Assembly: GCF_013315695.1 (NCBI RefSeq)
Contig: NZ_CP054353.1
DNA: 64,000 nucleotides
Reading direction: 5' to 3' (one strand)
Source of the DNA: Escherichia coli
Lineage (GTDB): Bacteria; Pseudomonadota; Gammaproteobacteria; Enterobacterales; Enterobacteriaceae
Part shown: positions 1 through 64,000 of the stretch, in pieces
Position numbering within the stretch: position 1 is the first letter of the stretch
Layout of the letters: every line of letters starts with the position of its first letter
Position numbers and translations under genes: made by a program
Notes under the pieces: generated by a model
What the model saw: the letters and a program-made list of their open reading frames with translations, nothing else
What the model was told of the DNA's origin: nothing
Database searches by the model: none

Positions 1-215
1 TGTGACGCTGGCAGGCTCTGCCACGGAATATCCGGTGAAGTACCACCGCTGCGCTTTACGGTGAGTTTTTCGAAGCTCTCCAGCGTCGAGAAGGAGAGAC
101 TGCATTCGGGATTGTTGCACTGGTAGAGCTTCTGCCGGACAGTGCGTGAGTCGTTCGCGGCGCGGCTTGTGCGGGTGCGCGTGCTCGCACCACAAAAAGG
201 ACACGGAAAAGACAT
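1..215 (-). CDS. ogr: Ogr/Delta-family zinc-finger late-gene activator, 3' end runs off the window
   Basis: Minus-strand ATG at 215..213 preceded by AAGGAGG; translation MSFPCPFCGASTRTRTSR...YQCNNPECSLSF has C-x2-C...C-x4-C spacing like P2 Ogr; no stop reached before position 1. Confidence 0.6.
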   Translation of the reverse strand, partial: MSFPCPFCGASTRTRTSRAANDSRTVRQKLYQCNNPECSLSFSTLESFEKLTVKRSGGTSPDIPWQSLPAS

Positions 216-267
216 GACGGAGACCTCCTTTTTTTCATGAAGGTGAATCTCCGTGATTTTATTCCTG

Positions 268-1383
268 TTATTCCTGTTGCGCTATCCATTCAGGAATTTT
301 TAATTCCAGCTCAAGCCGCGTGGTGAAGCCGCTGTCGTCGATGTTGTGCTCCACCTTCGCCAGTACCCAGTCCTCCGCGTCGATGTCACTCTTGAAACCG
401 GATACCGTGCCGCGCATTTCGGGGTACAGGTCGGGGCGACCGCGTGCCAGCGTGATGGAGAACTCAGCCGCGCCGCGCTGTAGCTGCTGCCATTTTGCCG
501 CCGCTGCACGGCGTGCGGCCTCCTCGTTTTTGAAGGTTTTACGCATGACGTACACATTGCCGTCTGCGCCCTCCATGTAATCCCCCTCGCGGCTGCTGCT
601 TTTCTCCTTTTTTGTTTTTTGGGCAGAACCACGTTTTGTCACGCTGACTTTTTTCTTTTTGCCAAAGTCCAGATCCAGCCAGTAAGCGCGCACCCCCGTG
701 TACGCCTGCCGGTCTGCAATGCGGAAGTGATGGCTGTCACCGCTGCTGCGGGTGATGGCGAATGAGGGCAGCGGCTTTCCGCTGGCGCTCACCCCCTGTC
801 CGGGCACGATGAAAAGCAGGGCACCGTTTTTGACGGTGGCGATGGCGCCCAGCATGTCCGCCATGCGCGTGAGAAACGAGATGTCACTTTCCTCCGTCTG
901 GTCGGCGTGGTCGATTTCCACCTCTGCCAGCGAGGCGCTGATTTGTGCCTTCAGTCCGTAGCGGTACGCGATGGCAGAAACAACCTGTCCCACCGTCACG
1001 TCATGCCAGGACACTTCACGCTTCACGTTGAACTCCTGCCGGAAGTCTGCGCTGCTGGCCGTGATGGTGAGCCTATCCGGTGGTCCCTCATGTGTCACCT
1101 CGTCAACGATGAAGGTTCCCTTGTCTGTCAGCGCCTCACCTTTCCAGCCCAGCGCCAGACCCAGCGTCTGTCCGCGCTTCGGGAGTTGCACTCCGCCGTC
1201 GCAGTCGTCAATCGTGAGGGTTAACTGGTCCGCCTCAAATCCCCGGTTGTCGGTCATCGCCAGCGAGATGACCCGTCGGGTCAGCGCCGCGTTTTCCGTG
1301 CCCTTAACCGTGATGGAAAAATCAGGGATCTTCACGCACTCTGACAGACCGTTCAGGTATCCGCTTACGTCCGCAGGGTTCAT
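268..1383 (-). CDS. D: Tail protein D (late control gene D homologue)
   Basis: Translation from MNPADVSGYLNGLSECVKIP aligns by eye with P2 gpD (GWKGEALTDKG, SWHD, SFLTR, RAAQAKW..LQRG motifs); start chosen at internal ATG 1383 rather than track start 1566. Confidence 0.85.
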   Translation of the reverse strand: MNPADVSGYLNGLSECVKIPDFSITVKGTENAALTRRVISLAMTDNRGFEADQLTLTIDDCDGGVQLPKRGQTLGLALGWKGEALTDKGTFIVDEVTHEGPPDRLTITASSADFRQEFNVKREVSWHDVTVGQVVSAIAYRYGLKAQISASLAEVEIDHADQTEESDISFLTRMADMLGAIATVKNGALLFIVPGQGVSASGKPLPSFAITRSSGDSHHFRIADRQAYTGVRAYWLDLDFGKKKKVSVTKRGSAQKTKKEKSSSREGDYMEGADGNVYVMRKTFKNEEAARRAAAAKWQQLQRGAAEFSITLARGRPDLYPEMRGTVSGFKSDIDAEDWVLAKVEHNIDDSGFTTRLELELKIPEWIAQQE

Positions 1384-1455
1384 CGCAATTTCTCCGTCTG
1401 TGTCTTCGTCCGGCGAAATACTCCCACGCGCACGGAGGCGCTGTAATCCTGCGTA

Positions 1456-1481
1456 TGTTGTCGGAGAACGGTGAGAACAGG
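1456..1481 (+). promoter_or_regulatory. Candidate Ogr-dependent late promoter element upstream of FI
   Basis: TGTTGTCGGAGAACGGTGAGAACAGG lies about 65 bp upstream of FI start; a near-identical 26-mer (23 of 26 positions) recurs upstream of P at 20014..20039. Confidence 0.4.
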
Positions 1482-1545
1482 CAGCGCGTGAATGCGGGGC
1501 TGTTTTTCGGGAGGATGTCGCCACACAAAACACCAGGAGGTGCTC

Positions 1546-2727
1546 ATGAGTGAAACACGCTTTCACGGTGCACGCGTCAAAGAAAACACCGACCTTGTGA
1601 CCGCGATTAATGACATTGATTCCAGTGTCATCGGTATCGTGGCCACGGCGGACGATGCAGACAGCGACGCGTTCCCGTTAAACAAACCCGTATTGATCAC
1701 CCGCGTGGCGAATGTGCTGGGTAAGGCAGGCACAACAGGCACGCTGTACAAAACGCTCAAGGCGATTTCCGACCAGACCAGCCCGAAGGTTATCGTGGTG
1801 CGTGTGGCTGAAGCCGGAGAGGAAGGTGAGACACAGGATCAGCTTGTCATCGGTGGCTCGCAGGCTGACGGCAGCTACACGGGCATGTATGCCCTGCTGG
1901 TTGCTGAACAGGACGAGAGCATTGGTTACCGCCCGCGCATTCTGGCGGCTCCCGGCCTGGATACCGAAGCAGTCACATCCGCCCTGTGCGTCATTGCGGA
2001 CAAGCTCCGCGCCTTTGTGTACGCCGGATGTAACGGGTGCGACACGATGGCGGAGGCAATCACTTACCGTGCGAAGTTCTCCGCGCGTGAGCTGATGCTG
2101 CTGTGGCCTGACTTCATTGCCTACAACCCGGTGAGCGGAAATAACGAAACATTTCCGGCAGCGGCGTATGCGTGCGGGTTGCGTGCGCGGATTGACAGTG
2201 AACAGGGCTGGCACAAGTCACTGTCCAACGTGGCGCTGAAAAATGTTCTCGGTATGTCGCAGCAGGTGTTCTGGTCGTTGCAGGCCGAAGACAGTGATGC
2301 GAACAACCTGAACAACAAGGAAATCACCACGATTATTCGCCGTAACGGCTTCCGCTTCTGGGGGAACCGTACTGCCGAAACCAGCGACTACATCTTTGAG
2401 GTGTACACGCGCACAGCGCAGATTCTGGCAGATACCATCGCTGAGGCGCAGTTCGAAACCATTGACGAACCGCTGACCCCGGCGAACGTGAAGGACGTGA
2501 TTAGCGCCATCCGCGCAAAACTCAACGCCCTGGTCACCGCCGGGAAACTCATCGGTGCGGAGTGCTGGTATGACGTGCTGGACAACGGCACGACGGATTT
2601 GCGTCAGGGGCGCGTGCGCATCCGCTACAAGTACACGCCAGTGCCGCCGATGGAAGATCTGACGCTGTATCAGACCTTCACGGATGAGTATTTCGACTCC
2701 GCTTTTGCAACGCTGGGAGGTGCGTAA
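1546..2727 (+). CDS. FI: Contractile tail sheath protein FI
   Basis: MSETRFHGARV...FPLNKPVLI...GFRFWGNRT...YTPVPPMEDLTL closely resembles P2 FI; RBS GGAGG upstream of ATG 1546. Confidence 0.9.
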   Translation: MSETRFHGARVKENTDLVTAINDIDSSVIGIVATADDADSDAFPLNKPVLITRVANVLGKAGTTGTLYKTLKAISDQTSPKVIVVRVAEAGEEGETQDQLVIGGSQADGSYTGMYALLVAEQDESIGYRPRILAAPGLDTEAVTSALCVIADKLRAFVYAGCNGCDTMAEAITYRAKFSARELMLLWPDFIAYNPVSGNNETFPAAAYACGLRARIDSEQGWHKSLSNVALKNVLGMSQQVFWSLQAEDSDANNLNNKEITTIIRRNGFRFWGNRTAETSDYIFEVYTRTAQILADTIAEAQFETIDEPLTPANVKDVISAIRAKLNALVTAGKLIGAECWYDVLDNGTTDLRQGRVRIRYKYTPVPPMEDLTLYQTFTDEYFDSAFATLGGA

Positions 2728-3243
2728 ATGGCTGTACCACGTTACGTTCGCCAGTTCACGCTGTTTGTGAACGGCAAAAACAAAATCGGCACGGTGACAG
2801 GCGTCACTCTGCCCAAGCTGACCCGAAAAACCGAAGCCTATCGCGGTGGCGGGATGCTGGGTGCGGTGCATATTGACCTCGGACTGGATGACGGCGCACT
2901 GGATGCCTCGTTCACCACCGGTGGGGTTGAAAAAGAGCTGCTCCAGGAATACGCCACTGACATTAACGAAGTGGCGCTGCGCTTTGTGGGTGAGCTGTTC
3001 ACCGATGGTGAGGAAAGTCAGCTCCTTGAGGTGGAGATGCGCGGACGCATCACGGAAATCGACCGTGGCGAAACCAAACAGGGCGACACCACACAGTACA
3101 CCTTCGCCGTCAAAAACACCTACTACAAGGAGTCGGTGGATGACAGTGATGTGACAGAAATCGACCTGCTGAACTTCATCTACAAAAAAGACGGCCAGAA
3201 CGTCTTTGGTGACCGCGTGAGTTCGGCGCTCGGTCTGAACTGA
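2728..3243 (+). CDS. FII: Tail tube protein FII
   Basis: 171-aa ORF immediately after FI, as in the P2 FI-FII pair; size matches P2 FII. Confidence 0.85.
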   Translation: MAVPRYVRQFTLFVNGKNKIGTVTGVTLPKLTRKTEAYRGGGMLGAVHIDLGLDDGALDASFTTGGVEKELLQEYATDINEVALRFVGELFTDGEESQLLEVEMRGRITEIDRGETKQGDTTQYTFAVKNTYYKESVDDSDVTEIDLLNFIYKKDGQNVFGDRVSSALGLN

Positions 3244-3289
3244 CAGCATTAACAGGGCGGCACATTGTGCCGCCACAGGAGAAAGAAAA

Positions 3290-3673
3290 ATGGCAGCAAA
3301 GAAAGATGACATCATGAACAGCGAAATCGTCGCAGGTGACACCACCACTGAAAACATCGATGTGGCAGAGGAAAAAACGGGGGTGAAGTTATCCTGCCCG
3401 GTGGTGCGTGGCGAACGCGTTATTGACTACGTGGAGATTGGCGAGGAAATCCGTCAGGCAGGCTCGTTGCGCGGGCTGTCTCTGATTGAGGTGCTGAACC
3501 TCAAAACGGACCCGATGATGACGCTGCTTTCGCGCGTGACCGCACCACGCCTGAAGCTGGCAGAAATCCAGACACTGGACACCGGTGATTTCGTGGCGCT
3601 GGCGACTATGGCTGCGAATTTTTTTGCTCCCACGGAGTCTGCGAAACCGTCCGTGGCGGTGATGGAAGCGTAA
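3290..3673 (+). CDS. E: Tail assembly chaperone E
   Basis: Position between tube and tape measure; contains a run of seven T followed by G at 3619..3626, matching the P2 E/E' slippery site type. Confidence 0.75.
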   Translation: MAAKKDDIMNSEIVAGDTTTENIDVAEEKTGVKLSCPVVRGERVIDYVEIGEEIRQAGSLRGLSLIEVLNLKTDPMMTLLSRVTAPRLKLAEIQTLDTGDFVALATMAANFFAPTESAKPSVAVMEA

Positions 3674-3836
3674 TCACGCTGGCGAAGTTCGACAACGTTG
3701 AAGAACTGGTCGCTGATATAGCAGTCGTGTTTAACTGGTCGCCCGGCGAGATATTCTCAATGCCTCTCGTCGAGGTGATGAGCTGGCGTGAGCGGGCGGC
3801 GCAACGTAGCGGAGTCCGCAACAGTGAAATCCCTTG
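3290..3836 (+). CDS. E': E+E' fusion product predicted from -1 programmed frameshift at 3619..3626
   Basis: After a -1 slip on the T-run, the frame stays open to TGA at 3834..3836 and encodes ...VITLAKFDNVEELVADIAVVFNWSPGEIFSMPL..., resembling the conserved P2 E' extension. Confidence 0.55.
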
Positions 3837-6800
3837 ATATTCGTGTCAGCTTTGGCGCAATTGACCGGCTGACATGCCCGACCGAAAACGCCCGCCGTCA
3901 GGTGGGCGCTCTCACTGAATCCCTTCAGAAGACGCAGAACAACATACAGGCGCTCGACAGACAGTCGAAGGTGTTCGATCGTGCCGCCGGAAATCTCAGT
4001 AAATACCGCGAACAGATTGCCCGCGCGGAGCAGAGGCTCGCCGGGCTGCGAAAGGCAGAGCAGAACGGTAACATCCTCTCCGAAAAGCAGCGCGAAACGC
4101 TGGCGGCACTCTCCGCGCGGCTTGAGCGCCTGAACGAGCTGCGCACGCGCGAGCGCGAAAAACTCCAGGCGGCGGCTGGCGAAATGCGTAAACATGGCAT
4201 TCTGCTTTCCGGCAGCAGCCGCACCATCGAAAGTGCCGTTCGTCGCACGCAGCAGTACAACGAGCAGCTCGAGCGTGAACGGCAGGCTCTGGCTCGCGTG
4301 ACGCAGGCACAGAGCCGCTATGAGGCCGCGAAGGCACAGGCGGAAAAACTGCGCAACACAGGGGCTGTGGCGATGGCGGCGGGTACAGGCGGCCTGTATG
4401 CGGCGCAGCGCATGATGGCTCCGGCGATGGAGTCCGAACAGCACGGTGCGGTCATCGCAGCCGGTTCGGGGGAAGGCGCACAGGATGGCGCACGTTACAC
4501 CCACATCATCCGTAACATACAGGCTGACGGTCTCGCTGATTTTGCCGGTGCTGCGGAGGCCGTGAGTGCGGTACGCAGCACGCTCGGCGCACTGGGCGAC
4601 ACCGGTGACAGGGAGCTTGAGCGCATCAGCCGTCGTGCGCTGGATATGCGGACCGTCTTTGGTGTTGATGTGCCGCAGAGCATTCAGGCCGCTGCCATCA
4701 TGATGAAGAACGGGCTGGCCGCCAGCAGTGACGAGGCTACTAACCTGATGACGGCAGGGATGCAGCGCATGTCCGCTGAAATGCGCGATGAACTGCCGGA
4801 AATTCTGCATGAGTATTCCACCCACTTCCGCAACATGGGCTTCACCGGCAGCGAGACAATGAGTCTGCTGGTTGAGATGGCAAAGCAGGGCAAGTTTGCG
4901 CTGGACAAAACCGGCGATGCCGTGAAGGAGTTCAGTATCCGTGGTTCGGATATGTCGAAATCCAGTGTTTCAGCGTATGAGACACTTGGCCTGAATGCCG
5001 AACGGGTGTCTGCTGCCATTGCTCAGGGGGGCAGTACCGCACGCCAGGCGATGCAGGTGACCGCCCGTGCACTGCTGGCCATCCGTGACCCGGCAGAGCG
5101 GGCGAACACGGCCATTGCGTTATTCGGCACCCCCGTTGAAGACCTTTCCGTTGACCAGATCCCGCAGTTCCTGAGGGCGCTGGCTGATGTTCGTGACAAT
5201 CTGGGCGATGTCACCGGTGTGGCAGACCGCATGGGGCAGACGCTGCGCGGTAATCTCTCCGGCGATATTCAGGCGCTGAGTGGTGCGTTCTCAGGGCTAC
5301 GCACGGACATCTTCGGTACTGTGACCGAGGATTTGCGCGGGCTGGTTCAGACGGTGAGCGCGTGGGTGACCCGGATGCGCGAATGGGTCGGAGAGCATCA
5401 GGCGCTGGTCAGGGTGCTGGTACTGGCGGGCGGGAGTGTTCTGGCGCTGTCTTCTACGTTCGGTGCGCTGTCACTGACGCTCGGGCTGATTGCGGGGCCG
5501 CTGGCAAAACTGCAACTGGGACTGGGGCTGCTGACGGGGGGCGGCGGCATTGGTGGTGCTGTCCGGCTTGTGTCTGCGATGGCGCTGCGCCTGACGGGGC
5601 TGCCTGCGCTGTGGGGGCTGGTCACGGGGGCGGTGTCGGTACTGGGTGGTGCAGTGGGGGCGCTGTTCAGCCCGGTCGGGCTGATTGTTGCCGCCCTGGT
5701 GGGCGGCGCGGTTCTGGTGTGGAAATACTGGGATCAGATCAGTGCGTTTTTTTCCGGCTTTTTTGCCGGAGTGTGGGAGGCGCTGCAACCGCTGCGGGAA
5801 GCCTTTGCGTCGCTGGCTCCGGTGTTCGGGCTGATTGGCGATGGCATCAAAGCCGTGTGGGAATGGTTCACCCGCCTGCTTGAACCTGCAAACGCCTCAA
5901 AAGAGACACTCGACAAATGCACCAGCGCCGGGGAGTCGTTCGGGAAAACGCTGGGGTGGGTCATTCAGAACATTGTGCTGGGGCCGCTGACACTGCTTCT
6001 TGATGGCCTCGGCACAGTGCTGAAGTGGCTGGGTGTTATCCCGGATGGCATCAGGGAAGCGCAGAAGGAGACGCAAAAACTCCAGGAGAGCGCCGCAAAA
6101 CAGGCCACACAAAAAGCGCCGGTTGCGTGGGAGTGGGATCCTGCACAGAAAAAAATGGTGCAGAAAACATGGTCGTGGTCATCAGATGCAGCGGAAAACA
6201 ACGGTGACAATAAACCCGCAATACCTGCCCCTGCGGTTCCCGGAGAGGTGAAGGGAACGTCAGACAATCCGGTCGGCAAACCCGGTAGTAAATCCCCGCT
6301 GGATGAGGCATGGTTCCGGCAGGGGATACAGAAAACCGCCAGCAACACCGGCGGGCTGCTTGAGGAAACCAAAAAACGTACTGGTCCCGGCGATATTGTT
6401 TTCAAAAACCTGCCCGGACCCGAAATCATTCACGGCGAGTGGAAAGCACCGCAGGTTATCCGGACAGTGCAGGCGGTATCGGCGGGCGGAGGACTGGCGG
6501 ATGCGCTGACAACGCTCTGGCAGAAACTCACCGGAAGACAGACTGCTTCACCCGTTCCGGTCGTGAATATTCCTGCGCCAGTGGAGAGAGTGGCACGTCA
6601 GGTATCCACGCTGCCACAGCCGCAGCACAACGAGGCAAATACAGAACTGGTTGCCGGTATTCAGCGCGTGCATGAGGCTGTGAACAGTCCGGGGGGAGAG
6701 ACGGTATCGCCTCCACCTGTGGTGAACGTTCTGATGCCAGCAGTGAATGTTCCTGCGCCAGTGGTGAGTGTGGCGCGTCAGGTATCCACGCTGCCGCAGC

Positions 6801-7288
6801 ACAACGAGGCAAATACAGAACTGGTTGCCGGTATTCAGCGTGTGCATGAGGCGGTGAACAGTCCGGGTGGAGAGACGGTATCGCCTCCACCTGTGGTGAA
6901 CGTTCTGATGCCAGCAGTGAATGTTCCTGCGCCAGTGGTGAGCGTGGCCCGTCAGGTATCCACGCTGCCGCAGCACAACGAGGCAAATACAGAGCTGGCT
7001 GCCGGTATTCAGCGCGTGCGTGAGGCTGTGAACAGTCCGGGTGGAGATGTGGCTTTATCTGTTCCTGTTGCGGAGGTTATCCGTCCACCGCTGCGACCGG
7101 AGTCCGTCAAAAAAGAAACCGCGCCACAAACGCAGGCTGCGGTATTTTCCGGTGAGATACACGTGCATCTGCACAACGTCAACACGCAGAATCCGCGTGA
7201 ACTGGCAAAACTGGTTGGCGAGGCTGTCCGCGAAGAGATGCGCAGACAGGTGCGTACAGGCATGAACAGCTTCCGTGACAGGGACTAA
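3788..7288 (+). CDS. T: Tail tape measure protein T
   Basis: 1166-aa ORF after E/E' with coiled-coil N-terminal part, Gly/Ala/Leu-rich hydrophobic core and internal tandem repeats; start codon uncertain (GTG 3788 or a downstream GTG). Confidence 0.85.
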   Translation: MSGRRNVAESATVKSLDIRVSFGAIDRLTCPTENARRQVGALTESLQKTQNNIQALDRQSKVFDRAAGNLSKYREQIARAEQRLAGLRKAEQNGNILSEKQRETLAALSARLERLNELRTREREKLQAAAGEMRKHGILLSGSSRTIESAVRRTQQYNEQLERERQALARVTQAQSRYEAAKAQAEKLRNTGAVAMAAGTGGLYAAQRMMAPAMESEQHGAVIAAGSGEGAQDGARYTHIIRNIQADGLADFAGAAEAVSAVRSTLGALGDTGDRELERISRRALDMRTVFGVDVPQSIQAAAIMMKNGLAASSDEATNLMTAGMQRMSAEMRDELPEILHEYSTHFRNMGFTGSETMSLLVEMAKQGKFALDKTGDAVKEFSIRGSDMSKSSVSAYETLGLNAERVSAAIAQGGSTARQAMQVTARALLAIRDPAERANTAIALFGTPVEDLSVDQIPQFLRALADVRDNLGDVTGVADRMGQTLRGNLSGDIQALSGAFSGLRTDIFGTVTEDLRGLVQTVSAWVTRMREWVGEHQALVRVLVLAGGSVLALSSTFGALSLTLGLIAGPLAKLQLGLGLLTGGGGIGGAVRLVSAMALRLTGLPALWGLVTGAVSVLGGAVGALFSPVGLIVAALVGGAVLVWKYWDQISAFFSGFFAGVWEALQPLREAFASLAPVFGLIGDGIKAVWEWFTRLLEPANASKETLDKCTSAGESFGKTLGWVIQNIVLGPLTLLLDGLGTVLKWLGVIPDGIREAQKETQKLQESAAKQATQKAPVAWEWDPAQKKMVQKTWSWSSDAAENNGDNKPAIPAPAVPGEVKGTSDNPVGKPGSKSPLDEAWFRQGIQKTASNTGGLLEETKKRTGPGDIVFKNLPGPEIIHGEWKAPQVIRTVQAVSAGGGLADALTTLWQKLTGRQTASPVPVVNIPAPVERVARQVSTLPQPQHNEANTELVAGIQRVHEAVNSPGGETVSPPPVVNVLMPAVNVPAPVVSVARQVSTLPQHNEANTELVAGIQRVHEAVNSPGGETVSPPPVVNVLMPAVNVPAPVVSVARQVSTLPQHNEANTELAAGIQRVREAVNSPGGDVALSVPVAEVIRPPLRPESVKKETAPQTQAAVFSGEIHVHLHNVNTQNPRELAKLVGEAVREEMRRQVRTGMNSFRDRD
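6560..7060 (+). repeat. About 2.7 tandem copies of an in-frame ~174-bp unit inside T
   Basis: Peptide unit PAPVVSVARQVSTLPQHNEANTELVAGIQRVHEAVNSPGGETVSPPPVVNVLMPAVNV repeats near 6565, 6747 and 6921; the first copy carries an extra PQ. Confidence 0.8.
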
Positions 7289-7301
7289 AGGAGACGCAAT
7301 T

Positions 7302-7760
7302 ATGATGATGATTTTTGGCATGTTTGTGTTTGAACTGAAAACGCTGCCGCATCAACAGATTCAACAAAACAAAACGTGGCGGCATGTGAAAAATGAGCGA
7401 ATCAACCGTTCTGCGGCCTGGCAGTATATTGGCGCAGGTGACGACCAGATCACGCTGTCCGGTCTGCTGTACCCGGAAATTACCGGCGGTGAGGTGTCGC
7501 TGACACTGCTGAACACCCAGGCCTACACCGGATGTCCCTGGCCGCTGATTGATGGTACGGGGCAGATTTACGGAATGTACGTGATTACGGGATTACAGAC
7601 CACCCGCTCCGAACTGGATCGCTACGGGAAGGCAAAAAAGATTGAGTTCTCCATCAGCTTTCAGCGGTGTGATGAGGATATGCGGGAGAGGCTTCAGTCT
7701 GCTTCTGCAGGTGATTTACTGAACACGCTTAAAGACAAAATGGCGATAGCGGCATTCTGA
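7302..7760 (+). CDS. U: Tail protein U
   Basis: MMMIFGMFVFELKTLPHQQ...DDQITLSGLLYPEITGG... resembles P2 gpU; RBS AAGGAG before ATG 7302. Confidence 0.85.
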   Translation: MMMIFGMFVFELKTLPHQQIQQNKTWRHVKNERINRSAAWQYIGAGDDQITLSGLLYPEITGGEVSLTLLNTQAYTGCPWPLIDGTGQIYGMYVITGLQTTRSELDRYGKAKKIEFSISFQRCDEDMRERLQSASAGDLLNTLKDKMAIAAF

Positions 7761-7769
7761 ATAAAAAAA

Positions 7770-7796
7770 GAGGGAGTGTAAAAAGCACTCCCTTAT
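7770..7796 (+). terminator. Hairpin terminator candidate after U
   Basis: AGGGAGTG-loop-CACTCCCT followed by a T-containing tail. Confidence 0.45.
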
Positions 7797-7882
7797 TGCC
7801 TTCATGGAAAAGAAGCAAATGTTGTCAATACATTCTGACTATATATAAATCGCCCGATGAAGGCAATGGTGATGTTCGGGAA

Positions 7883-7908
7883 ATAAAAAAGCCCTCACAA
7901 AGAGGGCG
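7883..7908 (-). terminator. Rho-independent terminator candidate (minus strand)
   Basis: GCCCTC-ACAAA-GAGGGC preceded on the plus strand by an A8 run, i.e. hairpin plus U-run on the minus strand. Confidence 0.5.
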
Positions 7909-8070
7909 GCATGCATTGTGTGAAGATTTAATTTTTCTGCTTGCAGGGGGATTATATTGAACGGTATTCATTCAATGCAATATTTTTAATTGTCATTATC
8001 ATTAATGAAAATGTTTCTTGTGTTTTTGTTGCTCTGATTACAATCCCGTTTATTACTGTGTCTTTGCGGC

Positions 8071-8097
8071 AAAAAAAAAGCCCGCACGGGGCGGGCA
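8071..8097 (-). terminator. Rho-independent terminator candidate (minus strand), just downstream of the decayed G
   Basis: GCCCGC-ACGG-GGCGGG hairpin with an A9 run on the plus strand (U-run on minus). Confidence 0.6.
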
Positions 8098-8140
8098 AAG
8101 AATGTTTGCATGTGTAGAACAGTGCGGGATTATAAATATA

Positions 8141-8711
8141 TTATGCGTTCTGAAAAGTCCCCTTTGATGGAGATTCAGGCCATACCAGCGCATTATAACA
8201 ATCTTTATTCATCACGGAAGTGAACGTCAACTGCTGAAGTTCCCTAATATATTCAATCCACGTAGCCAACCTTCCCTTGTCTGCATTGCTGATGGTGCCG
8301 GGCAATAACTCAGATTGCCAGATTCTGATCCTCTCTTTTGCCTCCGGCAGCAGGGGATTTCGTTGTCATTCTGCTTTAGCCTGCCACTTTTCAGGTGGCA
8401 GCACATGACGAACAATATTTTCATCATCAAATATCCAGTTACCTGAGTCATCAGCACGTTGGTTAGCGTTAATATCAGAAGTATTAACAACACTAAAACC
8501 GACATGATTAAGTGTTGATGCCTCTCTGGTAATGGTGACAATAATATTATTTCGTTGTAAATCATTTTGATTTTATCTGGTCGAAAGGTCCCTGCTTCGT
8601 TATGTCAGTTTTATCGCCTTCAGAGGAAACCAGATTACTTTGTGCTTCTTTTTCTAACACATACAGTCCCGGAGTTAATATTGCCTGTTTTATGTTCTTG
8701 AGTGCATCATA
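8141..8711 (-). pseudogene. G: Decayed tail fibre assembly gene G (frameshifted, with an early in-frame stop)
   Basis: Minus-strand translations in two frames give NNIIVTITREASTLNHVGFSVVNTSDINANQRADDSGNWIFDDENIV and ...ADKGRLATWIEYIRELQQL...VWPESP, resembling P2 gpG; the N-terminal part reads MMHSRT-stop. Confidence 0.6.
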
Positions 8712-8767
8712 TTAATCTCTTACATATTGTATCTGGTGAAATTTATAATTTTCTGAAGCTGCCTGAA

Positions 8768-8898
8768 AGAATTGAGTTTCCTGCAGGCTTTCAATGGTGT
8801 GATGAGGATATGTGGGAGAAACTCCAGTCTGCTCCTGCAGGGGGGGCTTACTGAACACTATCAAAGACAAATCTTCGTCGTTGATCGCATTCCCTTAA
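8768..8898 (+). pseudogene. Diverged second copy of the 3' end of tail gene U (fragment)
   Basis: DNA is homologous to 7631..7760 (roughly four-fifths identical by eye, TGTGATGAGGATATG core conserved), with a G7 run causing a frame break; the 5' part of U is absent. Confidence 0.6.
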
Positions 8899-8903
8899 CC
8901 TGA

Positions 8904-8938
8904 CGCCACCACCCCACACAGATGACGGGGTGGTGGCG
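8904..8938. terminator. Strong GC hairpin between the U fragment and the tail-fibre operon
   Basis: CGCCACCACCCC-loop-GGGGTGGTGGCG perfect 12-bp stem; no clear U-run, so terminator function is uncertain. Confidence 0.35.
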
Positions 8939-8943
8939 TGATT

Positions 8944-9240
8944 TCACCAGTAACTAACCAGCAGCCAGAACAACAGGCATATTGCCACTGGTGCAGCAAA
9001 ATCCATCAGGCTTCCGGCATCCCACACGCGCGGATCAAAACCACCCCACCAGGGCATGTTAATTCGTTTCCCTTTCCCGAATTTTTCAATCCAGCGATAT
9101 TCTGCCTGGGTGTGTTCACGCGCAATGAAGAACGAGCAACCGGCTATCGCTCCGTAAACCCAGTTTCCCGTAAGAATGCCAGCCAGTACCTGCGCAGCCA
9201 CGGCACAAAGTGCATGAAGGACAGGCGTTATATCCATCAC
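8944..9240 (-). CDS. Small two-TM membrane protein of unknown function, last gene of the tail-fibre operon
   Basis: 98-aa ORF with hydrophobic N- and C-terminal segments; GGGAGG RBS 9 bp upstream; co-directional with and immediately downstream of H and orf92. Confidence 0.6.
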   Translation of the reverse strand: MMDITPVLHALCAVAAQVLAGILTGNWVYGAIAGCSFFIAREHTQAEYRWIEKFGKGKRINMPWWGGFDPRVWDAGSLMDFAAPVAICLLFWLLVSYW

Positions 9241-9249
9241 TCCCTCCCT

Positions 9250-9528
9250 TCAGCTCCATTCCCGAAGCGGTGCTTCCAGCTCCACCACATAATCAGAGAA
9301 CACAGAAACATCAAACGTATCATCAAGAATACGAATGTTGACAAAATAACCGTCATTCCGGATACAGACAGGTTCTCCCTCTTCATTTTCCCCTGTTTCT
9401 GTATAGGTGAAACCAATTTCATCGACTAACAGTTTGTTCTGGAGGTCTTCATTTTCCTCCCAGCCAAGAGATGACAGGAGGGCTTTAAACTGCTGTTTGT
9501 CATGAAACTTCAAAGTCAAATCTTTCAT
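9250..9528 (-). CDS. Acidic 92-aa protein translationally coupled to tail fibre H (candidate non-canonical fibre chaperone)
   Basis: ATGA start/stop overlap with H at 9525..9528; no resemblance to P2 gpG noticed; occupies the position G holds in P2. Confidence 0.55.
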   Translation of the reverse strand: MKDLTLKFHDKQQFKALLSSLGWEENEDLQNKLLVDEIGFTYTETGENEEGEPVCIRNDGYFVNIRILDDTFDVSVFSDYVVELEAPLREWS

Positions 9529-11306
9529 ATTGCCTCTCTTAATTGCCTGTCATTTAATTCTTTATGCCATATGCGGAAATTACGAATGTGACCAAACAGA
9601 TGTCGTTCTCCAGTACTCGTTCGCCCTCCAATACGGATAATTGCGGAGTTCTGAATATATGACCATGTGGTTTTTGTTTCGCCGGATAACCGTCCGTTAC
9701 TGACTGAGCATGTAGACTGATCTGACTTTACTCGCATCCCTATAACCATTTTTTCAAGTGATGCGTTTTCGTTTACCCGCATGTTAGCCCCGCCTATATC
9801 GCAATAAGGAAATCCGTCGTAATCCGTCGAACGACCGAATCCAAGAATAATTTCCTCTCCAGTTTGATGACCACTGGTATTAAGAACACGCGGTGCTGCA
9901 TTTGGCGTTTTATACCAGTTCTTATGTACCTCACAAAGAACAGTAAAAGGAGGATTATAAAGATTATTCTTAACCGGAACTGTCACAATATCACTTGCAC
10001 GTGTTGCTGGTGTTGCACCCGATATAATAAATGATGATGCGCAGGGGCCATTTTCAACCTGAGGGGTGGACAGGAAAACATAATCTCCTGATTCAACGAC
10101 ACCACCTTCTTTCGGAGTGTATTGTATTGCCGATGTTATGTAGGACTCATCAATTGCCTGAATCGTTGCCTCTGCAAAAATCCAGCCGGTAACCTCATCT
10201 TTGTTAACTCGGGCAGTGATCCTGTCGGCAGCTCCTCCTGTGATTTTAACTGATAAAGATCGCGTATTAACAATGGCATATCCAAGGTTAGATGATGTGT
10301 TGCCATCGTAAGATTCAAACCTGATCCTTAACATGAGTTCCAGATCAGTTTTAAATCTGCACGATGTCGTCACGCACTTATTATCGCCTGAAACATCGAC
10401 GGCTCCGGTTACTGCAACTGATGCCATGTTAACAGGCAGGGACTGCCCAATCAGAGAATCGTTACAGACGAACTTTCCATAGGTAAAACCAGAACTGTCC
10501 GTCCCGGTTTCGGGAACATCCATATTTACCGACTTGCCCCAGTTGACCGGGGTTTCCGAATTGAGCATGTAGTTTGTTCTTTGCCCTTCAATAAGCAGTC
10601 CATCGCGTTCAAATCGCGGCTCATTAATTTCAGCTATTTTCAGTTCACCGGATTTATTGATATAGGTTGCCGTTGATGCGCGACTGAAACTAACCTGTTT
10701 ATCACTGGCAACCTGAACCACATCGTCACCAATGGTGATTTTTTTATAGCCCGGTGCGAACCCCGTAAGCATATCCAGTGAATCGTTAAACGGTATCCAC
10801 ACATCAGGCAGCGGCGGTACAGACTCCTTTTCCTGCGCAACATATTCTTCAACATAGGCGCGGGTGGCGAGCACGACAGAGGGATCAACTTTCAGTTCGA
10901 CAGACGAAGCACTGGAAACCACAACAATCATGCGAATCGTCTGCGTGCGCCCGCTTCCCTCGGTGAGTACAGGCTTGTAGGTTTCGGGGCAGTTCGCCAC
11001 GGCAATCATCACGCCGTCGCTGTCAAAAAGCCCAATCTCGCGGATCCAGAACCCCCCTTTATCTTCCGGGATAATCATCTCGGCGATAAGCTGGCTGGCA
11101 TCAGACGCGCTGATGCTCAGTTGATTCAATGGGGCGCTGTATACCGTGTTCACCAGATTTTCCATGGAAGCCTCCGGTTCCGGCAGGCTGCCGCCGCCAT
11201 CCCCCAGTTTCATGGTGGTGATGGATATTTTCGAGCCGCTGGCCACCGCCTTTGCCAGACGGGCGGCACCCTTGTCAGTCAGAACAGAAAAATATTTTAC
11301 AGTCAT
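9525..11306 (-). CDS. H: Tail fibre protein H (conserved P2-like N-terminus, divergent C-terminal region)
   Basis: N-terminus ...ITTMKLGDGGGSLPEP...WIREIGLFDSDGVMIAVANCPETYKP...SGRTQTIRMIVVVSSASSVELKVDPSVVLATRAYV matches P2 gpH; the rest is unrelated, as expected for a receptor-binding part. Confidence 0.85.
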   Translation of the reverse strand: MTVKYFSVLTDKGAARLAKAVASGSKISITTMKLGDGGGSLPEPEASMENLVNTVYSAPLNQLSISASDASQLIAEMIIPEDKGGFWIREIGLFDSDGVMIAVANCPETYKPVLTEGSGRTQTIRMIVVVSSASSVELKVDPSVVLATRAYVEEYVAQEKESVPPLPDVWIPFNDSLDMLTGFAPGYKKITIGDDVVQVASDKQVSFSRASTATYINKSGELKIAEINEPRFERDGLLIEGQRTNYMLNSETPVNWGKSVNMDVPETGTDSSGFTYGKFVCNDSLIGQSLPVNMASVAVTGAVDVSGDNKCVTTSCRFKTDLELMLRIRFESYDGNTSSNLGYAIVNTRSLSVKITGGAADRITARVNKDEVTGWIFAEATIQAIDESYITSAIQYTPKEGGVVESGDYVFLSTPQVENGPCASSFIISGATPATRASDIVTVPVKNNLYNPPFTVLCEVHKNWYKTPNAAPRVLNTSGHQTGEEIILGFGRSTDYDGFPYCDIGGANMRVNENASLEKMVIGMRVKSDQSTCSVSNGRLSGETKTTWSYIQNSAIIRIGGRTSTGERHLFGHIRNFRIWHKELNDRQLREAI

Positions 11307-12079
11307 GAAAAAATCCTCAAAGAATCCTCCAGAAATACCACTGATGCTGTCAGGGTTCCGGTTGTGGCGGTCAGTTGCATCACCGCCTGTGGCTCCACGG
11401 TCACCGCATCATCGCCCGTAACCTGTAATCCCATGACAATCCCCGCATCGACAGATACCGACGGTGTCGGCGGGTAAATGGTGAGCATGTCGCCGTCAAA
11501 GAAAGCCGGAGATGCCCGGAACACCGAAACAGTCTCAACACCGGCAGAAGCGGCTGGCCAGATTGTTGTTTCACTGCCGTCGTGCATGCCGGAAAACACA
11601 CGTGCGACTCCCTGCGTATCCAGCATAATGTTCAGCGAGGCAAGGTGGCGGCTGACCGGACGGGCATCGTCGATCAGTCGTGTCAGCTCGGAGTACGTTT
11701 CCTCTGTGATACCCGCGTCCTGCACGCCAATATCAATGCGGAACGTGCCGCGCGGGTCGCCGTTCTGCCACCACTCCGTCACGTTAATGACATAGCCAAA
11801 GGGTTCAACCACACGCCTGATGGCGCTGATGGTTCCCTTATGGCGGTGGATTGCCCAGGCATCACGGATCACCTGGCGCTTTGTTTCTTCCGTCCAGTCA
11901 CGATCCCACCTGTCCACGGACAGCGCCCACGCCAGATAAGGCAGCAGGGCTGCCGGGCAGGTGTCAGGATCCCAGAGCTGGTTAAGGCTGACAGGTAATG
12001 CTGACAACCGGGCGGTTCCCCGCTCCACGCAGCGCATGAAATCGCTGGCTGAAGGGGGGAGAAGTGACGGTTCACTCAT
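11303..12079 (-). CDS. I: Baseplate protein I
   Basis: DTCPAALLPYLAWALSVDRWDRDWTE motif typical of P2 gpI; start placed at MSEPSLLPP. Confidence 0.8.
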   Translation of the reverse strand: MSEPSLLPPSASDFMRCVERGTARLSALPVSLNQLWDPDTCPAALLPYLAWALSVDRWDRDWTEETKRQVIRDAWAIHRHKGTISAIRRVVEPFGYVINVTEWWQNGDPRGTFRIDIGVQDAGITEETYSELTRLIDDARPVSRHLASLNIMLDTQGVARVFSGMHDGSETTIWPAASAGVETVSVFRASPAFFDGDMLTIYPPTPSVSVDAGIVMGLQVTGDDAVTVEPQAVMQLTATTGTLTASVVFLEDSLRIFS

Positions 12080-12968
12080 TGGTTCCCCCTGTGCTGACCG
12101 TGAACGATGTGCAGTACGCTGACTGCACATCACTGATAACAATATTCTGTGCGGGGCTGGTCAGTTCCACGCGCTGAACGCCCTGAACATGCAGTGCGGC
12201 CATGATGGCGGAGAGCGCGACATCGCGACCGATTTTGCCCTGTTCGGCAAGCCAGGTTTCCAGATTGTTTCTGGCGGCATTCAGGATGGGTTCCGACTCC
12301 GGCCCCGGATAAAAGTAAAGCCGGGCATCAATCTGATACCGTATGATTTCTGCGCTCTGCACCGTCAGACGGTCACCGACCGGGCGAACGTCTTCGGCAT
12401 TCAGCGCATTTCTGACCGTTGTCAGGAGTTCTTCGGTCGCCGTGCCGTCGCCTTCTGTGGACAACACTGTCACCACCACTTCCGCCGGTGCGGGGCTGGT
12501 TGCGCGCGCGTCCGCCACCTGACCGCTGGCACTGCGGGCAAAATATTCATACGCCCCGGTGGGACCGGCCACGCTGAGGCCATCAAATGCAGACTGCGCA
12601 CGCAGCCGCAGGGCGGAGTCGCTTTCCATGACGGCCTCCGTGGTGTCCATGGCCGGTGTGATGACCAGCCGCGCGGTGTTCATGTTGGCAGCGAGGTTGT
12701 CCAGGTCATCACCTGTGGAATGGCTCAGCATACAGGCCGCTGCGCCCTCATTAATGCGCTGGCGAAGCAGCAGTTCACGCAGCGCGAAAGCCTGGGCAAT
12801 GACCGTGAGCGGTTCGGACTCCAACGCCATGGCTGACCGGATGGCAGCCTGCTGTGTCTGTGGAAATGACGTAATGATGTCTTCTTTCACTTCCGCTAGG
12901 ATGACTTCAAAATCCGGCGTTTCAATAATCTGTGGTGTCGGCAGTTCCGACAGGTCAACGGCTGGCAT
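12072..12968 (-). CDS. J: Baseplate protein J
   Basis: 298-aa ORF at the P2 J position with matching size; overlaps W and I ends as in P2. Confidence 0.85.
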   Translation of the reverse strand: MPAVDLSELPTPQIIETPDFEVILAEVKEDIITSFPQTQQAAIRSAMALESEPLTVIAQAFALRELLLRQRINEGAAACMLSHSTGDDLDNLAANMNTARLVITPAMDTTEAVMESDSALRLRAQSAFDGLSVAGPTGAYEYFARSASGQVADARATSPAPAEVVVTVLSTEGDGTATEELLTTVRNALNAEDVRPVGDRLTVQSAEIIRYQIDARLYFYPGPESEPILNAARNNLETWLAEQGKIGRDVALSAIMAALHVQGVQRVELTSPAQNIVISDVQSAYCTSFTVSTGGTNE

Positions 12969-13320
12969 TGTCGCTCCTGAGTGTCAGTGTGTTCTGTACG
13001 GTTTCCAGGCTTTCTGTCAGTGTGCCGGTGAGGGTGATAACGGCTTTTCCGCCCGCCTCCCACTGAATGTCAACGGCATTCAGGGCGATGCGTGGCTCCC
13101 ACTGTGTCAGGGCAATCACCACGGCGCTCATGCACTGAAGGCGCGTGGTGGCATTCATCGGTGCATCCAGCAAATCCGGCAGCAGGCTGCCGTATTCCCG
13201 GCGCATCACCCGGCTGGCGAGCGGTGTTAACAGAATATCCCTCACGCTGTTCCACAGATGGTCCGTGTCGCTGAGCGTGCCGGTGGCCTCGGGGTTCATC
13301 CCCAGAAAACGGGCACTCAC
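12955..13320 (-). CDS. W: Baseplate protein W
   Basis: 121-aa ORF between V and J, size and position as P2 gpW. Confidence 0.8.
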   Translation of the reverse strand: MSARFLGMNPEATGTLSDTDHLWNSVRDILLTPLASRVMRREYGSLLPDLLDAPMNATTRLQCMSAVVIALTQWEPRIALNAVDIQWEAGGKAVITLTGTLTESLETVQNTLTLRSDNASR

Positions 13321-13898
13321 TGCGGGCCTCCTGTGCTGTCACCGCCGCTCTTCACGCCACTGTGTTTGTGCGTGTGCAGCGTCACACCGTTTGAGGTGAA
13401 ATCACCGCCGCTGTGCGAGATACTGCCACTCATGGTTCCGCCTTCTGTCACCTCAATCGTTGTCGTCTTCAGATGGTTTGTGCAGGTGACGGTGGGGGTA
13501 TCCAGCGTCACGCCTGTTCCGGCCTGAATGGTGGCAGTTTTGATTCCGCTGGCGCTCAGTGCGCCAGCGTCCGCATCGTAGCGGAACACCGCGCCGTCAG
13601 GCGCTGTAACCACGATTTCCGTCAGGCTGCTGCCGGGCGCCGGATGTTCGCTGCTCCAGAGACTGCCGATGACGGACGCGGTCGCGGGGTCGCCACCGAT
13701 GCAGGCAATCATGACCTGTTCGCCCACGGCAGGCGGCAGCCAGACGCTGAACGCGCCCGCGCGTGGTGTGTTCCAGCGCAGCCAGTCGGTTTCCAGCTCT
13801 CCGCTGCGCACGCGAACGCGCCACGTTGTTTCGTCCACGGCAAAAATCACGCCCGTGCGGATGATATTTGCAAGCAGTCGCATGATTTCCGCTGTCAT
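13317..13898 (-). CDS. V: Baseplate spike protein V
   Basis: 193-aa ORF at the P2 V position, Gly/Thr/Ser-rich C-terminus. Confidence 0.8.
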   Translation of the reverse strand: MTAEIMRLLANIIRTGVIFAVDETTWRVRVRSGELETDWLRWNTPRAGAFSVWLPPAVGEQVMIACIGGDPATASVIGSLWSSEHPAPGSSLTEIVVTAPDGAVFRYDADAGALSASGIKTATIQAGTGVTLDTPTVTCTNHLKTTTIEVTEGGTMSGSISHSGGDFTSNGVTLHTHKHSGVKSGGDSTGGPQ

Positions 13899-14533
13899 CG
13901 TGCTGCACTCCCCAGGGAACGGATAATCGCGTCACGCATCCGGCGTTCGTCGGCTGCGGTCACACCCAGCAGTTCACGCACCGGGTAGGTGGTCATCACG
14001 CCCGGTGTCACCTCGTCGCGTAACCCCGCCTGATGCACGCGGGCAATCCGCGCAGCCAGGCCATCAAAGCCCACCACAGCGCCTTCCGCATCTGAGCGCA
14101 TTTTTAACCAGCGATATGTGCGAAGACGCGCGAACATCGGCGTGCTTTTCTTGCTGGTCTGGCGGGCAGACATGGACGATACAGCGAGGTATCGTTCAAT
14201 ATCATCGCGGTAAAACGTCCTCAGTGCGCCGCCACGGTCAGGGTCGCGCCCGATGATGGCGCGGCCTTTCCGGTAACGTTTGTGCCCCCACTGGCGCAGC
14301 GTGCGGACCTCGCCGTTCCAGACAAACTTCACCTCCCGGCGGGTGTGCATTACCTGCTGTTTTCGCGCCGGATACGGCGAACCGTCTGCGTTCTTCTGCG
14401 TACGGATACGCGCCTGCTGGCTCTGGCGCAGCGCCTGCCCGACAGCCCTCGCCGTGCGTGCACGTCCGGCGGTGGAAAGTCCGTTCAGGATGTCGCGGAA
14501 AACCGCGTCCGGGTCATGCGTCGTCGTGTTCAT
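13895..14533 (-). CDS. S: Tail completion protein S
   Basis: Position between R and V; start uncertain (ORF is longer than P2 gpS). Confidence 0.7.
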   Translation of the reverse strand: MNTTTHDPDAVFRDILNGLSTAGRARTARAVGQALRQSQQARIRTQKNADGSPYPARKQQVMHTRREVKFVWNGEVRTLRQWGHKRYRKGRAIIGRDPDRGGALRTFYRDDIERYLAVSSMSARQTSKKSTPMFARLRTYRWLKMRSDAEGAVVGFDGLAARIARVHQAGLRDEVTPGVMTTYPVRELLGVTAADERRMRDAIIRSLGSAAR

Positions 14534-14996
14534 CCGTCAAATCCTTAAAGGTCACATCCTCAACAATCAGCTCTCCCCAGGCTCCTGTCAGTGCGGCAGG
14601 CGGGCGGGGTTCCGGCAGGTGCACCGGATACAGTTCCCCCTGTTCATTGCGACAGACTTTCACGCGCTCGCGCACGGGAATTTCCAGTAACAGGTCGGTG
14701 CTGTCGTCGTCATTGACGGCAACGGAAAACTTAACGTCCTTGTTTTTCTCCGGGTTGAGCAGCAAATCCGGCTGGTTGTGCATGAGCCAGACAATCAGCG
14801 GCAGCATCAGCTCGTCGATGTGTCCCGGAAAATCCATGACGAAGGCCACGAGCGTGTAACGGTAGACAAACGTCGGGGTTTCACCCGTGGTCTCAATACT
14901 TCCGCTTTCTGCAAACACGGTGAGTTTTTCCGGATTCGCGCGACACCACCGGGATGAGGCGGTGAGGGCTTCGCGCAGACGGTTCATTTTCAGCAT
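14514..14996 (-). CDS. R: Tail completion protein R
   Basis: 160-aa ORF at the P2 R position, size as P2 gpR. Confidence 0.7.
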   Translation of the reverse strand: MLKMNRLREALTASSRWCRANPEKLTVFAESGSIETTGETPTFVYRYTLVAFVMDFPGHIDELMLPLIVWLMHNQPDLLLNPEKNKDVKFSVAVNDDDSTDLLLEIPVRERVKVCRNEQGELYPVHLPEPRPPAALTGAWGELIVEDVTFKDLTDEHDDA

Positions 14997-15005
14997 GACT
15001 TCTCC

Positions 15006-15289
15006 TTACGGTCGCATCCGGCGTTGTTGTTCGGTTGCTTTAATGGCTGCCTTGTCAGCGTTGCAGCTCTCCAGTGCGTCCAGCAGCCGGTCACTCCAGA
15101 CGGCCAGTCCGCCCCACGTCAGCGGACGGGGCAGGGACGGCACCGGCGTTGGCTGTGTCAGACTTTCCGGCAGCGGTGCGTGCTGCGTCTGAGTGACCAC
15201 GACGGGGCGCGGCGCGCTGTTGCAGGCGGTCAGCAACAGCGGCAGGCACAGCAGCAGCCGCGCACGGATTTTCCCGGAGTGTGTTGCGT
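15006..15289 (-). CDS. lysC: o-spanin (LysC/Rz1-like outer-membrane lipoprotein), embedded out of frame in lysB
   Basis: GTG start with GGGAGA RBS; VKRYATHSGKIRARLLLCLPLLLTAC signal peptide with lipobox LTAC; Pro-rich mature part. Confidence 0.65.
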
Positions 15290-15537
15290 ATCTCTTCACG
15301 GCGTTTTTCTCCCTCCTGATTCCGGTGCTGCTCTGCGGCGCGGACCTGCGCCAGCAGGTCGCTGATGCCCCGGAGTTCCGCATGAAGTGCATCCACGGCG
15401 GCATTTGTTCCCGCCAGCGCCTGTTCGTGATATTCCCGGCGCGCCCGTTCATGCCCTGCCTGCCAGGCCAGACGCAGTGACACCAGATACAGCGCCCCCG
15501 AAAACAGGGCGACGACGGCGGCGGTGGTCAGCCTCAT
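15091..15537 (-). CDS. lysB: i-spanin (LysB/Rz-like)
   Basis: N-terminal TM segment MRLTTAAVVALFSGALYLVSL then charged coiled-coil-like region; overlaps the endolysin end and contains lysC. Confidence 0.7.
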   Translation of the reverse strand: MRLTTAAVVALFSGALYLVSLRLAWQAGHERARREYHEQALAGTNAAVDALHAELRGISDLLAQVRAAEQHRNQEGEKRREEIRNTLRENPCAAAAVPAAVADRLQQRAAPRRGHSDAARTAAGKSDTANAGAVPAPSADVGRTGRLE

Positions 15538-16076
15538 TTCTGTTTCTCCACATCCCGCAGACACCAGGCGCGAAAATCGCTGCGGCGGTTAACCAGTCCC
15601 TGACTGCGCTTCCCGCCTGCATTCACAAAATCAGTGAGGCGGGCACACATCCGCGCCCAGTTATGCGCCTGTGCCTGTTTCCAGATGGTGGTGCGCTGGC
15701 GCTTACCGTTGCGGTCCCTGAACCACATCAGACCGGAGCACCCCAGATTGAAGGCTGCATCCGTCATCGCCTCGAAGGCCGACTGCGGCATGGCTGCCCC
15801 CTGAAAATTCTGGTTAATACAGCTCTCCGCCCGCTGCATGTCATTCACCCAGCGACGGGCCACCTCCTGCTCGCTGTACAGGTGTTTCTGTACGTTCCCC
15901 GTGGAGCCGCAGCCCACGGTGGCAACACCCGCGATGTCCGTGTAGGGTGTGGCGCGGCAGTCTTCCCACGTGGCAATTTTTATCTGTGCCTCCTGTGAGG
16001 TGCGCAGTGCTTCAGGAGCCAGCGAGACACCCAGCGCCACAATCACGGCGGCGGCATATCGCTTAATGTTTTTCAT
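15534..16076 (-). CDS. K: Endolysin, lysozyme-like with N-terminal signal-anchor (SAR-type) segment
   Basis: MKNIKRYAAAVIVALGVSLAP hydrophobic N-terminus followed by ...ATPYTDIAGVATVGCGSTG... lysozyme-like motifs; start placed at the third in-frame ATG. Confidence 0.75.
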   Translation of the reverse strand: MKNIKRYAAAVIVALGVSLAPEALRTSQEAQIKIATWEDCRATPYTDIAGVATVGCGSTGNVQKHLYSEQEVARRWVNDMQRAESCINQNFQGAAMPQSAFEAMTDAAFNLGCSGLMWFRDRNGKRQRTTIWKQAQAHNWARMCARLTDFVNAGGKRSQGLVNRRSDFRAWCLRDVEKQK

Positions 16077-16356
16077 CGTTATCCCGTTGCAGTGCGGCAA
16101 GCGCCCGTTGTTCACTTTCATGAAGCCCGCGCGTTCCGGCCTGTGCCAGAATCTGTGCAATCAGCGCATTGCGGCGGACCTGCGCACGCTCCATGCGGCG
16201 ACGGTGAAGCCAGCCCTGAAAGAGTGAAAGCGCACCCAGCAGCAGCCCGGCCAGCGCGATTTTTTCGCTGATGGTCATCGCGCCAATCGTGACCGCAGAG
16301 ACGGAGGCGGCGAAGGCGATGTGGTCGTAAATACTGCGAAAAAAACCTAATCCCAT
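16063..16356 (-). CDS. Y: Holin candidate
   Basis: Two hydrophobic segments then charged C-terminus (HRRRMERAQVRRN), directly upstream of the endolysin. Confidence 0.6.
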   Translation of the reverse strand: MGLGFFRSIYDHIAFAASVSAVTIGAMTISEKIALAGLLLGALSLFQGWLHRRRMERAQVRRNALIAQILAQAGTRGLHESEQRALAALQRDNDEKH

Positions 16357-16553
16357 AACTGCACCGTCTCCCGTGTTTTTTTCTCTTCCTGCTCCGGTAA
16401 TTCCACTTCCTGTCCGGCCTCCAGAAAAATCTGTCCGCACAGCCCCGGATTGGCGGCCAGCACCTTTTCGGTCACGCCCTGCGTTGTGCCGTAGTGCCGG
16501 AAGCACAGCAGGTCAACGGTGTCGTCCTGTAATGCCTTCACCTTCATCAGCAC
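16347..16553 (-). CDS. X: Tail protein X
   Basis: 68-aa ORF at the P2 X position between L and the holin. Confidence 0.7.
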   Translation of the reverse strand: MLMKVKALQDDTVDLLCFRHYGTTQGVTEKVLAANPGLCGQIFLEAGQEVELPEQEEKKTRETVQLWD

Positions 16554-17041
16554 AGCCTCGCAAAGATGCGCGGTGCGCCCTGAATATCGGCAATGGCCCA
16601 GCGCACGTCGCGCCAGAGGTCACCGGTCTGGGCTTCCAGTGCGTCCGCTTTCCGGTCGCCCTGTTCGGTGGTGTCCACATCGCGCACGCGCTCCAGTATC
16701 AGGGCGCGGGTGGCGGCATACACCGCAAGACGGAAGCGGTGCACGTTGACGCTTTCGCCGTTCACGCGGGAAGCCGGAACGTCCGCCAGCGTGCGGTATC
16801 CGTCATTCATCTGCTGCGTCTGCCAGTTGCGCAGCTCACCGGTGACGTGTGCCACGGCTTCGGTTGCCGCGTGCATCAGGCGCGACGTGGTGGTGCGACC
16901 GGGCAGGCGCACGGCAAGACGCAGCGCGCGCAGTTCTGTCTCCGGCCAGAAGTCGTCCGTGGTGATGCGTGCATCACCGTCGTCCGTGTCCGCGACATCC
17001 TCCGTCGCGGCAGTGATACCGGGTTTTGCAATCATGCTCAT
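16547..17041 (-). CDS. L: Head completion protein L
   Basis: 164-aa ORF at the P2 L position. Confidence 0.8.
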   Translation of the reverse strand: MSMIAKPGITAATEDVADTDDGDARITTDDFWPETELRALRLAVRLPGRTTTSRLMHAATEAVAHVTGELRNWQTQQMNDGYRTLADVPASRVNGESVNVHRFRLAVYAATRALILERVRDVDTTEQGDRKADALEAQTGDLWRDVRWAIADIQGAPRIFARLC

Positions 17042-17160
17042 GACGAGCCTCCGTTAAAAAGTCAGGCGGTGGGCGAACGGTCAGAAGGTCGCGGAGTTAA
17101 AAAACCAGGTGACCGTTCGCGCCGCCTGTCGCCGGGGCGAAGTCGGTATGCGTGAGAGTC

Positions 17161-17958
17161 TCACGCGGATTTTTTGCTTTTCCGTGTGGCAGTGGCTTTT
17201 GTGGCGCTCTTTTTGCCTGCCTTTTTCGTCACGGTTTTCGCGGTACTTTTGCCTTCCGCGTTGTTCTCCGCACCGTCGGTACTGGTCAGCTTTTTCACTG
17301 CACGGGACAGCGTGGCAATCTCGCGCTTCACGCCCGCGTTCGGGTTCAGGTGCATCGCTTCGCGCAGCAGTTTCAATGATGAAGCCATACTGTCCGCATC
17401 GGTCAGACCACGGCGGGAAAAGGCGCACGCCTTGCAGAGTTTGGCGCGGACCTCGTCCGGCATGTCCCGACCGGCGATAATTTCCTGTAGCGTGTCCAGC
17501 GGGGCGATGTATCCGGACAAATCCGCGTCCTGGTCAGTGCCTGCCAGCGTCAGCACCGGGTTACAGATTTCCTCTGTCAGCAGCGTGGCGGCATCGCGCC
17601 CGAAGCTGTCCGGTGTGCTGAGGTTATGGCGTACCACGTACTCACCGATGCGCAGCGCCAGCGGCAAATCACCGCAGTCAACGGCCCAGACCATGAGGGT
17701 GACTATCACCTCATCCTGGCGTCCGCTGTCGCTCTCGAGCGTGCCGTCAATCCAGCCGGAAAAATCCGGCAGCAGCGTCTTTTTCAGTTCCGCTTTCGCT
17801 GCCTTTGACTGAATGCCTTTCAGTCGTGCCTGTGCCAGTCGCAGGCGATGCAGGATTTGTTCGTGAGCCGTGCGCACCGTCTGTGACTGACTGTCATCGG
17901 TCAGTCCGGCGCGTTGTGCCATCGTGCGCTGAAAATGCGCCTGTGCCGGTGTCAGCAT
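17161..17958 (-). CDS. M: Terminase small (endonuclease) subunit M
   Basis: 265-aa ORF at the P2 M position with Lys/Ala-rich C-terminal tail. Confidence 0.8.
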   Translation of the reverse strand: MLTPAQAHFQRTMAQRAGLTDDSQSQTVRTAHEQILHRLRLAQARLKGIQSKAAKAELKKTLLPDFSGWIDGTLESDSGRQDEVIVTLMVWAVDCGDLPLALRIGEYVVRHNLSTPDSFGRDAATLLTEEICNPVLTLAGTDQDADLSGYIAPLDTLQEIIAGRDMPDEVRAKLCKACAFSRRGLTDADSMASSLKLLREAMHLNPNAGVKREIATLSRAVKKLTSTDGAENNAEGKSTAKTVTKKAGKKSATKATATRKSKKSA

Positions 17959-18007
17959 TGTTCTCTCCTCTTACGGGCGGTCAGCGCCCGCCCGTGGTTC
18001 AGGTAAA

Positions 18008-25905: not shown

Positions 25906-28713
25906 GTTTCCACTGGTCAGGCTACCCCGCAGCAGGTCTGCTTTGCGGCGGGCGCGTTCAGTGGTTTCACTGATTCTCTGTGCGTGCTCTGCGTCACGGA
26001 TGGCGTGCAGCATGTCAGAAAGCACGGTAACAGGGGTTTTCATGGTGTTCTGGTCCTGCTGAAGTGTGGATGCCAGGCGTGCGGCGGCTTCGGGGTCTGA
26101 TGCCCCCAGCTGTTCCAGATAGCTGGCGACCGGGTTATGGCGGATCTCCGTGCTGCTTACGCCGTGATTACGGCTCAGGCGCTGCCAGAGCTGCGTGATT
26201 CGGCTGTCCGGGCGGGTATCCGGTTTGCGTACAATTTCAAATCCCTGCGGTGCAATGATGCTGCCGTCAACGTACAGACTGCCGCCCCGTAACAGGTGCT
26301 GCATCTGCTGTTCACCAATATGCAGGCCGAGAGATTCAGCAGACTCCCGCCATTCTTTTGCGAGTAACTCGTGGTTATCAGGCAAAGGCTGTGGCTGTTT
26401 GCGGCTCTGTGTCCAGCTCTGCATTTCATAACTGCTGTTTTTGGCCTGTTTGTCACGCAGCGAACGCATCAGCGCCCGGCGTTCGTGCCGTTTCAGTGAG
26501 CGCATCCATTCATTCACTTCAATTTCAATGCCGTCAGGAAGCTGCGGCCACTGTGCTGGCCGTTCTTCCGGCTGTTCTGTCCCGTTGTTGTCCGTTTCCT
26601 GTACACGGGGACAGTTATTGCCACGAGTCCAAGGGGCGGCAGGGCCGCCCTGAAGGTCAAAACCATTTTCGCGGGCGCTGTCTTCCGCTTCCGGTTTGCG
26701 TCTTACCAGCTTCCAGTTATCCGGATGCGTGCATACGCGGGAAGACTCCCCAATGAGCGGCGACCAGATCCCGTAAATCTGTACGCTCTGTTCACCGTAA
26801 TCGTTCAGCTCATCTGCGAGGTCGTAGGCGGTGCGAATCAGGTAGTCTTTGCGTGGAACAAGTACGCCACCCTGTTTCTCAATGTAGGTGGCAAAACATC
26901 CGGCATCAGCGGCAGCGAGTACCGCGTCCATTGCGTCATCCTTCAGCCGTTGCGGGCCTTCCGGGTTGCGTGCCATCTGGCTGGCAAGGCGGCGCAGTTC
27001 ACGCCACACCTGACGGGAGGGGATACCAAAGAACTGGAACTGGCGGACCCGGTGAAGGCGCGCCCAGCCGATGGCGCGTTCCACGCTCTCGGCCATTGAT
27101 TTTCCGGTTTCGTGGTCAACGCGTGGCTTGCCCGTTTTCGGGTCGATGCCATCCACGGCGCGGCTGTCCAGGTTCTTTCCGATGTAGGTGGCGATGTAGC
27201 TGGTTGGTGTGCCTTTTGAGCCGTCTACGTACTCCGCCTTAAAACGCGGAGTTATGTCATCGCCCAGCTCGTGGCGGTCTTCCTGAATGGCAATATCGCA
27301 GACGTGGGACACGATGGTTTCAATCTCGTCCTGATGTGCAAAGACCATCATATGCCAGTGCACAGTGCCGTCATGGTGAGGCTCCACCGTGCGGATGCCA
27401 TACCAGCGCAGACCGTCGCGGTTCAGTTTTTTGCGGACCGCCGCAAAAAACGTGTTAACCAGGTAATCGCTGGAGTCGCGCATGGTGGCCCCGTTCCATT
27501 TGGGATTCGGATGACCGTTCTCCGTTGTTGCGTGGTATTTTGACGGGCAGGTGACAGTCAGAAACACCGCTCTGTCGCCACGGGCTTCGGCCAGAAGTTC
27601 CAGTCCCTTCATGGTGGCCATCATTTCTGCCTTACGGTGAACCGGGTTACTTACTCCCGCGTAATACACTGTCTCGAGATCAATCGTGAACCCGTCTTCG
27701 TTTTCCAGCATGAAACTTTTCAGGAAATCGCGTGTTTTCTCGCGCTGTGCGCGAAACTCGCTTAACGCGTCCTGGCTCAGATAGGGTGATGTTTTTCTGG
27801 AAACCAGACAGGCGGCGCGGAGTTGTTCTTCTCTCCACTCGCAACGTAACAGCCACAGTTTGCGTTTCCACCATTCCGCACAGGTCAGGCGAAGGATTGC
27901 GCCCGGCAGCAGCTCCGTGTCCGGTTCGTTCCTCCGGTCTTTGTCTGTTGTCAGTGCGTCATAATGTGGAGGCATGGCGTGCAGGTGTAACGCCATGCGG
28001 GCCAGCATCTGATACGCCTTCAGCGTTACATCCATGGTCAGTTCGCCATCAGTCGCACCAAAGCCATCGCAGAGTTTTTCGAAGGTGCTGCTGAACATCG
28101 CCGCCGTCATGGTGGCCAGCGTCTGTATCTGGTGTTTGTTGAGCTGCGGCAGGTAAAGCAAATCGTCCAGGCGTTCGCGTCCGGCAAGGGAGCGATAACC
28201 CGGTGTCAGCCAGCGGTGATCGGTGCGGTCCAGGCGTTCGAATATTTTGCGCAGGGTTCCGCGCGCGTAGCGTTCAGCCTGCCAGCTCTTTTTGCCTTTC
28301 TGGCGATCGGCTTCCTGTTTTTTGCGCAGGAAAGAGAGGTGGCGGCTCAGAGGTTCACGCAGATAAACGGGAAGCACCTTCAGTGTGGCAAAAGCACGGG
28401 CCACCGGGTCTTGTTCTGTTGCCTGACGCTTGCTGATGATGCTTTGTGCCAGCTTTTCACGCTGTCCGGCTTCCTCAAGGGATGCCATGAGTTTTTTACC
28501 CACGGTGGATTGTGCGAAAAAGGCTTCCTCCTTCGCTTCCTGTTCTTCCAGAGCCTTTTTGTCTGCCTCAAGGTAGTAACGGATGGCGCGTTGTAGGTCG
28601 GTTTCAGTTTCCTGCCTGTGCTCCGTAAATCTGGCCGGATCAATGGCTGGCCGTGGTTCATTCCAGCTCCATGCAAACTCACTCATGGCTGGTATCCCGT
28701 CACGCGCTGCCAC
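25840..28713 (-). CDS. A: Rolling-circle replication initiator A
   Basis: Contains HUH-like VHWHMMVF and a YIATYIGKN Tyr-containing motif; position as P2 gene A; true start may be the ATG at 28686. Confidence 0.85.
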   Translation of the reverse strand: MAARDGIPAMSEFAWSWNEPRPAIDPARFTEHRQETETDLQRAIRYYLEADKKALEEQEAKEEAFFAQSTVGKKLMASLEEAGQREKLAQSIISKRQATEQDPVARAFATLKVLPVYLREPLSRHLSFLRKKQEADRQKGKKSWQAERYARGTLRKIFERLDRTDHRWLTPGYRSLAGRERLDDLLYLPQLNKHQIQTLATMTAAMFSSTFEKLCDGFGATDGELTMDVTLKAYQMLARMALHLHAMPPHYDALTTDKDRRNEPDTELLPGAILRLTCAEWWKRKLWLLRCEWREEQLRAACLVSRKTSPYLSQDALSEFRAQREKTRDFLKSFMLENEDGFTIDLETVYYAGVSNPVHRKAEMMATMKGLELLAEARGDRAVFLTVTCPSKYHATTENGHPNPKWNGATMRDSSDYLVNTFFAAVRKKLNRDGLRWYGIRTVEPHHDGTVHWHMMVFAHQDEIETIVSHVCDIAIQEDRHELGDDITPRFKAEYVDGSKGTPTSYIATYIGKNLDSRAVDGIDPKTGKPRVDHETGKSMAESVERAIGWARLHRVRQFQFFGIPSRQVWRELRRLASQMARNPEGPQRLKDDAMDAVLAAADAGCFATYIEKQGGVLVPRKDYLIRTAYDLADELNDYGEQSVQIYGIWSPLIGESSRVCTHPDNWKLVRRKPEAEDSARENGFDLQGGPAAPWTRGNNCPRVQETDNNGTEQPEERPAQWPQLPDGIEIEVNEWMRSLKRHERRALMRSLRDKQAKNSSYEMQSWTQSRKQPQPLPDNHELLAKEWRESAESLGLHIGEQQMQHLLRGGSLYVDGSIIAPQGFEIVRKPDTRPDSRITQLWQRLSRNHGVSSTEIRHNPVASYLEQLGASDPEAAARLASTLQQDQNTMKTPVTVLSDMLHAIRDAEHAQRISETTERARRKADLLRGSLTSGNKKQTETGFTNPVNEQKTCRDI

Positions 28714-29072
28714 TCCTGCGAGAAGAGGGCAGAAAGGCGGTTAAATTCAGCGGTGTATTCACTCAGCGAGGCACACCCGCCAGCAGTGCGATGCGCCAGC
28801 ATTGCCGCAAATACGGAGGCCGGGGAGTCGTAATACGCCAGCAGTGATTCTCCGTGTGGTGTCAGGCAATGCAACGCCAGCCCGTGTGGTGTGAAGTCCA
28901 CGCGGTAGCAGTCGTCTACTGTGAAATAAAGGGTGTCTGCATTTTCCGGTTTTGTGGTGCGTGCTCTGTTGTCACGACCACGGATGTAGAGATCAAATAA
29001 TCCCTGAAGAACGGGAGCCAGACGGGTGTCCTGTGTGCGCACCCATCTTGTGAAGTCATGAGCGTCAATCAT
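28683..29072 (-). CDS. Hypothetical early protein
   Basis: 129-aa ORF directly upstream of and slightly overlapping A. Confidence 0.5.
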   Translation of the reverse strand: MIDAHDFTRWVRTQDTRLAPVLQGLFDLYIRGRDNRARTTKPENADTLYFTVDDCYRVDFTPHGLALHCLTPHGESLLAYYDSPASVFAAMLAHRTAGGCASLSEYTAEFNRLSALFSQEWQRVTGYQP

Positions 29073-29144
29073 GCTGCAATTCTCTTTACTACAGATGTGC
29101 GAAGGCCTCCCGCCGCAAGGTGCAGGAAAGGCCCGGAACAGGAA

Positions 29145-29375
29145 TTAATGGAGTTTGTTTTGCTGCTGGAAGAGTTGTTGCAGCTCGCGCAGATCATCCG
29201 CCAGATAGCTGAAAACAGAGGCGGAATAGATGTTCGATAGCGCGTGGCTGCGCTCATGCAGCATATTGATGTGCATGATTTGCGCGACGCGTGATGCGCG
29301 GAAAAGTCTACGGTTGATTTCAGTCTGGATGTGACGACGCGCAGCGTATGCGCGCTGTTGTTTGCGGTTTGCCAT
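29145..29375 (-). CDS. Hypothetical basic 76-aa early protein
   Basis: ATG 29375 preceded by AAGAGG RBS; MANRKQQRAYAARRH... Confidence 0.55.
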   Translation of the reverse strand: MANRKQQRAYAARRHIQTEINRRLFRASRVAQIMHINMLHERSHALSNIYSASVFSYLADDLRELQQLFQQQNKLH

Positions 29376-29697
29376 GGTGTGGCCTCTTTGCTCGGTGATA
29401 GAAATAGCTCACCATCCAGAGTTGAGAATCTCGGGGTGGCGAGACGTACAGGGTTCTCAACACCGGAGAGCAAAGAATCCGGCCCGACCGAAGTCGGCCC
29501 CGTACGTCCCGCCATAATTCTGACGCGAAAAAGACGTGGCAATACAGTACGCACAAAAAAACCGCTGGCGCGGTTATGCGCTTTGCTCTGTATCGGGTTG
29601 AGAATCCCGGCACCCGTTTTATGAGGTGCAGCGGAAATGTAACCTGACCGATTGCGGCATGGCAAGCGGTTTTTTTGTGTGTGCATGTTCTGGTTTC

Positions 29698-29997
29698 TTA
29701 CTGGTTCAGAAAAAAATCAAAAACCTTGTCAATGCGTTGCAGCAGCTCTTGCTGTATTGCTTCCGGCGTTTCCGGTTCGCCGGGTGCCTCCAACGTCGCG
29801 CAGAAATCAGCGATTTCATGATGGAGTGTCAGGCGAATGGCAGGAGCCGTGGTTCTGGCGTGCTCCAGCTGATCCAGCAGTGCCAGCACAGCAGACGGCG
29901 AGAGCATTGCGCGAAATGCCAGTAATTTTTGAGGCGTTGCCATTCGTTGCAGGGCAAATGCCAGTTCGCGTAGCTTCTGGTGGTTGATGGTGCTCAT
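29698..29997 (-). CDS. Hypothetical early protein
   Basis: 99-aa ORF, stop overlaps the start of the downstream ORF. Confidence 0.55.
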   Translation of the reverse strand: MSTINHQKLRELAFALQRMATPQKLLAFRAMLSPSAVLALLDQLEHARTTAPAIRLTLHHEIADFCATLEAPGEPETPEAIQQELLQRIDKVFDFFLNQ

Positions 29998-30260
29998 GTT
30001 CTGGCTTCCTTCAGTAGCTGGTTAAACATGTGAGTAAGTGGATTGCTACACCCGAACGGCATCGGGTTTACGTGGTAAGAAGCCTGGCCTCCAGTTTTGC
30101 GAGCGCGACCACCTGTGCTGCGGTTTGTTCTGATGACTAAGCCGCCGCGCCAAAGTTGGCGTAACTCAGCATTAATGGCTGTGGTTGGAGTATTCAGTGC
30201 TGCGGCGATCTCTCCGCCGCTACAACCCGGATGAGTAGCGATGTAGTCCAGAATGGTCAT
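29994..30260 (-). CDS. Hypothetical early protein
   Basis: 88-aa ORF, overlapping start/stop with neighbours. Confidence 0.55.
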   Translation of the reverse strand: MTILDYIATHPGCSGGEIAAALNTPTTAINAELRQLWRGGLVIRTNRSTGGRARKTGGQASYHVNPMPFGCSNPLTHMFNQLLKEART

Positions 30261-30460
30261 CTGCGTGGCTCCTGTACCTGTCGGATAAGATTCACCCGCG
30301 CCACGTTGGTGGCGCAGAAGTAAGTGCCGTCAGTGAGGTAGATGTGGTGTGCATCCTTTTCCGAACGATGTTTGTCGATAGTGGTAATCAGGCGTTCGTC
30401 GACCTCGTATTCGCGCCCTCTGGAGGTAAAGCGAACGACGGGAAAATGCTTAATTGCCAT
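30257..30460 (-). CDS. Hypothetical early protein
   Basis: 67-aa ORF in the early operon. Confidence 0.5.
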   Translation of the reverse strand: MAIKHFPVVRFTSRGREYEVDERLITTIDKHRSEKDAHHIYLTDGTYFCATNVARVNLIRQVQEPRR

Positions 30461-30483
30461 TGCACCCCCTTTGTCCAGTAACC

Positions 30484-30894
30484 CTATGCGTTAAATACGG
30501 TGTGTCGGGCGTCATCAATGAATGCAACTTGAGAGCGCTCTATCAGGCGGAGATTTGTCAGAAGCGCTGATTCCCTTATGGGGTGAGGAGTGATCAGGTA
30601 TTTGTTCTGTAATCCGGCGATAATGGTGTATCGCTGTGGCTCCGAGCCAATAGTGTAAATAAGGCGTCCGGTGTCAGATAAATCCAGTCCGGTGACTGGT
30701 TTAGTTTTGAGAAGCGCAAGTTCCACACCCTGTTCTTCGATGATTTTGGCAGCTTCTGCCGTGACTTTTGCGACTATCATTGTGTGGGTTGCGACGTCCA
30801 TGTGAGCATTGGCCACGGCTTTTTTCGCTACTTCGCTTTCCATCTTTGAAATTTCTTTCAGTGCTCTGATGATACCTTCTTCTTTTGCGTGCAT
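30484..30894 (-). CDS. Hypothetical early protein
   Basis: 136-aa ORF with GGAG RBS. Confidence 0.55.
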   Translation of the reverse strand: MHAKEEGIIRALKEISKMESEVAKKAVANAHMDVATHTMIVAKVTAEAAKIIEEQGVELALLKTKPVTGLDLSDTGRLIYTIGSEPQRYTIIAGLQNKYLITPHPIRESALLTNLRLIERSQVAFIDDARHTVFNA

Positions 30895-30987
30895 TTTTGT
30901 ATCTCCGTTATTTGCGTGTGCGAATACCTCCGTTAATACGGATGGTTTTCACGTTTTCTTATTTAATTTGATGTTTTATTTGTATCG

Positions 30988-31101
30988 TTATTCATCAGAG
31001 AAAAAACGCTCGATCTTTTTCACTGAATTAATAATTCGCATAATCCCAATGGCGCAGGCCACCGAAATAATCAGAACAAGCCATGAGATAAATATACTCA
31101 T
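30988..31101 (-). CDS. Small 37-aa hydrophobic peptide (below the ORF track threshold)
   Basis: MSIFISWLVLIISVACAIGIMRIINSVKKIERFFSDE; ATG overlaps the stop of the upstream 80-aa ORF in an ATGA arrangement. Confidence 0.4.
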   Translation of the reverse strand: MSIFISWLVLIISVACAIGIMRIINSVKKIERFFSDE

Positions 31102-31340
31102 GCGATATTCCCCAGCTTATACGGTTCAATATGTTCTCCGCATTCTGCGGCACAGATCAGCTCGGAAAGTTCGTTAAGTGCATCCAGATCATCAGCGTAA
31201 AAAGCCACGTCATACAGACTCCGGATTGCCCTGGTCAATGAGTCACGGGCTGCACGTTCAGCATGAACGCCTGATGCACTTAAGCGAAAATAAAAACGCT
31301 CAAGTGCTTTGTTGATGAGTGTTTTATATTCTTTGTCCAT
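31098..31340 (-). CDS. Hypothetical early protein
   Basis: 80-aa ORF in the early operon. Confidence 0.55.
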   Translation of the reverse strand: MDKEYKTLINKALERFYFRLSASGVHAERAARDSLTRAIRSLYDVAFYADDLDALNELSELICAAECGEHIEPYKLGNIA

Positions 31341-31351
31341 TGCAACACCCT

Positions 31352-31639
31352 TTAATCTGCTTTCTGTATTTCAGCTTCTGAATCCATACAAATAATTTCG
31401 ATATAGGGTTCATCGCCATTAACTTGGCGTGCCTTTTCAGCTTCGCTAATGATTTCTCGTACGGTCTGGTACGGAAGTTCCACAAGCAGTCGCGTGCCGT
31501 TCAGATAGACGTAAGTGGCTTCGTCGGCTCCGTTTTTACCCGCCGGAGTCACTCCGTCAATAGCGGATGCACGTAATAACAGTTCACCGCGAAAATCAAT
31601 AAAACGGATAAATACACCTTGTGCATGGTCTTTGGTCAT
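31352..31639 (-). CDS. Hypothetical early protein
   Basis: Start placed at MTKDHAQGVF (internal ATG of track ORF 31352..31753). Confidence 0.5.
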   Translation of the reverse strand: MTKDHAQGVFIRFIDFRGELLLRASAIDGVTPAGKNGADEATYVYLNGTRLLVELPYQTVREIISEAEKARQVNGDEPYIEIICMDSEAEIQKAD

Positions 31640-31649
31640 AAAGCACCCG

Positions 31650-31988
31650 TTATAAATCAGCCTGTTTAATAAAACTTTGCCCGCGAAGCAGACGATCAAC
31701 CGTGCGAAGTGCTTCGTATAATGTGAAATCCTGCCCGAACTGATTGTCGCCACAGCTCAATGCAAAAATGCGGTTTCCGGTAAACGGATTGCGTGGGCAT
31801 TTGTGGATCACGATTCCAGCTTTCTCAATCAGCCAGGCGTGCTCGCCGATTTGTTTTACTGGGTAGCCATCCGGCGTTGCGTGTGTATCACTCAGGCTGT
31901 AGCGGATGTTGCTGCGTGATGCACTGGTAGTGAAACGGTTAGCGTGGCGTTCTGTTCCGGTACGAAAATTACGGCGTTGCTTCAGCAT
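31650..31988 (-). CDS. Hypothetical early protein
   Basis: 112-aa ORF, second gene of the early operon. Confidence 0.5.
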   Translation of the reverse strand: MLKQRRNFRTGTERHANRFTTSASRSNIRYSLSDTHATPDGYPVKQIGEHAWLIEKAGIVIHKCPRNPFTGNRIFALSCGDNQFGQDFTLYEALRTVDRLLRGQSFIKQADL

Positions 31989-32002
31989 AAAATGACACCT
32001 CG

Positions 32003-32281
32003 TTATTTTGTCATCTGCACGTATTTTTCTGCGCTCCTGATTGTTTTCAGGAAAAGAGCGAAGAGATTTACTGTGCGTCTTGAGTTCTTTTCATCCTGGT
32101 TGATGGGAATTGAACCTCTGTCAGCCTGTCTTTTCACTGTGTTAACAGCTTGGTTAGTACGCTTTGCGTAATCTTTCAGGCTTTCTTCAAGTACTGGTAA
32201 CCCATGCTCATCGCGGTAGGGATAGAACGCTGCTAAACGCTCAAAGTCTGCCTGTTCGTGTGTGTTCAGGACTTTTGCCAT
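32003..32281 (-). CDS. cox: Cox/Apl-like early regulator (first gene of early operon)
   Basis: Divergent from repressor C; internal segment YAKRTNQAVNTVKRQADRGSIP resembles the P2 Cox helix-turn-helix region. Confidence 0.5.
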   Translation of the reverse strand: MAKVLNTHEQADFERLAAFYPYRDEHGLPVLEESLKDYAKRTNQAVNTVKRQADRGSIPINQDEKNSRRTVNLFALFLKTIRSAEKYVQMTK

Positions 32282-32320
32282 GTGTGATAACCTGCGCTAT
32301 CTGTGGTTGTTTGTGATCTG

Positions 32321-32373
32321 GTGTACTTATAAGTACACCTTGTGCGCAAGCTTAGTGTACTTATAGGAACACT
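32321..32373. promoter_or_regulatory. Operator-like palindromes in the C/cox switch region
   Basis: GTGTACTTATAAGTACAC perfect 18-bp palindrome at 32321..32338 and related AGTGTACTTATAGGAACACT at 32354..32373, between divergent cox-like and C genes. Confidence 0.5.
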
Positions 32374-32377
32374 GTCA

Positions 32378-32686
32378 ATGCTTATCGGTGAAAAAATTAG
32401 AGTGATTCGTGAATCAGAGGATTTAACGCGCGAAGAATTTTGCGGCCTGATTGATGTGCCTATCGGCACTTTGCGTCGTTATGAAACGGGGCGGATTGAA
32501 AACATAGGGGGCGAAGTGCTTATCAAGATTGTTAATCACCCTCGCTTTTTTAAGTACATGAATTGGCTTATGACGGGAAAAACAAATGAGGCTGCTGGGC
32601 AGATCAGTCCGTCTCTCTCCCCTGATGGGCCAAAAAGCACATCGCCTTCTCAAAAACCCCGCAAGACTGGCACACAGCCCGGCTAA
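32378..32686 (+). CDS. C: Immunity repressor C
   Basis: MLIGEKIRVIRESEDLTREEF...GTLRRYETGR...HPRFFKYMNWLMTGK resembles P2 C repressor. Confidence 0.7.
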   Translation: MLIGEKIRVIRESEDLTREEFCGLIDVPIGTLRRYETGRIENIGGEVLIKIVNHPRFFKYMNWLMTGKTNEAAGQISPSLSPDGPKSTSPSQKPRKTGTQPG

Positions 32687-32735
32687 TCATGGAGCGCTGG
32701 GGGCATGGTGGTCTTGTAACGCTGGGGTTTCACGA

Positions 32736-33710
32736 ATGAGCATAAAATCAATTCCGGGAGGATATCTTCTTGACATGCGCCCGGAGGGGCGTAAAGGCAA
32801 ACGCATTCGTAAAAAATTTAAAACGAAATCGGATGCAGTTTTATATGAGCGGTGGGTGCTGGCGCAACAGCATAACAATGAGTGGAAAGGAAACTCCATT
32901 GATCGCCGTCCGCTGTCAGTGCTTATTGACTTGTGGTGGAAATACCACGGTCAGCTAATGAAGTCAGGGCATAACACGCGCCTTAAATTGCTGCGCTTGA
33001 GTGAGGCAATGGATGACCCGTGCGTGCATAAACTTAATACAACGATGCTCACCGAGCTACGTGTGTCCAGGATAGAGCAGGGGATACAGCCCAGCACCAT
33101 AAATCGAGAGATTGGGGCGTTAAGCGCGATGTTTACCGCACTCATCTCATCCGGCCATTTTCTTAACGATAACCCCGTTCAAGGCCTTAAAGGAATGAAG
33201 GTTAACGAGCGCGAAATGGGATATCTGAGTAAGTCTGAATGTGTTCAGTTGCTGGATGCACTGGCTGAAAATCCCGATGAACGGCTGGCTGTCGAAATCC
33301 TTCTGTCGACCGGGGCGCGATGGGGCGAGGTAGCGGCACTGGAGCAGCGCCGTGTTCTTCATTGTCGAATCACTTTTTCAAAAACGAAGAACAGCAAAAA
33401 CCGTACCGTTCCTATTTCTGAAAGCCTGTTTGAAAAGATCAAAAAACGGGGCGGGAAACTGGTGTTTCCGACGCTGGATTATCCATTGGTTCGCGATGTC
33501 ATCAAAACGGTCGCACCTGATGTTCCTGACGGCCAGGCTGTTCATGCGCTGCGCCACACCTTCGCCAGTCATTTCATGATGAACGGCGGCAATATTCTGA
33601 CGCTCCAGAAAATTCTGGGGCACGCAAAGATTCAGACAACGATGATTTATGCCCATCTTGCGCCGGATTACTTGCAGGATGCGGTGAGATTTAATCCTAT
33701 TGCTGGGTAA
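32736..33710 (+). CDS. int: Tyrosine integrase
   Basis: ...LSTGARWGEVAAL...HALRHTFASHFMMNGGNILTLQKILGHAKIQTTMIYAHLAPDYLQDAV closely resembles P2 Int. Confidence 0.9.
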   Translation: MSIKSIPGGYLLDMRPEGRKGKRIRKKFKTKSDAVLYERWVLAQQHNNEWKGNSIDRRPLSVLIDLWWKYHGQLMKSGHNTRLKLLRLSEAMDDPCVHKLNTTMLTELRVSRIEQGIQPSTINREIGALSAMFTALISSGHFLNDNPVQGLKGMKVNEREMGYLSKSECVQLLDALAENPDERLAVEILLSTGARWGEVAALEQRRVLHCRITFSKTKNSKNRTVPISESLFEKIKKRGGKLVFPTLDYPLVRDVIKTVAPDVPDGQAVHALRHTFASHFMMNGGNILTLQKILGHAKIQTTMIYAHLAPDYLQDAVRFNPIAG

Positions 33711-33720
33711 GGAGGATGTT

Positions 33721-34116
33721 GTGGAAAAAACAGTTAATAGCGATTTGCATTTAGGTCAGTACTGGAGAATAGACATTGTCTGCGATCCAGAACTTCGAGA
33801 TGAGGTTGAGCAATATTTTTCTCGACACGATGTTGGTTTTAGCAAAATTGAAGTTTTTTCCGTCGAAAATCCATATAAACTTGCTCTGTTCTTTGATTTC
33901 GCGAAGAAGGGTGTGGAGGTTGCAAAAGCCATTATGGGACTCTTAGACCGAAATGATATTGAAATAACGATGTATCGTGCTACGGACAGTAGCCCGCAGT
34001 CTGTAAAAAGCATCAAATTGCGTAAGTCTGAAGACGTAGAGAAATGTAAAGATTTGCTTAGTACGTGTGTCGCAATTGGCGTTCAACGAAATAAGGAAAA
34101 AGAGGGGAGCGAATGA
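33721..34116 (+). CDS. AT-rich cargo gene between int and the host junction, unknown function
   Basis: In-frame GTG 33721 five bp after AAGGAGGA RBS; 131-aa acidic protein; no family recognised. Confidence 0.55.
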   Translation: MEKTVNSDLHLGQYWRIDIVCDPELRDEVEQYFSRHDVGFSKIEVFSVENPYKLALFFDFAKKGVEVAKAIMGLLDRNDIEITMYRATDSSPQSVKSIKLRKSEDVEKCKDLLSTCVAIGVQRNKEKEGSE

Positions 34117-34178
34117 TCCACAAAGTGACCACATCCCTGTTATTTGTTGTGGTTGGCTGTGTTTTTGTGTGTCTGTAA
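34113..34178 (+). CDS. 21-aa hydrophobic peptide translationally coupled to the preceding gene
   Basis: ATG overlaps upstream stop in an ATGA arrangement; AGAGGGGAG RBS inside the upstream gene's last codons; MIHKVTTSLLFVVVGCVFVCL. Confidence 0.35.
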   Translation: MIHKVTTSLLFVVVGCVFVCL

Positions 34179-34230
34179 GTCTTTGATAATTATCTAACTT
34201 ATTGATTTTTGTTTGTGTTTATGGCCGCTC

Positions 34231-34258
34231 TGCGGCCTTTTTTCTTTTCACTGTCGAA
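34231..34258 (+). terminator. Rho-independent terminator
   Basis: GGCCGC-TCT-GCGGCC hairpin followed by TTTTTTCTTTT. Confidence 0.6.
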
Positions 34259-34305
34259 GAGTCACCGTAAAATCAACGCCATGACACTTCAGCAGAACGG
34301 ATACC

Positions 34306-35286
34306 ATGCTGACACTTGCCCGCCAACAACAGCGACAAAATATTCGCTGGTTATTATGCCTGTCAGTTTTGATGCTGCTGGCGCTTCTCTTAAGCCTTTG
34401 CGCCGGTGAACAATGGATCTCGCCAGGTGACTGGTTTACTCCTCGTGGCGAACTGTTCGTCTGGCAAATTCGCCTGCCACGTACGCTGGCTGTATTGCTG
34501 GTTGGTGCGGCGCTGGCTATATCCGGCGCTGTAATGCAGGCGTTGTTCGAAAATCCTCTGGCAGAACCTGGACTACTTGGCGTCTCTAACGGCGCAGGCG
34601 TGGGGCTTATCGCCGCGGTATTGCTTGGGCAAGGGCAACTCCCCAACTGGGCGCTGGGGCTGTGTGCGATTGCTGGCGCGCTTATCATCACTTTAATACT
34701 CTTACGTTTCGCCCGTCGTCATCTTTCGACCAGTCGGTTATTGCTGGCTGGCGTTGCATTAGGGATTATCTGTAGCGCACTAATGACGTGGGCTATCTAC
34801 TTTTCCACCTCTGTTGATTTACGTCAGCTGATGTACTGGATGATGGGCGGTTTTGGCGGCGTAGACTGGCGGCAAAGCTGGCTGATGCTGGCATTGATCC
34901 CCGTGTTGTTGTGGATCTGTTGTCAGTCCAGGCCAATGAATATGTTAGCACTTGGCGAGATCTCGGCGCGGCAACTGGGTTTACCCCTGTGGTTCTGGCG
35001 CAATGTGTTGGTGGCAGCGACCGGCTGGATGGTTGGCGTCAGTGTGGCGCTGGCGGGTGCTATCGGCTTTATTGGTCTGGTGATCCCACATATTCTCCGG
35101 CTGTGTGGTTTAACCGATCATCGCGTATTACTTCCCGGCTGCGCGTTGGCAGGGGCGAGCGCATTGCTGCTGGCCGATATTGTAGCGCGCCTGGCATTAG
35201 CTGCCGCAGAGCTGCCTATTGGCGTGGTCACCGCAACGTTGGGTGCGCCGGTGTTTATCTGGTTATTGTTAAAAGCAGGACGTTAG
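34306..35286 (+). CDS. btuC: Vitamin B12 ABC transporter permease
   Basis: [29 protein letters not shown]... recognised as E. coli BtuC. Confidence 0.95.
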
Positions 35287-35348
35287 CCGCAAAAAGACGG
35301 TCTATGATTAAAAGCTAAGATTTTTACTGACCACACCCAGGAGAAACG

Positions 35349-35900
35349 ATGCAAGATTCCATTCTGACGACCGTAGTGAAAGATATCGACGGTGAAGTGA
35401 CCACGCTGGAGAAGTTCGCCGGTAATGTGCTGTTGATTGTCAATGTCGCCTCAAAGTGTGGCTTAACGCCGCAATATGAGCAGTTGGAGAATATTCAGAA
35501 AGCCTGGGCCGATCGTGGTTTTGTGGTGCTGGGATTCCCGTGCAACCAGTTTCTGGAACAAGAACCGGGCAGCGATGAAGAGATTAAAACTTACTGTACC
35601 ACCACATGGGGGGTGACGTTCCCGATGTTCAGTAAGATTGAAGTTAATGGCGAAGGACGCCATCCGCTGTATCAAAAATTGATTGCCGCAGCGCCGACCG
35701 CAGTCGCGCCGGAAGAGAGCGGATTCTATGCCCGTATGGTCAGCAAAGGTCGTGCACCGCTGTACCCTGATGATATTTTATGGAATTTTGAGAAATTTTT
35801 AGTTGGCAGGGACGGATTGGTCATCCAGCGTTTTTCCCCGGATATGACGCCGGAAGATCCCATTGTGATGGAAAGCATTAAACTGGCGTTGGCAAAATAA
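35349..35900 (+). CDS. btuE: Glutathione peroxidase-like BtuE
   Basis: 183-aa ORF with [11 protein letters not shown] motif between btuC and btuD. Confidence 0.9.
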
Positions 35901-36649
35901 TGTCTATTGTGATGCAGTTACAGGATGTTGCGGAATCTACCCGCCTGGGGCCGCTTTCTGGCGAGGTTCGGGCTGGGGAGATCCTGCACCTGGTGGGGCC
36001 GAACGGCGCGGGTAAGAGTACCTTGCTTGCACGAATGGCCGGAATGACCAGCGGTAAGGGAAGCATTCAGTTCGCGGGGCAACCACTGGAAGCATGGTCC
36101 GCAACAAAACTCGCGCTGCATCGCGCCTATCTTTCACAACAGCAGACGCCGCCGTTTGCAATGCCGGTCTGGCACTACCTGACACTGCATCAGCACGATA
36201 AAACGCGTACCGAACTACTGAATGATGTCGCAGGGGCGCTGGCTCTTGATGACAAACTCGGACGTAGCACCAATCAACTTTCCGGCGGCGAATGGCAACG
36301 CGTACGTCTTGCTGCGGTGGTGCTGCAAATCACACCACAAGCCAATCCCGCAGGCCAATTACTACTTCTTGATGAGCCTATGAACAGTCTTGATGTTGCG
36401 CAACAAAGTGCATTAGACAAAATTCTGAGCGCGCTGTGTCAGCAAGGACTGGCGATTGTGATGAGCAGTCACGATCTCAACCATACATTGCGTCATGCGC
36501 ATCGGGCGTGGTTGCTAAAAGGTGGAAAAATGCTGGCCAGTGGACGCAGGGAAGAGGTGCTCACGCCGCCAAATCTGGCGCAGGCCTATGGGATGAATTT
36601 TCGCCGTCTGGATATCGAAGGTCACAGAATGCTGATTTCGACCATCTGA
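35900..36649 (+). CDS. btuD: Vitamin B12 ABC transporter ATP-binding protein
   Basis: Walker [10 protein letters not shown], signature LSGGEWQR, Walker B LLLLDEP. Confidence 0.95.
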
Positions 36650-36726
36650 TTTCATTAGTATCTTGAAAATCGGGTAATTACGACGCTAAATTAATGCAAG
36701 AATAAAAAACAGAGGAACCGTACGGA

Positions 36727-37191
36727 ATGCGTTTCTGCCTTATTTTGATCACAGCACTGTTTCTGGCCGGGTGTAGCCACCATAAAGCACCGCCGCCAAA
36801 TGCCAGACTTTCTGATTCGATTACCGTTATTGCCGGTTTGAACGACCAGCTACAGAGCTGGCATGGCACGCCGTATCGTTATGGTGGCATGACGCGGCGC
36901 GGTGTGGACTGTTCGGGGTTTGTGGTTGTGACGATGCGCGATCGTTTCGATTTGCAGCTGCCCCGAGAAACCAAAGAACAAGCCTCTATCGGCACGCAAA
37001 TTGATAAAGACGAGTTGCTGCCTGGTGACCTGGTCTTTTTCAAAACGGGCTCCGGACAAAATGGTTTGCATGTAGGTATTTACGATACCAACAACCAATT
37101 TATCCACGCCTCTACCAGCAAGGGAGTGATGCGTTCCTCACTCGATAATGTTTATTGGCAGAAAAATTTCTGGCAGGCGAGACGAATCTAG
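36727..37191 (+). CDS. nlpC: NlpC/P60 lipoprotein
   Basis: Lipoprotein signal LFLAGCSHH; NlpC/P60 Cys motif DCSGFV; K-12 gene order. Confidence 0.9.
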   Translation: MRFCLILITALFLAGCSHHKAPPPNARLSDSITVIAGLNDQLQSWHGTPYRYGGMTRRGVDCSGFVVVTMRDRFDLQLPRETKEQASIGTQIDKDELLPGDLVFFKTGSGQNGLHVGIYDTNNQFIHASTSKGVMRSSLDNVYWQKNFWQARRI

Positions 37192-37437
37192 TATGTCGAA
37201 AAATTGACGGCGATGATACATCGCCGTCAATTTACTCCAGAATACAGTAGTATTTTGCAGACAAAAATTCCGTAAATGGATTATTCGTTTATAATCAGGA
37301 TAATCTAAAAAAAGGACCCCTGAAAAAGTGGTTAACATGGAACAAATGAAAGTTACTCCTTCTGTAATTGTTATGTCTTATGGCCTCATCCCTTTTAGCC
37401 GGATACTGAAAAACATCCTTCGAGAGGGACGGTTACC

Positions 37438-38106
37438 ATGAAGATTTTTTTGGAGAATCTTTATCATTCTGATTGCTATTTCCTGCCGATAAGAGATAAC
37501 CAGCAAGACCTTGTCGGCGTTGAGTTAATTACCCATTTCTCCAGTGAAGATGGTACGGTTCGTATACCGACGAGTCGGGTTATAGCGCAACTTACCGAGG
37601 AGCAACATTGGCAATTATTTTCTGAGCAGTTGGAATTGCTAAAATCATGCCAACACTTTTTTATTCAACATAAACTCTTTGCCTGGCTTAATTTAACCCC
37701 ACAAGTGGCTACTTTATTATTAGACAGGGATAATTACGCGGGCGAACTATTAAAATATCCGTTTATTGAACTGTTGATTAATGAGAATTACCCGCATCTC
37801 GATGAAGGAAAAGATAATCGCGATCTTTTGTCCTTATCGCAAATGTATCCCCTTGTGTTAGGTAATTTGGGCGCAGGCAATAGCACAATGAGAGCGGTTT
37901 TTGATGGTCTTTTCACCCGCGTCATGCTGGATAAAAGTTTTATTCAGCAACAAATCACGCATCGCTCCTTCGAACCGTTTATTCGTGCGATCCAGGCGCA
38001 AATTTCCCCATGTTGCAATTGCATCATCGCGGGGGGCATTGATACGCCAGAAATAATGGCACAGATTACCCCCTTTGATTTCCATGCTCTCCAGGGATGC
38101 CTGTAG
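37438..38106 (+). CDS. ydiV: Anti-FlhDC factor YdiV, ends at an in-frame TAG about 15 codons earlier than I recall for K-12
   Basis: MKIFLENLYHSDCYFLPIRDNQQ...; after TAG at 38104..38106 the same frame continues PAVPVNQITTLVQR then TAA. Confidence 0.85.
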   Translation: MKIFLENLYHSDCYFLPIRDNQQDLVGVELITHFSSEDGTVRIPTSRVIAQLTEEQHWQLFSEQLELLKSCQHFFIQHKLFAWLNLTPQVATLLLDRDNYAGELLKYPFIELLINENYPHLDEGKDNRDLLSLSQMYPLVLGNLGAGNSTMRAVFDGLFTRVMLDKSFIQQQITHRSFEPFIRAIQAQISPCCNCIIAGGIDTPEIMAQITPFDFHALQGCL

Positions 38107-38174
38107 CCTGCCGTTCCTGTAAATCAGATAACGACGTTGGTTCAGCGATAACCCTCCTGTTTGCTGGTGTTTAA

Positions 38175-39650
<1,476 letters not shown>

Positions 39651-39653
39651 AGG

Positions 39654-39845
39654 CTACTTGGTCAACAGCAGCTTGCCAGCCTGAGTTTTACGGAGCAGAT
39701 ATTCTTGCCCGTCATGATCGATAATCAGTTTGCCATCCGGACCTAACAGTGTCTGGCTGGTAATTCGCCGAATGGGCTGCGGGGAAGCGGTCTTGTGATT
39801 GGCATCCGTTTCAGGCGTGAGTTTTCTGCTATCCGTATAACGCAT
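39654..39845 (-). CDS. hemP: Hemin uptake protein HemP (YdiE)
   Basis: [28 protein letters not shown]... Confidence 0.8.
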
Positions 39846-39976
39846 AAAAATTAATAATAATTGATATAACAATAATTCTTATTATCAATATTCTGGCGGG
39901 CCAGAGCAAGCAGTAATGTGTTGAGAAGACAACAAGTTGCGCGGAAATGCCCATCCCATCAGGAATGGGCACGCAT

Positions 39977-41023
39977 TCAGAAGCGGGTATCTACCGCAGA
40001 GGCGAGTTTTTCGACCAGGCGTTCGGTATCTTCCCAGCCCAGACACGGGTCGGTAATGGATTGACCGTAAGTGAGCGGCTGACCGCCGACGATTTTTTGC
40101 GTTCCTTCGCGCAGGAAACTTTCCGCCATAATTCCAGCAATCGCCGTAGAGCCATTGCGGATTTGCTGACAAATATCCTCACAAACTTCTAACTGGCGAC
40201 GGTGCTGCTTCTGGCAGTTACCGTGGCTGAAATCCACCACCAGATGTTCAGGTAAATCAAACTCGTGCAGCGTATCGCAGGCTGCGGCGATATCATCGGC
40301 ATGATAATTCGGTTTTTTGCCGCCACGCATAATAATGTGGCCATACGGGTTGCCGCTGGTCTGATAGATGGTCATCTGACCATTTTTGTCTGGCGAGAGG
40401 AACATATGGCTGGCGCGGGCTGCGCGGATAGCATCCACAGCAATCCGCGTGTTGCCATCGGTACCATTTTTAAAACCTACCGGACAGGAGAGTGCCGAAG
40501 CCATTTCACGGTGGATCTGACTTTCGGTAGTACGTGCGCCAATCGCGCCCCAACTGATTAAATCAGCAATAAACTGACCGGTCACCATATCGAGGAACTC
40601 AGTCGCGGTAGGGACGCCCAGCTCATTTACCTGTAAAAGTAATTTGCGCGCCAGCTCCAGACCGTGATTTACCCGATAGCTACCGTTTAAATCTGGATCG
40701 GAGATTAGTCCTTTCCAGCCGACAACAGTTCGTGGTTTTTCAAAATAGGTGCGCATTACGATTTCCAGCCGTGACTGGTACTGGTTGCGCAGCGACTGCA
40801 GACGGGTGGCGTACTCCATTGCAGCGGTGAGATCGTGGATCGAGCAGGGGCCAATAATGACCAACAGTCGCTTATCTTCACCATTGAGTATTTTTTCAAT
40901 TCTGCGGCGGGAGTCGGTGACATGGGTGGCGACGCCAGTCGTTACGGGATACCGTAGCGCGAGTTCGGCGGGCGTTACCAGGCTCTCAATACGCGCAGTA
41001 CGGAGTTCGTCAGTTCTGTTCAT
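39977..41023 (-). CDS. aroH: DAHP synthase, Trp-sensitive
   Basis: 348-aa ORF MNRTDELRTARIESLVTPAEL..., K-12 gene order. Confidence 0.95.
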   Translation of the reverse strand: MNRTDELRTARIESLVTPAELALRYPVTTGVATHVTDSRRRIEKILNGEDKRLLVIIGPCSIHDLTAAMEYATRLQSLRNQYQSRLEIVMRTYFEKPRTVVGWKGLISDPDLNGSYRVNHGLELARKLLLQVNELGVPTATEFLDMVTGQFIADLISWGAIGARTTESQIHREMASALSCPVGFKNGTDGNTRIAVDAIRAARASHMFLSPDKNGQMTIYQTSGNPYGHIIMRGGKKPNYHADDIAAACDTLHEFDLPEHLVVDFSHGNCQKQHRRQLEVCEDICQQIRNGSTAIAGIMAESFLREGTQKIVGGQPLTYGQSITDPCLGWEDTERLVEKLASAVDTRF

Positions 41024-41179
41024 TACAAGTCTCAGAAATTTGTTGCTTCTACGGCAGGACTACCGGGAAGTGATGCGCATCACGATAAACCAATCGCAGC
41101 TGATTTCAAGTGCGAGGTGTGTCACACCTCGCCGGGTGGTTAGCATGATAACAAAAAAGCAAGCCAATGCACTAGTTTT

Positions 41180-42013
41180 CTAGTACATTCGACGGCTAAG
41201 GCCCATGATATCGAGGATCTTGGTGGCAATCTCTTCTACCGAATAATTGGTACTGTTAATCCACGGGATCTGATTTTTACGGTACAACGCTTCCACTTCC
41301 GCGACTTCCATCCTGCACTGACGAAGCGAGGCATAGCGACTGTTCTCCCGACGTTCCTCGCGAATCGCCGCCAGACGTTCCGGGTCGATAGTCAGGCCGA
41401 ACAATTTGTGCTGAAGCGGTTTGAGCGACGCGGGTAGCACCAGATTATCCATATCGTCGGCAATAAAGGGGTAGTTTGCCGCGCGGATACCAAATTGCAT
41501 TGCCAGATACAGACTGGTGGGGGTTTTACCACAGCGAGAAACACCGAGCAGGATCACCTGAGCCTGGTCCAGATTGCGCAACGAAATGCCGTCGTCATGG
41601 GCAAGGGTGTAATCAATCGCCGCAATACGCGCATCATATTTATTGAGGTTATTAGGGTTCAGGCCATGGGTACGATGAGCAATCGGCGTGGGATCCAGTT
41701 TCATCTCTTGTTGTAGCGGGGCAACCAGCGCCTGAACGATATCCTGGCAAAAGCCCTCACTTTGCAAGATGATGGCGCGAATCTCCGGCAACACGATGGA
41801 GTAGAAGACCAGCGGGCGCACACCTGTCTGGTGATAAATTGCGTCAATCTGATCCTTCACTGCCCGTGCACGGCTCTCATTTTCGACAAACGGCAGCGTA
41901 ATGCTGCTGATAGTGACGGGAAATTGTGACATTACTGCGTGTCCTAATACCTCCGCAGTTATTGCCGTACCATCAGAAATATAAAAAACGTGGCGATCAA
42001 CAGCATTATCCAT
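41180..42013 (-). CDS. ppsR: PEP synthase regulatory protein
   Basis: 277-aa ORF divergent from ppsA, P-loop GVSRCGKT. Confidence 0.9.
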
Positions 42014-42344
42014 TTTGTTCTTCCCGTGATGCAGACATAATTCTATGAAAGCATAAATTAAAAACGCACAGAAGCGTAGAACGTTATGTCTGGTTTATAA
42101 AATGAAACTTAAATTTTATTTTTTATGAAAACAGCATTTCATTTTTATGGTTTCGTTTATACCGATGGTTTATGTGGAAATTGTCGAAGAGAGCAGATTT
42201 GCGCAACGCTGGGATCAGTCTTAAAAAGTAAAAAATATATTTGCTTGAACGATTCACCGTTTTTTTCATCCGGTTAAATATGCAAAGATAAATGCGCAGA
42301 AATGTGTTTCTCAAACCGTTCATTTATCACAAAAGGATTGTTCG

Positions 42345-44723
42345 ATGTCCAACAATGGCTCGTCACCGCTGGTGCTTTGGTATAACCAACTCGGCATGAA
42401 TGATGTAGACAGGGTTGGGGGCAAAAATGCCTCCCTGGGTGAAATGATTACTAACCTTTCCGGAATGGGTGTTTCCGTTCCGAATGGTTTCGCCACAACC
42501 GCCGACGCGTTTAACCAGTTTCTGGACCAAAGCGGCGTAAACCAGCGCATTTATGAACTGCTGGATAAAACGGATATTGACGATGTTACCCAGCTTGCGA
42601 AAGCGGGCGCGCAAATCCGCCAGTGGATTATCGACACTCCCTTCCAGCCTGAGCTGGAAAACGCCATCCGCGAAGCCTATGCACAGCTTTCCGCCGATGA
42701 CGAAAACGCCTCGTTTGCGGTGCGTTCCTCCGCTACTGCAGAAGATATGCCGGACGCTTCTTTTGCCGGTCAGCAGGAAACCTTCCTCAACGTTCAGGGT
42801 TTTGACGCCGTTCTCGTGGCAGTGAAACATGTATTTGCTTCTCTGTTTAACGATCGCGCCATCTCTTATCGTGTGCACCAGGGTTACGATCACCGTGGCG
42901 TGGCGCTCTCCGCCGGTGTTCAGCGGATGGTGCGCTCCGACCTCGCATCTTCTGGCGTGATGTTCTCCATTGATACCGAATCCGGCTTTGACCAGGTGGT
43001 GTTTATCACTTCCGCATGGGGCCTTGGTGAAATGGTCGTGCAGGGTGCGGTTAACCCGGATGAGTTTTACGTGCACAAACCGACACTGGCGGCGAATCGC
43101 CCGGCTATCGTGCGCCGCACCATGGGGTCGAAAAAAATCCGCATGGTTTACGCGCCGACCCAGGAGCACGGCAAGCAGGTTAAAATCGAAGACGTACCGC
43201 AGGAACAGCGTGACATCTTCTCGCTGACCAACGAAGAAGTGCAGGAACTGGCAAAACAGGCCGTACAAATTGAGAAACACTACGGTCGCCCGATGGATAT
43301 TGAGTGGGCGAAAGATGGCCACACCGGCAAACTGTTCATTGTGCAGGCGCGTCCGGAAACCGTGCGCTCACGCGGTCAGGTCATGGAGCGTTATACGCTG
43401 CATTCACAGGGTAAGATTATCGCCGAAGGCCGTGCTATCGGTCATCGCATCGGCGCGGGTCCGGTGAAAGTCATCCATGACATCAGCGAAATGAACCGCA
43501 TCGAACCTGGTGACGTGCTGGTTACTGACATGACCGACCCGGACTGGGAACCGATCATGAAGAAAGCATCTGCCATCGTCACCAACCGTGGCGGTCGTAC
43601 CTGTCACGCGGCGATCATCGCTCGTGAACTCGGCATTCCGGCGGTAGTGGGCTGTGGTGATGCAACAGAACGGATGAAAGACGGTGAGAACGTCACTGTT
43701 TCTTGTGCCGAAGGTGATACCGGTTATGTCTATGCGGAGTTGCTGGAATTTAGCGTGAAAAGCTCCAGCGTAGAAACGATGCCGGACCTGCCGTTGAAGG
43801 TGATGATGAACGTCGGTAACCCGGATCGTGCTTTCGACTTCGCCTGCCTGCCGAACGAAGGCGTGGGCCTTGCGCGTCTGGAATTTATCATCAACCGTAT
43901 GATTGGCGTCCACCCACGCGCACTGCTTGAGTTTGACGATCAGGAACCGCAGTTGCAAAACGAAATCCGCGAGATGATGAAAGGTTTTGATTCTCCGCGT
44001 GAATTTTACGTTGGGCGTTTGACTGAAGGGATCGCGACGCTGGGTGCCGCGTTTTATCCGAAGCGCGTCATTGTCCGTCTCTCTGATTTTAAATCGAACG
44101 AATATGCCAACCTGGTCGGTGGTGAGCGTTACGAGCCAGATGAAGAGAACCCGATGCTCGGCTTCCGTGGCGCGGGCCGCTATGTTTCCGACAGCTTCCG
44201 CGACTGCTTCGCGCTGGAGTGTGAAGCAGTGAAACGTGTGCGCAACGACATGGGGCTGACCAACGTTGAGATCATGATCCCGTTCGTGCGTACCGTAGAT
44301 CAGGCGAAAGCGGTGGTTGAGGAACTGGCGCGTCAGGGGCTGAAACGTGGTGAGAACGGGCTGAAAATCATCATGATGTGTGAAATCCCGTCCAACGCCT
44401 TGCTGGCCGAGCAGTTCCTCGAATATTTCGACGGCTTCTCAATTGGCTCAAACGACATGACGCAGCTGGCGCTCGGTCTGGATCGTGACTCCGGCGTGGT
44501 ATCTGAACTGTTCGATGAGCGCAACGATGCGGTGAAAGCACTGCTGTCGATGGCGATTCGTGCCGCGAAGAAACAGGGCAAATATGTCGGGATTTGCGGT
44601 CAGGGTCCATCCGACCACGAAGACTTTGCTGCATGGTTGATGGAAGAGGGGATCGATAGCCTGTCTCTTAACCCGGACACCGTGGTGCAAACCTGGTTAA
44701 GTCTGGCTGAACTTAACAAGTAA
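42345..44723 (+). CDS. ppsA: Phosphoenolpyruvate synthase
   Basis: 792-aa ORF; PEP-utilising motifs [17 protein letters not shown]. Confidence 0.95.
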
Positions 44724-44726
44724 ATA

Positions 44727-44760
44727 AAAACCCGGCGGCGTTCAGTCGCCGGGTCCATTT
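44727..44760 (+). terminator. Terminator after ppsA
   Basis: A-run then CCCGGCGG-loop-CGCCGGG hairpin. Confidence 0.6.
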
Positions 44761-45205
44761 CTATATCCCCACCTTTTAACAACCTGCTTTGGGCAAACGC
44801 GCTCATGCAATATAAAAAGTTTCCGGACATCATCTGAATAATTGGCTGCTGTTCTTTCTGATTTTAATTTGTTTGCGATCCTCTCCACAGAATAATTCTC
44901 GATACCGTTTTTTCTCAAAGCCGAATGTGACCACACGTCAATTTCCTTAAGCATATGCGTAATTTTTTCGTCCAGAGTTCGTTGGATTGCACGAAGTCAC
45001 TGATGAGTCCCGTTTTTATACTATCTTCAACCACAGCATAAAAAGGGATATGGCCATGAAAAATTACCGCACCGTTATTCAGACATAAGCGCAGATTATG
45101 TAATTCAGAGAATTTATTCGAACTAAAACCGATTTTCTGATTTGTCTGGCTGTACAGAAAACAGGATAAATTCCCTCCGCGAGCGGTGGGAAACAGCTAC
45201 AGGGA

Positions 45206-46612
45206 TTGCATATGAGTTGCTATTTGAAAGTCCTGATTTGTGCGATTGTCGCACTCGCTATATGGTTTTTCCCCGTCCCCGACGGATTAACACCCTTAAC
45301 CTGGCACATTCTGGCCATATTTATCACCACTGTGGTGGCGTTTATTCTGCAACCGTTGCCGGTGGGCGCTATCGCGTTAATAGCCATCAGTTTTATTATG
45401 CTGACCGGTATGATGAAAACCAGCGAAGCCTTAAAAGGTTTCAGCAGCACGACGGTATGGCTTATTGTCGCCGCATTCCTGTACGCGAAAGGATTCATCA
45501 AAACGGGGTTGGGGCGGCGTATCGCCTATTTGCTGATTCGCGGATTTGGCGGCAGCTCGTTGCGTCTGGGTTATACATTGGCGCTAAGCGATATGATTAT
45601 CGCGCCCGCAACGCCATCAAACACAGCGCGAGCAGGAGGGATTTTGTTCCCGATTGTTCGCAGTGTCTCTAACAGCTTTGGATCTGAACCGGATCAAGGG
45701 CCGCGTAAAATAGGCGCTTATCTGATGCAGACGGTGTTCCATTCCAACTGCCTCTCATCCTCGATGTTTATGACGGCCAGCGCGCCAAATGCACTCATTG
45801 TATCTCTGGCGGCCAGCACTTTATTTGTCGATATCTCATGGGGGATGTGGACGCTAAGCGCACTGGTGCCGGGCATTATCGCTTTTATCACTATGCCGTT
45901 GGTCATTTACAAACTCTACCCGCCAGAGATCAAAAAGACGCCAGAAGCCAAAGCGTTGGCACAGGAAGAACTTATCAAAATGGGGCCGGTAACCCGTGAT
46001 GAGCGCGTGACGATTGGCATTTTCCTGCTTTCATTATTGGCCTGGAGTACATCGAAATGGACTGGCCTGGATGCGACGGCTGTTGCGCTTTCTGGCGTCT
46101 GTTTAATGTTGATGACCCGGATTATCACCTGGCAGGATGTGCAGTCAGAGAAGGGGGCCTGGGACATTCTGGTCTGGCTGGGAGTCATGATCTGTATGGC
46201 AGATAAGCTCAATCAGCTTGGCCTGTTCAAATGGTTTGCCGTCACAACCTCGGCGCTGTTCACCGGCATTCCGTGGGAGATAACGTTGACGGTGTTGCTG
46301 ATAGTTTACTGCTATTCCCACTATTTCTTTGCCGGAAGTACGCCGCATGTAGTGGCGATGTATGCCGCTTTTGGCAGCGTCTCGGTTGCTGCTGGCGCAC
46401 CGCCGATGATGGCGGCTCTGTCACTGGCGTTCGTCACTAACCTGATGAGCGGCATTTCGCATTATGGCAACGGACCCGCAGTGATCTATTACGGCGCTGG
46501 CTATGTCTCGCAACGAGAATGGTGGCGGCTGGGCTTTATCGTCATGTTGTTGAACATTGTCATCTGGTTCGGACTGGGGGCGGTGTGGTGGAAAATTCTT
46601 GGCCTGTGGTAA
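45206..46612 (+). CDS. Anion permease, DASS/SLC13-like (organic acid transporter candidate)
   Basis: 468-aa polytopic membrane protein with SNTARAGGI motif; not in the K-12 ppsA-fadK interval as I recall it. Confidence 0.65.
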   Translation: MHMSCYLKVLICAIVALAIWFFPVPDGLTPLTWHILAIFITTVVAFILQPLPVGAIALIAISFIMLTGMMKTSEALKGFSSTTVWLIVAAFLYAKGFIKTGLGRRIAYLLIRGFGGSSLRLGYTLALSDMIIAPATPSNTARAGGILFPIVRSVSNSFGSEPDQGPRKIGAYLMQTVFHSNCLSSSMFMTASAPNALIVSLAASTLFVDISWGMWTLSALVPGIIAFITMPLVIYKLYPPEIKKTPEAKALAQEELIKMGPVTRDERVTIGIFLLSLLAWSTSKWTGLDATAVALSGVCLMLMTRIITWQDVQSEKGAWDILVWLGVMICMADKLNQLGLFKWFAVTTSALFTGIPWEITLTVLLIVYCYSHYFFAGSTPHVVAMYAAFGSVSVAAGAPPMMAALSLAFVTNLMSGISHYGNGPAVIYYGAGYVSQREWWRLGFIVMLLNIVIWFGLGAVWWKILGLW

Positions 46613-46647
46613 GTGGCCTGCGACAAACATCAATCAAGGAATAGTGT

Positions 46648-47607
46648 ATGAACTTAAAAGATATTCAAGTGGCGATCGTCGGCAAACTAAGTGATCGCTT
46701 AATGGCTAAAGTTGAATCTACCTTCACCGCATATCGCCTGTGGGAACTGGCTGATGAAGGCGCTTTTTACACGCAAATCGCGCCGGATATTCAGGCGCTG
46801 GTGACCAGTGGTAATCCGGTAATGGGGGCTTCTCGGGCGCTAATAGAAAAATTTCCGAATCTGAAGATTATTGCCAGCAACGGTGTGGGTTATGACCCTA
46901 TTGATATCGTGGCAGCCAGGGAGCATGGCGTTATCGTCACCAACACACCTGGCGTGCTTAATGACTGTGTCGCAGACATTGGTATAGCGTTGTTACTCAA
47001 TGTTGCCCGACGTATTAACATTGCCGATCGTTATGTTCGTGACGGCCGTTGGCCAAACGAGGGGCGTTTCCCGATGGCGACGAAAGTGAGTGGCAAACGT
47101 TGCGGAATTGTCGGTCTGGGGAACATTGGTAACGCAGTAGCCCGCCGTGCAGCAGCATTTGAAATGGAAATTCACTATTTCGACCCAAAACCGCATAACA
47201 AACCTGATTGGACGGCGCATGATTCGTTGGTTTCTCTGGCGCAAGCGGTGGACTTCCTCGTTCTGACGCTGCCAGGCGGCGCGAGTACGCGCGGCGTTAT
47301 TGACAAAACGGTGCTGCAGGCTCTGGGGAAAACCGGGCATTTGATCAGTATTTCCCGGGGATCAGTGGTGAACGAAACCGATCTGATTGATGCTCTGCAA
47401 AATAACATTATTGCTGGTGCGGCACTGGACGTTTATGCCAACGAACCACATGTGCCAGAACAATTAATGTCGCTGGATAACGTTGTCCTTACGCCACATA
47501 TCGCCAGTGGTACGAGCGAAACGTTTAATGCGATGGCGGATTTGGTATTTGATAACTTACAGGCTTTCTTTAGCGGACAGCCAGTTATTACCCCTGTTAC
47601 TCAATAA
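46648..47607 (+). CDS. D-isomer-specific 2-hydroxyacid dehydrogenase
   Basis: NAD-binding GIVGLGNIGNAVARR and catalytic-region motifs typical of glyoxylate/hydroxypyruvate reductases. Confidence 0.8.
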   Translation: MNLKDIQVAIVGKLSDRLMAKVESTFTAYRLWELADEGAFYTQIAPDIQALVTSGNPVMGASRALIEKFPNLKIIASNGVGYDPIDIVAAREHGVIVTNTPGVLNDCVADIGIALLLNVARRINIADRYVRDGRWPNEGRFPMATKVSGKRCGIVGLGNIGNAVARRAAAFEMEIHYFDPKPHNKPDWTAHDSLVSLAQAVDFLVLTLPGGASTRGVIDKTVLQALGKTGHLISISRGSVVNETDLIDALQNNIIAGAALDVYANEPHVPEQLMSLDNVVLTPHIASGTSETFNAMADLVFDNLQAFFSGQPVITPVTQ

Positions 47608-47617
47608 GGCGGAAAAT

Positions 47618-48097
47618 ATGATTTATGGTGATATCGCGTATCTTAGTGAACAACAAAAGCGGACATTTCATCCTGTCATCACTCGTGTCATTGAGTATCT
47701 TTCACAACATGATCTGAATAGTCTTCCTGTGGGAGAGAAGGTTTTTATTCAGGATGACTCAATATTTTATACCGTGGTTGAACCGATGACTAAACCACTA
47801 CATGAATGTCGACCGGAAGTTCATCGTAAATATCTTGATGTCCATTTTTTAATTGCCGGAGAAGAGCGGATTTGTGTGGATTTTGATGATGGGGAAAACT
47901 CGGTTGTAGAAAGCCACCTGGGCGACCGTGATGTTATTTTTTATGCTGATGAACGTATTAATGATCGAATCATCACGCTGACACCAGGACAGTTTGTGGT
48001 GGTCTTTCCGGAAGAAGTGCATCGGGCATGCTATAAAATCGATAACGTGGAAAAAATCAAAAAAACAGTCGTGAAAATCGACATGAGTTTATTATAG
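47618..48097 (+). CDS. YhcH/YjgK/YiaL-family protein
   Basis: 159-aa ORF (start at MIYGDIAYL with AAGGCGGA RBS); C-terminal ...KKTVVKIDMSLL resembles family members. Confidence 0.65.
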   Translation: MIYGDIAYLSEQQKRTFHPVITRVIEYLSQHDLNSLPVGEKVFIQDDSIFYTVVEPMTKPLHECRPEVHRKYLDVHFLIAGEERICVDFDDGENSVVESHLGDRDVIFYADERINDRIITLTPGQFVVVFPEEVHRACYKIDNVEKIKKTVVKIDMSLL

Positions 48098-48109
48098 GCG
48101 GAGCTGGCT

Positions 48110-48853
48110 ATGACAAAAATTGCCCTGGTGACGGGGGGAAGTAAAGGCATCGGCTACGCAGCAGCAAAGGCACTCTATGACATTGGATATACAGTTATTG
48201 TTGCCGCGCGTAACGAAGAAACCTTACAGCAATGTGCACAAGGATTAGCCAAGGAACGCTTTATTCCTCTGGTTGCCGATGTCACGGATGAGTCCGCTGT
48301 CGTTGCGCTATTTGCCGAGATTAAGGCTCTTTTTGGTCGACTGGATCTCTTGTTCAATAATGCGGGCAATAATAGTCCGGCAAAAAGTATTGAAGAGGTT
48401 GAGTTTACTGAGTGGACGCGCGTGTTTAACGCCAATATTCATTCGACATTTTTGTGTTCGAAAGAGGCGATTAAAATCATGAAAGCGCAGCAGCCAATGG
48501 GAGGACGTATTATTAACAATGCGTCGATTTCTGCACTGACGCCGCGCCTCTATACTGCGCCATACACGGCGTCGAAACATGCTGTTACCGGGTTGACCAA
48601 GGCCATTTCCCTGGATTGTCGCAAATTTAATATCGCTTGCGGGCAAATTAATATCGGCAATGCGGAAACGACATTATCGAATCGGATGCGTAAGGGCGTT
48701 TATCAGGCAGATGGTGCTATTAAAGCGGAAGATATGATGAATGTTGCTGATGTTGCAGCGACCATTCAGATGATGGCTCAGTTGCCAGTAACCACGAATG
48801 TGCTGGAAATAACGATTATGGCAAATAATATGCCGTATGTCGGACGTGGTTAA
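48110..48853 (+). CDS. Short-chain dehydrogenase/reductase
   Basis: N-terminal TGGSKGIGYA Rossmann motif; YTASK catalytic motif. Confidence 0.8.
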   Translation: MTKIALVTGGSKGIGYAAAKALYDIGYTVIVAARNEETLQQCAQGLAKERFIPLVADVTDESAVVALFAEIKALFGRLDLLFNNAGNNSPAKSIEEVEFTEWTRVFNANIHSTFLCSKEAIKIMKAQQPMGGRIINNASISALTPRLYTAPYTASKHAVTGLTKAISLDCRKFNIACGQINIGNAETTLSNRMRKGVYQADGAIKAEDMMNVADVAATIQMMAQLPVTTNVLEITIMANNMPYVGRG

Positions 48854-48865
48854 TCGAGATTGAAT

Positions 48866-48897
48866 AAAGCACCTTGCGTGTAAGGTGCTTTATTATT
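48866..48897. terminator. Bidirectional hairpin terminator
   Basis: AAAGCACCTT-GCGTGTA-AGGTGCTTT flanked by A/T runs. Confidence 0.6.
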
Positions 48898-48903
48898 TAT
48901 GAC

Positions 48904-49120
48904 TTATGCCTCAACGCATGTTTGTTCCAGCCGTTGAAGAATATCTTTACGTAACAAAAATTTTTGTATTTTACCGGAGGCAGTGCGCGGTAGTTTTTCG
49001 ATTACCACGATATGTTCAGGATATTTATATTTCGCGACCCGTTTACGGCTAAAAAATGCCACTACATCTTCCAGCGATAATGAATGATGCGGTGCTTTCA
49101 GCACGACATAAGCGCATGAA
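48904..49120 (-). pseudogene. fadK: fadK 3' fragment, separated from the 5' part by IS1
   Basis: Encodes ...YVVLKAPHHSLSLEDVVAFFSRKRVAKYKYPEHIVVIEKLPRTASGKIQKF..., the acyl-CoA synthetase C-terminus. Confidence 0.85.
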
Positions 49121-49175
49121 GGTGATGCTGCCAACTTACTGATTTAGCGTATGATGGTGTTTTTGAGGTGCTCCA

Positions 49176-49451
49176 GTGGCTTCTGTTTCTATCAGCTGTC
49201 CCTCCTGTTCAGCTACTGACGGAGTGGTGCGTAACGGCAAAAGCACCGCCGGACATCAGCGCTATCTCTGCTCTCACTGCCGTAAAACATGGCAACTGCA
49301 GTTCACTTACACCGCTTCTCAACCCGGTACGCACCAGAAAATCATTGATATGGCCATGAATGGCGTTGGATGCCGGGCAACAGCCCGCATTATGGGCGTT
49401 GGCCTCAACACGATTTTACGTCACTTAAAAAACTCAGGCCGCAGTCGGTAA
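49176..49451 (+). CDS. insA: IS1 InsA
   Basis: [43 protein letters not shown]... Confidence 0.95.
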
Positions 49452-49873
49452 CCTCGCGCATACAGCCGGGCAGTGACGTCATCGTCTGCGCGGAAATGGA
49501 CGAACAGTGGGGCTATGTCGGGGCTAAATCGCGCCAGCGCTGGCTGTTTTACGCGTATGACAGGCTCCGGAAGACGGTTGTTGCGCACGTATTCGGTGAA
49601 CGCACTATGGCGACGCTGGGGCGTCTTATGAGCCTGCTGTCACCCTTTGACGTGGTGATATGGATGACGGATGGCTGGCCGCTGTATGAATCCCGCCTGA
49701 AGGGAAAGCTGCACGTAATCAGCAAGCGATATACGCAGCGAATTGAGCGGCATAACCTGAATCTGAGGCAGCACCTGGCACGGCTGGGACGGAAGTCGCT
49801 GTCGTTCTCAAAATCGGTGGAGCTGCATGACAAAGTCATCGGGCATTATCTGAACATAAAACACTATCAATAA
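49370..49873 (+). CDS. insB: IS1 InsB (normally expressed as InsAB' by frameshift)
   Basis: 167-aa ORF overlapping insA in another frame. Confidence 0.9.
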
Positions 49874-49888
49874 GTTGGAGTCATTACC

Positions 49889-51375
49889 GCGCATGAACGT
49901 TCACCTAAACGTTCATCGGGCATCGCAACCACACAGGCATCGTGAATTTTAGGATGCTGCAATAAAATATCTTCTACTTCACGGCTGCTAATATTTTCGC
50001 CGCCGCGGACAATAATATCTTTCTTGCGCCCGGTTATTTTTATATAGCCAGCCTCATCCATGCGGCAGAGATCGCCGCTGTAATACCAGCCTTCTTCATC
50101 CAGCGCACGGGCGGTTAATTCAGGTTCATCAAAATACCCCATAAACACATTGGGGCCACGCGAGGCTTCTTCACCTTCGCAACCTGGCGGTAAGGTCTTG
50201 CGTGCGTCATCGACCACTTTAATCTCTACACCTGCGGCAGCGTAACCATCGGTGTGCATAAAGCGCGACAAAGGATCATCGAGATTCACCACCGCATGCG
50301 GCGAACTTTCTGTGGAACCATAAACACTTAATAATTTAATGCCGCGCTGCTGGCATTCACGCGCCACTTTTTTGGGGATTGTGGTACCGCCGCAAAGAAA
50401 GAAACGCAGCGCTGAAAGGTCTGCGGGCTGTTTCTCTAGTAAATTCAAAAGATCATAGACAAACGGCGTTGCGCCGAGCATACAGGTGCAACGCTGCTGC
50501 TCAAGCAGCGCGAGACACGCAGCAGGAGTGAAAATATCTAACAACACGCTGCGAGCACCAATTAAAAATGGTGCTGTTACGCCATGCAGAAAGCCCGTTG
50601 CGTGACCAAGTGGCGCAGGCATCATAAAGACATCCTGCCAGGTCAGATTCAGCCGCGCGCAATAAGCCCGCTCACTGGCGAGAATATTGTTATGCGTTAG
50701 CATCACGCCCTTTGGCAGACCCTCGGTTCCGGAGGTAAACAGCACCGCGGCTAATTCATCGCCGTGGACCGTTATCGCCGTGGTCAGAGGAGTATTGTCG
50801 GCGATAATCTGACTTAATGAGAGGGAAGAGGTGGCGGGAGCCAGTTTGTCCACGCCGACAATTTGTTGTAGTTGTGGAAGCTGATTTTGCAGTGGCAGGA
50901 TTAAATCTACCGGACGCGTTTGTTTAAACAACGTCGGTGCAAAGAACATTTTTGCCTGACACTTATTGAGCACCCACACCAGTTCTGCTTCCCGCCAGGA
51001 AGGTAACAGCGGCACGGAAACCGCACCGGTTTTCAGGCAGGCAAGATAGATAACGGTAAATTCACACCAGCCTGGCAGTTGAAATGCGATGCGATCGCCT
51101 GATTCAATACCCTTCGCTAACATCCAGTTTGCCAGACAGCTCGCGGCGTGATCGAGCGCGCTATAGGTGTACGTTGCACCATGATTGTCGACCACGGCAA
51201 TTTTGTCTGGCATCGCACGAGCGGTCTGCTGCCAGTAATCGGCCAGTGAAGCATCGCCCCATAACCCTTGCTGACGATACGCCGCACGACGTTGTTCGTT
51301 AAACGTTAATGTCACTTTCATTTTGGACTCTCGAAACAGAACATCAGGCCCGAGATGCGGGCCTGTGGGATGCAT
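49889..51375 (-). pseudogene. fadK: fadK 5' part (short-chain acyl-CoA synthetase), interrupted at its 3' end by IS1
   Basis: AMP-binding motifs TSGTEGLPKG, YGSTE; reading frame runs into IS1. Confidence 0.85.
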
Positions 51376-51377
51376 GA

Positions 51378-51671
51378 TTAGCCGTAGCGAAAATCAATAC
51401 CGAAGGTGCCTGCGGGATATTGCCACTGTTCGAGAATAGTGTTACCGCACAGCACCCGACAGGTGCCGCACTCCAGACAACCGGCGGAATCGAAATGAAT
51501 GTTTCCTGCGTCATCCTGCTTATAAAGTCCGGCAGGGCAGGCTTTCATTAATTTACGGAATTCATTGATATCGGGATTTGCCGCCAAAATGATATGCGGG
51601 TGGCCCTCATCAACATGGAATTTATTGACGCCTAATTTGATGTCGACGTTAACCGTAGCGTTCTGGCTCAT
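51378..51671 (-). CDS. ydiT: Ferredoxin-like protein (FixX-like)
   Basis: 97-aa ORF with Cys cluster CLECGTCRVLC, K-12 gene order. Confidence 0.85.
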   Translation of the reverse strand: MSQNATVNVDIKLGVNKFHVDEGHPHIILAANPDINEFRKLMKACPAGLYKQDDAGNIHFDSAGCLECGTCRVLCGNTILEQWQYPAGTFGIDFRYG

Positions 51672-52957
51672 AGCGCGGTTGCTCCCTTAATGCCATCTTT
51701 CAGCAAGTTGATCAGCCCAATTTTCTTCGCGTGTCCCATGATCATTTTGCGTACCGGCTGGTTTGGTTTGCCGTCAATGGTGAACATCTCGTTCATGATG
51801 TCGGCTACCATTCGTGGGTATTGGCTAAACAGGCGCGGGTTTTCCATCAGCGCCGGGATCTTGCGGAAATGCTGCATATCGCGCATAACACAACTTTGTT
51901 CCAGCTCACGTTTGTATTGCGCAAGACTGCTGGCGGAGAAATCCGCGCGTTCTTTGGCGGCAATCACTGTTGTGGCGGCAGCCTGAGCTGATGCAATGGC
52001 TAAATCCATGCCGCGAACTGTAAAACCCAAATTCAGGCAGAAGCCTGCGGCGTCACCAACGATAATCACGCCATCGTTAACCAGCTGCGGCACCATCGCC
52101 AGACCGCCTTCCGGTACCATATGCGCGGAGTATTCAAGCAGTTTGCCGCCGCTAATCAGCGGGCGAATGGCGGGGTGTTGTTTAAAATCTTCCAGCATTT
52201 GCGGCACACTTTTTTGCGCATGGGCGATATCACCCAATCCACAAACCAGCCCCAACGATACGGAATCCTTGTTGGTATAGAGAAATCCGCCACCCATCAG
52301 GCCGTCCGAAGGGGAACCGGCAAACAGCCAGGCGGCACCTTCCTCGCCCGTAATATTAAAGCGATCGTTGATCTGTTCTGGTGTGAGGCCAATAACCTCT
52401 TTAACACCAACAGCGTAATGATGCGGATCGGAAGCGGGAACCATTCCCAGCGAGCGGCCAAGCATCGAGTTAACGCCATCAGCCAGAATCACCACATTCG
52501 CTTCAAGAACATCATCCCCGGCCTGAACGCCAGTGACCTTGTTTCCTTCACGAACCAGCGCATCGACACGAACGCCCGGGATAAACTGCGCGCCAGCCTG
52601 TTCGGCTTGTTCCATCAACCACGGGTCCAGACGATTACGCAATACGGTATAAGACGCGTGTTGCGGAACATCTGATTGCTCGCGGTGAAAATCGAGGGTA
52701 ACGGCACTCTCTTTGGTTAAGAAGGAGATTTTCTCGCGTGTGACCTTGCGTTCTACTGGCGCTGATGCTGCAAAGCCTGGAATGATTGCTTCAAGTGTGT
52801 GGGCATAAAGACGCCCGCCGGTCATGTTTTTACATCCGGCACTGTCGCCGCGTTCTATCACCAGGACATCCAGCCCGGCTCGCGCCATGACCAGTGCGGC
52901 AACGCTACCGGCAACGCCCGCACCGACCACAATGGCATCAAATTTGTCATCCGACAT
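51668..52957 (-). CDS. ydiS: FixC-like flavoprotein dehydrogenase
   Basis: N-terminal FAD motif FDAIVVGAGVAGS. Confidence 0.85.
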   Translation of the reverse strand: MSDDKFDAIVVGAGVAGSVAALVMARAGLDVLVIERGDSAGCKNMTGGRLYAHTLEAIIPGFAASAPVERKVTREKISFLTKESAVTLDFHREQSDVPQHASYTVLRNRLDPWLMEQAEQAGAQFIPGVRVDALVREGNKVTGVQAGDDVLEANVVILADGVNSMLGRSLGMVPASDPHHYAVGVKEVIGLTPEQINDRFNITGEEGAAWLFAGSPSDGLMGGGFLYTNKDSVSLGLVCGLGDIAHAQKSVPQMLEDFKQHPAIRPLISGGKLLEYSAHMVPEGGLAMVPQLVNDGVIIVGDAAGFCLNLGFTVRGMDLAIASAQAAATTVIAAKERADFSASSLAQYKRELEQSCVMRDMQHFRKIPALMENPRLFSQYPRMVADIMNEMFTIDGKPNQPVRKMIMGHAKKIGLINLLKDGIKGATAL

Positions 52958-53012
52958 GCGTTATGCTCCCTTCCCGCTGCGTTTACAGCGGGAGATGTGG
53001 TTGAAAGGGGAA

Positions 53013-53951
53013 TTAGCGGCTCAACTGGCTAATCAGGGCAGGGACGACTTTGTAGATATCGCCCACCAGACCGTAGTCGGCATAGTTGAAGATTGGCGCA
53101 TTTTTATCTTTATTGATGGCGACAATCACTTTTGCGCCGTTGCCGCCAACCATATGTTGGATCTGCCCGGAGATCCCCAGCGTCAGGTAGAGATCGGATT
53201 TCAGCAACACGCCGGAGACACCGATATAACGTTCACGCTCCATCCAGTTCTCGCCTTCGGCAATTGGACGTGAACAGCCGACTTCAGCATTCAGCACTGC
53301 CGCCAGTTCGTGGACCATTTTCAGGTCATCCTGCGCCGCCAGACCACGACCGACGCCAACCACACGTTTTGCTTTGCTCAGGTCCACGCTGCTTGCCGCT
53401 TTCGCACGGCGTTCGCGACAGAGAATTTCATGACGCGGGGCAACATAAGGTACCGTTTCTGTCGGGCACTGATGAGAGATATCACTGGTGCACGGTTCCT
53501 GAACACCGGGTGCAAGGGTAATGATTGCCAGCGGGCTGTTGATCTTTTCCTGAGCGAACGCTAACCCGCCATACATCCGGTGTTCGGCGCAAATGTGACC
53601 ATCGACAATATCCACCGCAGTGGCATCGTTCACCAGCGCCGCATTCAGTTGCACACTTAACCGTGCTGCCAGAGCTTTACCACGTTTCGTCGCGGCCAGC
53701 AGCAACATAGAAGGGTGTTTATCTTTCAGCAGGGCAGCAATGCTTTCGGCGTAATTTTCAGTACGTTGCAGCGCGTCGTTTTGCTCAAGAACATAAATGC
53801 ATTTTGGCCCATAAGGCATAACTGTCTGCGCCTGGTCGGTATTTTGTACAATGGCATACACCTGTTGGCCCCATTGCTGAGCGCCGCCAAACAGTTCAGC
53901 ATAACGTTCAGGATTATCGCTAAAGACCCAGACGCTGTTTAATTGACTCAT
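53013..53951 (-). CDS. ydiR: Electron transfer flavoprotein alpha subunit-like
   Basis: 312-aa ORF, K-12 gene order. Confidence 0.85.
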   Translation of the reverse strand: MSQLNSVWVFSDNPERYAELFGGAQQWGQQVYAIVQNTDQAQTVMPYGPKCIYVLEQNDALQRTENYAESIAALLKDKHPSMLLLAATKRGKALAARLSVQLNAALVNDATAVDIVDGHICAEHRMYGGLAFAQEKINSPLAIITLAPGVQEPCTSDISHQCPTETVPYVAPRHEILCRERRAKAASSVDLSKAKRVVGVGRGLAAQDDLKMVHELAAVLNAEVGCSRPIAEGENWMERERYIGVSGVLLKSDLYLTLGISGQIQHMVGGNGAKVIVAINKDKNAPIFNYADYGLVGDIYKVVPALISQLSR

Positions 53952-53970
53952 CGTTTCTTCTCCGTAGGCT

Positions 53971-54735
53971 TCAGTTCAGGGCTTTCTTCAGATGTTCCAC
54001 CAGCTCGGCAATGGCCTCCGGCGAATCGTTATCGAGAATGATGTGCTTACGTTCTGTTTGCGGCGGTACGCGAATGCCGGTCAGTTCAGCAAGTGGCGCG
54101 CTCTGGCTCCAGCCAATGTCACTTGCCTGCCACTGATTTACCGGTTTTTTACCCGCGCCGAGAATGGCTTTCATCGAAGGAATGCGTGGCATGTTAATAT
54201 CGGAGGTGACGCAGAGCACGGCTGGAACAGAGAGCTCAATAACTTCAACATCATCTTCAAGCGTGCGTTCAATCACCAGTGTATTGCCCTGACGCTGAAT
54301 AGCACTCACTGCATTAATCACCGGAAGTTGCAGAATTTCTCCGACCAGCAAGCCAACCTGCTGGGCATAAAGGTCGCCGGAACCTTCACCAAAGATCAGT
54401 AAATCGAAGCCGATCTTTTCAACTGCTGCCGCCAGCGCCTTTGCGGTATCGAGAGGCAGTGCATGTTCAAGTTGCGCATCCTGCACCAAATACAGGCTAT
54501 GCGGCCCGCGGGATAGCACGTCTTTACGCACTTTCGAGTTCTGCAACAATGAGCCGCCAATGGTCAGCGCGGCTATCTCATCGTCATCTGTTGCAATCTG
54601 GCTTGCAGCTTCAATGGCATTGAGATCGAACTGGCTGATTTTGGCGTCGGCATTGTCGAAATTCAGGGTATATTCTGGAGTGACAACAATGTCCTGTTCT
54701 TCAGGCACCAGCTTAAAGCAGGTTATTATTTTCAT
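53971..54735 (-). CDS. ydiQ: Electron transfer flavoprotein beta subunit-like
   Basis: Start placed at MKIITCFKLVPEEQD. Confidence 0.85.
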   Translation of the reverse strand: MKIITCFKLVPEEQDIVVTPEYTLNFDNADAKISQFDLNAIEAASQIATDDDEIAALTIGGSLLQNSKVRKDVLSRGPHSLYLVQDAQLEHALPLDTAKALAAAVEKIGFDLLIFGEGSGDLYAQQVGLLVGEILQLPVINAVSAIQRQGNTLVIERTLEDDVEVIELSVPAVLCVTSDINMPRIPSMKAILGAGKKPVNQWQASDIGWSQSAPLAELTGIRVPPQTERKHIILDNDSPEAIAELVEHLKKALN

Positions 54736-55050
54736 GATTTCTCCTGTGAGTCGCATACGGAACCATCTCCGATGGAAGGTAAAAATGGCCTGAAAATAGT
54801 GTGCGATAGCGGTGCGGGGTTTTCGACGGAGCAAGCTGTTTTCCTTGCCAACAATCTTGCAAAAAAAATGCGATCGCTAAAACAAAAGTGCAATTTGCGG
54901 CAATATAGTTATTCCATGACCGTACAATCTTGCATTCAGTGTAAATAATCTTGTTTAGCTCTCGCTAAACGCGGTTGTATAACCGCAATACACGCCGTAT
55001 TTTATCCGGCATATATTGTTTTTGCTTGCTCATGGAATAGGGAGGTTGTC

Positions 55051-55748
55051 ATGTATCAACGCTGTTTTGATAACGCCAGTGAAACGCTGTTTGTCGCCGG
55101 TAAAACGCCACGGCTTTCACGTTTCGCATTTAGCGATGATCCAAAATGGGAGTCCGGACATCACGTTCATGACAATGAAACCGAGCTGATTTACGTCAAG
55201 AAAGGGGTAGCAAGGTTTACCATCGATTCTTCGTTATATGTCGCGCATGCCGATGACATTGTGGTGATAGAACGTGGCAGGCTGCATGCGGTGGCCTCTG
55301 ACGTTAACGATCCGGCAACGACGTGTACCTGTGCGCTGTACGGCTTTCAGTTTCAGGGGGCTGAGGAAAATCAGCTACTGCAACCGCATTCTTGCCCGGT
55401 AATTGCCGCAGGGCAGGGAAAAGAAGTCATTAAAACCTTATTTAATGAGCTAAGTGTGATTTTGCCGCAAAGTAAAAATAGCCAAACATCTTCGTTATGG
55501 GACGCATTTGCCTATACGTTAGCAATTCTTTACTATGAAAACTTTAAAAATGCTTATCGTTCGGAGCAGGGATATATTAAAAAAGATGTTCTGATAAAAG
55601 ATATTCTTTTCTATCTGAATAATAACTATCGCGAAAAAATCACTTTAGAGCAGTTATCGAAAAAGTTTCGTGCCAGCGTCAGTTATATTTGCCATGAATT
55701 TACCAAAGAGTATCGCATTTCCCCTATTAACTATGTTATTCAACGGCG
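55051..55748 (+). pseudogene. ydiP: ydiP 5' part (AraC-family regulator), interrupted by IS1
   Basis: Reading frame continues into IS1; the C-terminal HTH part lies beyond the IS. Confidence 0.8.
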
Positions 55749-55803
55749 GGTGATGCTGCCAACTTACTGATTTAGTGTATGATGGTGTTTTTGAGGTGCT
55801 CCA

Positions 55804-56079
55804 GTGGCTTCTGTTTCTATCAGCTGTCCCTCCTGTTCAGCTACTGACGGGGTGGTGCGTAACGGCAAAAGCACCGCCGGACATCAGCGCTATCTCTGCT
55901 CTCACTGCCGTAAAACATGGCAACTGCAGTTCACTTACACCGCTTCTCAACCCGGTACGCACCAGAAAATCATTGATATGGCCATGAATGGCGTTGGATG
56001 CCGGGCAACAGCCCGCATTATGGGCGTTGGCCTCAACACGATTTTACGTCACTTAAAAAACTCAGGCCGCAGTCGGTAA
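55804..56079 (+). CDS. insA: IS1 InsA
   Basis: Identical protein to insA of copy 1. Confidence 0.95.
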
Positions 56080-56501
56080 CCTCGCGCATACAGCCGGGCA
56101 GTGACGTCATCGTCTGCGCGGAAATGGACGAACAGTGGGGCTATGTCGGGGCTAAATCGCGCCAGCGCTGGCTGTTTTACGCGTATGACAGGCTCCGGAA
56201 GACGGTTGTTGCGCACGTATTCGGTGAACGCACTATGGCGACGCTGGGGCGTCTTATGAGCCTGCTGTCACCCTTTGACGTGGTGATATGGATGACGGAT
56301 GGCTGGCCGCTGTATGAATCCCGCCTGAAGGGAAAGCTGCACGTAATCAGCAAGCGATATACGCAGCGAATTGAGCGGCATAACCTGAATCTGAGGCAGC
56401 ACCTGGCACGGCTGGGACGGAAGTCGCTGTCGTTCTCAAAATCGGTGGAGCTGCATGACAAAGTCATCGGGCATTATCTGAACATAAAACACTATCAATA
56501 A
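55998..56501 (+). CDS. insB: IS1 InsB
   Basis: Identical protein to insB of copy 1. Confidence 0.9.
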
Positions 56502-56516
56502 GTTGGAGTCATTACC

Positions 56517-56739
56517 TCAACGGCGTATGACGGAAGCGAAATGGTCACTCACTAATACTGAATTATCACAGACAGAGATCTCCTGGCGTGTGGGTTATGA
56601 AAATGTCGATCACTTTGCCAAACTGTTTTTGCGCCATGTCGGCTGTTCGCCCAGCGATTACCGCAGGCAATTTAAAAACTGTTTTGCGGAACAAGAAATC
56701 TTATCTGAATTTCCTCAACCGGTAAGTCTTGCCGGATAA
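56517..56739 (+). pseudogene. ydiP: ydiP 3' fragment (AraC-type HTH region)
   Basis: Frame continuing after the target duplication encodes ...TELSQTEISWRVGYENVDHFAKLFLRHVGCSPSDYRR. Confidence 0.75.
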
Positions 56740-56781
56740 ATCTGGCGGCGCAGTTTGTTAAGAAGCTGCGCCGCCTGCAGA

Positions 56782-57933
56782 TTATTTGTTCTGATAATCT
56801 TTCAGGATCTGCCGACCTGCTACGTAAATCATAATTTCGTCTGTACCGCCGCCGATACGTTCACAACGGACATCACGCCAGAAGCGGGAGACGCGCGCCT
56901 CATCGGTATAGCCCAGACCGCCCATGATTTGAATCGCATCATCAATAACTTCCATTGCGGTACGTGCGCAGTACAGTTTTGCCAGCGCCGCGCTGGTGCG
57001 CAGTGACTGATGCTGATCGGCTTGCCATGCCACTTTCAACACCATGTTGCGCATGTTGTCGATCTTAATCGCCATCAGCGCCAGTTTTTCCTGGATCATC
57101 TGGTTATGACCAATGGGCTTACCAAAAGCGATACGCTGGTTGGCATAGCGGGCGGCATCTTCGAATGCGCATTCGGCAAAGCCGGTGCTGCGCGCGGCGT
57201 TGATCAGGCGCTCCATCTCAAAGTTGTACATCACATTGAGGAAACCCATTCCTTCTTCGCCCACCATGTCGCTCTCTTCAACTTCCACGTTGTCGAGATA
57301 GACTTCGCAGGTGCTGAGCATATGCCAGCCGATTTTATGCAGTGGATTGATTTTAATGCCGGGCTTACTGGAGTCGACCCACCACAGAGTAAAGGCCTTT
57401 TTCGGATCTTTCGGTTGCGGATCGCGCGCCAACACCAGCATATATGGATACTCTTTCGCACCGGTAATAAAGGTTTTCTGTCCGTTGATGTAAACCTTGC
57501 CGTTTTTACGCGTGTAAGTGGTAGTGGCACTGTTGTTGTCTGAGCCTGCGCCTGGCTCCGTCAATGCCAGGGCATAGGCGGGATCACCCGTTTCCAGTGT
57601 GCTCTCTGCCGTTTTACGTAGCTGCTCTGCAGAACCGAAACGGCGCATACTGTGAATACATTGACCGTTGGTAATCAAAAATGCCGGAGCACCGCATTTT
57701 GACACTTCCATCAGCGCCAGCATTTGGGTGACGTAATCCGCAGGGATACCACCAAATTCTTCCGGCACGCCAAGCATGGAAATACCGTTATCCGCCAGTG
57801 CCCGCATAAACTCACGCGGGTATGTCCCGTTTTGATCGCAGGTGCGGAAATACTCTTCCGGAAAGTTAGTCGTAATCAGTTCGCGAATACTGGCCAGCAG
57901 CAGTTCTTGTTCTTCAGTTAAAGAAAAATCCAT
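56782..57933 (-). CDS. ydiO: Acyl-CoA dehydrogenase
   Basis: Start at MDFSLTEEQELL; 383 aa. Confidence 0.9.
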   Translation of the reverse strand: MDFSLTEEQELLLASIRELITTNFPEEYFRTCDQNGTYPREFMRALADNGISMLGVPEEFGGIPADYVTQMLALMEVSKCGAPAFLITNGQCIHSMRRFGSAEQLRKTAESTLETGDPAYALALTEPGAGSDNNSATTTYTRKNGKVYINGQKTFITGAKEYPYMLVLARDPQPKDPKKAFTLWWVDSSKPGIKINPLHKIGWHMLSTCEVYLDNVEVEESDMVGEEGMGFLNVMYNFEMERLINAARSTGFAECAFEDAARYANQRIAFGKPIGHNQMIQEKLALMAIKIDNMRNMVLKVAWQADQHQSLRTSAALAKLYCARTAMEVIDDAIQIMGGLGYTDEARVSRFWRDVRCERIGGGTDEIMIYVAGRQILKDYQNK

Positions 57934-57946
57934 CATTATACTCCTG

Positions 57947-64000: not shown

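Follow-up and report, generated by a model that had tools for sequence, protein, structure and literature searches.

Judging from its gene content and sequence similarity, the analysed stretch of E. coli DNA (64 kb, hereafter the window) contains a P88-like prophage that is related to Xuanwuvirus (family Peduoviridae); the right-hand part is covered, and the left prophage end falls outside the window. Its tail genes FI, FII, E/E', T and U are inverted relative to the gene order of phage P2, and sequence comparison indicates that this inversion is derived, lineage-wide and inherited. The resulting gene order is the standard layout of the very common P88 group and is compatible with infectious particles. 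As a known layout of this group the finding is ordinary and opens no new question. A reading in which the inherited inversion is combined with a bidirectional late promoter in the spacer between D and FI appears very probable from the sequence data described below.

The window carries the contractile-tail gene set of the P2-like phages (Peduoviridae), that is FI, FII, E/E' with a -1 frameshift, T, U and D (Table 1), and all of these tail genes are full length when compared with P88. In a profile search, the translation of the ogr-like gene matched the Pfam family Ogr_Delta (PF04606) with 51.1 bits (cut-off 26.3). A listed ORF at 56..289 was rejected as ogr, since it is in the wrong frame and has no Pfam match; the true ogr start is at 215. 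The D protein shares 73% identity with P88 D (residues 13-366) and 49% with P2 D, and FI shares 85% identity with its P88 counterpart. P88 E' matches 3688..3828 of the E' frame. The tape measure protein T is about 1160 amino acids long (1166 in the comparison with P88, where T has 935), and the T region contains 2.8 copies of a tandem repeat with a 174-bp unit (6563..7047). The N-terminal sequence MMMIFGMFVF of U lines up with the start of P2 U, and ATG 7302 is the likely start codon rather than GTG 7275. At its end (7760) U converges on minus-strand fibre genes, which end near 8944, whereas the starts of D and FI diverge, back to back, from a spacer of exactly 162 bp (1384..1545). The earlier note had assigned the gene identities and strands correctly and had given the exact coordinates of this spacer, but it described the divergent D and FI starts as facing each other; the ATG of ogr lies at 215 rather than 216. 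The interval between U and the fibre genes bears recombination scars: a tail-fibre-assembly gene is truncated there, and the 3' end of U occurs in duplicate. A small ORF in this region (8227..8565) had no match in Pfam, PHROGs or PADLOC, and its sole tblastn match was to the C-terminal part of P88 gpG.

Table 1. Annotated genes and predicted regulatory elements of the window.
Feature	Position	Strand	Basis or remark
ogr-like late activator gene	1..215	-	cut by the left window end; 71 codons visible, begins MSFPCPFCG
D (tail/baseplate hub protein)	268..1383	-	Pfam Phage_GPD, phrog_52; 371 aa, intact
FI, tail sheath	1546..2727	+	Pfam Phage_sheath_1, Gp18_domIII_N, Phage_sheath_1C
FII, tail tube	2728..3243	+	Pfam Phage_tube, E-value 3e-46
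E	3290..3673	+	phrog_103 tail protein
E'	-1 frame from T7 slippery run 3619..3625, on to ~3828	+	frame translations
T, tape measure protein	~3788..7288, start within 3788-3824	+	Pfam PhageMin_Tail, P88 T match
U, tail protein, final gene of the plus-strand block	7302..7760	+	Pfam Phage_P2_GpU, E-value 9e-40
Predicted ogr promoter, minus-10-like hexamer	256..261	-	TAAAAT just past the D stop codon
Predicted pD extended minus-10	1418..1426	-	TG-G-GAGTAT; predicted transcript start near 1411
Predicted shared activator (Ogr) box	1456..1478, centre 1467	.	TGTTGT-N11-GAGAAC = TGT-N12-AGA
Predicted pF minus-10 hexamer	1511..1516	+	GAGGAT; predicted transcript start near 1523
GC-rich hairpin, terminator-like	7771..7793	.	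directly 3' of U; terminator scan
Two more terminator-like hairpins, likewise where the F and fibre operons converge	7891..7907, 8080..8096	.	terminator scan
Second activator box	20014..20036	.	divergent O/P spacer

In the P2 reference genome (NC_001895), FI, FII, E, E', T, U, D and ogr are co-directional and the stop codon of U touches the start of D. In contrast to this Peduovirus order, U is located on the plus strand of the window and D on the minus strand. The arrangement found is that of P88-type phages, with D-ogr divergent from FI over a spacer of about 160 bp and U converging on the fibre genes. Since it is FI..U that has been inverted with respect to P2, D-ogr remains on the same strand as the genes for head, baseplate and fibres, and FI..U reads in the opposite direction. 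The inversion described in the earlier note is borne out by both the gene calls and NC_001895. In a search with a concatenated U+D query, 396 of 535 phage records had U next to D in the same direction; these records span Peduovirus and phages of Ralstonia, Burkholderia, Pseudomonas and Aeromonas. This adjacency is widespread and probably ancestral, which argues that the inversion is the derived state. With an identity of at least 60% there were 46 records, and D was apart from U in all six of the matches listed.

The same gene order is found in Escherichia phage P88, Citrobacter phage PhiSM, PhiR44_2 and P884B11, as well as in Klebsiella phage 3LV2017 (Reginaelenavirus) and Enterobacter phage phiT5282H (Novemvirus), and is common to three ICTV genera (Xuanwuvirus, Reginaelenavirus and Novemvirus). 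P88 has been shown to form plaques (PMC5285337), and PhiSM both forms plaques and lysogenises (PMC6456863). FI was also divergent from D-ogr in 80 of the 80 best gpD relatives from IMG/VR (D identity 67-74%). Of 5426 complete E. coli genomes, 1356 contained the D-FI junction of P88 in a single collinear stretch, and nine contained the junction variant of the window itself. At both ends of the inverted block the window aligns collinearly with complete chromosomes of independent E. coli strains, of which TUM9803 spans 4..9598 at 92% identity. These occurrences, in particular those in P88, PhiSM and the 80 IMG/VR relatives, confirm the suggestion of a lineage-specific arrangement. A literature search found no paper that discusses this gene order, and a text search of the P88 paper (PMC5285337) found no mention of inversion, gene order or synteny.

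In P88 and PhiSM (Xuanwuvirus), 3LV2017 and phiT5282H, ogr and D occupy one strand and FI, FII, E, E', T and U the other; beyond U, the genes G/H, I, J, W, V and S return to the ogr-D strand, as they do in the window. The DNA identity between the window and the P88-type phages is mosaic, with 84-94% for the head and replication genes and about 77% for the tail block. Unlike P88 and PhiSM, the window has neither an invertase nor an invertible fibre cassette. In contrast to P88, similarity to lambdoid phages is seen in its fibre tip and in two small genes downstream, and the integrases of the window and P88 share 44% identity. P2 has in common with the window the gene set FI, FII, E/E' with its frameshift, T, U, D and ogr, together with an Ogr-type activator. 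However, in P2 the genes FI..U, D and ogr form one unit under the promoter pF, and a separate promoter, pV, is also present, whereas with FI..U inverted D needs a promoter of its own, and a pV-type box was not found in the window.

The predicted activator box is a partial dyad located centrally in the D/FI spacer. Exactly two copies occur in the 64-kb window (chance expectation 0), both in divergent late spacers. The second lies between the start codons of O (ATG 19948, minus strand) and P (ATG 20100, plus strand), and the hexamer on its P side, TAGCCT, is identical to that of P2 pP. The P2 boxes have the form TGTTGT-N11-GNNAAC, which is near the consensus TGT-N12-ACA (PMC3931495; P2 site annotation), and both boxes of the window differ from this consensus by one mismatch. 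The boxes of relatives (TGTTGT-N11-(G/C)ACAAC) match TGT-N12-ACA exactly. In the P88-type phages the D/FI spacer is about 157-162 bp long with TGTTGT-N11-GAGAAC at its centre, and a second box is located in the O/P spacer. P88 itself has two boxes in divergent late spacers, as does the window, and one extra match inside the T coding sequence. Strict and loose patterns found no third, pV-like box in the window or in P88.

A promoter scan of the spacer (1384..1545) detected no sigma-70 consensus promoter with -35 and -10 elements for D or FI. Minus-10-like hexamers are present on both sides of the box. Each of the 76 distinct related spacers has TG-n-xAxx(A/C)T on the D side, at an offset of 28-29 bp from the edge of the box, and xAxxAT on the FI side, at 32-33 bp. 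The related spacers share ancestry, and therefore these counts overstate the number of independent observations; a fairer number is that of the 20 representatives with less than 85% identity. The columns beside the hexamers vary, and the distance from the D-side hexamer to the D start codon ranges from 50 to 72 bp. Only a role of the box in D transcription would lead one to expect a hexamer that is fixed relative to the box and variable relative to the D start. The offset of the pF minus-10 equals that of P2 pF, pO and pV, the minus-10 hexamers of P2 being found at 31-33 bp from the edge of the box, and the distance between the pD hexamer and the box agrees with P2 transcript starts. In the P2 record a single activator site is annotated for pO and pP, with transcript starts 55-56 bp to either side. 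This geometry makes it most likely that D is served by a separate late promoter, which would use the shared box. The earlier suggestion that D uses an unrecognised promoter is probably right, but its premise, a late-promoter element acting only towards FI, finds no support in the central partial dyad with hexamers placed symmetrically on both of its sides, the geometry of the shared pP/pO site of P2.

Based on these observations, the 162-bp spacer would act as a bidirectional late promoter built like the pP/pO pair of P2. In this mechanism the central box would recruit an Ogr-type activator, and RNA polymerase would start about 56 bp to either side. The predicted promoter pF would serve FI..U, and the predicted pD, with its extended minus-10, would serve D. 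We infer the binding of the box by Ogr, the transcript starts and the dependence of both promoters on one box from sequence. Owing to its extended minus-10, pD could be partly activator-independent. As in P2, a separate ogr promoter just past the D stop codon is probable as well: a hexamer of the form TAnAAT occupies this position in P2, where ogr -35 and -10 elements are annotated between D and ogr, and in the D-ogr spacers of the 18 related representatives listed. Read-through from the fibre operon into D was considered as another source of transcription and appears unlikely, as some 6 kb of FI..U in antisense orientation intervene, together with three hairpins on the minus strand that resemble terminators.

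Extended minus-10 promoters of E. coli can function without a -35 element, and D could be transcribed from an activator-independent TG-n-GAGTAT promoter in the spacer with the box serving FI only. The TG upstream of the hexamer, which occurs in 76 of 76 spacers on the D side and in none of the 20 representatives on the FI side, is in line with such a promoter. However, the constant offset of 28-29 bp between hexamer and box, at D start codon distances of 50-72 bp, speaks against it, and the D-side hexamers (GACCAT, AACCAT, GATCCT and GAGTAT) are poor matches to TATAAT. Moreover, P2 pP works from the far side of a shared box with equal geometry, and we regard transcription of D independently of the box as unlikely.

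The departure from the textbook P2 order and the scars between U and the fibre genes might also point to a tail-defective prophage, left by an inversion that is recent and private to this genome or by faulty assembly. This is very improbable, as many independent complete genomes, and phages that form plaques, share these junctions, and the tail genes are all intact. The earlier note named the same order in many functional P2-like phages as the finding that would refute a rearrangement, and this is what was found; misassembly and a private rearrangement were rejected because both junctions are collinear in independent complete chromosomes and in phage genomes, and the proposed tail defect finds no support in the gene order or in tail genes that are full length relative to P88. 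The DNA invertase gene immediately after U in P88 and PhiSM raises a further explanation, in which FI..U is a programmed segment flipped by a Gin/Cin-type enzyme, yet the neighbours of the P88 invertase are fibre and assembly genes in duplicate, the usual arrangement of a host-range switch. This invertase has no match in the window, and a search of the window for the flanking sites and adjacent invertase of a Gin/Cin/Hin-type invertible segment found neither: the six pairs of inverted repeats detected were all internal, with none flanking FI..U. The orientation of FI..U was moreover identical in 85 of 85 loci examined, and a programmed switch can be considered extremely improbable.

For the inherited inversion with a bidirectional late promoter, we slightly favour the view that the inversion may be tolerated via the partly dyad box, with two bidirectional sites driving all four late operons of this lineage. 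These two activator sites may be those in the O/P and D/FI spacers. The flip of FI..U may have brought the pF box beside D, and a new extended minus-10 for pD may then have arisen at the mirror-image distance. If this is true, D, and ogr by read-through, would lie directly behind an Ogr-activated promoter, creating a short positive-feedback loop. The spacer would represent a testable second natural case of one Ogr-type site for two divergent late promoters, and an operon split by inversion without loss of regulation, a modest point for specialists on P2-family phages. For annotation, P2 is the wrong gene-order template for these prophages of E. coli, Klebsiella, Enterobacter and Citrobacter, and an inverted FI..U block should not be counted as a defect or misassembly.

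The cysteines of the ogr homologue are spaced as CX2CX24CX4C, compared with CX2CX22CX4C in P2 Ogr. Together with the right half-site AGA of the boxes, in place of ACA, which is also unlike P2, this spacing suggests that the DNA-binding specificity of the two activators may differ.

Over its left 7.8 kb, the window has ogr and D on the minus strand and FI, FII, E, T and U on the plus strand, with the start codons of D and FI back to back. Downstream of U, this plus-strand block meets convergent minus-strand fibre, baseplate, lysis and head genes. In contrast, FI, FII, E, E', T, U, D and ogr of the P2 reference (NC_001895) share one strand, and the stop codon of U touches the start of D. Gene calls against this reference bear out the inversion of FI..U relative to D-ogr described in the earlier note, with slightly corrected coordinates. 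T encodes the tape measure protein, of about 1166 aa versus 815 in P2 and 935 in P88, and contains a tandem repeat (174 bp, 2.8 copies, 93% matches, 6563-7047); at this length of the protein, the tail would be expected to exceed that of P88.

Features of the tail region and predicted late-gene control sites in the window
Feature	Position	Strand	Remark
ogr	ATG at 215, continues past window edge	-	Ogr/Delta zinc-finger; Pfam Ogr_Delta, 51 bits
TAAAAT	261 to 256	-	directly after D stop
D	268..1383	-	Pfam Phage_GPD
D/FI spacer	1384..1545		162 bp
D-side hexamer (predicted pD)	1426..1418	-	GAGTAT preceded by TG; offset 32 bp; transcript start predicted near 1411
Activator box, D/FI	1456..1481
FI-side hexamer (predicted pF)	1511..1516		GAGGAT; offset 32 bp; transcript start predicted near 1523
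FI	1546..2727	+
FII	2728..3243	+
E	3290..3673	+	T7 slippery run 3619..3625, with E' frame
T	about 3788..7288	+
U	7302..7760	+
Terminator-like hairpins	7771..7793, 7891..7907, 8080..8096	-
gpG-like ORF, truncated	8227..8565	-	tail-fibre assembly; 43% identical to P88 G residues 56-156
U 3'-end copy	about 8766..8870	+	about 105 bp, degenerate
Small gene downstream of fibre gene	8944..9240		phrog_1443
Small gene downstream of fibre gene	9250..9528		phrog_1361
H-like fibre gene	9525..11306	-	then I, J, W, V, S, R, on to N and O
Activator box, O/P	20014..20039
P and Q	from 20100	+
Integrase	about 32736..33704		44% identical to P88's

The gene order is not unusual: the inversion is genuine, and its biology is ordinary. 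The window lacks the U-D adjacency that defines the P2 order and has the features of the P88-type order. Order and strands are identical in P88, PhiSM, PhiR44_2 and P884B11, as well as in Klebsiella phage 3LV2017 (genus Reginaelenavirus) and Enterobacter phage phiT5282H (genus Novemvirus). P88 has been induced, plaque-purified, grown and engineered (PMC5285337), and PhiSM is plaque-forming, transfectable and able to lysogenise K-12 (PMC6456863). At least 571 relatives were recovered when IMG/VR was scanned with an alignment of gpD; in all of the best 80, for which the order was inspected (D 67-74% identical), FI diverges from D-ogr and U lies several kb off on the opposite strand. Among 5426 complete E. 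coli genomes, 1356 carry the P88 D|FI junction (958 bp) as a single collinear piece and nine carry the junction variant of the window (87-90% identity); one E. coli chromosome spans window positions 4..9598, both junctions included. Classified phage genomes in public records already show the arrangement; a literature search found no paper commenting on it.

Misassembly or a private rearrangement is excluded by the same order in the named phages, IMG/VR relatives and E. coli genomes. The earlier note was prepared to give up its rearrangement reading if many functional P2-like phages shared the order; they do, and we no longer hold it. Programmed inversion of FI..U is not supported: no inverted repeats flanking the block and no invertase were found in the 64 kb window, and all loci examined have a single orientation. 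P88 and PhiSM, unlike the window, have an invertase. The polarity of the change was addressed with a concatenated U+D protein query against phage records (n = 535). In 396 of these, U lies next to D on the same strand; they include Peduovirus, PSP3, L-413C, RSA1, Burkholderia, Pseudomonas, Aeromonas and more distant phages. At 60% identity or above there were 46 records, and D lies apart from U in all six of them among the matches listed. Judged from this pattern, adjacency is a broad and probably ancestral state, with the inversion a derived trait of a single enterobacterial clade.

The D/FI spacer carries TGTTGTCGGAGAACGGTGAGAACAGG, a predicted P2-type (Ogr) activator site (box), and the only other match in the window is a near-identical 26-mer in the divergent O/P spacer (none expected by chance). 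P88 also has two boxes, located in the corresponding spacers. The core reads TGTTGT-N11-GAGAAC in the window and TGTTGT-N11-(G/C)ACAAC in relatives, whose box matches the P2 late-promoter consensus TGT-N12-ACA (PMC3931495); the window boxes have AGA in place of ACA. The annotated P2 sites share the form of the window box (pO/pP, TGTTGT-N11-GCCATC; pF, GGTTGT-N11-GCCAAC; pV, TGTTGT-N11-ACAAAT), and a single annotated P2 site serves both pO and pP, with transcript starts 56 and 55 bp from its centre on either side. The cysteine spacing of the Ogr homologue (window 1-270) is CX2CX24CX4C versus CX2CX22CX4C in P2.

Measured from the box edge, the hexamers of P2 pF, pO, pP and pV (GAAAAT, GAAACT, TAGCCT and CAATCT) lie at 31-33 bp and the mapped transcript starts of the P2 annotation at 43-46 bp. 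The window has candidate hexamers at matching offsets on both sides of the box, and the 14-mers around them, GGGAGGATGTCGCC (FI side) and GGGAGTATTTCGCC (D side), mirror each other about 1467. All 76 distinct D/FI spacers, which reduce to 20 representatives below 85% identity, show TG-n-xAxx(A/C)T on the D side (offset 28 or 29) and xAxxAT on the FI side (offset 32 or 33), while the columns flanking the hexamers vary and the distance from box to D start codon ranges from 50 to 72 bp. This is the pattern predicted for a box-dependent promoter, in which the hexamer keeps its distance from the box but not from the start codon.

Thus, the view that the element points only towards FI is not supported, since mirrored hexamers are conserved on both sides of the box. 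Most likely, late transcription starts in both directions from the spacer and relies on a single activator site common to both, so that D would be reached through predicted pD and FI..U through predicted pF. A minor alternative is that D has an extended minus-10 promoter that works independently of the activator, as favoured by the TG motif specific to the D side. A simple sigma-70 scan of the spacer found no promoter. Read-through from the fibre operon into D is unlikely because three terminator-like hairpins intervene between that operon and U. In its predicted late gene control the feature resembles P2, and in gene order it follows the P88 group; we infer the shared box as a small new point.

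The O/P spacer has the same layout, and its P-side hexamer, TAGCCT, equals that of P2 pP. We placed the O start at ATG 19948 (MADKKPE...), behind a GAGGAGG ribosome-binding site and supported by promoter geometry, versus 20101 in the mechanical ORF list; P starts with ATG. S and V overlap (13895-13898), leaving no separate pV. With only two boxes in the prophage, as in P88, the O side of the O/P box may drive head, lysis, baseplate and fibre genes together as a single, very long operon. The hexamer after the D stop recurs as TAnAAT in P2 and in the 18 listed representative spacers of relatives, and it is there, between D and ogr, that the ogr promoter of P2 is annotated. The gene has therefore probably retained a start-up promoter of its own, and would in addition be reached from pD. 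A stem of 7 bp, formed by 248..254 and 217..223, encloses the ogr ribosome-binding site; many relatives have another conserved hairpin at this position, GGGAGTTCAACTCCC.

By sequence comparison the prophage is P88-like, with a full-length counterpart for every P88 structural protein. DNA identity to P88, PhiSM, PhiR44_2, Chuche and others is 84-94% for head and replication genes and about 77% for the tail block. This tail divergence from P88 and the occurrence of the junction variant in only nine complete E. coli genomes mark it as a new, fairly divergent member of the P88 group. The repressor is 36% identical to that of P88. Right of about 34223 the sequence is E. coli chromosome, 100% identical to complete genomes; the junction adjoins the ydiS/fadK/ppsA region, whereas in TUM9803, the closest tail relative, the prophage adjoins copA, so that the two differ in integration site.

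The fibre gene has an N-terminal collar domain of P2 H type, and the DNA from 8955 to about 9600, which covers the two small genes downstream, is about 88% identical to lambdoid phages; lambdoid-like DNA following a P2 H-type collar suggests that a host-range cassette has been swapped. Between U and the fibre genes lies a gap (7761-8940) that, with its three hairpins, truncated gpG-like ORF and U 3'-end copy, looks like a recombination scar. It is AT-rich, and the interval 8001-10000 has 44% GC.

Follow-up and report, generated by a model that had tools for sequence, protein, structure and literature searches.

A P2-type slippery heptamer and an E' extension point to programmed -1 ribosomal frameshifting of the tail assembly chaperone in an Escherichia coli prophage

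In a P2-family prophage of Escherichia coli, the gene for the tail assembly chaperone very probably undergoes programmed -1 ribosomal frameshifting, by which a minority of the gene E product would be extended by the E' domain. The prophage was analyzed in a stretch of DNA of 64,000 nucleotides, which is referred to as the window. The site is known biology: it is an ordinary P2-type E/E+E' site, located at the expected place and trivially different from the textbook P2 site, and it opens no new biological question. Its importance lies mainly in annotation, as E' is entered as a small gene of its own in RefSeq and in most phage records of this lineage. In addition, the apparently intact site speaks for a functional tail module in the prophage. 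The features on which the analysis is based are as follows, with positions counted from the first letter of the window.

268..~1400, minus strand: gpD homologue (Pfam Phage_GPD)
1546..2727: sheath gene (Pfam Phage_sheath_1 and related domains)
2728..3243, plus strand: tail tube gene, FII homologue (Pfam Phage_tube PF04985, E-value 3.3e-46)
3290..3673, plus strand: gene E homologue in the zero frame, predicted tail assembly chaperone of 127 aa (PHROG 103, alignment with P2 gpE)
3619..3625, plus strand: putative slippery heptamer T_TTT_TTT, with UUU in the P site and UUU in the A site in the E frame, and G3626 next
3625..3837, plus strand: predicted E' extension, 70 codons of the -1 frame and the stop codon TGA at 3835..3837 (Pfam PF06528, PHROG 1756)
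3824..7288, plus strand: tape measure gene T, with a probable GTG start at 3824 (Pfam PhageMin_Tail PF10145)
7302..7760: gpU homologue (Pfam Phage_P2_GpU)

The genes are arranged in the order sheath-tube-E-E'-T-U, with E between the tube and tape measure genes and each neighbor assigned by Pfam. The sequence identifies the locus as a P2-family prophage tail module. The remaining prophage genes, including those for the capsid, portal, terminase, and replication endonuclease, extend up to ~32 kb, on the basis of the features that lie in the part of E. coli prophages matched by megablast. E alone matched PHROG 103 'tail protein' (E-value 1.4e-28), and its C-terminal half showed a weak match to Pfam PF10109 Phage_TAC_7 (16 bits, with a cut-off of 25), to which P2 gpE scores 47.8 bits. 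E thus appears to be a divergent, N-terminally extended gpE. No NCBIfam model matched E, E', or their fusion, and a PDB sequence search returned no meaningful relative (best E-value, 0.5).

Two differences in gene content and arrangement were observed around E. First, compared with E. coli relatives of 98% identity, E is shorter by 33 nt (11 codons) encoding NTADNAEAAEE (window 3365..3375 versus 4145..4210 of L001, an E. coli prophage). The missing segment, which belongs to the acidic N-terminal extension, is flanked by direct repeats GCAGAGGAAAA, and E has 127 aa in the window versus 138 aa in these relatives. Second, the gpD homologue precedes the sheath gene and is encoded on the opposite strand, whereas the gene order in P2 is FI-FII-E-T-U-D-ogr; in relatives, an ogr/Delta-like gene is found beyond the gpD homologue. 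The inverted upstream placement of gpD appears to be a lineage trait and not damage, because it is common to the E. coli relatives.

A run of seven T followed by G near the end of E, which was pointed out in the first-pass annotation, is indeed present: T7 occupies 3619..3625 and the G is at 3626, inside the ORF 3290..3673. The zero frame around the seven T reads GCG AAT TTT TTT GCT, and the run is therefore an in-register X_XXY_YYZ heptamer, positioned 52 nt or 15 sense codons upstream of the E stop codon TAA. A productive -1 shift is possible only between 3589 and the E stop, and T_TTT_TTT is the sole X_XXY_YYZ heptamer in this 85-nt span (3589..3673), over which both frames are open. The T7 run by itself is unremarkable, with 29 such runs observed across the window versus 17.5 +/- 5 expected. 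In the five tail genes, 5 in-frame canonical heptamers occur among 2011 codons, corresponding to ~0.07 expected per 28-codon overlap, and at least 70 open -1 codons are found downstream of only ~10% of the codon positions. The abundance of T7 runs and this ~10% are the points in favor of a coincidental T7, or of a frameshift mutation in a dying prophage, with a functionless open -1 frame. Chance is excluded, however, because the -1 peptide has homologs and the position of the heptamer is kept in relatives, as described below. The neighboring tail genes are also full length, which speaks against decay.

The -1 frame is open over 3589..3834 and overlaps E by 85 nt. As had been proposed, slipping by -1 keeps the frame open: the first codon after the slip is TGC (3625..3627), and 70 codons past the heptamer are open up to TGA at 3835..3837. 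The stop codon had been placed at 3834..3836 in the first-pass annotation, one base before its actual position. The predicted E+E' fusion consists of 182 aa, namely 112 aa of E and 70 aa of E'. Aligning the -1 translation to the gpE' family, the check that had been suggested for this peptide, did reveal the similarity to P2 E' that had been claimed. The 70-aa peptide matched Pfam PF06528 Phage_P2_GpE with 53.7 bits (gathering cut-off, 23; E-value 1.5e-14; profile positions 1-36 of 37), as well as PHROG 1756 (E-value 2e-25) and PHROG 6416. In a 15-sequence alignment of the window E' with 14 from other P2-family elements, which share the family motif ..LVADIAV.F.W.P.E...M...E...WR..A..RSG, all four invariant and all nine near-invariant residues are kept in the window. 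When the E-E' fusion was compared with the annotated P2 gpE+E' by BLASTP, a single colinear block was obtained (38% identity over 147 aa, E-value 1e-32), in which the NFF junction of the window lies opposite the GFL junction of P2.

The substitution pattern is also that of a coding sequence. In the part of E' located 3' of the E stop, the differences at the first, second, and third positions of the -1 codons numbered 14/11/25 and 13/10/27 versus phages Chuche and phiT5282H, respectively; L012, in which an indel puts the sequence out of register, was left out of this comparison. This third-position bias indicates that the -1 frame is under protein-coding selection. Taken together with the open frames, the conserved residues bear out, at the level of sequence, the earlier view that the chaperone pair is likely to be intact. 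The overlap of the E' end with the start of T was claimed correctly as well. Although the mechanically called ORF of T begins at GTG 3788, the homologue of the RefSeq start, which was placed via the RefSeq CDS 4658..7726 of the 98%-identical L001, is GTG 3824, which GGAG precedes by 9 nt. E and T share a reading frame, and with GTG 3824 as the start, E' ends 14 nt inside T.

E' might alternatively be a separate small gene that has its own start codon and involves no frameshift, in line with the stand-alone CDSs of 39-54 aa found in RefSeq and in several phage records. We consider this very improbable in view of the start codons. The RefSeq CDSs named 'GpE family phage tail protein' in the E. 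coli prophages L001, L002, and L022 begin with ATA, ATC, and CTG at three positions, so that the annotated starts differ among near-identical relatives, and none is accompanied by a Shine-Dalgarno sequence. The -1 frame of the window contains no ATG, GTG, or TTG before 3727. The canonical starts beyond it (GTG 3727, ATG 3760, and later ones at 3775 and 3778) are all within the conserved domain and likewise without a Shine-Dalgarno sequence, and use of the first of them would cut off the conserved LVADIA motif. E' thus seems to have no credible start codon of its own. Furthermore, the -1 frame is open upstream to the heptamer in every relative examined, and a joined E+E' product is annotated in the records of P2 and Burkholderia phage Musica. 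The improvised E' starts in RefSeq are typical of an annotation pipeline faced with a domain match that lacks a real start, and the stand-alone CDSs in L001, L002, and L022 are a systematic mis-annotation of frameshifted E'. On the sequence evidence, E and E' ought to be annotated as one joined CDS in which a -1 shift occurs at 3625.

We then turned to the conservation of the slip site. The comparison covered 18 annotated P2-family loci, from E. coli prophages and from phages of Escherichia, Enterobacter, Klebsiella, Salmonella, Zymomonas, Ralstonia, Burkholderia, Mannheimia, and Aeromonas, and 80 IMG/VR loci (52 distinct sequences) collected in a scan with the E' alignment. A scan of viral contigs with a single protein had given only four close loci. 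Four further close IMG/VR relatives, L006-L009, were looked at separately from the 18 annotated loci. An in-frame X_XXY_YYZ heptamer was found at the homologous place in all 98 loci. In each of the 52 distinct IMG/VR sequences, its distance to the E stop is 49-58 nt, compared with 52 nt in the window. Its nucleotides vary: among these 52 sequences, 39 carry T_TTT_TTG, eight C_CCT_TTC, three A_AAT_TTT alone, one T_TTT_TTA, and one T_TTT_TTC. Most of the annotated loci also have T_TTT_TTG; the others include A_AAT_TTT in phage 503458, C_CCT_TTC in a Klebsiella phage, and G_GGA_AAG in Mannheimia phage phiMhaA1. The T_TTT_TTT form is shared by the window, L001, L006, L007, and the Zymomonas element L015. 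In L002, L022, L008, and L009, which are 91-92% identical to the window in DNA sequence, the homologous place is occupied by T_TTT_TTG (T6GG), and because such close relatives carry this heptamer, the T7 form is regarded as a recent single-base variant. Accordingly, what had been termed a conserved T7-G site stands in part: a slippery heptamer does occur at the P2-homologous position, but it is a single-base variant of the P2 heptamer and not an identical copy, and the G falls outside it.

With the position kept in 98 loci, the domain match, and the retention of all conserved E' residues, the probability of chance or decay is practically nil, and that reading is effectively refuted. Variation of the nucleotides combined with maintenance of the slippery register is the signature that would be expected of ribosomal slippage, and not of a polymerase effect or coincidence. 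This distinction bears on another explanation, namely that RNA polymerase stutters on T7 and produces some mRNAs with one extra U, from which E+E' is translated, either alone or together with ribosomal slippage. One inserted U would bring E' in frame, and the window lineage has seven T versus six in P2. E. coli genes also avoid U7 and A7 runs in each of the three frames, for which transcriptional slippage is one suggested reason (PMC4066793). Nevertheless, T6GG occupies the homologous place in the four 91-92% identical relatives, and the members with A_AAT_TTT, C_CCT_TTC, and G_GGA_AAG have homopolymer runs of only 3-4. Efficient slippage of bacterial RNA polymerase usually needs runs of ~8-9 or more. 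Moreover, the conserved feature is a codon-register pattern, which is relevant to the ribosome only. We therefore regard transcriptional slippage as an improbable explanation, while a minor contribution of it on T7 is possible.

Stimulatory elements were sought on both sides of the heptamer. RNA structure in the 100 nt after the heptamer of the window did not stand out (z = -0.95), and the 60 nt downstream in the window and seven relatives gave z values from -1.3 to +1.2 with no shared stem. A 7-bp stem (3630-3636/3650-3656) was considered as a candidate stimulator and rejected: it was no better than shuffled sequences, and it is broken by the loss of one pair in L002. No Shine-Dalgarno-like stimulator was seen by eye upstream of the heptamer, in 3600..3618. 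A downstream structure is also absent in P2 and Burkholderia P2-like phages (PMC3091744), and given this report on P2, the missing structure neither weakens nor supports the frameshift reading.

The anatomy, homology, and conservation of the site were observed as described above, and from here we infer the slippage, the slip rate, and the binding roles of the products. In programmed -1 ribosomal frameshifting at this site, most ribosomes would read E (3290..3673) to its TAA and produce the 127-aa protein. In a minority of ribosomes, the two tRNA-Phe on U_UUU_UUU (3619..3625) would slip one base back in tandem, and each would again find a perfect match in the UUU UUU of the -1 frame. The slipped ribosomes would resume at UGC 3625..3627 and produce the 182-aa E+E', whose stop codon at 3835..3837 lies within the beginning of T. 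As in P2 (E/E+E') and lambda (G/GT), the part common to both products may bind the tape measure protein, and the E' domain, in a small and fixed share of the molecules, may recruit the tube protein so that the tail polymerizes to the correct length; these roles are modeled on P2 genetics cited in PMC3091744 and on lambda G/GT studies reviewed in PMC5009743. In E. coli, H_HH.U_UU.Y motifs rank with the most shift-prone, and a shift rate of >0.1% is reached by U_UU.U_UU.U even without stimulators (PMC4066793). The H_HH.U_UU.Y class takes in U_UU.U_UU.U, A_AA.U_UU.U, and C_CC.U_UU.C.

It is conceivable, though we consider it unlikely, that the change from T_TTT_TTG to T_TTT_TTT is non-neutral and raises the E+E':E ratio, possibly tuned to the unusually long, repeat-expanded tape measure of the prophage. 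The A-site tRNA would change from Leu to Phe, allowing perfect re-pairing in both sites, and the U7 run could add transcriptional slippage. As for the tape measure gene, its C-terminal part contains an in-frame tandem repeat at 6563..7047, with a unit of 174 bp (58 codons), 2.8 copies, and 93% match. T of the 98%-related L001 is without the tandem repeat and has 1022 aa versus ~1154 aa in the window. With a longer tape measure, a longer tail would be expected.

Further observations concern gene U and the region behind it. U (7302..7760) contains an in-frame A_AAA_AAG heptamer at 7634..7640, a sequence that is the most shift-prone motif in E. coli. A -1 slip there would lead to a stop after one codon, with the last ~40 residues lost. 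The heptamer is present in L001 and absent from P2 gpU, and it may be a coincidence. A stretch of ~1 kb located 3' of U (7761..8871) is AT-rich and contains short ORFs only (the bin 8001..10000 has a GC content of 0.44). The stretch terminates in a second, degenerate copy of the 3' end of U (8766..8871, 81% identical to 7637..7739) and finds only a partial match in related E. coli prophages; it looks like a cargo insertion or a recombination scar behind U.

The proposed frameshift is most readily compared with that of P2. The E/E+E' frameshift in the FETUD tail operon of P2 was described by Christie et al. 2002, as cited in PMC3091744, where the fusion is stated to arise by a -1 shift, both products to be needed for tail assembly, and TTTTTTG to be the slip sequence. 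In the P2 record NC_001895, E of 91 aa and a joined E+E' CDS of 142 aa are annotated, together with a 'site of -1 translational frameshift'; the site in the record reads GGT TTT TTG TCG, i.e., T_TTT_TTG with six T. The two systems are alike in that the tube and tape measure genes flank a two-frame layout, E' ends inside the start of T, E and E' are homologous, the slip sites align with each other, and there is no downstream structure. They differ in the A-site codon, which is Leu UUG (T_TTT_TTG) in P2 and Phe UUU (T_TTT_TTT) in the window, and in length: E has 91 aa in P2 and 127 aa, including an extra acidic N-terminal segment, in the window, and the fusions have 142 and 182 aa, respectively. 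Likewise, the overlap of E and E' after the slip is 21 nt in P2 versus 48 nt in the window, where 13 more residues link the slip site to the conserved E' domain. Gene D and ogr follow U in P2, whereas in the window lineage they precede the sheath gene and are encoded on the opposite strand.

The closest sequence relatives, with the same architecture, are E. coli prophages (e.g., NZ_CP080260) and Xuanwuvirus or P88-like Peduoviridae, namely Escherichia phages 503458, P88, and Chuche. The E. coli prophages are 98% identical to the window in DNA sequence, and the 503458/P88/Chuche group is 51-54% identical in protein sequence and 70-73% over the aligned DNA. These phages differ from the window in having A_AAT_TTT and/or T_TTT_TTG. 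In the records of both the phages and the prophages, the frameshift is unannotated and E' is a separate small CDS. The G/GT system of lambda also has its chaperone gene before the tape measure gene and yields a C-terminally extended form by a -1 shift; the shift occurs at a low level, and tail assembly depends on a fixed ratio of the products (PMC5009743). The tail of lambda is of the non-contractile siphovirus type, in contrast to the contractile myovirus tail of the window prophage, and its slip site is G_GGA_AAG, a heptamer that is used within the P2 family as well, by Mannheimia phage phiMhaA1.

Follow-up and report, generated by a model that had tools for sequence, protein, structure and literature searches.

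The window, a stretch of 64,000 nt of Escherichia coli DNA, contains a P2-like prophage in which gpD, FI, FII, E, T, U, I, J, W, V, S and R of the P2-type gene set were all found, and which also encodes P2-type capsid, gpO, terminase, portal, gpA and integrase. The tail operon is laid out as in Escherichia phage P88 (NC_026014; Peduoviridae, genus Xuanwuvirus), with gpD divergent and followed by sheath, tube, E, E', T and U (Table 1). Megablast of the tape measure gene region alone (window 3700-7400) against 50,697 phage records gave no match, and thus no nucleotide-level similarity to a sequenced Xuanwuvirus member; phage protein matches to the tape measure protein (TMP) are all distant, the best of them, at ~39% identity, being within Xuanwuvirus.

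By sequence and gene order the initial annotation was right about the host gene, which is a P2 gpT-type tape measure gene. Its product matches PF10145 at 62.1 bits (cutoff 33.2) and phrog_28, 'tail length tape measure protein', with E 9.5e-111 over residues 13-1165; in relatives the corresponding proteins carry the annotation 'phage tail tape measure protein', and the gene stands where P2-type synteny would put it, with sheath, tube and the E/E+E' chaperone pair on its 5' side and gpU on its 3' side. The open reading frame extends back to a GTG at 3788, and the start at 3824 is adopted from the RefSeq annotation of relatives, which share the start VKSLDIR. Hydrophobic Gly-rich segments occupy the center of the protein (Kyte-Doolittle windows above 1.6 at residues 527-558 and 593-636). 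Sheath and tube are thought to be the polymers whose length the TMP putatively sets. The gpE-like gene contains a T7 slippery run at ~3618-3628, and a -1 frame extension, E', stops at 3837, overlapping the start of the TMP gene. The E/E+E' frameshift of the P2 tail chaperone is a known case, and the arrangement of frames suggests that a comparable frameshift operates here.

The TMP of P88 (935 aa) is 38% identical to that of the window over the first 878 aa and 58% identical over the C-terminal 78 aa, and has only a ~37-aa Pro/Val-rich linker at the place where the window has three repeat units. The C-terminal domain is modeled as a beta hairpin and a terminal helix, and is the sole part of the AlphaFold2 model to reach a pLDDT of 57-72. 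It may dock on the baseplate hub or spike, by analogy with the myophage A-1(L), whose TMP (689 aa, for a tail of 104.5 nm) docks its C-terminal helices on the spike (PMC10966104).

Table 1. Features of the tail gene region, in window coordinates
Feature	Position	Strand	Basis or remark
Tail sheath	1492-2727	+	PF04984, PF22671, PF17482, PF04985 across sheath and tube
Tail tube	2728-3243	+	PF04984, PF22671, PF17482, PF04985 across sheath and tube
gpE-like TMP chaperone	3290-3673	+	phrog_103; relatives annotated 'GpE family phage tail protein'
Tape measure gene, P2 gpT type, 1154 aa	3824..7288	+	Pfam, PHROG, synteny
Repeat unit 1 (u1)	6557..6736	+	180 nt / 60 aa: PVVNIPAPVERVARQVSTLPQPQHNEANTELVAGIQRVHEAVNSPGGETVSPPPVVNVLM
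21-nt (7-aa) sub-repeat, u1/u2 junction	6719..6771	+	VVNVLMP / AVNVPAP / VVSVARQ
Repeat unit 2 (u2)	6737..6910	+	174 nt / 58 aa, lacking one PQ
Repeat unit 3 (u3)	6911..7048	+	138 nt / 46 aa, the conserved part
Conserved unique C-terminal domain (…RPPLRPE…GEIHVHLHNVNTQNPRELAKLVGE…)	7049..7288	+	P88 match, phrog_5431
gpU tail protein	7275-7760	+	PF06995 Phage_P2_GpU, E 9e-40; directly 3' of the TMP gene

The repeat array of the window

From a conserved GPGDIVFKNLP motif to the C-terminal domain runs a Pro/Val/Ala-rich linker, short and variable, which the array expands. Tandem Repeats Finder (TRF) places it at 6563..7047 (period 174, 2.8 copies, 93% matches, 1% indels, score 832), the only match scoring at least 80 in the whole window. 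In a separate repeat search the three copies come out in register (spacings 180/174 and 174/174), and inverted repeats are absent. The tandem repeat that had been noted in the tape measure gene is therefore real, its copies head to tail and in frame: every unit starts in frame 0 of the long ORF, there are no stops, and the periods are 180 and 174 nt. Beyond u3 a diverged unit tail continues in register at 62% identity (the third copy being placed at 6967-7140); these last ~14 codons of u3 (7049-7090) are probably ancestral. The sole internal periodicity of the unit is a weak 7-aa sub-repeat at the junctions, present at u1/u2 and again at u2/u3 (6893-6945; TRF period 21, 2.5 copies, 69-72% matches); the junctions are also the most hydrophobic windows of the array.

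The copies are less alike, and older, than had been supposed. Identity is 94.3% for u1/u2, 94.2% for u2/u3 and 91.3% for u1/u3; 8-12 substitutions and one 6-nt indel separate the copies (6-9% differences, which is not near-identity), which share exact runs of 44-48 nt, 48 nt being the longest. At this identity (91-94%), and with a dS of ~0.14-0.15 between copies, expansion in the genome of the window is not recent: dS between the window gene and that of L001, a relative, is also 0.15. The three-unit array of the window is old and stable, and no fresh expansion. An independent metagenome contig, L010 (ERZ1106949 NODE_78), 99.97% identical over window 2237-12517, reproduces the array without change: none of its 3 mismatches falls there.

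The unit is 13% Pro and 20% Val, and none of the 164 residues of the array is W, F or Y. An AlphaFold2 model of residues 851-1154, made without an alignment, gives the unit as ~45% helical with ~30 coil residues, and with a pLDDT of 43 is good for a rough picture of secondary structure only. Purifying selection acts on the unit. When units of the window are compared with one another dN/dS is ~0.2, and across the array, window versus L001, it is 0.24, as compared with 0.09 in the 5' part of the gene. The two units of the L011 allele, diverged to a dS of 0.49, have a dN of 0.023 (ratio ~0.05). Across alleles 26 of the 60 unit positions are invariant, and the motif VARQVST…N..EL…I.RV.EAVN..GG is kept between alleles that are only ~66-72% identical. 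Minus-strand ORFs over the array (6528-6986 and 6548-6976) are taken as by-products of the repeat; in the plus frame about half of the codon differences between copies (4-5 of 8-11) are synonymous.

Copy number in related prophages

Among close prophages the number of units varies (0, 2, 3, 5 or 6), and TMP length with it, from 1016 to 1335 aa, always in frame. In complete E. coli genomes the TMP is 1016-1022 aa without the array, 1158 aa with 3 units (2.8 copies), 1275 aa with 5 (4.8 copies) and 1335 aa with 6 (5.8 copies), and the ORFs with 3-, 5- and 6-unit arrays are intact. Strains that exemplify the series are E. coli 135 and 2-1 (0 units), TUM9803 (3), SWHEFF_58 (5) and AR_0085 (6). A diverged 2-unit allele with a 177-nt period (L011/P0001, on a draft contig) escaped TRF and was measured by hand. 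The array is thus a genuine in-frame tandem duplication, at a site whose copy number does shift in nature. The clearest pair is one unit apart: the 5-unit allele L004 is the 6-unit allele L003 minus its unit 2, while the rest of the gene, 2724 nt, is 99.45% identical between the two and its last 240 nt show no difference. Fully identical units occur only in these two alleles.

Such shifts would most likely arise when units undergo unequal homologous recombination or when replication slips from one unit to another, as is suggested by the exact runs shared between the copies of the window and by the identical units of the 5- and 6-unit relatives. The prophage part of the window contains no Chi sites, so that an explanation by a RecBCD hotspot does not apply. 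Gene conversion or mosaic exchange between alleles seems to have a part as well. The repeat-less alleles (E. coli 135, 2-1 and no107; WP_086795056, WP_065273863 and WP_213833180) have the same neighboring genes as the window and match it, at 91-97% nucleotide identity, in the 5' 2.7 kb of the gene. They differ from it in retaining only the first ~22 residues of the unit followed by another short segment, and in ~15% of the last 240 nt. By this last difference they form a separate class of 3' allele, which makes the gene a mosaic.

Most matches to the C-terminal 362 aa in a protein word-index search are partial proteins: only five clusters span the region and the remaining matches cover the C-terminal domain only. 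Exact-pattern scans found one contig in IMG/VR, ending inside the array, and one in metagenomes; in a collection of species-representative genomes there were 0 matches.

Unit count and tail length

In the textbook view, the length of a tail is set by that of its tape measure. Lambda gpH and T4 gp29 have reportedly been used in protein-ruler experiments in which TMP length sets tube or tail length (Abuladze 1994, as cited in PMC8718954). The ruler coefficient is reported as ~0.15-0.23 nm per residue, contractile machines included. In the siphophage TP901-1, TMP deletions scale the tail and removal of repeat units shortens it proportionally (PMC5099701); in the contractile particle AlgoCIS, engineered lengthening or shortening of the TMP Alg14 alters particle length (preprint 10.64898/2026.05.27.728243). 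The lambda, T4 and AlgoCIS experiments used engineered changes, mostly in helical regions, and measured particles, whereas the variation described here is natural, lies in a proline-rich segment and is seen in gene sequences. No ruler test of P2-type gpT, or in this lineage, was found in the literature.

Periodic TMP repeats of 11 or 18 residues are found in TP901-1, lactococcal and other siphophages; their number differs between related phages, and they have been proposed as natural facilitators of duplication and deletion (Belcaid et al. 2011, PMC3271669; Mahony et al. 2016, PMC5099701). The array of the window is likewise in frame within the TMP and variable in number between relatives. It differs in that its unit is of 58-60 aa, with neither an 11- nor an 18-residue periodicity and no sequence homology to the siphophage repeats; that it lacks their Trp/Phe marker; that it is Pro/Val-rich and still recognizable as a tandem repeat in the DNA; and that it adjoins the C-terminal domain of a contractile P2-like tail protein in a Gram-negative host.

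The array is a naturally variable form of a known route to altered phage tail length, and probably changes the length of the ruler, and hence of the tail, by recombination or slippage. The effect on the tail is extrapolated from other phages and contractile systems in which the ruler has been put to experiment (PMC5099701; 10.64898/2026.05.27.728243). The TMP would lie stretched in the lumen of the tube, fixed at the hub or spike by its C-terminus, and its N-terminal end would mark where the tube stops polymerizing, so that each added unit should lengthen the tail. The predicted increment per unit is ~9 nm (at 0.15 nm/residue) to 13 nm (at 0.22 nm/residue), or 2-3 tube rings, and the predicted difference between 0-unit and 6-unit forms is roughly 50-70 nm. 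These are uncertain values of length per residue, because the unit is proline-rich and, in a model of low confidence, partly helical; it may behave unlike the helical ruler segments tried elsewhere. The ruler principle being already established, the finding is an incremental one.

A less likely reading is that the array is a flexible, largely non-helical spacer with no bearing on how long the tail is. It might be packed into a cavity of the baseplate or hub or be removed by processing, its copy number being nearly neutral, or copy number might matter only after ejection, for example in spanning the periplasm or in interaction with the envelope; reviews propose post-ejection roles of TMPs in membrane passage (PMC8718954). 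The composition and predicted coil content of the unit would suit a spacer, as would the higher dN/dS of the array relative to the 5' part of the gene. The spot is also hypervariable (~37 aa in P88, ~90 aa in repeat-less alleles), and ~ten-fold variation of linker length in the family could equally mean that length is unimportant. However, an arbitrary spacer would not be expected to show the strong conservation of the unit core that is seen, above all between the L011 units. Hydrophobic and non-repeat regions contributed to tail length in TP901-1 too, and any residues confined in the lumen between the N-terminus and an anchored C-terminus should make the tail longer.

A more elaborate proposal, to which only slight credence is given, would make the partly non-helical Pro/Val unit a distinct length module of contractile phages, itself selected. 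Its copy number (0-6) would be a fast-evolving knob that adapts the length of the tail, or how far the ejected TMP extends across the envelope, to different surface structures of E. coli, the arrays being kept by concerted evolution and swapped as 3' alleles.

It is improbable that the unit is a reiterated functional module, one that would bind the gpE/E+E' chaperone, the lumen of the tube or some component of the host envelope, with copy number tuning avidity or stoichiometry and not length per se. Purifying selection on the unit core and the motif conserved across diverged alleles are what such a module would predict. Yet no Pfam or PHROG domain matches the unit, a PDB sequence search gives no relative, and a unit profile run against 1.84 billion representatives has one true match, a fragment of the same array (three other matches are to unrelated repetitive or coiled-coil proteins). 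Moreover, otherwise similar prophages appear to have functional repeat-less alleles.

That the repeat or its unit number arose by mis-assembly is very improbable: many proteins and contigs do end at or within the array (P0005, with 105 member sequences; P0121; L007), and L010 is a short-read, SPAdes-style metagenome assembly of ~12x coverage going by its name, but the units are distinguishable by their substitutions and indel and share no exact run above 48 nt, the identical array occurs in two assemblies, and complete genomes carry intact arrays of three sizes. Since short-read assemblies often break at the array, an identical unit could in principle have been collapsed in the source of the window, and TMP lengths taken from drafts of this prophage group are unreliable.

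Natural series that differ in unit count alone are rare, and none was found reported for P2-type contractile tails. The named complete E. coli genomes with 0, 3, 5 and 6 units are a ready-made allelic series, which could show whether a proline-rich, partly non-helical segment counts in the ruler, and at what length per residue.

The host gene and its repeat array

The reading frame that holds the array is open from 3788 and, with its start placed at 3824 as in RefSeq relatives, encodes 1154 residues that match Pfam PF10145 and PHROG 28 ('tail length tape measure protein'). Tail genes flank it on both sides (see the table). A run of seven T ('AATTTTTTTG') at ~3618-3628, close to where the gpE-like gene ends, together with a -1 frame ORF from that gene that ends at 3837, overlapping the tape measure start, is, as judged from sequence, the conserved P2 E/E+E' programmed frameshift of the tape measure chaperone. 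The first ~34 kb of the window constitute a P2-like prophage (gpD, I, J, W, V, S, R, P2-type capsid, gpO, terminase, portal, gpA and integrase), which is followed by E. coli chromosomal genes. By every available test of sequence and context the protein belongs to the tape measure family.

Tandem Repeats Finder reports a single array at 6563..7047 (period 174, 2.8 copies, 93% matches, score 832) and no other tandem repeat scoring >=80 across the 64 kb window. A separate repeat search recovers the three copies, in register and spaced 180/174 and 174/174, and finds no inverted repeats. All three units (u1-u3) keep the reading frame of the long ORF; 3' of u3 the unit tail is diverged and gives way to a unique C-terminus. 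The initial annotation was thus correct as to place, period, copy number and frame, but in calling the copies near-identical it overstated the case: pairwise identity is 94.3% (u1/u2), 94.2% (u2/u3) and 91.3% (u1/u3), and the longest exact runs in common between units are 48, 44 and 27 nt.

Coordinates of features in the window
Feature	Coordinates	Strand	Remarks
gpD	268-1566	-	
Tail sheath	1492-2727		upstream of tape measure gene
Tail tube	2728-3243		upstream of tape measure gene
gpE-like chaperone	3290-3673		upstream of tape measure gene
Tape measure gene	3824-7288		
u1	6557-6736		180 nt, 60 aa
u2	6737-6910		174 nt, 58 aa; one 'PQ' missing
u3	6911-7048		138 nt, 46 aa
gpU	7275-7760		downstream of tape measure gene
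Small ORF	8227-8565	-	no family match
Small ORF	8938-9429	+	no family match
DUF3800 protein	23450-24256		
ParM/StbA-type protein	24804-25763	-	PF06406, E 2e-82
ORF without Pfam match	29069-29686	-	
C4 antisense RNA	29432-29519	-	RF01695, 79 bits
isrK Hfq-binding sRNA	29555-29629	-	RF01394, 63 bits
Integrase	32586-33710		in P2-like prophage

As in Escherichia phage P88 (genus Xuanwuvirus), gpD is divergent from the FI-U operon (sheath-tube-E-T-U). Beyond gpU the layouts differ: a DNA invertase and an invertible fibre segment follow in P88, whereas the window has only the two small ORFs in 7760-9525. Megablast of the tape measure region (3700-7400) against 50,697 phage records yields no DNA-level match in any sequenced phage, and identity to the tape measures of P88-like phages is only ~38-39%. 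In the alignment with P88 the array lies between two conserved parts, a GPGDIVFKNLP…GEW motif and the RPVAEAIR…GEIHVHLHNV C-terminal domain. At this site the linker, rich in Pro and Val, is just ~37 residues long in P88, and repeat-less E. coli alleles have ~90 residues; the array is thus an expansion of a hypervariable linker that existed before it. The hydrophobic middle part of the gene (5966-6194) has ~80% identity to unannotated spots on E. coli plasmids of ~95-100 kb, which, on this similarity, may be phage-plasmids with a related tape measure.

The unit is rich in Val (20%), Pro (13%) and Ala (11%) and devoid of aromatic residues; at the unit junctions there is a weak 7-residue sub-repeat, and hydrophobicity within the array peaks there. 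Searches of Pfam, PHROG and PDB give no match to it, and a profile of it run against 1.84 billion representatives retrieves nothing except a fragment of the same array. An AlphaFold2 model made without an alignment is poor (pLDDT 43; only the C-terminal hairpin and helix reach 57-72), with two short helices (~9 and 17 residues) and ~30 coil residues predicted per unit. Membership in the described 11/18-residue aromatic-marker class of tape measure repeats is ruled out, since period and marker residues both fail. The array resembles that class in that variable unit number alters ruler length; its unit is non-homologous, much longer, and belongs to a contractile P2-like tail.

Copy number and age of the array among relatives

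Relatives of the tape measure gene at 90-96% identity occur in 9 of 5,426 complete E. coli genomes, six of which were retrieved. All six genes are annotated as intact CDSs, and the comparison of tape measure length with related prophages that the initial annotation proposed gives 1016-1335 residues and differing copy number. Strain 2-1 (1016 aa) and strains 135 and no107 (1022 aa each) have no array; TUM9803 (1158 aa) has 2.8 copies of 180 nt, SWHEFF_58 (1275 aa) 4.8 and AR_0085 (1335 aa) 5.8. A search with the array alone finds it only in the latter three. A third allele, in draft contig L011 (protein P0001), has two units of 59 residues (177 nt). The array is a real in-frame repeat under selection, and its copy number varies among relatives.

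That it is an assembly artefact is unlikely, because its units can be told apart, complete genomes also have such arrays, and L010, a metagenome contig from an independent assembly with 99.97% identity over 10.3 kb, carries the identical array, its three mismatches lying elsewhere. A pair of identical units may nevertheless have been collapsed in the source of the window, as many database entries break off at the array or inside it: P0005, which has 105 member sequences, stops at the first unit, P0121 consists of repeat alone, and an IMG/VR contig (UViG_2563366956_000015) is cut short inside it. Short-read assemblies clearly have trouble here, and tape measure lengths taken from them are unreliable for this prophage group, in which drafts and predicted proteins often end at or inside the array.

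The initial annotation also proposed a recent expansion. Instead, dS between the window's own units (0.14-0.15) equals that between the window gene and its TUM9803 counterpart (0.15), which makes the three-unit state in the window old. With dN/dS of ~0.2 between units, 0.24 across the array and 0.09 in the 5' part of the gene, selection on the array is, by these estimates, purifying and somewhat relaxed. The two unit cores of L011 have dS of 0.49 but dN of 0.023, with 37 consecutive residues identical, implying that the protein sequence of the unit matters.

Turnover of units and tail length

Direct evidence that units come and go at this site faster than substitutions build up in the gene is provided by AR_0085 and SWHEFF_58. 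Outside the array their genes share 99.45% identity over 2724 nt, with the last 240 nt identical, yet SWHEFF_58 lacks the second unit of AR_0085, a change of a single unit on a near-identical background. Unequal recombination or slippage would add and remove units; exact runs of 44-48 nt common to units in the window, and whole identical units within AR_0085 and SWHEFF_58, would favor this. The relationships of units are not simply positional (u1 of the window is nearer to u2 than to u1 of TUM9803), which suggests conversion or exchange within arrays. Compared with strains 135, 2-1 and no107, the 3' end (~6557-7288) falls into two sharply distinct allele classes of one gene; divergence between alleles with and without the repeat is ~15% over the last 240 nt, against just 2-9% over the 5' 2.7 kb. 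The gene is, on these comparisons, a mosaic, and the contrast points to recombination breakpoints near the array.

In TP901-1 deletion mutants tail length scales with tape measure length, and the authors suggest that repeats ease duplication and deletion (PMC5099701); evolution of tape measure repeat number has been described for siphophages (PMC3271669). Engineered longer or shorter tape measures alter the particle length of a contractile injection system by ~0.22-0.23 nm per residue (preprint 10.64898/2026.05.27.728243), and myophage A-1(L), whose C-terminal tape measure helices dock on the spike, has a 689-residue protein and a 104.5 nm tail, or ~0.15 nm per residue (PMC10966104). By analogy, every unit would lengthen the tail; coefficients from these other systems predict a gain of ~9-13 nm per unit and a difference of roughly 50-70 nm between 0-unit and 6-unit tails. 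In the main rival reading the array is a proline-rich linker that lies outside the ruler and would have its role, if any, after ejection; the unit's composition and the poor structural model are compatible with this. As an advance on the known ruler-repeat principle, an array in a P2-like tape measure is modest. What it chiefly offers is a natural series of 0, 3, 5 and 6 units in named strains, with which the ruler question can be tested directly for a non-helical segment.

Other elements of the prophage

Two Rfam gathering-level matches, to C4 antisense RNA and isrK, adjoin in the early region, within an ORF without Pfam match; the pair resembles an antisense immunity element of the P1/P7 type, here in a P2-like prophage. 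A DUF3800 protein and an actin-like segregation protein of the ParM/StbA type are encoded in 23450-25763, between portal and gpA; it is unusual for an integrated P2-like phage to carry a plasmid-partition ATPase.

Follow-up and report, generated by a model that had tools for sequence, protein, structure and literature searches.

What fills the 1.18 kb that separate the tail gene U from the end of the tail-fibre operon in this Escherichia coli prophage, and how did it come to lie there? The window (the whole stretch of DNA that was analysed, 64,000 nucleotides of contig NZ_CP054353.1) is of E. coli origin, its ppsA (42345-44723) being 100% identical to several complete genomes, and carries in its first ~34 kb a P2-like prophage, whose ORF map shows the gene order of the P88-like Peduoviridae. 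Sheath, tube, E, the tape measure gene T (3788-7288) and U run on the plus strand, and V, W, J, I and H, followed by a 92-aa and a 98-aa gene, converge on this tail block from the minus strand; the resulting order, D / FI FII E E' T U converging on H I J W V, agrees with that of annotated relatives and with the P88 layout. Phage P88 (Xuanwuvirus, Peduoviridae) likewise has D on one strand, after which FI, FII, E, T and U run towards the fibre operon, and its U is 79% identical (Table 1), but in P88 this gene is followed by a DNA invertase and an invertible fibre segment, both of which are absent from the window. The layout is thus that of P88 and not that of P2 itself, and G adjoins U in it, not FI as in P2. 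Resident U is a full-length homologue (~150-165 aa) of the P2 gpU-type family phrog_76. Between U and the fibre operon (7761-8943), the ORF list holds no frame longer than 58 aa, in agreement with a preliminary description of this DNA that had seen no intact gene there. We consider it likely that the interval is a non-functional recombination scar, left by a crossover in a P88-like prophage and followed by decay of the tail fibre assembly gene (tfa, the G of P2).

Table 1. Features in and around the interval between U and the tail-fibre operon, in window coordinates.
Feature	Position	Strand	Basis
Tail gene U, intact, 152 aa	7302-7760	+	ORF; phrog_76 tail protein, E = 2.7e-65; 79% amino acid identity to P88 U
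Final 41 codons of U, from which the duplicated piece derives or to which it is homologous	7635-7757	+	
Conserved non-coding island of the AT-rich spacer	7761-7935		90-96% identity to four relatives
Bidirectional terminator-like hairpin directly 3' of the U stop codon; A-run before it, T-run after it on the minus strand	7771-7793	both	terminator scan, fold
Second intrinsic-terminator-like hairpin	7891-7907	-	terminator scan; fold z = -3.4
Terminator predicted for the old fibre operon; 45 nt beyond the tfa stop codon	8080-8096	-	terminator scan, fold
tfa pseudogene (Tfa / P2 gpG type, Caudo_TAP)	8141-8711	-	tblastn, Pfam, DNA alignment
Last 15-16 codons and TAA stop (8723-8721) of a former P2-H/Mu-S-type fibre gene	8721-8771	-	DNA alignment, shuffles
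U', repeat of the final 41 codons of U; reading frame shifted in the G7 run 8840-8846; stop codon 8896-8898	8765-8898	+	tblastn, alignment
Hairpin of 13 bp, rich in G+C, that separates U' from the end of the present fibre operon; neither strand has a T-run	8903-8939		fold, alignment
Gene for a 98-aa membrane protein with two TM segments, phrog_1443; closes the present fibre operon	8944-9240	-	ORF, profile searches
92-aa gene, phrog_1361	9250-9528	-	start overlaps the H stop codon; position of tfa in lambda
Tail-fibre gene H, 593 aa	9525-11306	-	profile searches, DNA homology

The largest piece of the interval is the remnant of a tail-fibre chaperone gene. On the minus strand, 8551-8141 aligns at 64% identity (tblastn, E = 1e-56) with residues 54-188 of the Tfa that is intact in the related prophage L003, in one frame that is interrupted by a single in-frame TGA (8368-8366), and its conceptual translation matches Pfam Caudo_TAP (PF02413, E = 4.9e-14), the family of P2 gpG, Mu U/U' and lambda Tfa. 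The first 165 nt of the gene (8711-8552) are recognisable as DNA, with 78% identity to the tfa of SfMu and 69% to P2 G, and they contain eight 1-nt indels (seven deletions and one insertion), as a result of which the tfa frame stops after six codons. A functional Tfa is an open frame of ~175-190 codons placed directly after its cognate fibre gene; the copy in the window differs from other Caudo_TAP genes in its eight frameshifts and one nonsense codon and in its separation from any fibre gene of its type, only 15 codons of a fibre gene being left upstream of it. Judged by these lesions, 8141-8711 is a pseudogene, as had been proposed in the preliminary description, and the terminator said to follow it is indeed retained, the stretch 8096-8080 being invariant in an alignment across five relatives. 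Orphan or pseudogene copies of tfa occur in E. coli cryptic prophages.

With respect to the mode of decay, dN/dS is 0.34 in the in-frame part of tfa and 0.05 in U, the dS being the same; together with the divergence of the scar between lineages, this fits relaxed selection. The indels are unevenly spread, with eight in 165 nt followed by none in 410 nt (~5e-5 under a uniform rate), a pattern that is not explained by simple neutral decay since one event; the 3' part of tfa may have been refreshed by later recombination with intact tfa genes. Exchange between scarred and intact lineages does happen, since the scar-bearing relative L002 and the intact L003 are 99.6% identical in U and spacer.

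Directly upstream of the dead tfa lies an element that is new beyond the preliminary description and that fixes the joint precisely, namely the end of the old fibre gene. The minus strand at 8771-8721 encodes FRQLQKIINFTRYNM followed by a stop codon, comparable to YRPVQKYINGTWYNVASV before the stop in SfMu and FRPIQKYINGTWYNVAQV before the stop in P2; the score of the DNA alignment is reached by none of 500 shuffles against SfMu and by 4 of 500 against P2. Reading along the minus strand, we observe FRQLQKIINFTRYNM, the TAA, a 9-nt gap and the tfa ATG at 8711, and the fibre tails of SfMu and P2 are likewise followed by tfa genes. The same arrangement holds in P2, Mu and P1, where tfa comes directly after a fibre tail of the ...QKYINGTWYNV type, as in the remnant. 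The N-terminal half of tfa and the H tail share the P2/SfMu type and hence form a cognate pair; in work on the roles of the Tfa domains, the N-terminal half is the fibre-binding one (PMC9608196).

On its other side, this fibre tail abuts a partial copy of U (U'), which had been described as a second, diverged U 3' end at 8768-8898 and whose start we set to 8765. U' is roughly 80% identical to U, with a local alignment score of 59 against a maximum of 16 in 500 shuffles, and U residues 112-143 are matched by tblastn (E = 2e-9). In the pairwise alignment that had been called for, identity is 79% between 7636-7711 and 8766-8841 and 88% between 7716-7739 and 8848-8871; the distance from the first block to the second differs by 2 nt between U and U', which indicates a frameshift in the G7 run listed in Table 1. 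DNA similarity is clear over 8765-8871 and can be followed on to the stop codon only by frame-corrected translation (LLNTIKDKSSSLIAFP against LLNTLKDKMAIAAF, each ending in a stop). Having only residues 112-152 and being frameshifted, U' is no gpU-type gene in the sense in which resident U is one. The H homology ends at ~8771 and the U homology begins at 8765, so that the joint falls at 8765-8771, within CTGAAAGAATTGAG; it is a non-homologous joint between two truncated genes on opposite strands. The hairpin that follows U' folds at -29 to -31 kcal/mol (z = -5.3 and -5.5) and, having no T-run, does not qualify as an intrinsic terminator; in one relative (L001), its stem shows a compensatory change from CCCC/GGGG to CCTC/GAGG.

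The preliminary description had called for a comparison with relatives that keep an intact G, and two such relatives were found: the E. coli genome L003 (CP080260) and an IMG/VR contig, L096. Both have U, a 380-nt spacer, an intact 187-aa Tfa and a fibre of 1055-1079 aa that ends in ...INGTWYTAASV, and neither has a second piece of U. Across complete E. coli genomes, 71 of 5426 carry the window type of U and spacer. Classes were assigned to these by the extent of the match into the remnant, and six genomes (L001-L006) were examined; on this basis, one has an intact Tfa, two are of the L001 type and the rest are of the L004 type by match extent (three of the rest having been examined). Window 8367-8725 is absent from all 71 census genomes. 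The joint of H tail and U' is common to five of the six examined relatives (L001, L002, L004, L005 and L006), which indicates that it is older than these lineages. L001 and L002 have the structure of the window minus 8368-8561 and about 8572-8725, both deletions being flanked by direct repeats (ATTTCGTTGT; ATT(T/G)TATCTGGT). The type of L004, L005 and L006, which includes ST131 strains, has one deletion, of about 8305-8650, and keeps the tfa start, a homologous fibre tail remnant (QRQKYLNGTRCNM) and the U copy, joined at the same place; these three genomes carry a different fibre (948 aa) with only one small gene, and their type of U' ends in a different terminator than that of the window. The longest fossil is that of the window and of L010, an independent IMG/VR contig that is 99.8% identical across the scar. 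Between lineages, the scar is ~70% identical (70-75%) against 86-90% in the flanks, as would be expected for neutral DNA, and the deletions in relatives are independent, the tfa remnant having been eroded several times.

These observations can be arranged into an order of events. The ancestor would have had a P2-H/Mu-S-type fibre and its cognate Tfa ending opposite U, as L003 and L096 still do. A single unequal, non-homologous crossover between two co-linear genomes of the P88-like family would then have linked the old H, 15 codons short of its end, to U codon ~112 of the other genome. The left parent would have given T, U, the spacer with its terminators, tfa and the 45-nt H tail, and the right parent the 130-nt U tail, the hairpin and a working fibre operon, so that the recombinant would have kept every essential gene once, plus ~1.1 kb of orphaned DNA. 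In that DNA, tfa would have been cut off from its fibre, downstream of the new end of the operon, and would have gained frameshifts and a stop codon in the absence of selection; in sister lineages, deletions would have removed part of it. The present lambdoid fibre end would have been swapped in independently of the joint, and the terminators are probably the only part of the interval that still works.

The second parent in this order of events we infer only, because no intact U'-type U facing a 98-aa gene was found in phages, in IMG/VR or in a set of 5.8 billion proteins. The frame-corrected U' peptide has its best match among 50,697 phage records in the U of phiT5282H, at 50% identity (tblastn), and a degenerate DNA pattern for QWCDEDMWE retrieves from IMG/VR only two scar-bearing contigs. 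The search of the 5.8-billion-protein set with U' returned only a spurious 66-aa ORF called on the scar itself, and among the best 80 of 312 IMG/VR loci with a homologue of the 98-aa protein, U is nearby only in the window's own family. The distances involved (U' to U about 20-27%, U' to U' between lineages ~28%) are compatible both with a decayed copy of resident U and with the U of a second parent, and U' could stem from a duplication between sister copies. In that case, an unequal crossover would have doubled a 1.13-kb segment running from U codon 112 to H codon -15, and the distal spacer, tfa and fibre end would later have been replaced by other fibre modules. The U'-U distance (~20%) is indeed at the level of neutral decay, the scars of different lineages being ~70-75% identical, no separate donor lineage was found, and in L004 the terminator after U' resembles that after U. 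On the other hand, such a tandem duplication needs at least two events and has left no trace of a second spacer or tfa to the right of U', and the shared pre-split divergence of ~9% fits a diverged relative equally well. We rank it second, after the crossover between two relatives, as a possibility that is to be taken seriously without being the expected one.

Whether the U 3' end could instead have arrived together with the present fibre depends on where the fibre module begins and ends. The N-terminal 149 aa of H are a P2-type PF12571 domain, and its distal part (codons ~162/163-593, 9525-10819) is of the lambdoid side-tail-fibre type (phrog_1419), with a GTA-spike-fibre-like domain and a weak lectin-like end. 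Lambdoid DNA homology covers H from codon ~162 (10819) onwards and both small genes, ending at 8942-8955, where the 98-aa gene has its stop codon; it reaches 10819 in 15 lambdoid loci of IMG/VR, with ~75% identity in one locus listed. Phage 21 has the same three genes in the same order, with stf, the 92-aa gene and a gene for a 97-aa two-TM protein following J, and its DNA is 88% identical over 8955-9600; the difference is that in the window the module has been joined to the N-terminal domain of a P2-type fibre and lies in the baseplate operon of a myovirus. The fibre of this prophage, accompanied by two uncharacterised accessory genes, is thus of the phage 21 type. H in its present form lacks a Tfa-type tip, and no Caudo_TAP gene occurs in the fibre operon; neither the 92-aa nor the 98-aa protein is a Caudo_TAP protein or has a Pfam or NCBIfam match. 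We considered the 92-aa gene as an alternative chaperone and found no support for this: besides lacking such matches, the protein has no PDB neighbour (best E = 0.05, TM < 0.45) for a model with a pLDDT of 90.

At the left end, none of the 78 loci from outside the family shows lambdoid homology left of 8942. The homology stops at the end of the 98-aa gene, which indicates that U' and the hairpin at 8903-8939 lie outside the cassette; and the L004 type, in which the joint of H tail and U' is combined with another fibre and a single small gene, shows that this joint and the fibre module now in place go back to separate events. We therefore read 8942-10819, on the strength of these homology boundaries, as a lambdoid side-tail-fibre module without a Caudo_TAP chaperone that has been exchanged independently of the joint. 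The preliminary description had suggested that recombination brought in a foreign segment, made up of a new C-terminus for H, two small genes and a 3' end of U, after which G decayed; the scar of fibre-module turnover and the decayed G stand, and the U end as part of the cassette does not. Insertion of all these pieces in a single step, replacing the old fibre end, would agree with their contiguity at 8765-10819, with the G+C content of the whole variable stretch (44-48%, against 55-61% in the phage core) and with the presence of the same combination in L001 and L002. It is nonetheless unlikely, given the end of the lambdoid cassette at the 98-aa stop codon in all 78 loci, the lack of any U-like sequence near the lambdoid loci (best 80 of 312 IMG/VR loci) and the L004 type, with its 948-aa fibre, single small gene and different terminator after U' at the same joint.

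Next to the scar proper, the spacer between U and the dead tfa (7761-8140) had been described as AT-rich DNA with two minus-strand terminators. It is indeed AT-rich (37% G+C, against 51-61% in the flanking tail genes), and the number of terminators has to be corrected from two to three: G+C-rich hairpins with a T-run, predicted from sequence only, are found on the minus strand at 8096-8080, 7907-7891 and 7793-7771. The last of these, which also closes U, folds at -16.6 kcal/mol on the plus strand (z = -6.4) and at -12.8 kcal/mol on the minus strand (z = -3.3). In 7600-9300 as a whole, there are 7 terminator-like sites against 1.5 +/- 1.3 in shuffles. The whole AT-rich spacer is 86-90% identical in relatives, including the intact-G relative L003, and is a conserved intergenic region. 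Conservation is highest in its first 175 nt (7761-7935), where identity to four relatives is 90-96%, against 78-84% at U third codon positions (Fisher, p = 1e-4 to 1e-2) and 73-87% over the 135 nt that follow. In part, the spacer is thus more conserved than synonymous sites, and the interval is not all junk.

It is conceivable, if rather doubtful, that this island encodes a small regulatory RNA or insulates the convergent late operons from each other. Apart from its conservation, it contains two hairpin/T-run terminators and a minus-strand promoter-like site (7866-7838), and its predicted fold is better than that of shuffles (z = -4.7). Against such a working locus stand the absence of any Rfam match near threshold in 7600-9100 and the small number of distinct sequences compared (only ~5), and a recent U-spacer recombination, of the kind suggested by the near identity of L002 and L003 in this region, could mimic constraint. 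A long-range stem (7796-7805/7858-7867) was predicted, yet it is broken without compensation in L001, L003 and L004, and we rejected it as a conserved structure. If the island did have this role, it would keep the convergent late operons from mutual read-through, which would explain its survival through every fibre swap in the P88-like family. We also tried 7935-7967 as a third, older U-like fragment and discarded it as too weak: 4 of 1000 shuffles reach its score against U' and 42 of 1000 against U itself, and it is unrecognisable in L001 and L003.

P88 suggests a further origin for the interval, as the collapsed form of an invertible fibre segment, in which a Gin/Cin-like invertase serves alternative pairs of fibre tip and tfa. 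In P88, a DNA invertase does lie between U and the fibre operon, together with a second, inverted pair of fibre tip and tfa, but the P88 invertase finds no match in 7600-9000 (tblastn), there is one tfa remnant where the segments of the Mu G, P1 C or P88 type have an invertase and alternative tips, the remnant is oriented like an expressed copy, and the U fragment is left unexplained; we rejected an invertase relic in 7600-9000, and regard an origin of this kind as highly improbable. An assembly artefact or chance similarity can be set aside as having next to no probability, given the same structure in the independent contig L010, the derived forms in all five scar-bearing genomes among the complete E. 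coli genomes of the 71-member family that were examined, and similarity scores far beyond those of shuffles.

The preliminary description had further taken this position to be that of the P2 Z/fun cargo locus, here empty and eroded, an identification that we do not follow. The two positions do resemble each other, both being stretches of low G+C content that follow G where the V-G operon ends. They differ in that the P2 locus lies between G and FI and encodes Fun(Z) or another conversion gene, whereas the neighbour here is U and the spacer is conserved intergenic DNA, present also in the relative with intact G. The C-terminal 289 aa of Fun(Z) have no tblastn match here and the P2 G-fun spacer has no blastn match.

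The scar is nothing out of the ordinary in kind, being a phage mosaic joint in which pseudogene remnants persist, though the specimen is unusually complete, and no new kind of system is revealed by it. Work on HK97 and HK022 is reportedly the classical study of phage mosaic joints. As in other mosaic joints, two unrelated partial genes meet sharply at a module boundary, flanked by modules exchanged through homology; different here, and rarer than a clean joint, is that both truncated parental genes remain recognisable and that relatives show graded later deletions. The mosaic joints of temperate phages have been debated as products of non-homologous "cut and paste" or of relaxed homologous recombination (PMC3945230), and this locus has both side by side, one putatively illegitimate joint and swaps that recur at gene and domain borders. 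It is a legible record of how a temperate phage changes its host-recognition end, with both parental genes partly preserved: the chaperone gene would have died once it was parted from its fibre, and relatives show successive deletions, two of them flanked by short direct repeats. For annotation, the locus carries a warning: what some RefSeq relatives, L002 among them, list as a short "tail fiber assembly protein" CDS is a fragment.

The junction after tail gene U is a hotspot for differing host-range devices within this phage family, since in phage P88 (NC_026014, 6525-9229) U is followed by a DNA invertase together with a second fiber-tip/tfa pair in inverted orientation. Two related IMG/VR loci (L093 and L094) show a different layout, in which U is followed by the spacer, an approximately 80-nt tfa remnant and then immediately plus-strand open reading frames (ORFs), one of 188 aa and a longer one that measures 349 aa in L093 and no less than 311 aa in L094, where the contig end truncates it. 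The fiber and baseplate block appears to be absent or rearranged in both loci.

With respect to the scar itself, we observe that decay of the tfa pseudogene (8141-8711) is strongly uneven along its length, with all 8 frameshifting indels lying within the first 165 nt, while the other 410 nt contain zero frameshifting indels and one TGA. The scar is also present in an ENA contig, where the G run at 8840-8846 is apparently one G shorter than in the window, so that gene callers predict a spurious 66-aa ORF spanning the point where the old H tail meets the second copy of the U 3' end (U').

Between U and the tfa remnant, a noncoding island shows 90 to 96% identity among relatives, compared with 78 to 84% at U third codon positions, and the 135 nt that follow it change at a roughly neutral rate. 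The stretch at 7935-7967 is weakly similar to the 3' end of U and U' (TGCAGGGGGATTATATTGAAC); its score was matched by only 4 of 1,000 shuffles against U' and by 42 of 1,000 against U. This could be an earlier layer of the same type of scar, or chance.

Features of the tail region in and around the scar
Feature	Coordinates	Description
Tandem repeat, 174 nt	6563-7047	Within tape measure gene T (3788-7288); 2.8 copies, 93% identity
Noncoding island	7761-7935	Two terminator hairpins and a promoter-like site (minus strand)
98-aa gene	8944-9240	Two-TM; phrog_1443
92-aa gene	9250-9528	Overlaps the H stop codon; position is that of tfa in lambda
Baseplate protein I ORF	11303-12142	279 aa from TTG; ~257 aa from likely ATG

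Among the best 80 of 312 IMG/VR loci matching the 98-aa gene, the DNA match is limited to 8942-9243 in 49, mostly lambdoid prophages, with assorted fiber genes preceding it. In terms of DNA, the gene behaves as a separate cassette, with a possible role in exclusion or conversion. The family of the neighboring 92-aa gene is found in only two genera, Escherichia and Shigella. Its AlphaFold model is confident (pLDDT 90), a PDB structure search gave no neighbor (best E of 0.05), and searches of Pfam and NCBIfam gave no match.

Baseplate protein I is longer in the window than in the related prophages L003 and L004 (177 to 179 aa), with the extra length being C-terminal, and is marked incomplete by RefSeq in L001 and L002. 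The tape measure protein ranges from 935 to 1,275 aa across the window and its relatives (2,808 bp in L004, 3,069 bp in L003, 3,501 bp in the window and 3,828 bp in L001), differences that would predict different tail lengths. The copy number of the repeat within T also varies among relatives.

Follow-up and report, generated by a model that had tools for sequence, protein, structure and literature searches.

The low-GC tip of tail fibre gene H (residues ~165–593), the small acidic gene orf92 and the membrane-protein gene ybl63 form one imported cassette in a P2-like prophage of Escherichia coli. Our overall reading, to which we assign a probability of about 55%, is of a mobile cassette in which orf92 would encode an accessory protein dedicated to the fibre tip, and ybl63 would be separate cargo whose likeliest benefit is protection from further infection. 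The window (the whole stretch of DNA analysed, 64,000 nucleotides) holds this prophage, with its V-W-J-I-H operon on the minus strand; it also encodes a ppsA product identical to E. coli proteins. A preliminary description of the locus had called both small genes uncharacterised, and so they proved: profile and structure searches gave only families of unknown function already catalogued in PHROG, phrog_1361 for orf92 and phrog_1443 ('Ybl63') for the membrane protein. Their exact sequences occur in 75–81 E. coli contigs, always annotated as hypothetical, and no paper describing either protein was found in the searchable literature; a search for the name 'Ybl63' returned no paper either. Both are real genes by dN/dS and conservation, which, with hundreds of homologs, rule out chance open reading frames.

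An imported tip module in fibre gene H

Gene H (9525..11306, minus strand; 3' end ...GCA ATA TGA) consists of two parts. The 5' part (10815..11306, minus strand) encodes a P2-type N-terminal collar/attachment domain (residues 1–164), with Pfam Phage_tail_fib on residues 1–149 (E=1.9e-56) and PHROG fibre N-terminal families covering residues 1–164; its GC content of 0.551 marks it as native to the ~58–60% GC backbone. The 3' part (9525..10814, minus strand) is an imported fibre tip module of ~430 residues with a GC content of 0.443, matched by phrog_1419 over H residues 148–593 (E=6e-214). GC content steps down from ~0.58 to 0.44 at H residue ~165; against the ~58–60% of the phage backbone, it is 44% across H residues 165–593, 42% in orf92 and 52% in ybl63. 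The module starts at a conserved joint, PLPDVWIPFNDSLDM, and ends in ...RHLFGHIRNFRIWHKELNDRQLREAI. In the proposed sequence of events, a mobile host-range cassette would have recombined into the P2-type fibre gene at this joint (PLPDVWIPF...).

Residues 238–437 of H score 47.1 bits against NCBIfam GTA_spike_fiber (NF048003; cut-off 36), Laminin_G_3 matches the C-terminus weakly, and RcGTA Rcc01080 is a weak match to the tip. On these profile matches, the tip has a galectin/LamG-like character and is a relative of the GTA head-spike fibre. Bas32 Gp22 carries the same module at its C-terminus, from which a 'galectin-like' domain projects according to the second BASEL paper (PMC11990801). In phage 21, mEp460 and many further lambdoid phages, tip and small genes also make up the side-tail-fibre locus. 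With the tip module in 218 phage records and matches to the cassette query in 1821 of 5426 complete E. coli genomes (~1/3), the galectin-like tip cassette ranks among the commonest host-range modules of E. coli phages.

Between the convergent operons, directly behind the ybl63 stop, lies a GC-rich hairpin (8903..8940) with a perfect 12-bp core (CGCCACCACCCC/GGGGTGGTGGCG), a predicted dG of -30.8 kcal/mol (z = -4.1; equalled by 0 of 200 shuffles) and no U-tract on the minus strand. Abutting it, a 50-aa open reading frame (8702..8854, plus strand) is a duplicated fragment resembling the C-terminus of tail protein U (ERIEFPAGFQWCDEDMWEKLQSAPAGG versus KKIEFSISFQRCDEDMRERLQSASAGD, translations), of which the full copy lies at 7275..7760 (plus strand); searched alone, the fragment matched nothing in PHROG. 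It is probably a scar of the cassette recombination, derived from a P2-like donor whose U and ybl63 genes were directly convergent.

Further on, at ~8141..8560 (minus strand), is a gpG/Tfa-type tail fibre assembly pseudogene with an in-frame TGA. Its joined translation matches phrog_136, 'tail fiber assembly protein' (E=8e-28, profile positions 55–177 of 178), lacks about the first 54 residues and is the only Tfa match in the locus. This pseudogene is a relic of the fibre chaperone made redundant by the cassette; the older downstream gpG/tfa gene would have decayed after the cassette arrived. The preliminary description had placed orf92 and the membrane gene 'in place of G', which was right in function, although G itself survives as this relic. 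It was also right that neither protein is like gpG, since neither matched any Tfa/gpG profile (e.g. phrog_136) in PHROG, Pfam or NCBIfam.

Several observations concern the surrounding prophage. The spacer between the convergent operons (7761–8943) is 1.2 kb long and AT-rich (GC 0.41); it contains several terminator-like hairpins, and none of its genes is convincingly intact. Its counterpart in classical P2, from the fibre genes to the sheath gene, is a cargo hotspot (Z/fun). Compared with classical P2, the sheath-tube-E-T-U block (1492–7760, plus strand) is inverted, so that it is convergent with the H-orf92-ybl63 operon (8944–16200, minus strand). An assembly or rearrangement artefact was rejected as its origin, and the layout is taken as a lineage trait, because E. 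coli SWHEFF_58 shares it. Gene D lies on the minus strand at 268–1566, with ogr annotated beside it only in the relative L023. The tape measure gene (3788–7288) carries ~3 tandem repeats of ~50 aa near its C-terminus (window ~6500–7050, plus strand; VSTLPQHNEANTELVAGIQRVHEAVNSPGGETVSPPPVVNVLMPAVNVPAPVV).

orf92, a partner of the fibre tip

orf92 (9250..9528, minus strand) starts at an ATG that overlaps the H stop codon, preceded by a GAGAGG Shine-Dalgarno sequence, so that the ATGA coupling to H first described is present in the sequence. The protein has 92 residues and is acidic, as was also noted at the outset (pI 4.16; 21 D+E versus 8 K+R). Residues 1–91 align with positions 1–91 of the 92 in the phrog_1361 profile (E=3.6e-42). 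Its AF2 model (pLDDT 93.5) is a compact alpha/beta fold, beta-alpha-alpha followed by a long beta-hairpin, with a conserved C-terminal tail. orf92 matched nothing in Pfam, NCBIfam or PADLOC-DB v2, the last even at E<=1; PDB sequence searches with orf92 and ybl63 gave nothing meaningful, and orf92 has no recognisable domain or structural relative. An exhaustive profile search for the family returned only 82 representative clusters. Long multi-stretch matches in the representative search (P0197, P0217 and similar) are TPR-like or repeat proteins and represent composition artefacts. Against orthologs from cassettes without fibre B, dN/dS is 0.22–0.41, indicating purifying selection.

The genomic context of orf92 is constant. 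It lies directly downstream of the tip at all 78 evaluable IMG/VR loci, so that the pairing is kept beside similar fibres, a test that the preliminary description had set. A tblastn search placed orf92 in 163 phage records, without exception where a lateral or side tail fibre gene ends or overlapping that end; these records include virulent Drexlerviridae, Dhillonvirus, Queuovirinae and T5-like phages. The pairing extends over lambdoid, P2-like, T1-like, Queuovirinae, T5-like and rV5-like phages, spans at least seven lineages both temperate and virulent, and recurs in distant prophages and a metagenomic phage. In Seuratvirus Bas25, Tequintavirus Bas32 and the Drexlerviridae phage tonn, orf92 homologs overlap or abut the same tip. 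Some tip-bearing records missed by tblastn are rV5-like phages; in CarlMeissner, the one examined, the overlapping downstream open reading frame is a remote orf92 homolog (hhalign 97.7%). In rV5, the gp41 fibre allele ends in an S74-type chaperone domain (PMC3606486), and no small open reading frame was found downstream of gp41.

This constancy, across the IMG/VR loci and many lineages and with the S74 allele of rV5 lacking the small gene, identifies orf92 as an accessory protein of this particular tip. Context and sequence thus strongly support a fibre-tip-specific accessory protein from a previously uncharacterised family. A distant trio was also observed in three metagenomic phage contigs (L019–L021, 3261–5294), consisting of a tip-like protein of 405 aa, a 174-aa protein whose N-terminal domain resembles orf92 (hhalign 97.3%) and Ybl63, followed by a GH108 lysis cassette.

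It is highly improbable that orf92 is unrelated to fibres, for example as a hitch-hiking anti-defence or regulatory protein. Such a role would suit its lack of a recognisable domain or structural relative and its small, acidic character, which many anti-defence proteins share. Yet orf92 is strictly adjacent, by stop/start overlap, to one tip module across virulent and temperate lineages, and is missing where the same fibre gene bears another tip.

From linkage, coupling and selection, we infer the following biochemical role. orf92 would be made in step with the fibre through the stop/start coupling. Its target would be a conserved part of the tip, which it would most likely help in trans to fold or assemble, or else cap transiently. 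Where a second, distal fibre is encoded next, it may also help to dock that fibre. The main rival to the favoured assembly factor or cap develops this last point: orf92 would be mainly a structural adaptor that stays in the virion and docks a T-shaped fibre B beside the galectin-like tip of the proximal fibre, remaining a tip-bound subunit where fibre B is absent. We consider this rather unlikely, although several observations point towards it.

Fibre B is encoded by a third gene, directly after orf92, and has an N-terminal motif common to all fibre B proteins (T.IP.DI..LK) and a C-terminal Peptidase_S74 chaperone domain. All the virulent phages examined (Bas25, Bas32, tonn) carry it in this position, as do over half of the temperate cassettes. 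At 45/80 and 47/78 IMG/VR loci, the proximal fibre and fibre B flank orf92 directly, as they do in Bas25, Bas32, tonn and 2G7b. In a published model (PMC11990801), Bas32 Gp24, a fibre B, is a T-shaped distal receptor-binding protein joined to the proximal fibre, and the Bas32 orf92 homolog is annotated 'tail fiber protein' in GenBank. Variation in the tip is not mirrored in orf92: between Lambda_2E9 and phage 21, the tips are 43% identical and the orf92 proteins 93% identical. Identity of orf92 tracks the fibre B N-terminus (Spearman 0.51) above any tip segment (0.19–0.37), a comparison confounded by physical linkage and mosaicism.

Against the adaptor role stand cassettes that lack fibre B. 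In all those examined (the window, phage 21, Lambda_2E9 and E. coli SWHEFF_58), orf92 is intact, retains all family motifs and evolves at the dN/dS given above, and IMG/VR holds ~30 loci of this kind. Since cassettes without fibre B keep orf92 intact under purifying selection, its conserved function cannot depend on fibre B. Virion proteomics of rV5 and AKFV33 gave nothing on the small protein, the AKFV33 study comprising four gel bands only. The favoured reading remains an assembly factor or cap that acts in trans on conserved tip regions. The earlier suggestion that orf92 could be a fibre-specific chaperone holds for its fibre-specific accessory role, given the IMG/VR loci, six further lineages and the decayed tfa; as for mechanism, orf92 may act as a chaperone.

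ybl63, a membrane protein at the end of host-range modules

ybl63 (8944..9237, minus strand) follows orf92 after 12 nt and has its own GGAGG Shine-Dalgarno sequence, as first described. From GGAGG, the spacing is 2 nt to GTG 9240 and 5 nt to ATG 9237, and all homologs begin MDI[TS]P; spacing and homolog starts therefore place the start at ATG 9237 and give a protein of 97 residues rather than the 98 initially proposed. The initial count of two membrane helices is likewise broadened to two or three, to fit hydrophobic segments at residues 5–23, 26–39 and 76–96; the structural model has helices at 4–23, 26–52 and 74–96. Residues 2–96 match phrog_1443 (E=1.5e-52), and Foldseek aligns the predicted inner-membrane protein with UniProt A0A0H3EJ37 'Ybl63' (TM 0.97). 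A dN/dS of 0.17–0.27 against orthologs indicates purifying selection.

The central loop (REHTQAEYRWI..G.GKR.NMPWWGGFD.R.W) is almost unchanged between E. coli, Comamonas and Aeromonas, whereas the membrane helices vary. Homologs carry on average 5.6 Lys+Arg in the loop, 0.1 in the N-terminus and 0.6 in the C-terminus. By this distribution the loop would be cytoplasmic; TMHMM, in the annotation of phage 21, puts it in the periplasm. No lipobox or signal peptide is present: the N-terminus (MDI[TS]P) lacks a basic n-region, and Cys11 is not conserved. A sigma-70-like promoter was not found upstream on the minus strand. With respect to moron criteria, the gene is followed by a strong hairpin without a U-tract, and its GC content of 0.524 is unlike that of both neighbours. 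Searches of Pfam and NCBIfam gave no match, nor did any known defence family, with no PADLOC-DB v2 model matching even at E<=1.

ybl63 is independent of orf92, as judged from sequence searches and gene neighbourhoods. A word-index search returned 547 clusters for ybl63 versus 55 for orf92; relatives reach Aeromonas and Comamonas, and structural relatives in AFDB include alphaproteobacteria. IMG/VR matches re-ranked by a Comamonas sequence were still mostly E. coli loci. Where enough downstream sequence was available, 66 of 68 tip loci carry ybl63. In temperate sipho-, myo- and podoviruses it comes last, behind the receptor-binding genes, standing directly after P22-like tailspikes (sometimes overlapping their stop, beside the integrase), a pectate-lyase spike in a Citrobacter prophage, a 957-aa P2-type spike, an HP1-type fibre in Aeromonas, and fibre B in four-gene cassettes. 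This pattern fits cargo at the end of host-range modules.

In the four-gene cassettes, a GGGG-N7-CCCC hairpin with a T-run was observed between the fibre B stop and the ybl63 ribosome-binding site (L025, 4529–4569; L013, 3458–3501). In the P22-like phage 611R6, ybl63 lies beside the O-acetylase gene oafA and int, and retains this hairpin together with a 114-nt scrap of fibre B; ybl63 therefore travels with its 5' flank. Close homologs (>=60% identity) were found only in temperate-type coliphages, and of the virulent phages examined, none (Bas25, Bas32, tonn and CarlMeissner) has ybl63 behind the same fibre cassette. Two beta-proteobacterial phages carry it directly before a GH108 lysis cassette, and distant homologs occur in ~235-kb Aeromonas phages.

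Two further neighbourhoods were recorded. The Aeromonas rivipollensis chromosome (L004, 6001–6309) carries a stand-alone Ybl63 homolog outside any recognisable prophage, between pirin and RIO1 kinase genes and near two lipid A acyltransferase genes. In phage 21 (L001, 449–3898) and Lambda_2E9 (L024, 3277–5476), the sitABCD iron/manganese transporter operon lies immediately downstream of ybl63 on the opposite strand.

The preliminary description had proposed the membrane protein as a receptor-masking or superinfection-exclusion factor. Its position after temperate-phage receptor-binding genes agrees with that proposal, as does its tight linkage to host-range modules; the exclusion genes cor and llp do adjoin receptor-binding genes (PMC11990801). 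That it masks or modifies the specific receptor of the adjacent fibre is nevertheless very unlikely. Ybl63 proteins that are 75–83% identical (about 80%) follow tailspikes and fibres of unrelated fold and specificity, and tips only 43% identical carry an identical ybl63 (dN = 0, dS = 0.015). Ybl63 is a predicted integral inner-membrane protein, and the lack of a signal-peptide or lipobox pattern and the unconserved Cys11 also speak against masking. Finally, a loop that hardly varies among Escherichia, Comamonas and Aeromonas speaks for a conserved target in the envelope rather than for masking of a specific receptor.

On that reasoning, the target of Ybl63 would be a conserved component of the envelope or inner membrane, not the variable receptor of the fibre. 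The likeliest benefit of the protein would be to shield the lysogen, or the infected cell, against further infection; entry could be blocked at the inner membrane, or surface-glycan display changed in general. A defence role is plausible; that Ybl63 specifically serves in exclusion or conversion, at a conserved envelope step, we hold only tentatively, with the odds against it.

A late lytic function in place of prophage defence, whether lysis regulation, a holin-like activity or an envelope change that spares progeny from debris, is unlikely, but much of the gene's context bears on it. Because no sigma-70-like promoter was found and the ybl63 start overlaps an upstream late gene in several phages, ybl63 is perhaps expressed late in the lytic cycle rather than from the prophage. 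The overlapped gene is a tailspike or fibre gene in JEP4, L018 and Aeromonas L005, and in the window only the 12-nt gap separates ybl63 from orf92. The small size and two or three membrane helices of the protein, the GH108 cassette directly after ybl63 in beta-proteobacterial phages, and the homologs in the large Aeromonas phages point the same way.

Other observations oppose a late lytic function. Virulent coliphages with the same fibre cassette, where examined, lack ybl63, and lysis genes lie elsewhere in the window and in lambdoid and P22-like phages. In the window, lysozyme-like and Rz-like open reading frames are found at ~15.0–16.2 kb, ~6 kb away, and the syntenic relative L023 has lysozyme and LysC annotated at the matching position. 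In 611R6, ybl63 sits in the conversion region between oafA and int, with the hairpin between the fibre-B fragment and the ribosome-binding site. Holin families are highly diverse, and loop conservation this high is unlike them.

Should Ybl63, a very widespread prophage membrane protein with an unusually conserved loop, block infection through a conserved envelope step, it would represent a new broad prophage-encoded barrier, relevant to phage therapy and lysogen ecology. The most specific combined model is speculative and, in our estimate, improbable. It would make Ybl63 an exclusion/conversion factor independent of tail morphology, whose loop disables DNA entry or Und-P-linked glycan display and which forms the fixed 3' end of lambdoid, P2-like and P22-like cassettes; orf92 would represent a new family of fibre chaperones or adaptors through which a single glycan-binding tip can pass among at least seven lineages.

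Comparison with known fibre partners and exclusion genes

If orf92 is a required partner of the tip, tip transplants (retargeted phages, tailocins, packaged cosmids) must take orf92 along, and annotation pipelines could drop 'hypothetical' for it. In position, it resembles the trans-acting fibre chaperones Tfa, P2 gpG, Mu gpU and T4 gp38, which are likewise small and translationally coupled directly after a fibre gene. It differs from these proteins in lacking sequence similarity, in being about half their size with another fold, and in having no allele-specific variable domain that tracks the fibre tip. The 'chaperone caps' of Alteromonas phages A5 and V22 (Gonzalez-Serrano et al. 2023, PMC10579305) offer a parallel, a module of a fibre and a cognate small downstream protein common to morphologically unrelated phages; the idea of a trans chaperone acting as a cap thus exists, but orf92 does not share the fold.

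The relation to S74 intramolecular chaperones is one of alternation: in a natural allele swap that fits this parallel, fibres ending in S74 lack orf92 and galectin-type tips carry it. The orf92 fold bears no resemblance to the endosialidase/T5 intramolecular chaperone domain (S74-type caps). Among proximal/distal fibre systems, IrisVonRoten Gp22 and Gp24 (PMC11990801) are comparable in that the orf92 homolog is Bas32 Gp23, between Gp22 and the distal Gp24. The window cassette, unlike the branched fibres of IrisVonRoten or DT57C, has no distal fibre, and DT57C LtfA ends in its own S74 domain (PMC4728585), unlike the window tip. DT57C LtfC was rejected as an orf92 counterpart, being a different protein, the collar upstream of ltfA. 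In the papers on these fibres (PMC11990801; DT57C LtfA/LtfB, PMC4728585), the small protein is given no role.

For ybl63, the closest analogies are Cor, Llp, P22 SieA, T4 Imm, HK97 gp15 and GtrABC/Oac, with which it shares the character of a small membrane protein at the 3' end of a receptor-binding cluster. Like exclusion and conversion genes, the P22-like ybl63 lies between tailspike and integrase, beside oafA. It has no sequence match to any of them, and Cor and Llp are lipoproteins, whereas Ybl63 is not and has no detected promoter of its own.

Follow-up and report, generated by a model that had tools for sequence, protein, structure and literature searches.

Gene organization of the lysis cassette

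An intact lysis cassette was found on the minus strand of the Escherichia coli DNA analyzed in this study, a stretch of 64,000 nucleotides hereafter called the window. Four intact genes, encoding a holin, an endolysin and two spanins, fill the interval 15006-16356 exactly, in agreement with the initial annotation of the locus (Table 1). The cassette forms part of the late operon of a P2-like prophage (Peduoviridae), where it is flanked by the tail gene X and the tail-completion gene R and the genes are arranged on one strand in the order L-X-holin-endolysin-lysB/lysC-R-S. The starts and stops of X, holin, endolysin and lysB overlap successively by 10, 14 and 4 nt. Neither a promoter-like or terminator-like site nor a P2-like attenuator was found on the coding (minus) strand between 13800 and 17200.

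Table 1. Features of the lysis cassette, with positions in the window.
Feature	Position	Strand	Description
Holin	16063..16356	-	97 aa; 10-nt overlap of its start with the 3' end of gene X
Endolysin	15534..16076	-	180 aa; signal-anchor-release (SAR) type (assigned indirectly), GH24 (T4-lysozyme-like) muramidase
SAR core, endolysin codons 7-20	16017..16058	-	YAAAVIVALGVSLA; preceded by K5 R6, followed by P21 E22
i-spanin (LysB/Rz-like)	15091..15537	-	148 aa; ATG overlaps the endolysin stop (ATGA)
o-spanin (LysC/Rz1-like)	15006..15299	-	97 aa precursor; GTG start
lysC ribosome-binding site	15300..15317	-	aggagggagaaaaacgcc; within lysB; read directly from the sequence

The same gene order is present in prophages of Dickeya, Klebsiella and E. 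coli, and in one further E. coli prophage that is near-identical to the one studied here. When the cassette was compared by megablast with 50,697 phage records, no near-identical record was returned, and the distant blastn matches were to Enterobacter phage phiT5282H (66%) and to Klebsiella prophage-like phages. The matches of the endolysin to PF00959 and P1 Lyz and of the o-spanin to PF23793, given below, are far beyond chance. Scans for defence systems and against NCBIfam gave nothing useful for the holin and the spanins.

The endolysin

The endolysin belongs to the Pfam family PF00959 (Phage_lysozyme; E 2e-23, 83 bits against a cut-off of 22.3 bits) and to the endolysin family phrog_7 (E 2e-47). 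Its best solved relative is Lyz of phage P1 (1XJT/1XJU; E 6e-32, ~40% identity), the founding SAR endolysin, and it is 39% identical to Lys of the Haemophilus phage HP1 (E 6e-35). The residues E38-x8-D47-x5-T53 show exactly the canonical spacing of the GH24 triad, in which Glu is followed eight residues later by Asp or Cys and another five residues later by Thr (PMC4640515). The initial annotation had described a hydrophobic N-terminal segment in front of a lysozyme-like domain; both were recovered, the segment as Y7-A20 and the domain as a muramidase with its triad in place.

An AlphaFold model of the protein (pLDDT 87.5) superposes on the active form of P1 Lyz, 1XJT, with a TM score of 0.86 and an rmsd of 2.0 Å. 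The fit to the secreted inactive form of P1 Lyz is far poorer (TM 0.57), and a TM score of 0.68 was obtained for R21, the endolysin of phage 21 (3HDE), which is only distantly related, with 22% identity in the fold alignment. The start codon of the endolysin is kept in six loci. Longer forms of the protein starting at TTG 16160 or ATG 16121 were rejected, since only the ATG that precedes the catalytic Glu by 37-38 codons is common to all six loci; this ATG is the sole possible start in the Klebsiella endolysin.

The spanin pair

The i-spanin has an N-terminal TM segment (~4-25) and one periplasmic cysteine (C92), and its periplasmic domain is expected to be largely helical. It matches the Rz-like spanins of phrog_214 (E 1e-23), and only weakly PF10828 (DUF2570), which is recorded for its relatives. 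The start of the gene is conserved in relatives.

The o-spanin gene lysC lies in the +1 frame of lysB and starts at GTG 15299, with GGAG 9 nt upstream (aggagggagaaaaacgccGTG); purine-rich GGAG-like motifs are found at the corresponding position in the relatives. Its product has the lipobox L-T-A/C26, and Asn at position +2, from which sorting to the outer membrane is predicted. A Pro-rich linker and the conserved C-terminal motif W..LLDALESCNADKAAI are also present, and the protein matches PF23793 (LysC; E 9e-17) and phrog_456 (E 5e-23). The different reading frame, the GTG start, the separate ribosome-binding site and the lipobox had all been described in the initial annotation and were borne out. 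The alternative LysC of 148 aa from ATG 15452, which is the RefSeq annotation, was rejected: its lipobox would fall at residues 74-77, too distal for a signal, and the GTG start with its ribosome-binding site is conserved in the relatives.

The earlier description of lysC as lying entirely inside lysB was not correct. The two genes share 209 nt, and lysC continues for 85 nt beyond the lysB stop, which ends at 15091, to its own stop at 15006. In four related loci (L001, L004, L005 and L006), lysC likewise runs past lysB, by 85-148 nt, and so does lysC of P2 (lysB 7922-8347, lysC 8202-8492). Based upon the definitions of overlapped and embedded spanin architectures (PMC6139136), the pair is of the overlapped P2 lysB/lysC type and not of the embedded lambda Rz/Rz1 type.

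The holin

Two TM segments are predicted in the holin by hydropathy (~13-27 and ~33-50), with a loop of five residues between them. The C-terminus is basic and predicted to be cytoplasmic (HRRRMERAQVRR...), and both ends are placed in the cytoplasm, the class II topology, by the positive-inside rule alone. The protein matches the holin family phrog_1350 (E 1.5e-18) and is 32% identical to the holin of HP1 (E 4e-6). Its score against PF16080, the HP1 holin family (Phage_holin_2_3), is 20.9 bits, under the gathering cut-off of 28.8 bits, whereas all five of its relatives match this family (best E 4e-6). No dual-start motif was found in the gene.

Probable signal anchor and type of holin

The endolysin begins with MKNIKR, which contains the basic residues K2, K5 and R6, followed by the 14 weakly hydrophobic residues Y7-A20 and by P21. 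This is the composition given for SAR endolysins, namely a weakly hydrophobic N-terminal TM segment after two to three basic residues (PMC9239132). Six of the 14 residues of the core YAAAVIVALGVSLA are Ala, Gly or Ser. The best 15-residue window of the segment has a Kyte-Doolittle mean of 1.97 and a summed Hessa-scale energy of +2.4 kcal/mol, a less favourable insertion than that of the SAR domains of P1 (-1.0) or R21 (+0.35). The segment is conserved in the alignment of the endolysin family, and the alignments with P1 Lyz and HP1 Lys extend through it. A short core after a basic n-region also resembles the h-region of an ordinary cleavable Sec signal peptide, and cleavage after S18 (G16-V-S18/L) would obey the -3/-1 rule; the enzyme would then be a soluble periplasmic endolysin restrained in some other way. 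We regard this as unlikely, since the sole A-x-A-like site (S-L-A/P) has the nearly invariant Pro21 at +1, and Trp or Phe occupies position -1 in some relatives. Moreover, sister proteins with nearly the same segment carry Cys8, which matches Cys13 of P1 Lyz and, because of this homology and the mechanism of P1, has to be retained when the enzyme matures. The AlphaFold model packs helix 9-19 (pLDDT ~96) into the enzyme body as in active P1 Lyz, and only 17 residues separate the segment from the catalytic Glu, a trait of SAR domains rather than of signal peptides (PMC7692668). The SAR-type assignment of the initial annotation is supported, but only indirectly, by homology and by the structure model.

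Pinholin-type control of such an endolysin, which had also been suggested, is at most plausible. The holin gene is directly beside the SAR endolysin gene, the usual pairing for a pinholin (PMC9025707), and the predicted class II topology is that of the phage 21 holin S21. The first TM segment (TMD1) consists of 60% Gly, Ala, Ser and Thr, and, while all relatives match a class II holin family in Pfam, one of the five also matches the P21 holin S family PF04971 (E 0.004). These points argue against the rival view that the holin is of the canonical, large-hole kind, or at any rate no pinholin, and would merely depolarise the membrane for the SAR endolysin as LydA of P1 does for Lyz. Such a role is rather doubtful to us, but it deserves serious weight, as in both P1 and fOg44 the SAR endolysin works together with a canonical holin (PMC6116005, PMC9025707). 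BLASTP detected no similarity of the holin to the pinholins S21 and P1 LydD, the hhalign probability for S21 is 9%, the holin itself has no Pfam match to PF04971, and its TMD1 (KD 1.89) is more hydrophobic than that of S21. The 97-aa protein might also be a releasin-like or antiholin-like accessory factor instead of the lysis timer, with the endolysin released spontaneously or in a host-dependent way. Phage Mu lyses without a holin by means of the 99-aa membrane protein gp25, and it is two basic residues beside the SAR anchor that create the need for gp25 (PMC9239132), the position held here by K5 and R6. However, gp25 has one N-out/C-in TM segment and an acidic cytoplasmic domain, whereas the 97-aa protein has two hydrophobic segments, and its juxtamembrane region is basic. 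The protein has no match to DUF2730 (PF10805, the Mu releasin) at E <= 0.01, and it matches holin families and occupies the position of gene Y in P2, so that an accessory role is very improbable. Since K5 and R6 resemble the feature that ties Mu gp22 to its releasin (PMC9239132), release of the endolysin may nevertheless take more than depolarisation.

Cysteine pattern and possible activation of the endolysin

P1 Lyz is activated by disulfide isomerisation (Xu et al. 2005, as presented in PMC6116005). The endolysin has cysteines at positions 40, 56, 86, 113, 144 and 172. In its alignment with P1 Lyz, the SAR residue Cys13 falls in the same column as Tyr7, Cys51 at the catalytic position is replaced by Asp47, and Ile60 by Cys56; Cys44 corresponds to Cys40, and four further cysteines are conserved. 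With no SAR cysteine and with Asp47 in place of the catalytic-position cysteine, the switch of P1 cannot operate here. By analogy with R of phage 21, control of the enzyme would have to rest on tethering and refolding.

The distribution of these residues in the family is sharply divided. Among cluster representatives at 90% identity, 15, including the type found here, lack the SAR cysteine and have Asp47 and Cys56, 26 are of the P1 type, and intermediates number zero. When representatives at 50% identity were taken from the proteins with a cysteine at Glu+2 and a hydrophobic N-terminus, 43 had the SAR cysteine, none of them with a cysteine at Thr+3, and four had the Thr+3 cysteine and no SAR cysteine. 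Across the family, a SAR cysteine and a Thr+3 cysteine exclude one another, and none of these representatives at 50% identity has both. This exclusivity is in line with a choice between two partners for the Glu+2 cysteine, which is invariant; judged from covariation only, Cys40 is probably paired with the lineage-specific Cys56. We tentatively suggest, as a quite possible reading, that these proteins form an unnoticed regulatory subclass in the P1-Lyz clade, in which a fixed Cys40-Cys56 (Glu+2/Thr+3) disulfide replaces the isomerisation switch and activation would proceed only by release of the anchor and refolding.

Comparison with known phage lysis systems

The closest counterpart is found in HP1, which like this prophage is P2-like and belongs to the Peduoviridae. 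Its holin and endolysin are homologous to those of the cassette, and the genes hol, lys and orf25 follow the same holin-endolysin-i-spanin order. An unannotated ORF for a lipoprotein (o-spanin) starts inside orf25 in another frame and ends beyond it. The two cassettes differ in location, that of HP1 following the tail sheath and tube genes and this one lying between X and R. Moreover, HP1 Lys has the P1-type cysteines (the SAR cysteine and one at the catalytic position), which are missing here, and the i-spanins have no detectable similarity. P1 Lyz has the GH24 fold and an N-terminal signal anchor in common with the endolysin, the model of which corresponds to its active form.

Phage 21 follows the same proposed logic: its holin is of class II, its SAR endolysin has the canonical Glu-Asp-Thr triad and no SAR cysteine, and its spanin is made of two components. 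However, S21 has no detectable sequence relation to the holin, and Rz/Rz1 of phage 21 are embedded, whereas the spanin genes here are overlapped. P2 uses the same genomic slot, from X to R in the late operon, and the same overlapped type of lysB/lysC. Its LysC is weakly similar to the o-spanin (29% identity, E 0.005), which also matches the LysC family in Pfam. No homology of the holin, the endolysin and the i-spanin to Y, K and LysB of P2, respectively, was detectable, and the lysA gene of P2 has no counterpart in the cassette. In P2, Y is a canonical holin and K a cytoplasmic endolysin. We consider it likely that the cassette represents a lysis module of the HP1/P1-Lyz type in complete form, placed in the slot that P2 fills with Y-K-lysA-lysB-lysC.

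Proposed lysis pathway

A pathway can be proposed from the homology to P1 Lyz together with the model of pinholins and SAR endolysins. The endolysin would be exported by Sec without the holin, and its SAR segment would tether the inactive enzyme to the inner membrane. Meanwhile, the holin with its two TM segments would build up in the membrane and collapse the membrane potential at a set time, probably by forming small holes. The SAR segment would then quit the bilayer and refold into the enzyme body, and the peptidoglycan would be degraded. Finally, the outer membrane would be disrupted by a complex of LysB in the inner membrane and the outer-membrane lipoprotein LysC.

Significance of the cassette

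The cassette is an ordinary four-gene module for host lysis, and little would change in the understanding of phage lysis, for which the combination of pinholin, SAR endolysin and spanins is already well described. Hundreds of phage records, of which many are P2-like, contain P1-Lyz-like endolysins, and proteins 96-99% identical to the endolysin and the holin are already held in public E. coli genomes. The practical worth of the analysis lies in the correction of annotation. In RefSeq, the one near-identical prophage examined is annotated with a 148-aa 'LysC' with a wrong start, a hypothetical protein for the holin and no i-spanin, and NCBI names the cluster of the holin 'phage tail protein'. 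Kongari et al. 2018 (PMC6139136) catalogued errors of this class. What is mildly new is that the two cysteines of the P1 switch are absent and Cys56 is present instead. This cysteine swap offers a small, testable lead to the ways in which SAR endolysins change from disulfide-based control to a purely conformational one, or the reverse.

Prophage setting of the lysis cassette

The window is E. coli chromosome, and its ppsA is 100% identical to that of sequenced strains. A P2-like prophage with capsid, terminase, portal, tail and baseplate genes, gpA and an integrase occupies positions ~1-33.8 kb. The lysis cassette sits within its late operon on the minus strand, in the order L, X, holin, endolysin, two spanins, R and S. 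Neighbouring genes in this operon overlap by 10, 14 and 4 nt, and no promoter-like or terminator-like sites were found on the coding strand of the cassette. The G+C content of the lysis genes is 0.58-0.67, above that of the whole prophage (0.55) and of the E. coli flank (0.49), which is consistent with a module that Enterobacterales of higher G+C, for instance Dickeya and Klebsiella, have in common.

Features of the prophage and its lysis cassette (window coordinates)
Feature	Position	Strand	Remarks
D	268-1566	-	
Tail sheath, tube, E, tape-measure, U	1492-7760	+	tape-measure protein 1166 aa
Block with baseplate and fibre genes	9525-14996	-	
S	13895-14533	-	after R
R	14514-14996	-	after the two spanins
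Lysis cassette	15006-16356	-	o-spanin stop to holin start, as initially annotated (exact)
lysC (o-spanin)	15299-15006	-	GTG start; Pfam LysC, E 9e-17
Second phrog_214 match	15006-15164	-	o-spanin C-terminus; profile positions 130-176, E 1e-6
Counterpart of RefSeq 'lysC'	15006-15452	-	447-nt ORF, 148 aa
lysB (i-spanin)	15537-15091	-	148 aa; phrog_214 Rz-like, E 1e-23
Endolysin	16076-15534	-	180 aa; begins MKNIKRYAAAVIVALGVSLAPE...
X	16347-16553	-	precedes holin
L	16547-17041	-	late operon, precedes X
DUF3800 protein	23450-24256	+	PADLOC candidate defence family PDC-M04A, E 2.6e-35
ParM/StbA	24804-25763	-	actin-like plasmid-segregation protein, full-length, E 1.8e-82
C4 antisense RNA	29432-29519	-	Rfam, 79 bits, above gathering score
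isrK Hfq-binding sRNA	29555-29629	-	Rfam, 63 bits, above gathering score

The FI-U block is inverted relative to the P2 gene order and lies on the strand opposite to that of D, of the baseplate and fibre genes and of the lysis genes. A related prophage of E. coli strain 135 shares this layout, and the arrangement is therefore a trait of the lineage and did not arise during assembly. The C4 antisense RNA and isrK matches adjoin each other in the early/immunity region. The DUF3800 gene adjoins the portal gene, in the slot that the 'old' defence gene occupies in P2. The ParM/StbA gene, next to the gene for the 957-aa gpA replication protein, is cargo not expected inside an integrated P2-like phage.

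A putative SAR endolysin

The endolysin possesses a Phage_lysozyme domain (PF00959, E 2e-23; phrog_7, E 2e-47), and comparing the locus with five relatives settled its start codon. Its catalytic spacing, E38-x8-D47-x5-T53, is canonical for the triad cited for GH24-type lysozymes (PMC4640515). The hydrophobic N-terminal segment that the initial annotation placed ahead of a lysozyme-like domain is present: two to three basic residues are followed by a short stretch rich in Ala, Gly and Ser, with 17 residues from the segment to the catalytic Glu (criteria for SAR, or signal-anchor-release, segments: PMC9239132, PMC7692668). By a simple Hessa-scale sum, membrane insertion of this stretch is less favourable than that of the P1 and R21 SAR domains. 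Among relatives with a solved structure, P1 Lyz, the founding SAR endolysin, is the closest (E 6e-32, ~40% identity), and the alignment spans the N-terminal segment; HP1 Lys shares 39% identity.

A cleavable signal peptide in place of an anchor is unlikely, although the rule permits a cleavage site at G-V-S|L. At the sole A-x-A-like site, position +1 is almost always Pro, and position -1 is Trp or Phe in some relatives. Moreover, sister proteins with a near-identical segment carry a cysteine aligned with P1 Cys13, and the P1 mechanism requires the equivalent residue to be kept in the mature enzyme. In the AlphaFold model (overall pLDDT 87.5), helix 9-19 is packed in the body with pLDDT of about 96, and the model resembles active P1 Lyz (1XJT; TM 0.86, rmsd 2.0 Å) far more than it does the inactive, secreted state of that enzyme (1XJU; TM 0.57). 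The SAR type is thus supported indirectly by sequence and model, and we infer the SAR mechanism from homology.

The holin and its possible partnership

The 97-aa predicted holin occupies the position of P2 gene Y. Its matches include phrog_1350 'holin' (E 1.5e-18) and, at 32% identity, HP1 hol (E 4e-6). Its match to the Pfam HP1 holin family is below threshold; all five relatives match that family. The NCBI name of its cluster is 'phage tail protein' or 'hypothetical protein'. Two hydrophobic segments, 13-27 (60% Gly/Ala/Ser/Thr) and 33-50, are separated by a five-residue loop and followed by a strongly basic C-terminal region, and both ends are therefore predicted to be cytoplasmic.

Pinholins are known to pair with SAR endolysins (PMC9025707), and 'pinholin', the type of control proposed initially, is a reasonable guess from topology and pairing; the mechanism itself is proposed from homology. 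Comparison with S21 and P1 LydD, both proven pinholins, showed no similarity; the holin lacks a dual-start motif, and the cassette has no lysA-like antiholin gene after it. Canonical holins also serve SAR endolysins (PMC6116005), and such a holin operating here is a serious, if somewhat less probable, option. Mu employs a releasin instead of a holin (PMC9239132), but the 97-aa protein has no match to DUF2730, the Mu releasin family, and a releasin is very improbable here.

Overlapped spanin genes

The initial annotation holds overall for the cassette, and the GTG start of lysC at 15299, its own GGAG 9 nt upstream and its lipobox L-T-A-C26 were all read; the spanin architecture, however, needs correction. 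lysC does not lie entirely inside lysB: it is in the +1 frame, shares 209 nt and runs 85 nt past the lysB stop, so that the pair is overlapped and not embedded. The Asn at +2 predicts outer-membrane sorting of LysC. Relatives in E. coli, Dickeya zeae and Klebsiella variicola likewise have a GTG-started lysC in the +1 frame extending 85-148 nt beyond lysB, and P2 lysB/lysC has the same layout. Kongari et al. 2018 class such pairs as 'overlapped', the commonest arrangement in their survey (228/528 systems), with P2 as type example (PMC6139136).

Constraint is divided between the two frames. The LysC signal peptide is overlapped by the conserved LysB motif C-x4-P-x-AV-x-D-x-LQ-x-RA and its Pro-rich linker by the poorly conserved LysB tail, while the stretch downstream of the lysB stop encodes the later portion of the conserved C-terminal motif of LysC (LLDAL onward, ...SCNADKAAI). 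The second phrog_214 match lies in a frame other than that of the i-spanin, and this family probably includes frame-fused or mis-called members. In a near-identical E. coli prophage (NZ_CP080260.1), the RefSeq 'lysC' comprises the whole ORF and its start is wrong: the lipobox would fall at residues 74-77. The i-spanin gene there has no RefSeq annotation.

Distribution and related systems

The module fills the Y-K-lysA-lysB-lysC slot of P2. Of the cassette proteins, only LysC is still weakly linked to P2; the holin and endolysin are homologous to those of HP1. The spanin genes of HP1 overlap as well, since a lipobox ORF (MQKIKIGLMAACLTMLLAC...) begins within orf25 in another frame and passes its stop; the o-spanin is unannotated in the HP1 reference record (8652-9300). 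The same module occupies the same slot in Dickeya and Klebsiella prophages, Enterobacter phage phiT5282H and other E. coli strains, and P1-Lyz-like endolysins were found in 294 phage records. In E. coli the cassette is rare (6/5,426 complete genomes, 95-98% identity).

Cysteine exchange among P1-Lyz-like endolysins

Representatives of 90%-identity clusters with an intact motif region fall into two types, without intermediates. Twenty-six, the P1-type, carry Cys both in the anchor and at the position of the catalytic Asp, and Ile, Leu or Met three residues after the catalytic Thr; the other 15, including the window endolysin, have Tyr, Asp and Cys at the same sites. Cys40 (P1 Cys44) is invariant in this set. 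A set of 1.84 billion 50%-identity representatives was also searched exhaustively, and the proteins in it that have Cys at Glu+2 and a hydrophobic N-terminus are consistent with this clean split: none of 43 proteins with the anchor cysteine has Cys at Thr+3, four without it do, and the remaining three appear N-terminally truncated (Fisher p 1.5e-4, indicative only because the counts include related sequences).

It follows directly from these residues that the disulfide isomerisation of P1 cannot operate in the window endolysin, which resembles phage 21 R in its canonical triad and lack of an anchor cysteine. We hypothesize that Cys56 may take the place of the anchor cysteine as partner of Cys40. 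The locus is an ordinary, intact lysis cassette of a type already known, and this cysteine covariation is its sole mildly new point.

Follow-up and report, generated by a model that had tools for sequence, protein, structure and literature searches.

Location and repeat structure of the segment

The segment described here lies inside the early operon of a complete-looking P2-like prophage of the P88/Xuanwuvirus type in E. coli. It reaches from the stop codon of a 99-aa ORF (29698) to the ATG of a 76-aa ORF (29375), with all positions referring to the window, i.e., the whole 64-kb stretch of DNA that was analyzed. A 129-aa gene and replication gene A follow downstream in the operon, and genes encoding a MarR-like protein and an immunity repressor are found at higher coordinates (Table 1). 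The original prediction had placed a non-coding segment between two early ORFs. The placement was right, but the term non-coding calls for a qualification, as a 205-codon frame (29686..29069) runs throughout the segment and is kept open in relatives.

Searching for the composite pattern CTTTGCTC-N(5-35)-GTTGAGAA, we found exactly three occurrences in the window, all of them within this segment, compared with an expected count of 0.00 from 100 dinucleotide shuffles. This agrees with the three copies of a composite motif seen earlier. The single 8-mers of the motif occur seven and five times across the whole window; hence, the non-random part is their co-location. The two half-boxes are separated by 27, 6, and 8 nt in copies 1, 2, and 3, respectively. 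Copies 1 and 2 had been located correctly before, while copy 3, rightly described as present and direct, had been assigned to 29585..29605 and actually spans 29581..29606.

Table 1 Positions of the cassette elements and of neighboring genes within the 64-kb window
Feature	Position	Strand	Basis or remark
Replication gene A	25840..28713		Downstream of the 129-aa gene
129-aa gene (phrog_3237)	28683..29072	−	ATGA overlap couples it to the spanning frame
205-codon open frame (spanning frame)	29069..29686	−	Spans promoter, IsrK, C4, a2/b2, and the epsilon-like gene (other frame)
P4 epsilon-like derepression (antirepressor) gene, 76 aa	29145..29375	−	Pfam PF25738
Downstream target a2/b2	29383..29430	−	Read from the sequence; layout as for the annotated P1 sites before icd
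Motif copy 1	29386-29428	+	Composite pattern scan
C4/P4 CI-type antisense RNA (88 nt)	29432..29519	−	Rfam RF01695 and fold
Motif copy 2	29454-29475	−	Composite pattern scan
IsrK/P4 seqA-type small RNA (75 nt)	29555..29629	−	Rfam RF01394 and fold
Motif copy 3	29581-29604	+	Composite pattern scan; full span see text
PisrK, candidate internal promoter	29636..29665	−	Promoter scan and conserved position
Inverted repeat CCGCTTGC-CATGCC-GCAATCGG	29646..29682	.	Overlaps the −35 element; invariant; an A7 run precedes
MarR-like protein	29994..30260		Regulator encoded near the cassette
P2 C-type immunity repressor	32378..32686	+	phmmer against PDB; Pfam HTH_3

Two RNA genes, IsrK and C4

Only two Rfam families, isrK and C4, matched above threshold in the 64 kb, both on the minus strand and over their full length. 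The isrK match scored 62.8 bits (gathering score 50) and covered model positions 1-77 of 77, and the C4 match scored 79.1 bits (gathering score 45) at model positions 1-87 of 87. A small RNA had been among the options considered originally, and there are two such genes. Two sub-threshold matches, CRISPR-DR33 (21.7 bits, gathering score 39) and STnc410 (17.5 bits, gathering score 50), were treated as chance. The early region of P2, scanned as a negative control, yielded neither C4 nor isrK. In the RefSeq record that we inspected, no RNA gene is annotated at this site. Judged by its sequence, the segment represents a phage immunity cassette that is well known elsewhere and has gone unannotated here; it is real and looks functional, but is of a known kind.

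The IsrK RNA consists of two 5′ hairpins followed by an intrinsic terminator, for which the terminator scan returned a stem at 29575..29560 and then U7. The minus-strand terminator with a U-run noticed before is thus real, and it lies inside the early operon; the idea of an attenuator was correct in substance. Box a1 (UUCUCAAC, 29604..29597) is located in the loop of hairpin 2, and box b1 (AGAGCAAAG, 29589..29581) lies within the same RNA. Compensatory changes were found in 7 of the 15 consensus pairs of IsrK among 12 diverse loci. After a gap of 35 nt the C4 RNA follows, and this tandem order of isrK and C4 was seen in 14 of 14 compared loci.

C4 is built from a 17-bp closing stem around two internal hairpins, and its minimum free energy structure (−48.2 kcal/mol) is identical to the consensus; none of 200 shuffled sequences was equally stable. 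The loop of hairpin 2 contains box b′ (CUUUGCUC, 29475..29468) and an unpaired joint contains box a′ (GUUGAGAA, 29461..29454). Compensatory changes affect 16 of 27 consensus pairs among 12 diverse phages. Folding and covariance-model searches, proposed earlier as checks, both spoke for RNA genes, with fold z-scores of −5.2 for C4 and −3.1 for IsrK next to the two Rfam matches above threshold. A conserved AAUUAU leader at the 5′ end of C4 and GCC-ACC at its 3′ end are sequence hints that C4 may be excised from a longer transcript.

A promoter-like site before C4 (29542..29514) was rejected as a conserved promoter, since its “−10” coincides with the conserved AAUUAU leader of C4; its “−35” is not conserved in the Citrobacter relative or in other phages. 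We also dismissed a terminator-like call at 29492..29478, which lies inside the C4 hairpins, and plus-strand terminator-like calls at 29338-29354 and 29371-29383, which fall within C4 hairpins or the coding start.

Candidate promoter and nearby signals

The candidate promoter PisrK comprises a −35 element TTGCCA (29665..29660), a spacer of 18 nt, and a −10 element TACATT (29641..29636), matching the consensus at 9 of 12 positions in the promoter scan. In each of the 14 loci that we compared, P1 and P4 included, a −10-like hexamer has its end exactly 6 nt ahead of the isrK match. In P1, this hexamer belongs to the annotated promoter P1c4/P51b, and in P4 the hexamer at the equivalent position is what we take to be PLE. 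The promoter region is nearly invariant among 43 unique P88-like sequences.

Read on the plus strand, the inverted repeat at the −35 element forms a terminator-like hairpin followed by T7. As a further observation, the 21 nt at 29662..29682 are 90% complementary to the 3′ arm and U-tract of the IsrK terminator (29549..29569).

A search for LexA boxes (CTGT-N8-ACAG, one mismatch) gave 23 matches in the window versus 19.6 expected, none of them near the cassette; this search provided no evidence for direct SOS control of the cassette. We saw no other obvious input signal in its vicinity either. Hfq binding of IsrK and its action in trans on its own read-through mRNA are known only for Gifsy-1 (PMC4825925). 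The supplement of the EHEC Hfq-CRAC paper, which we searched for a small RNA in Sp13, contains no mention of one.

Matching boxes that vary in concert

By position and sequence, copy 3 of the motif corresponds to the a1/b1 targets in IsrK, copy 2 to the a′/b′ recognition boxes of C4, and copy 1 to the a2/b2 targets downstream. Box a2, (GA)UUCUCAAC at 29430..29421, begins immediately 3′ of C4 and is followed by a small hairpin. Box b2 (GAGCAAAGA, 29393..29385) overlaps the Shine-Dalgarno (SD) sequence AAGAGG (29388..29383), which is located 7 nt from the ATG of the 76-aa gene; the b boxes of all relatives likewise have the SD purines at their end. Perfect complements of 8-9 nt to a′ and b′ are present at all four target boxes (a1, b1, a2, and b2), with the antiparallel orientation that pairing between RNAs would require. 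When the complete leader is folded in silico, the boxes of C4 pair in cis with a2/b2, so that the pairing of copies 1 and 2 proposed originally is predicted as well.

We compared these boxes among relatives by explicit box matching instead of RNAduplex energies of C4 cores against targets, which were dropped as they are inflated by stem-stem pairing. Cognate complementarity averaged 14.5-16 nt among 14 diverse loci, versus 8.5-9.5 nt for non-cognate combinations. In a set of 80 close relatives from IMG/VR, defined by an epsilon-like protein at least 91% identical, we found 14 box combinations made from six a′ and 11 b′ variants. The three copies vary in concert in this set (15.8 nt for cognate versus 9.2 nt for non-cognate boxes), and none of 20,000 permutations attained the cognate value. 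Variation among the 43 unique P88-like sequences is confined to the six boxes, with terminator and stems being as nearly invariant as the promoter. The comparison with related prophages suggested at the outset was thus informative, with boxes that covary in an otherwise nearly constant frame. Between this C4 and the IsrK of the Stx phage VT2phi_272, a co-resident type, cross-pairing reaches only ~6 nt, which leaves cross-induction by that phage unsupported.

An epsilon-like gene and a frame that spans the RNAs

The first gene with a ribosome-binding site covered by the predicted C4 pairing is the 76-aa gene. Its product matched the Pfam family PF25738 (Derepression) with a modest 31.5 bits against a cut-off of 27, compared with 170 bits for P4 epsilon itself. 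Aligned directly, it shares 33% identity with P4 epsilon over 51 aa (pairwise E-value 4e-9). A tblastn search of phage genomes with this protein found only P88-like phages and did not reach P4; hence, recognizing the homology to epsilon needed profile and pairwise comparison. A PDB search with the protein returned nothing meaningful. We counted 308 synonymous and 209 non-synonymous substitutions in the epsilon-like frame versus 57/459 and 81/381 for the two alternative frames, a pattern that shows purifying selection in the epsilon-like frame. For the 129-aa protein encoded further downstream, we found no recognizable antirepressor domain and no similarity to P4 ORF151. The repressor gene encodes a full-length match to the “C protein” entries 2l49/2xcj in PDB (phmmer, E-value 2.5e-15), and we presume that the epsilon-like protein acts on this P2 C-type repressor.

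The 205-codon frame begins with an ATG (29686) that follows the stop codon of the preceding ORF by 11 nt and precedes the IsrK 5′ end by 57 nt. It ends in an ATGA (29072..29069), in which its stop codon overlaps the start codon of the following gene, and it contains a further in-frame AUG (29515) within the conserved AAUUAUGG at the C4 5′ end. No Shine-Dalgarno sequence was found before the ATG at 29686 or the AUG at 29515. The frame is open in 45 of the 47 unique P88-like loci having the ATG and also in a Citrobacter phage, despite 125 substitutions and with no indels. It stayed open in 6.5% of random-mutation trials (pairwise) and in 0.04% of shuffles. Where it overlaps the epsilon-like gene, its ratio (the 57/459 above) is no better than that of the third frame. 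The frame is thus kept open though its amino acid sequence is not conserved.

Across C4, the 205-codon frame is in the register of P4 eta, and it aligns there with the spanning ORF of ASU11. As its score of 19.3 bits on Pfam PF10554 (Phage_ASH) is below the cut-off of 26, we did not file it as a member of that family and regard it as functionally analogous only. Some phage or GenBank records annotate a 205-aa “Ash family” or hypothetical protein over the RNAs, and the Pfam “Ash” family appears to be largely a translation of these RNA genes. By analogy to eta in P4, the frame is probably translated from upstream transcripts.

Comparison with known immunity cassettes

The closest parallel in layout is the immI region of P1/P7 (P51a/b, a1-b1, c4, a2-b2, icd, ant1/2), whose elements have the same order and spacing as here. 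In P1 as well, the end of the −10 element precedes the a1/b1 leader by 6 nt, C4 carries its recognition boxes in a loop and a joint, a2 abuts the 3′ end of C4, b2 is found at the ribosome-binding site of icd, the gene that opens the antirepressor operon, and specificity is set by the box sequences. P1 needs C4 to repress ant fully (PMC8198154). The outputs differ, with Icd/Ant directed against C1 in P1 and a 76-aa epsilon-like protein here, presumably directed against the P2 C-type repressor. Moreover, the P1 leader reaches only 35 bits on isrK, whereas the isrK match here comes with a strong intrinsic terminator; and the P1 cassette stands alone as an operon and has no spanning frame, whereas this one is part of a long early operon and has such a frame. 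Unlike in P1, no C1-type operator is evident here. N15 (cA RNA, icd, antA/B) also has isrK and C4 in tandem, and its a′ box is identical to that of the window (GUUGAGAA), but it differs in its b′ box, its icd-like first gene, and its organization as a stand-alone operon. Lambdoid and Stx phages share the cassette layout with P1 and N15, and the stand-alone cassettes of P1, N15, and several Stx phages all lack a spanning frame.

The immunity region of P4 (PLE, seqA, CI RNA (seqB), seqC, nested eta/kil, epsilon, orf151, cnr, alpha) matches the same two Rfam models, with 74.9 bits for C4 and 60.8 bits for isrK. It has been reported that these models detect CI and seqA of P4 and that translation of eta prevents termination (PMC10111431). 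The 214-aa eta starts upstream of the internal promoter, as does the frame here; both systems have a −35 element TTGCC(T/A) with an 18-nt spacer and, downstream, an epsilon-family gene followed by a replication gene. The first start under control in P4 is that of kil, which is nested in frame within eta, with epsilon ~250 nt further on, whereas here the epsilon-like start lies directly under b2, out of frame with the spanning ORF. The gap between IsrK and CI is 107 nt in P4 versus 35 nt here, and the replication gene encodes a P2 gpA-type nickase here, unlike the alpha primase in P4. P4 is a satellite whose epsilon attacks the repressor of its helper. Here a helper-type phage carries the module itself, and the target would therefore be its own repressor.

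The third relative is the isrK-orf45(STnc1160)-anrP region of Gifsy-1, in which IsrK has a read-through isoform and a processed stable RNA lies downstream (PMC4825925). The frame over this stable RNA, orf45, has conserved nucleotides, variable amino acids, and an AUGA end on the antirepressor start (PMC4825925), a likeness to the spanning frame here. IsrK switches on translation of the antirepressor, and this output induces the prophage (PMC4825925). Gifsy-1 is, however, lambdoid, and its antirepressor AnrP acts via AntQ. Its frame has 45 codons. The one here has 148 when counted from the equivalent AUG and 205 when counted from the ATG upstream, and it also overlaps a second gene that is read in another frame. 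Boxes of the C4-type a′/b′ are not part of the published Gifsy-1 model.

A model for the cassette and alternatives

We consider it likely, with functional steps carried over by homology, that the segment is an RNA-based secondary immunity cassette of the type of P1/P7 immI c4, P4 seqA-CI-seqC, N15 cA, and Gifsy-1 isrK-STnc1160. Most likely, the matching boxes of the two RNAs keep the epsilon-like antirepressor gene off in this P2-like prophage. In the lysogen, the internal promoter would yield IsrK and some read-through RNA, from which C4 would be cut out, as it is by RNase P in P1. Pairing of C4 with a2/b2 would block translation of the epsilon-like antirepressor, so that the P2 C-type repressor would stay active, and polarity from this block would also limit the 129-aa gene and replication gene A. 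IsrK, having the same boxes as the mRNA target, would compete for C4 and might, in addition, refold the leader in the way demonstrated for Gifsy-1. With more IsrK relative to C4, synthesis of the epsilon-like protein would be released and the prophage derepressed. Transcripts from the upstream early promoter Pe would include the ATG of the 205-codon frame, and its translation through terminator, C4, and a2/b2 would render early transcription insensitive to the cassette, in parallel to eta on PLL transcripts of P4. The hypervariable box sequences would be the specificity determinants and define heteroimmune types.

The same two RNAs might instead act primarily by P4-style transcription termination and not by a block of the ribosome-binding site, which we regard as possible, if somewhat improbable. 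C4 binding to nascent a1/b1 and a2/b2 would then cause a premature stop at the IsrK terminator or at a downstream Rho site. The cassette would chiefly keep the epsilon-like gene, the 129-aa gene, and replication gene A from being transcribed and would be a true attenuator of the distal early operon. The Rfam matches shared with P4, the location upstream of a replication gene as in P4, the intrinsic terminator between a1/b1 and C4, and a spanning frame that starts before the internal promoter, like P4 eta with its termination-preventing translation, are all consistent with this. However, b2 overlaps the Shine-Dalgarno sequence exactly as in P1, and together with the SD purines at the end of all b boxes this points to a translational component. 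By analogy to P1, where blocked translation leads to polarity, the two modes would not be exclusive. Alternatively, IsrK could be the main, positive regulator as in Gifsy-1, with the 129-aa protein as output instead of or besides epsilon. The read-through leader would be folded in cis into an inactive form, free IsrK would open in trans the AUG in AAUUAUGG, and ribosomes reaching the ATGA overlap would turn on the 129-aa gene by translational coupling. The three properties shared with orf45 (conserved nucleotides, variable amino acids, AUGA end) and the cis pairing of the C4 boxes with a2/b2 in the minimum free energy fold of the full leader argue for this possibility. We nevertheless think it unlikely, given an output protein without a recognizable antirepressor domain, an AUG at 29515 without Shine-Dalgarno sequence, and an epsilon-like gene that has its own SD directly under b2.

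Two further explanations would not involve regulatory RNAs. It is very improbable that the segment is the mere 5′ half of a gene for a 205-aa protein with incidental repeats, although the frame is open in almost all relatives, a CDS is annotated in some GenBank records, and a weak Phage_ASH match exists. That score is under the cut-off, both RNAs exceed the gathering scores of their Rfam models and have covarying stems, variation sits in the six pairing boxes and is coordinated among them, amino acid constraint is lacking in the overlap with the epsilon-like gene, and the stand-alone cassettes do without such a frame. A decayed coding region, the finding that would have spoken against the original prediction, is likewise not what we see, though an open frame crosses the segment. 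The idea of a protein-binding array, also raised there, would make the three copies operators for a DNA-binding protein; they are repeated, closely spaced, and one of them is inverted, and the MarR-like protein and the C repressor are encoded nearby. It was not supported and appears extremely improbable: the inverted middle copy occupies unpaired parts, a loop and the joint, of a conserved, covarying RNA fold, the copies are complementary in antiparallel register and covary as pairing partners, half-box spacings of 27, 6, and 8 nt suit flexible RNA pairing rather than a fixed protein footprint, and there are 14 box types while neighboring proteins stay nearly identical.

Significance for P2-like prophages

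Repressors of the P2 type have no self-cleavage domain, and P2 itself, the prototype, is not inducible. Mitomycin C nevertheless induces P2-like prophages with an epsilon homolog, such as Sp13 of O157 Sakai and P88, by a mechanism described as unresolved (PMC2669165). A C4/IsrK switch on the ribosome-binding site of the epsilon homolog would offer a concrete and testable control point for both induction and heteroimmunity. As the RNA families and their logic have long been established, the finding extends known biology and reveals no new kind of system.

A more speculative idea, which we hold to be improbable, turns the relationship to P4 around. The P4 seqA-CI-seqC-epsilon region would be a captured or shared copy of the own induction switch of a helper-family phage, the P88/Sp13-type epsilon homolog would be a native antirepressor gated by C4 and IsrK, and the shuffled a/b boxes would serve as RNA “barcodes”. 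If true, the boxes would decide which co-resident phages, satellites, and superinfecting relatives sponge a C4 and cross-induce, and the inducibility of a P2-type prophage with a non-self-cleaving repressor, as reported for O157 Sakai Sp13 (PMC2669165), would be explained.

The result is also of value for annotation, as the RNA genes are unannotated here and a protein is annotated over the RNAs in some phage records. The P2-like prophage group concerned is widespread, and the 1.7-kb stretch around the cassette had matches in 1,424 of 5,426 complete E. coli genomes.

The repeat-rich segment contains predicted IsrK and C4 RNA genes

The segment 29376..29697 lies, as had been noted, between two ORFs; both are on the minus strand, with the stop codon of a 99-aa ORF (29698) on one side and the ATG of a 76-aa ORF (29375) on the other. 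Its three motif copies are genuine: the composite pattern CTTTGCTC-N(5-35)-GTTGAGAA occurs at exactly three sites in the 64-kb window (shuffle expectation 0.00); by window counts, the single 8-mers are too common to count by themselves. The original prediction described the segment accurately, except for the coordinates of copy 3, whose true span is 29581..29606.

A small RNA had been suggested, and an Rfam scan returned two full-length minus-strand matches, C4 and isrK, both over curated thresholds and the only such matches in the whole window. The anticipated minus-strand terminator is also present (stem 29575..29560, then U7). In the predicted fold of C4 (-48.2 kcal/mol, z -5.2), a 17-bp closing stem surrounds two hairpins, and that of IsrK (z -3.1) has two hairpins on the 5′ side, followed by the terminator; among 12 diverse phages, compensatory changes were found in 16/27 C4 pairs and 7/15 IsrK pairs. 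The window's predicted promoter, TTGCCA-18-TACATT, occupies the same position as the -10-like hexamers of the compared loci, all of which end precisely 6 nt upstream of the isrK match. The P4 hexamer at this distance corresponds to PLE, and that of P1 is annotated in GenBank as promoter P51b. At the cassette, the one RefSeq record examined lists no RNA; the Rfam C4 and isrK families have already been equated with CI and seqA of P4 (PMC10111431).

Features of the cassette and its surroundings
Feature	Position	Strand	Sequence	Basis or remark
Composite motif copy 1	29386-29428	+		pattern search of 64-kb window
Composite motif copy 2	29454-29475	-		pattern search of 64-kb window
Composite motif copy 3	29581-29604	+		pattern search of 64-kb window
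isrK (RF01394)	29629..29555	-		Rfam 62.8 bits; gathering score 50
C4 antisense RNA (RF01695)	29519..29432	-		Rfam 79.1 bits; gathering score 45
Box a1		-	UUCUCAAC	copy 3; loop of IsrK hairpin 2
Box b1		-	AGAGCAAAG	copy 3
Box b′		-	CUUUGCUC	copy 2; loop of C4 hairpin 2
Box a′		-	GUUGAGAA	copy 2; unpaired joint of C4
Box a2		-	UUCUCAAC	copy 1; begins 2 nt past C4
Box b2		-	GAGCAAAGA	copy 1
Spanning frame, 205 codons	29686..29069	-		through promoter, both RNAs, a2/b2, and epsilon-like gene
Replication nickase gpA	25840..28713	-		domain search

A 21-nt inverted repeat (90% complementary) has its arms at 29549-29569 and 29662-29682, with a hairpin at 29646-29671. One arm consists of the 3′ arm of the IsrK terminator and the U-tract; the other lies just upstream of and overlaps the -35 element of the internal promoter, and on the plus strand constitutes a terminator-like hairpin followed by T7. 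The repeat at the -35 element does not vary in any P88-like locus, and the cassettes of lambdoid phages, P1, N15, and P4 lack it. It may serve as an operator, stop antisense transcription, or pair over a long range within transcripts from the upstream early promoter Pe.

Coordinated variation of the boxes

We read the boxes on the minus strand and named them after the P1 GenBank record: a1 and b1 are targets in IsrK, a′ and b′ the C4 recognition boxes, and a2 and b2 targets before the 76-aa gene. The box order of C4 is antiparallel to that of both targets, as required for RNA pairing. Box b2 overlaps the Shine-Dalgarno sequence AAGAGG, with the ATG 7 nt further on.

Across 14 compared loci, the box sequences differ, yet the C4 boxes fit the targets of their own locus, with a mean perfect complementarity of 14.5-16 nt for cognate versus 8.5-9.5 nt for non-cognate combinations. 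A set of close relatives comprised 80 IMG/VR loci whose epsilon-like (76-aa) protein shares 91% identity or more with that of the window; here, 6 a′ and 11 b′ variants yield 14 box combinations, and 7-10-nt perfect complements exist at the four targets in almost all loci. Cognate complementarity was 15.8 nt versus 9.2 nt for non-cognate pairs, and the cognate value was reached in 0/20,000 permutations. By column entropy, variation is restricted to the six boxes; promoter, terminator, and stems hardly vary at all.

Such box variation is the pattern expected of specificity determinants in an antisense immunity system. A protein-binding array, which had also been proposed, fits poorly with coordinated box change and with variation limited to the six boxes. 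The idea of a decayed gene is likewise hard to square with boxes that vary together between almost invariant elements.

The a′ box of the window is identical to that of the unrelated phage N15, and the P88-like phage 705R2 has the same a′ as ASU11. This sharing across phages, together with the combinations of a′ and b′ variants, suggests that a and b boxes were exchanged independently. Two box types (b′ GTTCTGCGTTTG), from the IMG/VR loci L040 and L055, are perfectly complementary to b1/b2 over no more than 4-6 nt; they may pair with the help of G-U or be variants that escape through partial mismatch.

Prophage context and related cassettes

The window contains an apparently complete P2-like prophage, with genes for sheath, tape measure, tail fibre, P2-type capsid, GPO scaffold, terminase, portal, gpA, a Cox-like protein, and integrase. 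Its P2 C-type repressor matches PDB 2l49/2xcj (E 2.5e-15). Its nearest phage relatives are P88-like Peduoviridae (Xuanwuvirus), ~88% identical across the segment, and a 1.7-kb stretch around the cassette has matches in 1,424 of 5,426 complete E. coli genomes. The cassette belongs to the early operon, in which it precedes the 76-aa gene, a gene for a 129-aa protein, and gene A. The product of the 76-aa gene scores 31.5 bits on Pfam PF25738 'Derepression protein family' (cut-off 27; P4 epsilon scores 170 bits) and is 33% identical to P4 epsilon across 51 residues.

The layout of P1, a1-b1-c4-a2-b2-icd, is the same as in the window; the P1 leader before C4 reaches 35 bits, under the isrK threshold, and passes the c4-a1b1 model. 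The same Rfam models match the P4 immunity region (C4 74.9 bits, isrK 60.8 bits), after which come epsilon, orf151, and alpha; the isrK-C4 gap is 107 nt in P4 versus 24-35 nt in the compared tandems. The tandem is also present in N15, two P88-like phages, six lambdoid/Stx phages, and the unclassified E. coli phage PhiR46_1. The early region of prototype P2 gave no C4 or isrK match.

Directly upstream of the cassette, the early operon encodes an 88-aa MarR-type winged-helix protein (29994-30260, -) and a 99-aa protein with a weak Ead/Ea22-like match (29698-29997, -); a Citrobacter relative has an extra gene for a 183-aa DNA-binding protein between this pair and the cassette. The longest gpA frame has 957 aa versus 761 aa in P2, and the Phage_GPA domain covers residues 194-518 only, with substantial extensions on its N- and C-terminal sides. 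A ParM/StbA plasmid-segregation gene separates the portal gene from gpA, beside a 'plasmid partitioning/stability' gene (seen in the RefSeq relative) and a DUF3800 gene; the group occupies 24804-25763 (-) and downstream, and 23450-24256 (+), and may be a sign of a plasmid-like maintenance or moron module. No tRNA gene is present anywhere in the window. The prophage appears to end just past the integrase gene (~33710); the first of the host genes beyond it, at 34306, encodes a FecCD-family transporter permease.

A reading frame spanning the cassette

The spanning frame overlaps the epsilon-like gene in a different reading frame. Its ATG follows the preceding ORF's stop by 11 nt and precedes the 5′ end of IsrK by 57 nt, which places it upstream of the predicted internal promoter; the stop codon of the frame and the start codon of the 129-aa gene overlap as ATGA. 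The frame is open in 45 of the 47 unique P88-like sequences having the ATG and still open in a Citrobacter phage that differs by 125 substitutions and has no indel; by chance, it stayed open in 6.5% of random-mutation trials and 0.04% of shuffled sequences. Synonymous/non-synonymous counts in the epsilon-like overlap are 57/459 for the spanning frame, 308/209 for the epsilon frame, and 81/381 for the third; the amino acids of the spanning frame are unconstrained there. Two IMG/VR loci have shorter frames: L029 stops at 78 codons and has an aberrant C4 region mixing the patterns of two box types, and L062 stops at 74 codons and has a weakened a1 box. Both may be recombinant, decaying, or mis-assembled copies.

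Eta of P4 reads C4 in the same frame, and the spanning ORF of ASU11 aligns with that of the window over the C4 region. Such frames are present in longer-operon cassettes (P88-like phages, ASU11, WGPS2, mEp460, ST64B, P4); stand-alone cassettes lack them (P1, N15, VT2phi_272, F004, PhiR12_3, PhiR46_1). Parallels exist in two characterised systems. When eta of P4 is translated from upstream (PLL) transcripts, termination is prevented (PMC10111431). The corresponding frame of Gifsy-1, orf45, is conserved in nucleotide and variable in amino-acid sequence, ends as AUGA on the antirepressor start, and is needed for antirepressor translation (PMC4825925). We infer that the spanning frame is a 'pass-through' ORF, by which early transcripts starting at Pe would bypass the cassette and translation would be coupled to the 129-aa gene.

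Proposed mechanism and link to inducibility

Sequence and comparison show two predicted structured RNAs with a promoter-like site at a fixed position and a terminator, three-way complementarity with covariation, the b2/Shine-Dalgarno overlap, an epsilon-family output gene, and a P2 C-type repressor. By analogy with P1, P4, N15, and Gifsy-1, C4 would be processed out of read-through transcripts and keep the epsilon-like gene from being translated, which would have a polar effect on gene A. IsrK would activate the system by competing for C4 or refolding the leader, and the epsilon-like protein would then inactivate the resident C repressor. A LexA-box search found none near the cassette.

Asadulghani et al. 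(PMC2669165) reported that Sp13, a P2-like prophage of O157 Sakai with a gene resembling P4 epsilon, is mitomycin-inducible though its repressor lacks a peptidase motif, and stated that the mechanism still awaited elucidation; Sp13 as described there looks less complete than the window's prophage. P88 is chemically inducible too. The cassette sits right on the ribosome-binding site of the type of gene noted in Sp13, and we found no publication describing this arrangement in the literature searched. The RNA families, box logic, eta-type frame, and epsilon are already known. New here is a P4-like immunity/derepression cassette in a helper-type P2-like phage, predicted to gate its own epsilon homologue, together with the documented extent of box diversification and the out-of-frame overlap of spanning ORF and epsilon-like gene.

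Protein annotations over the RNA genes

Database records place protein CDSs on the IsrK/C4 RNA genes; the stretches concerned are 29069-29686 (-) of the window, 1512-2129 of 705R2 (L004), 413-715 of N15 (L008), and 8168-8584 of another compared locus (L002). Names over this region include 'hypothetical protein', 'similar to ash family protein', 'cA secondary immunity repressor' in N15, and 'cI gene product' in P4. Pfam PF10554 (Phage_ASH) matches translations of exactly the IsrK/C4 region in the P4 'cI' CDS (59.7 bits) and a lambdoid Rha long form (54.8 bits); the match of the window's spanning frame is sub-threshold. Much of the Phage_ASH family may be a translated RNA gene.
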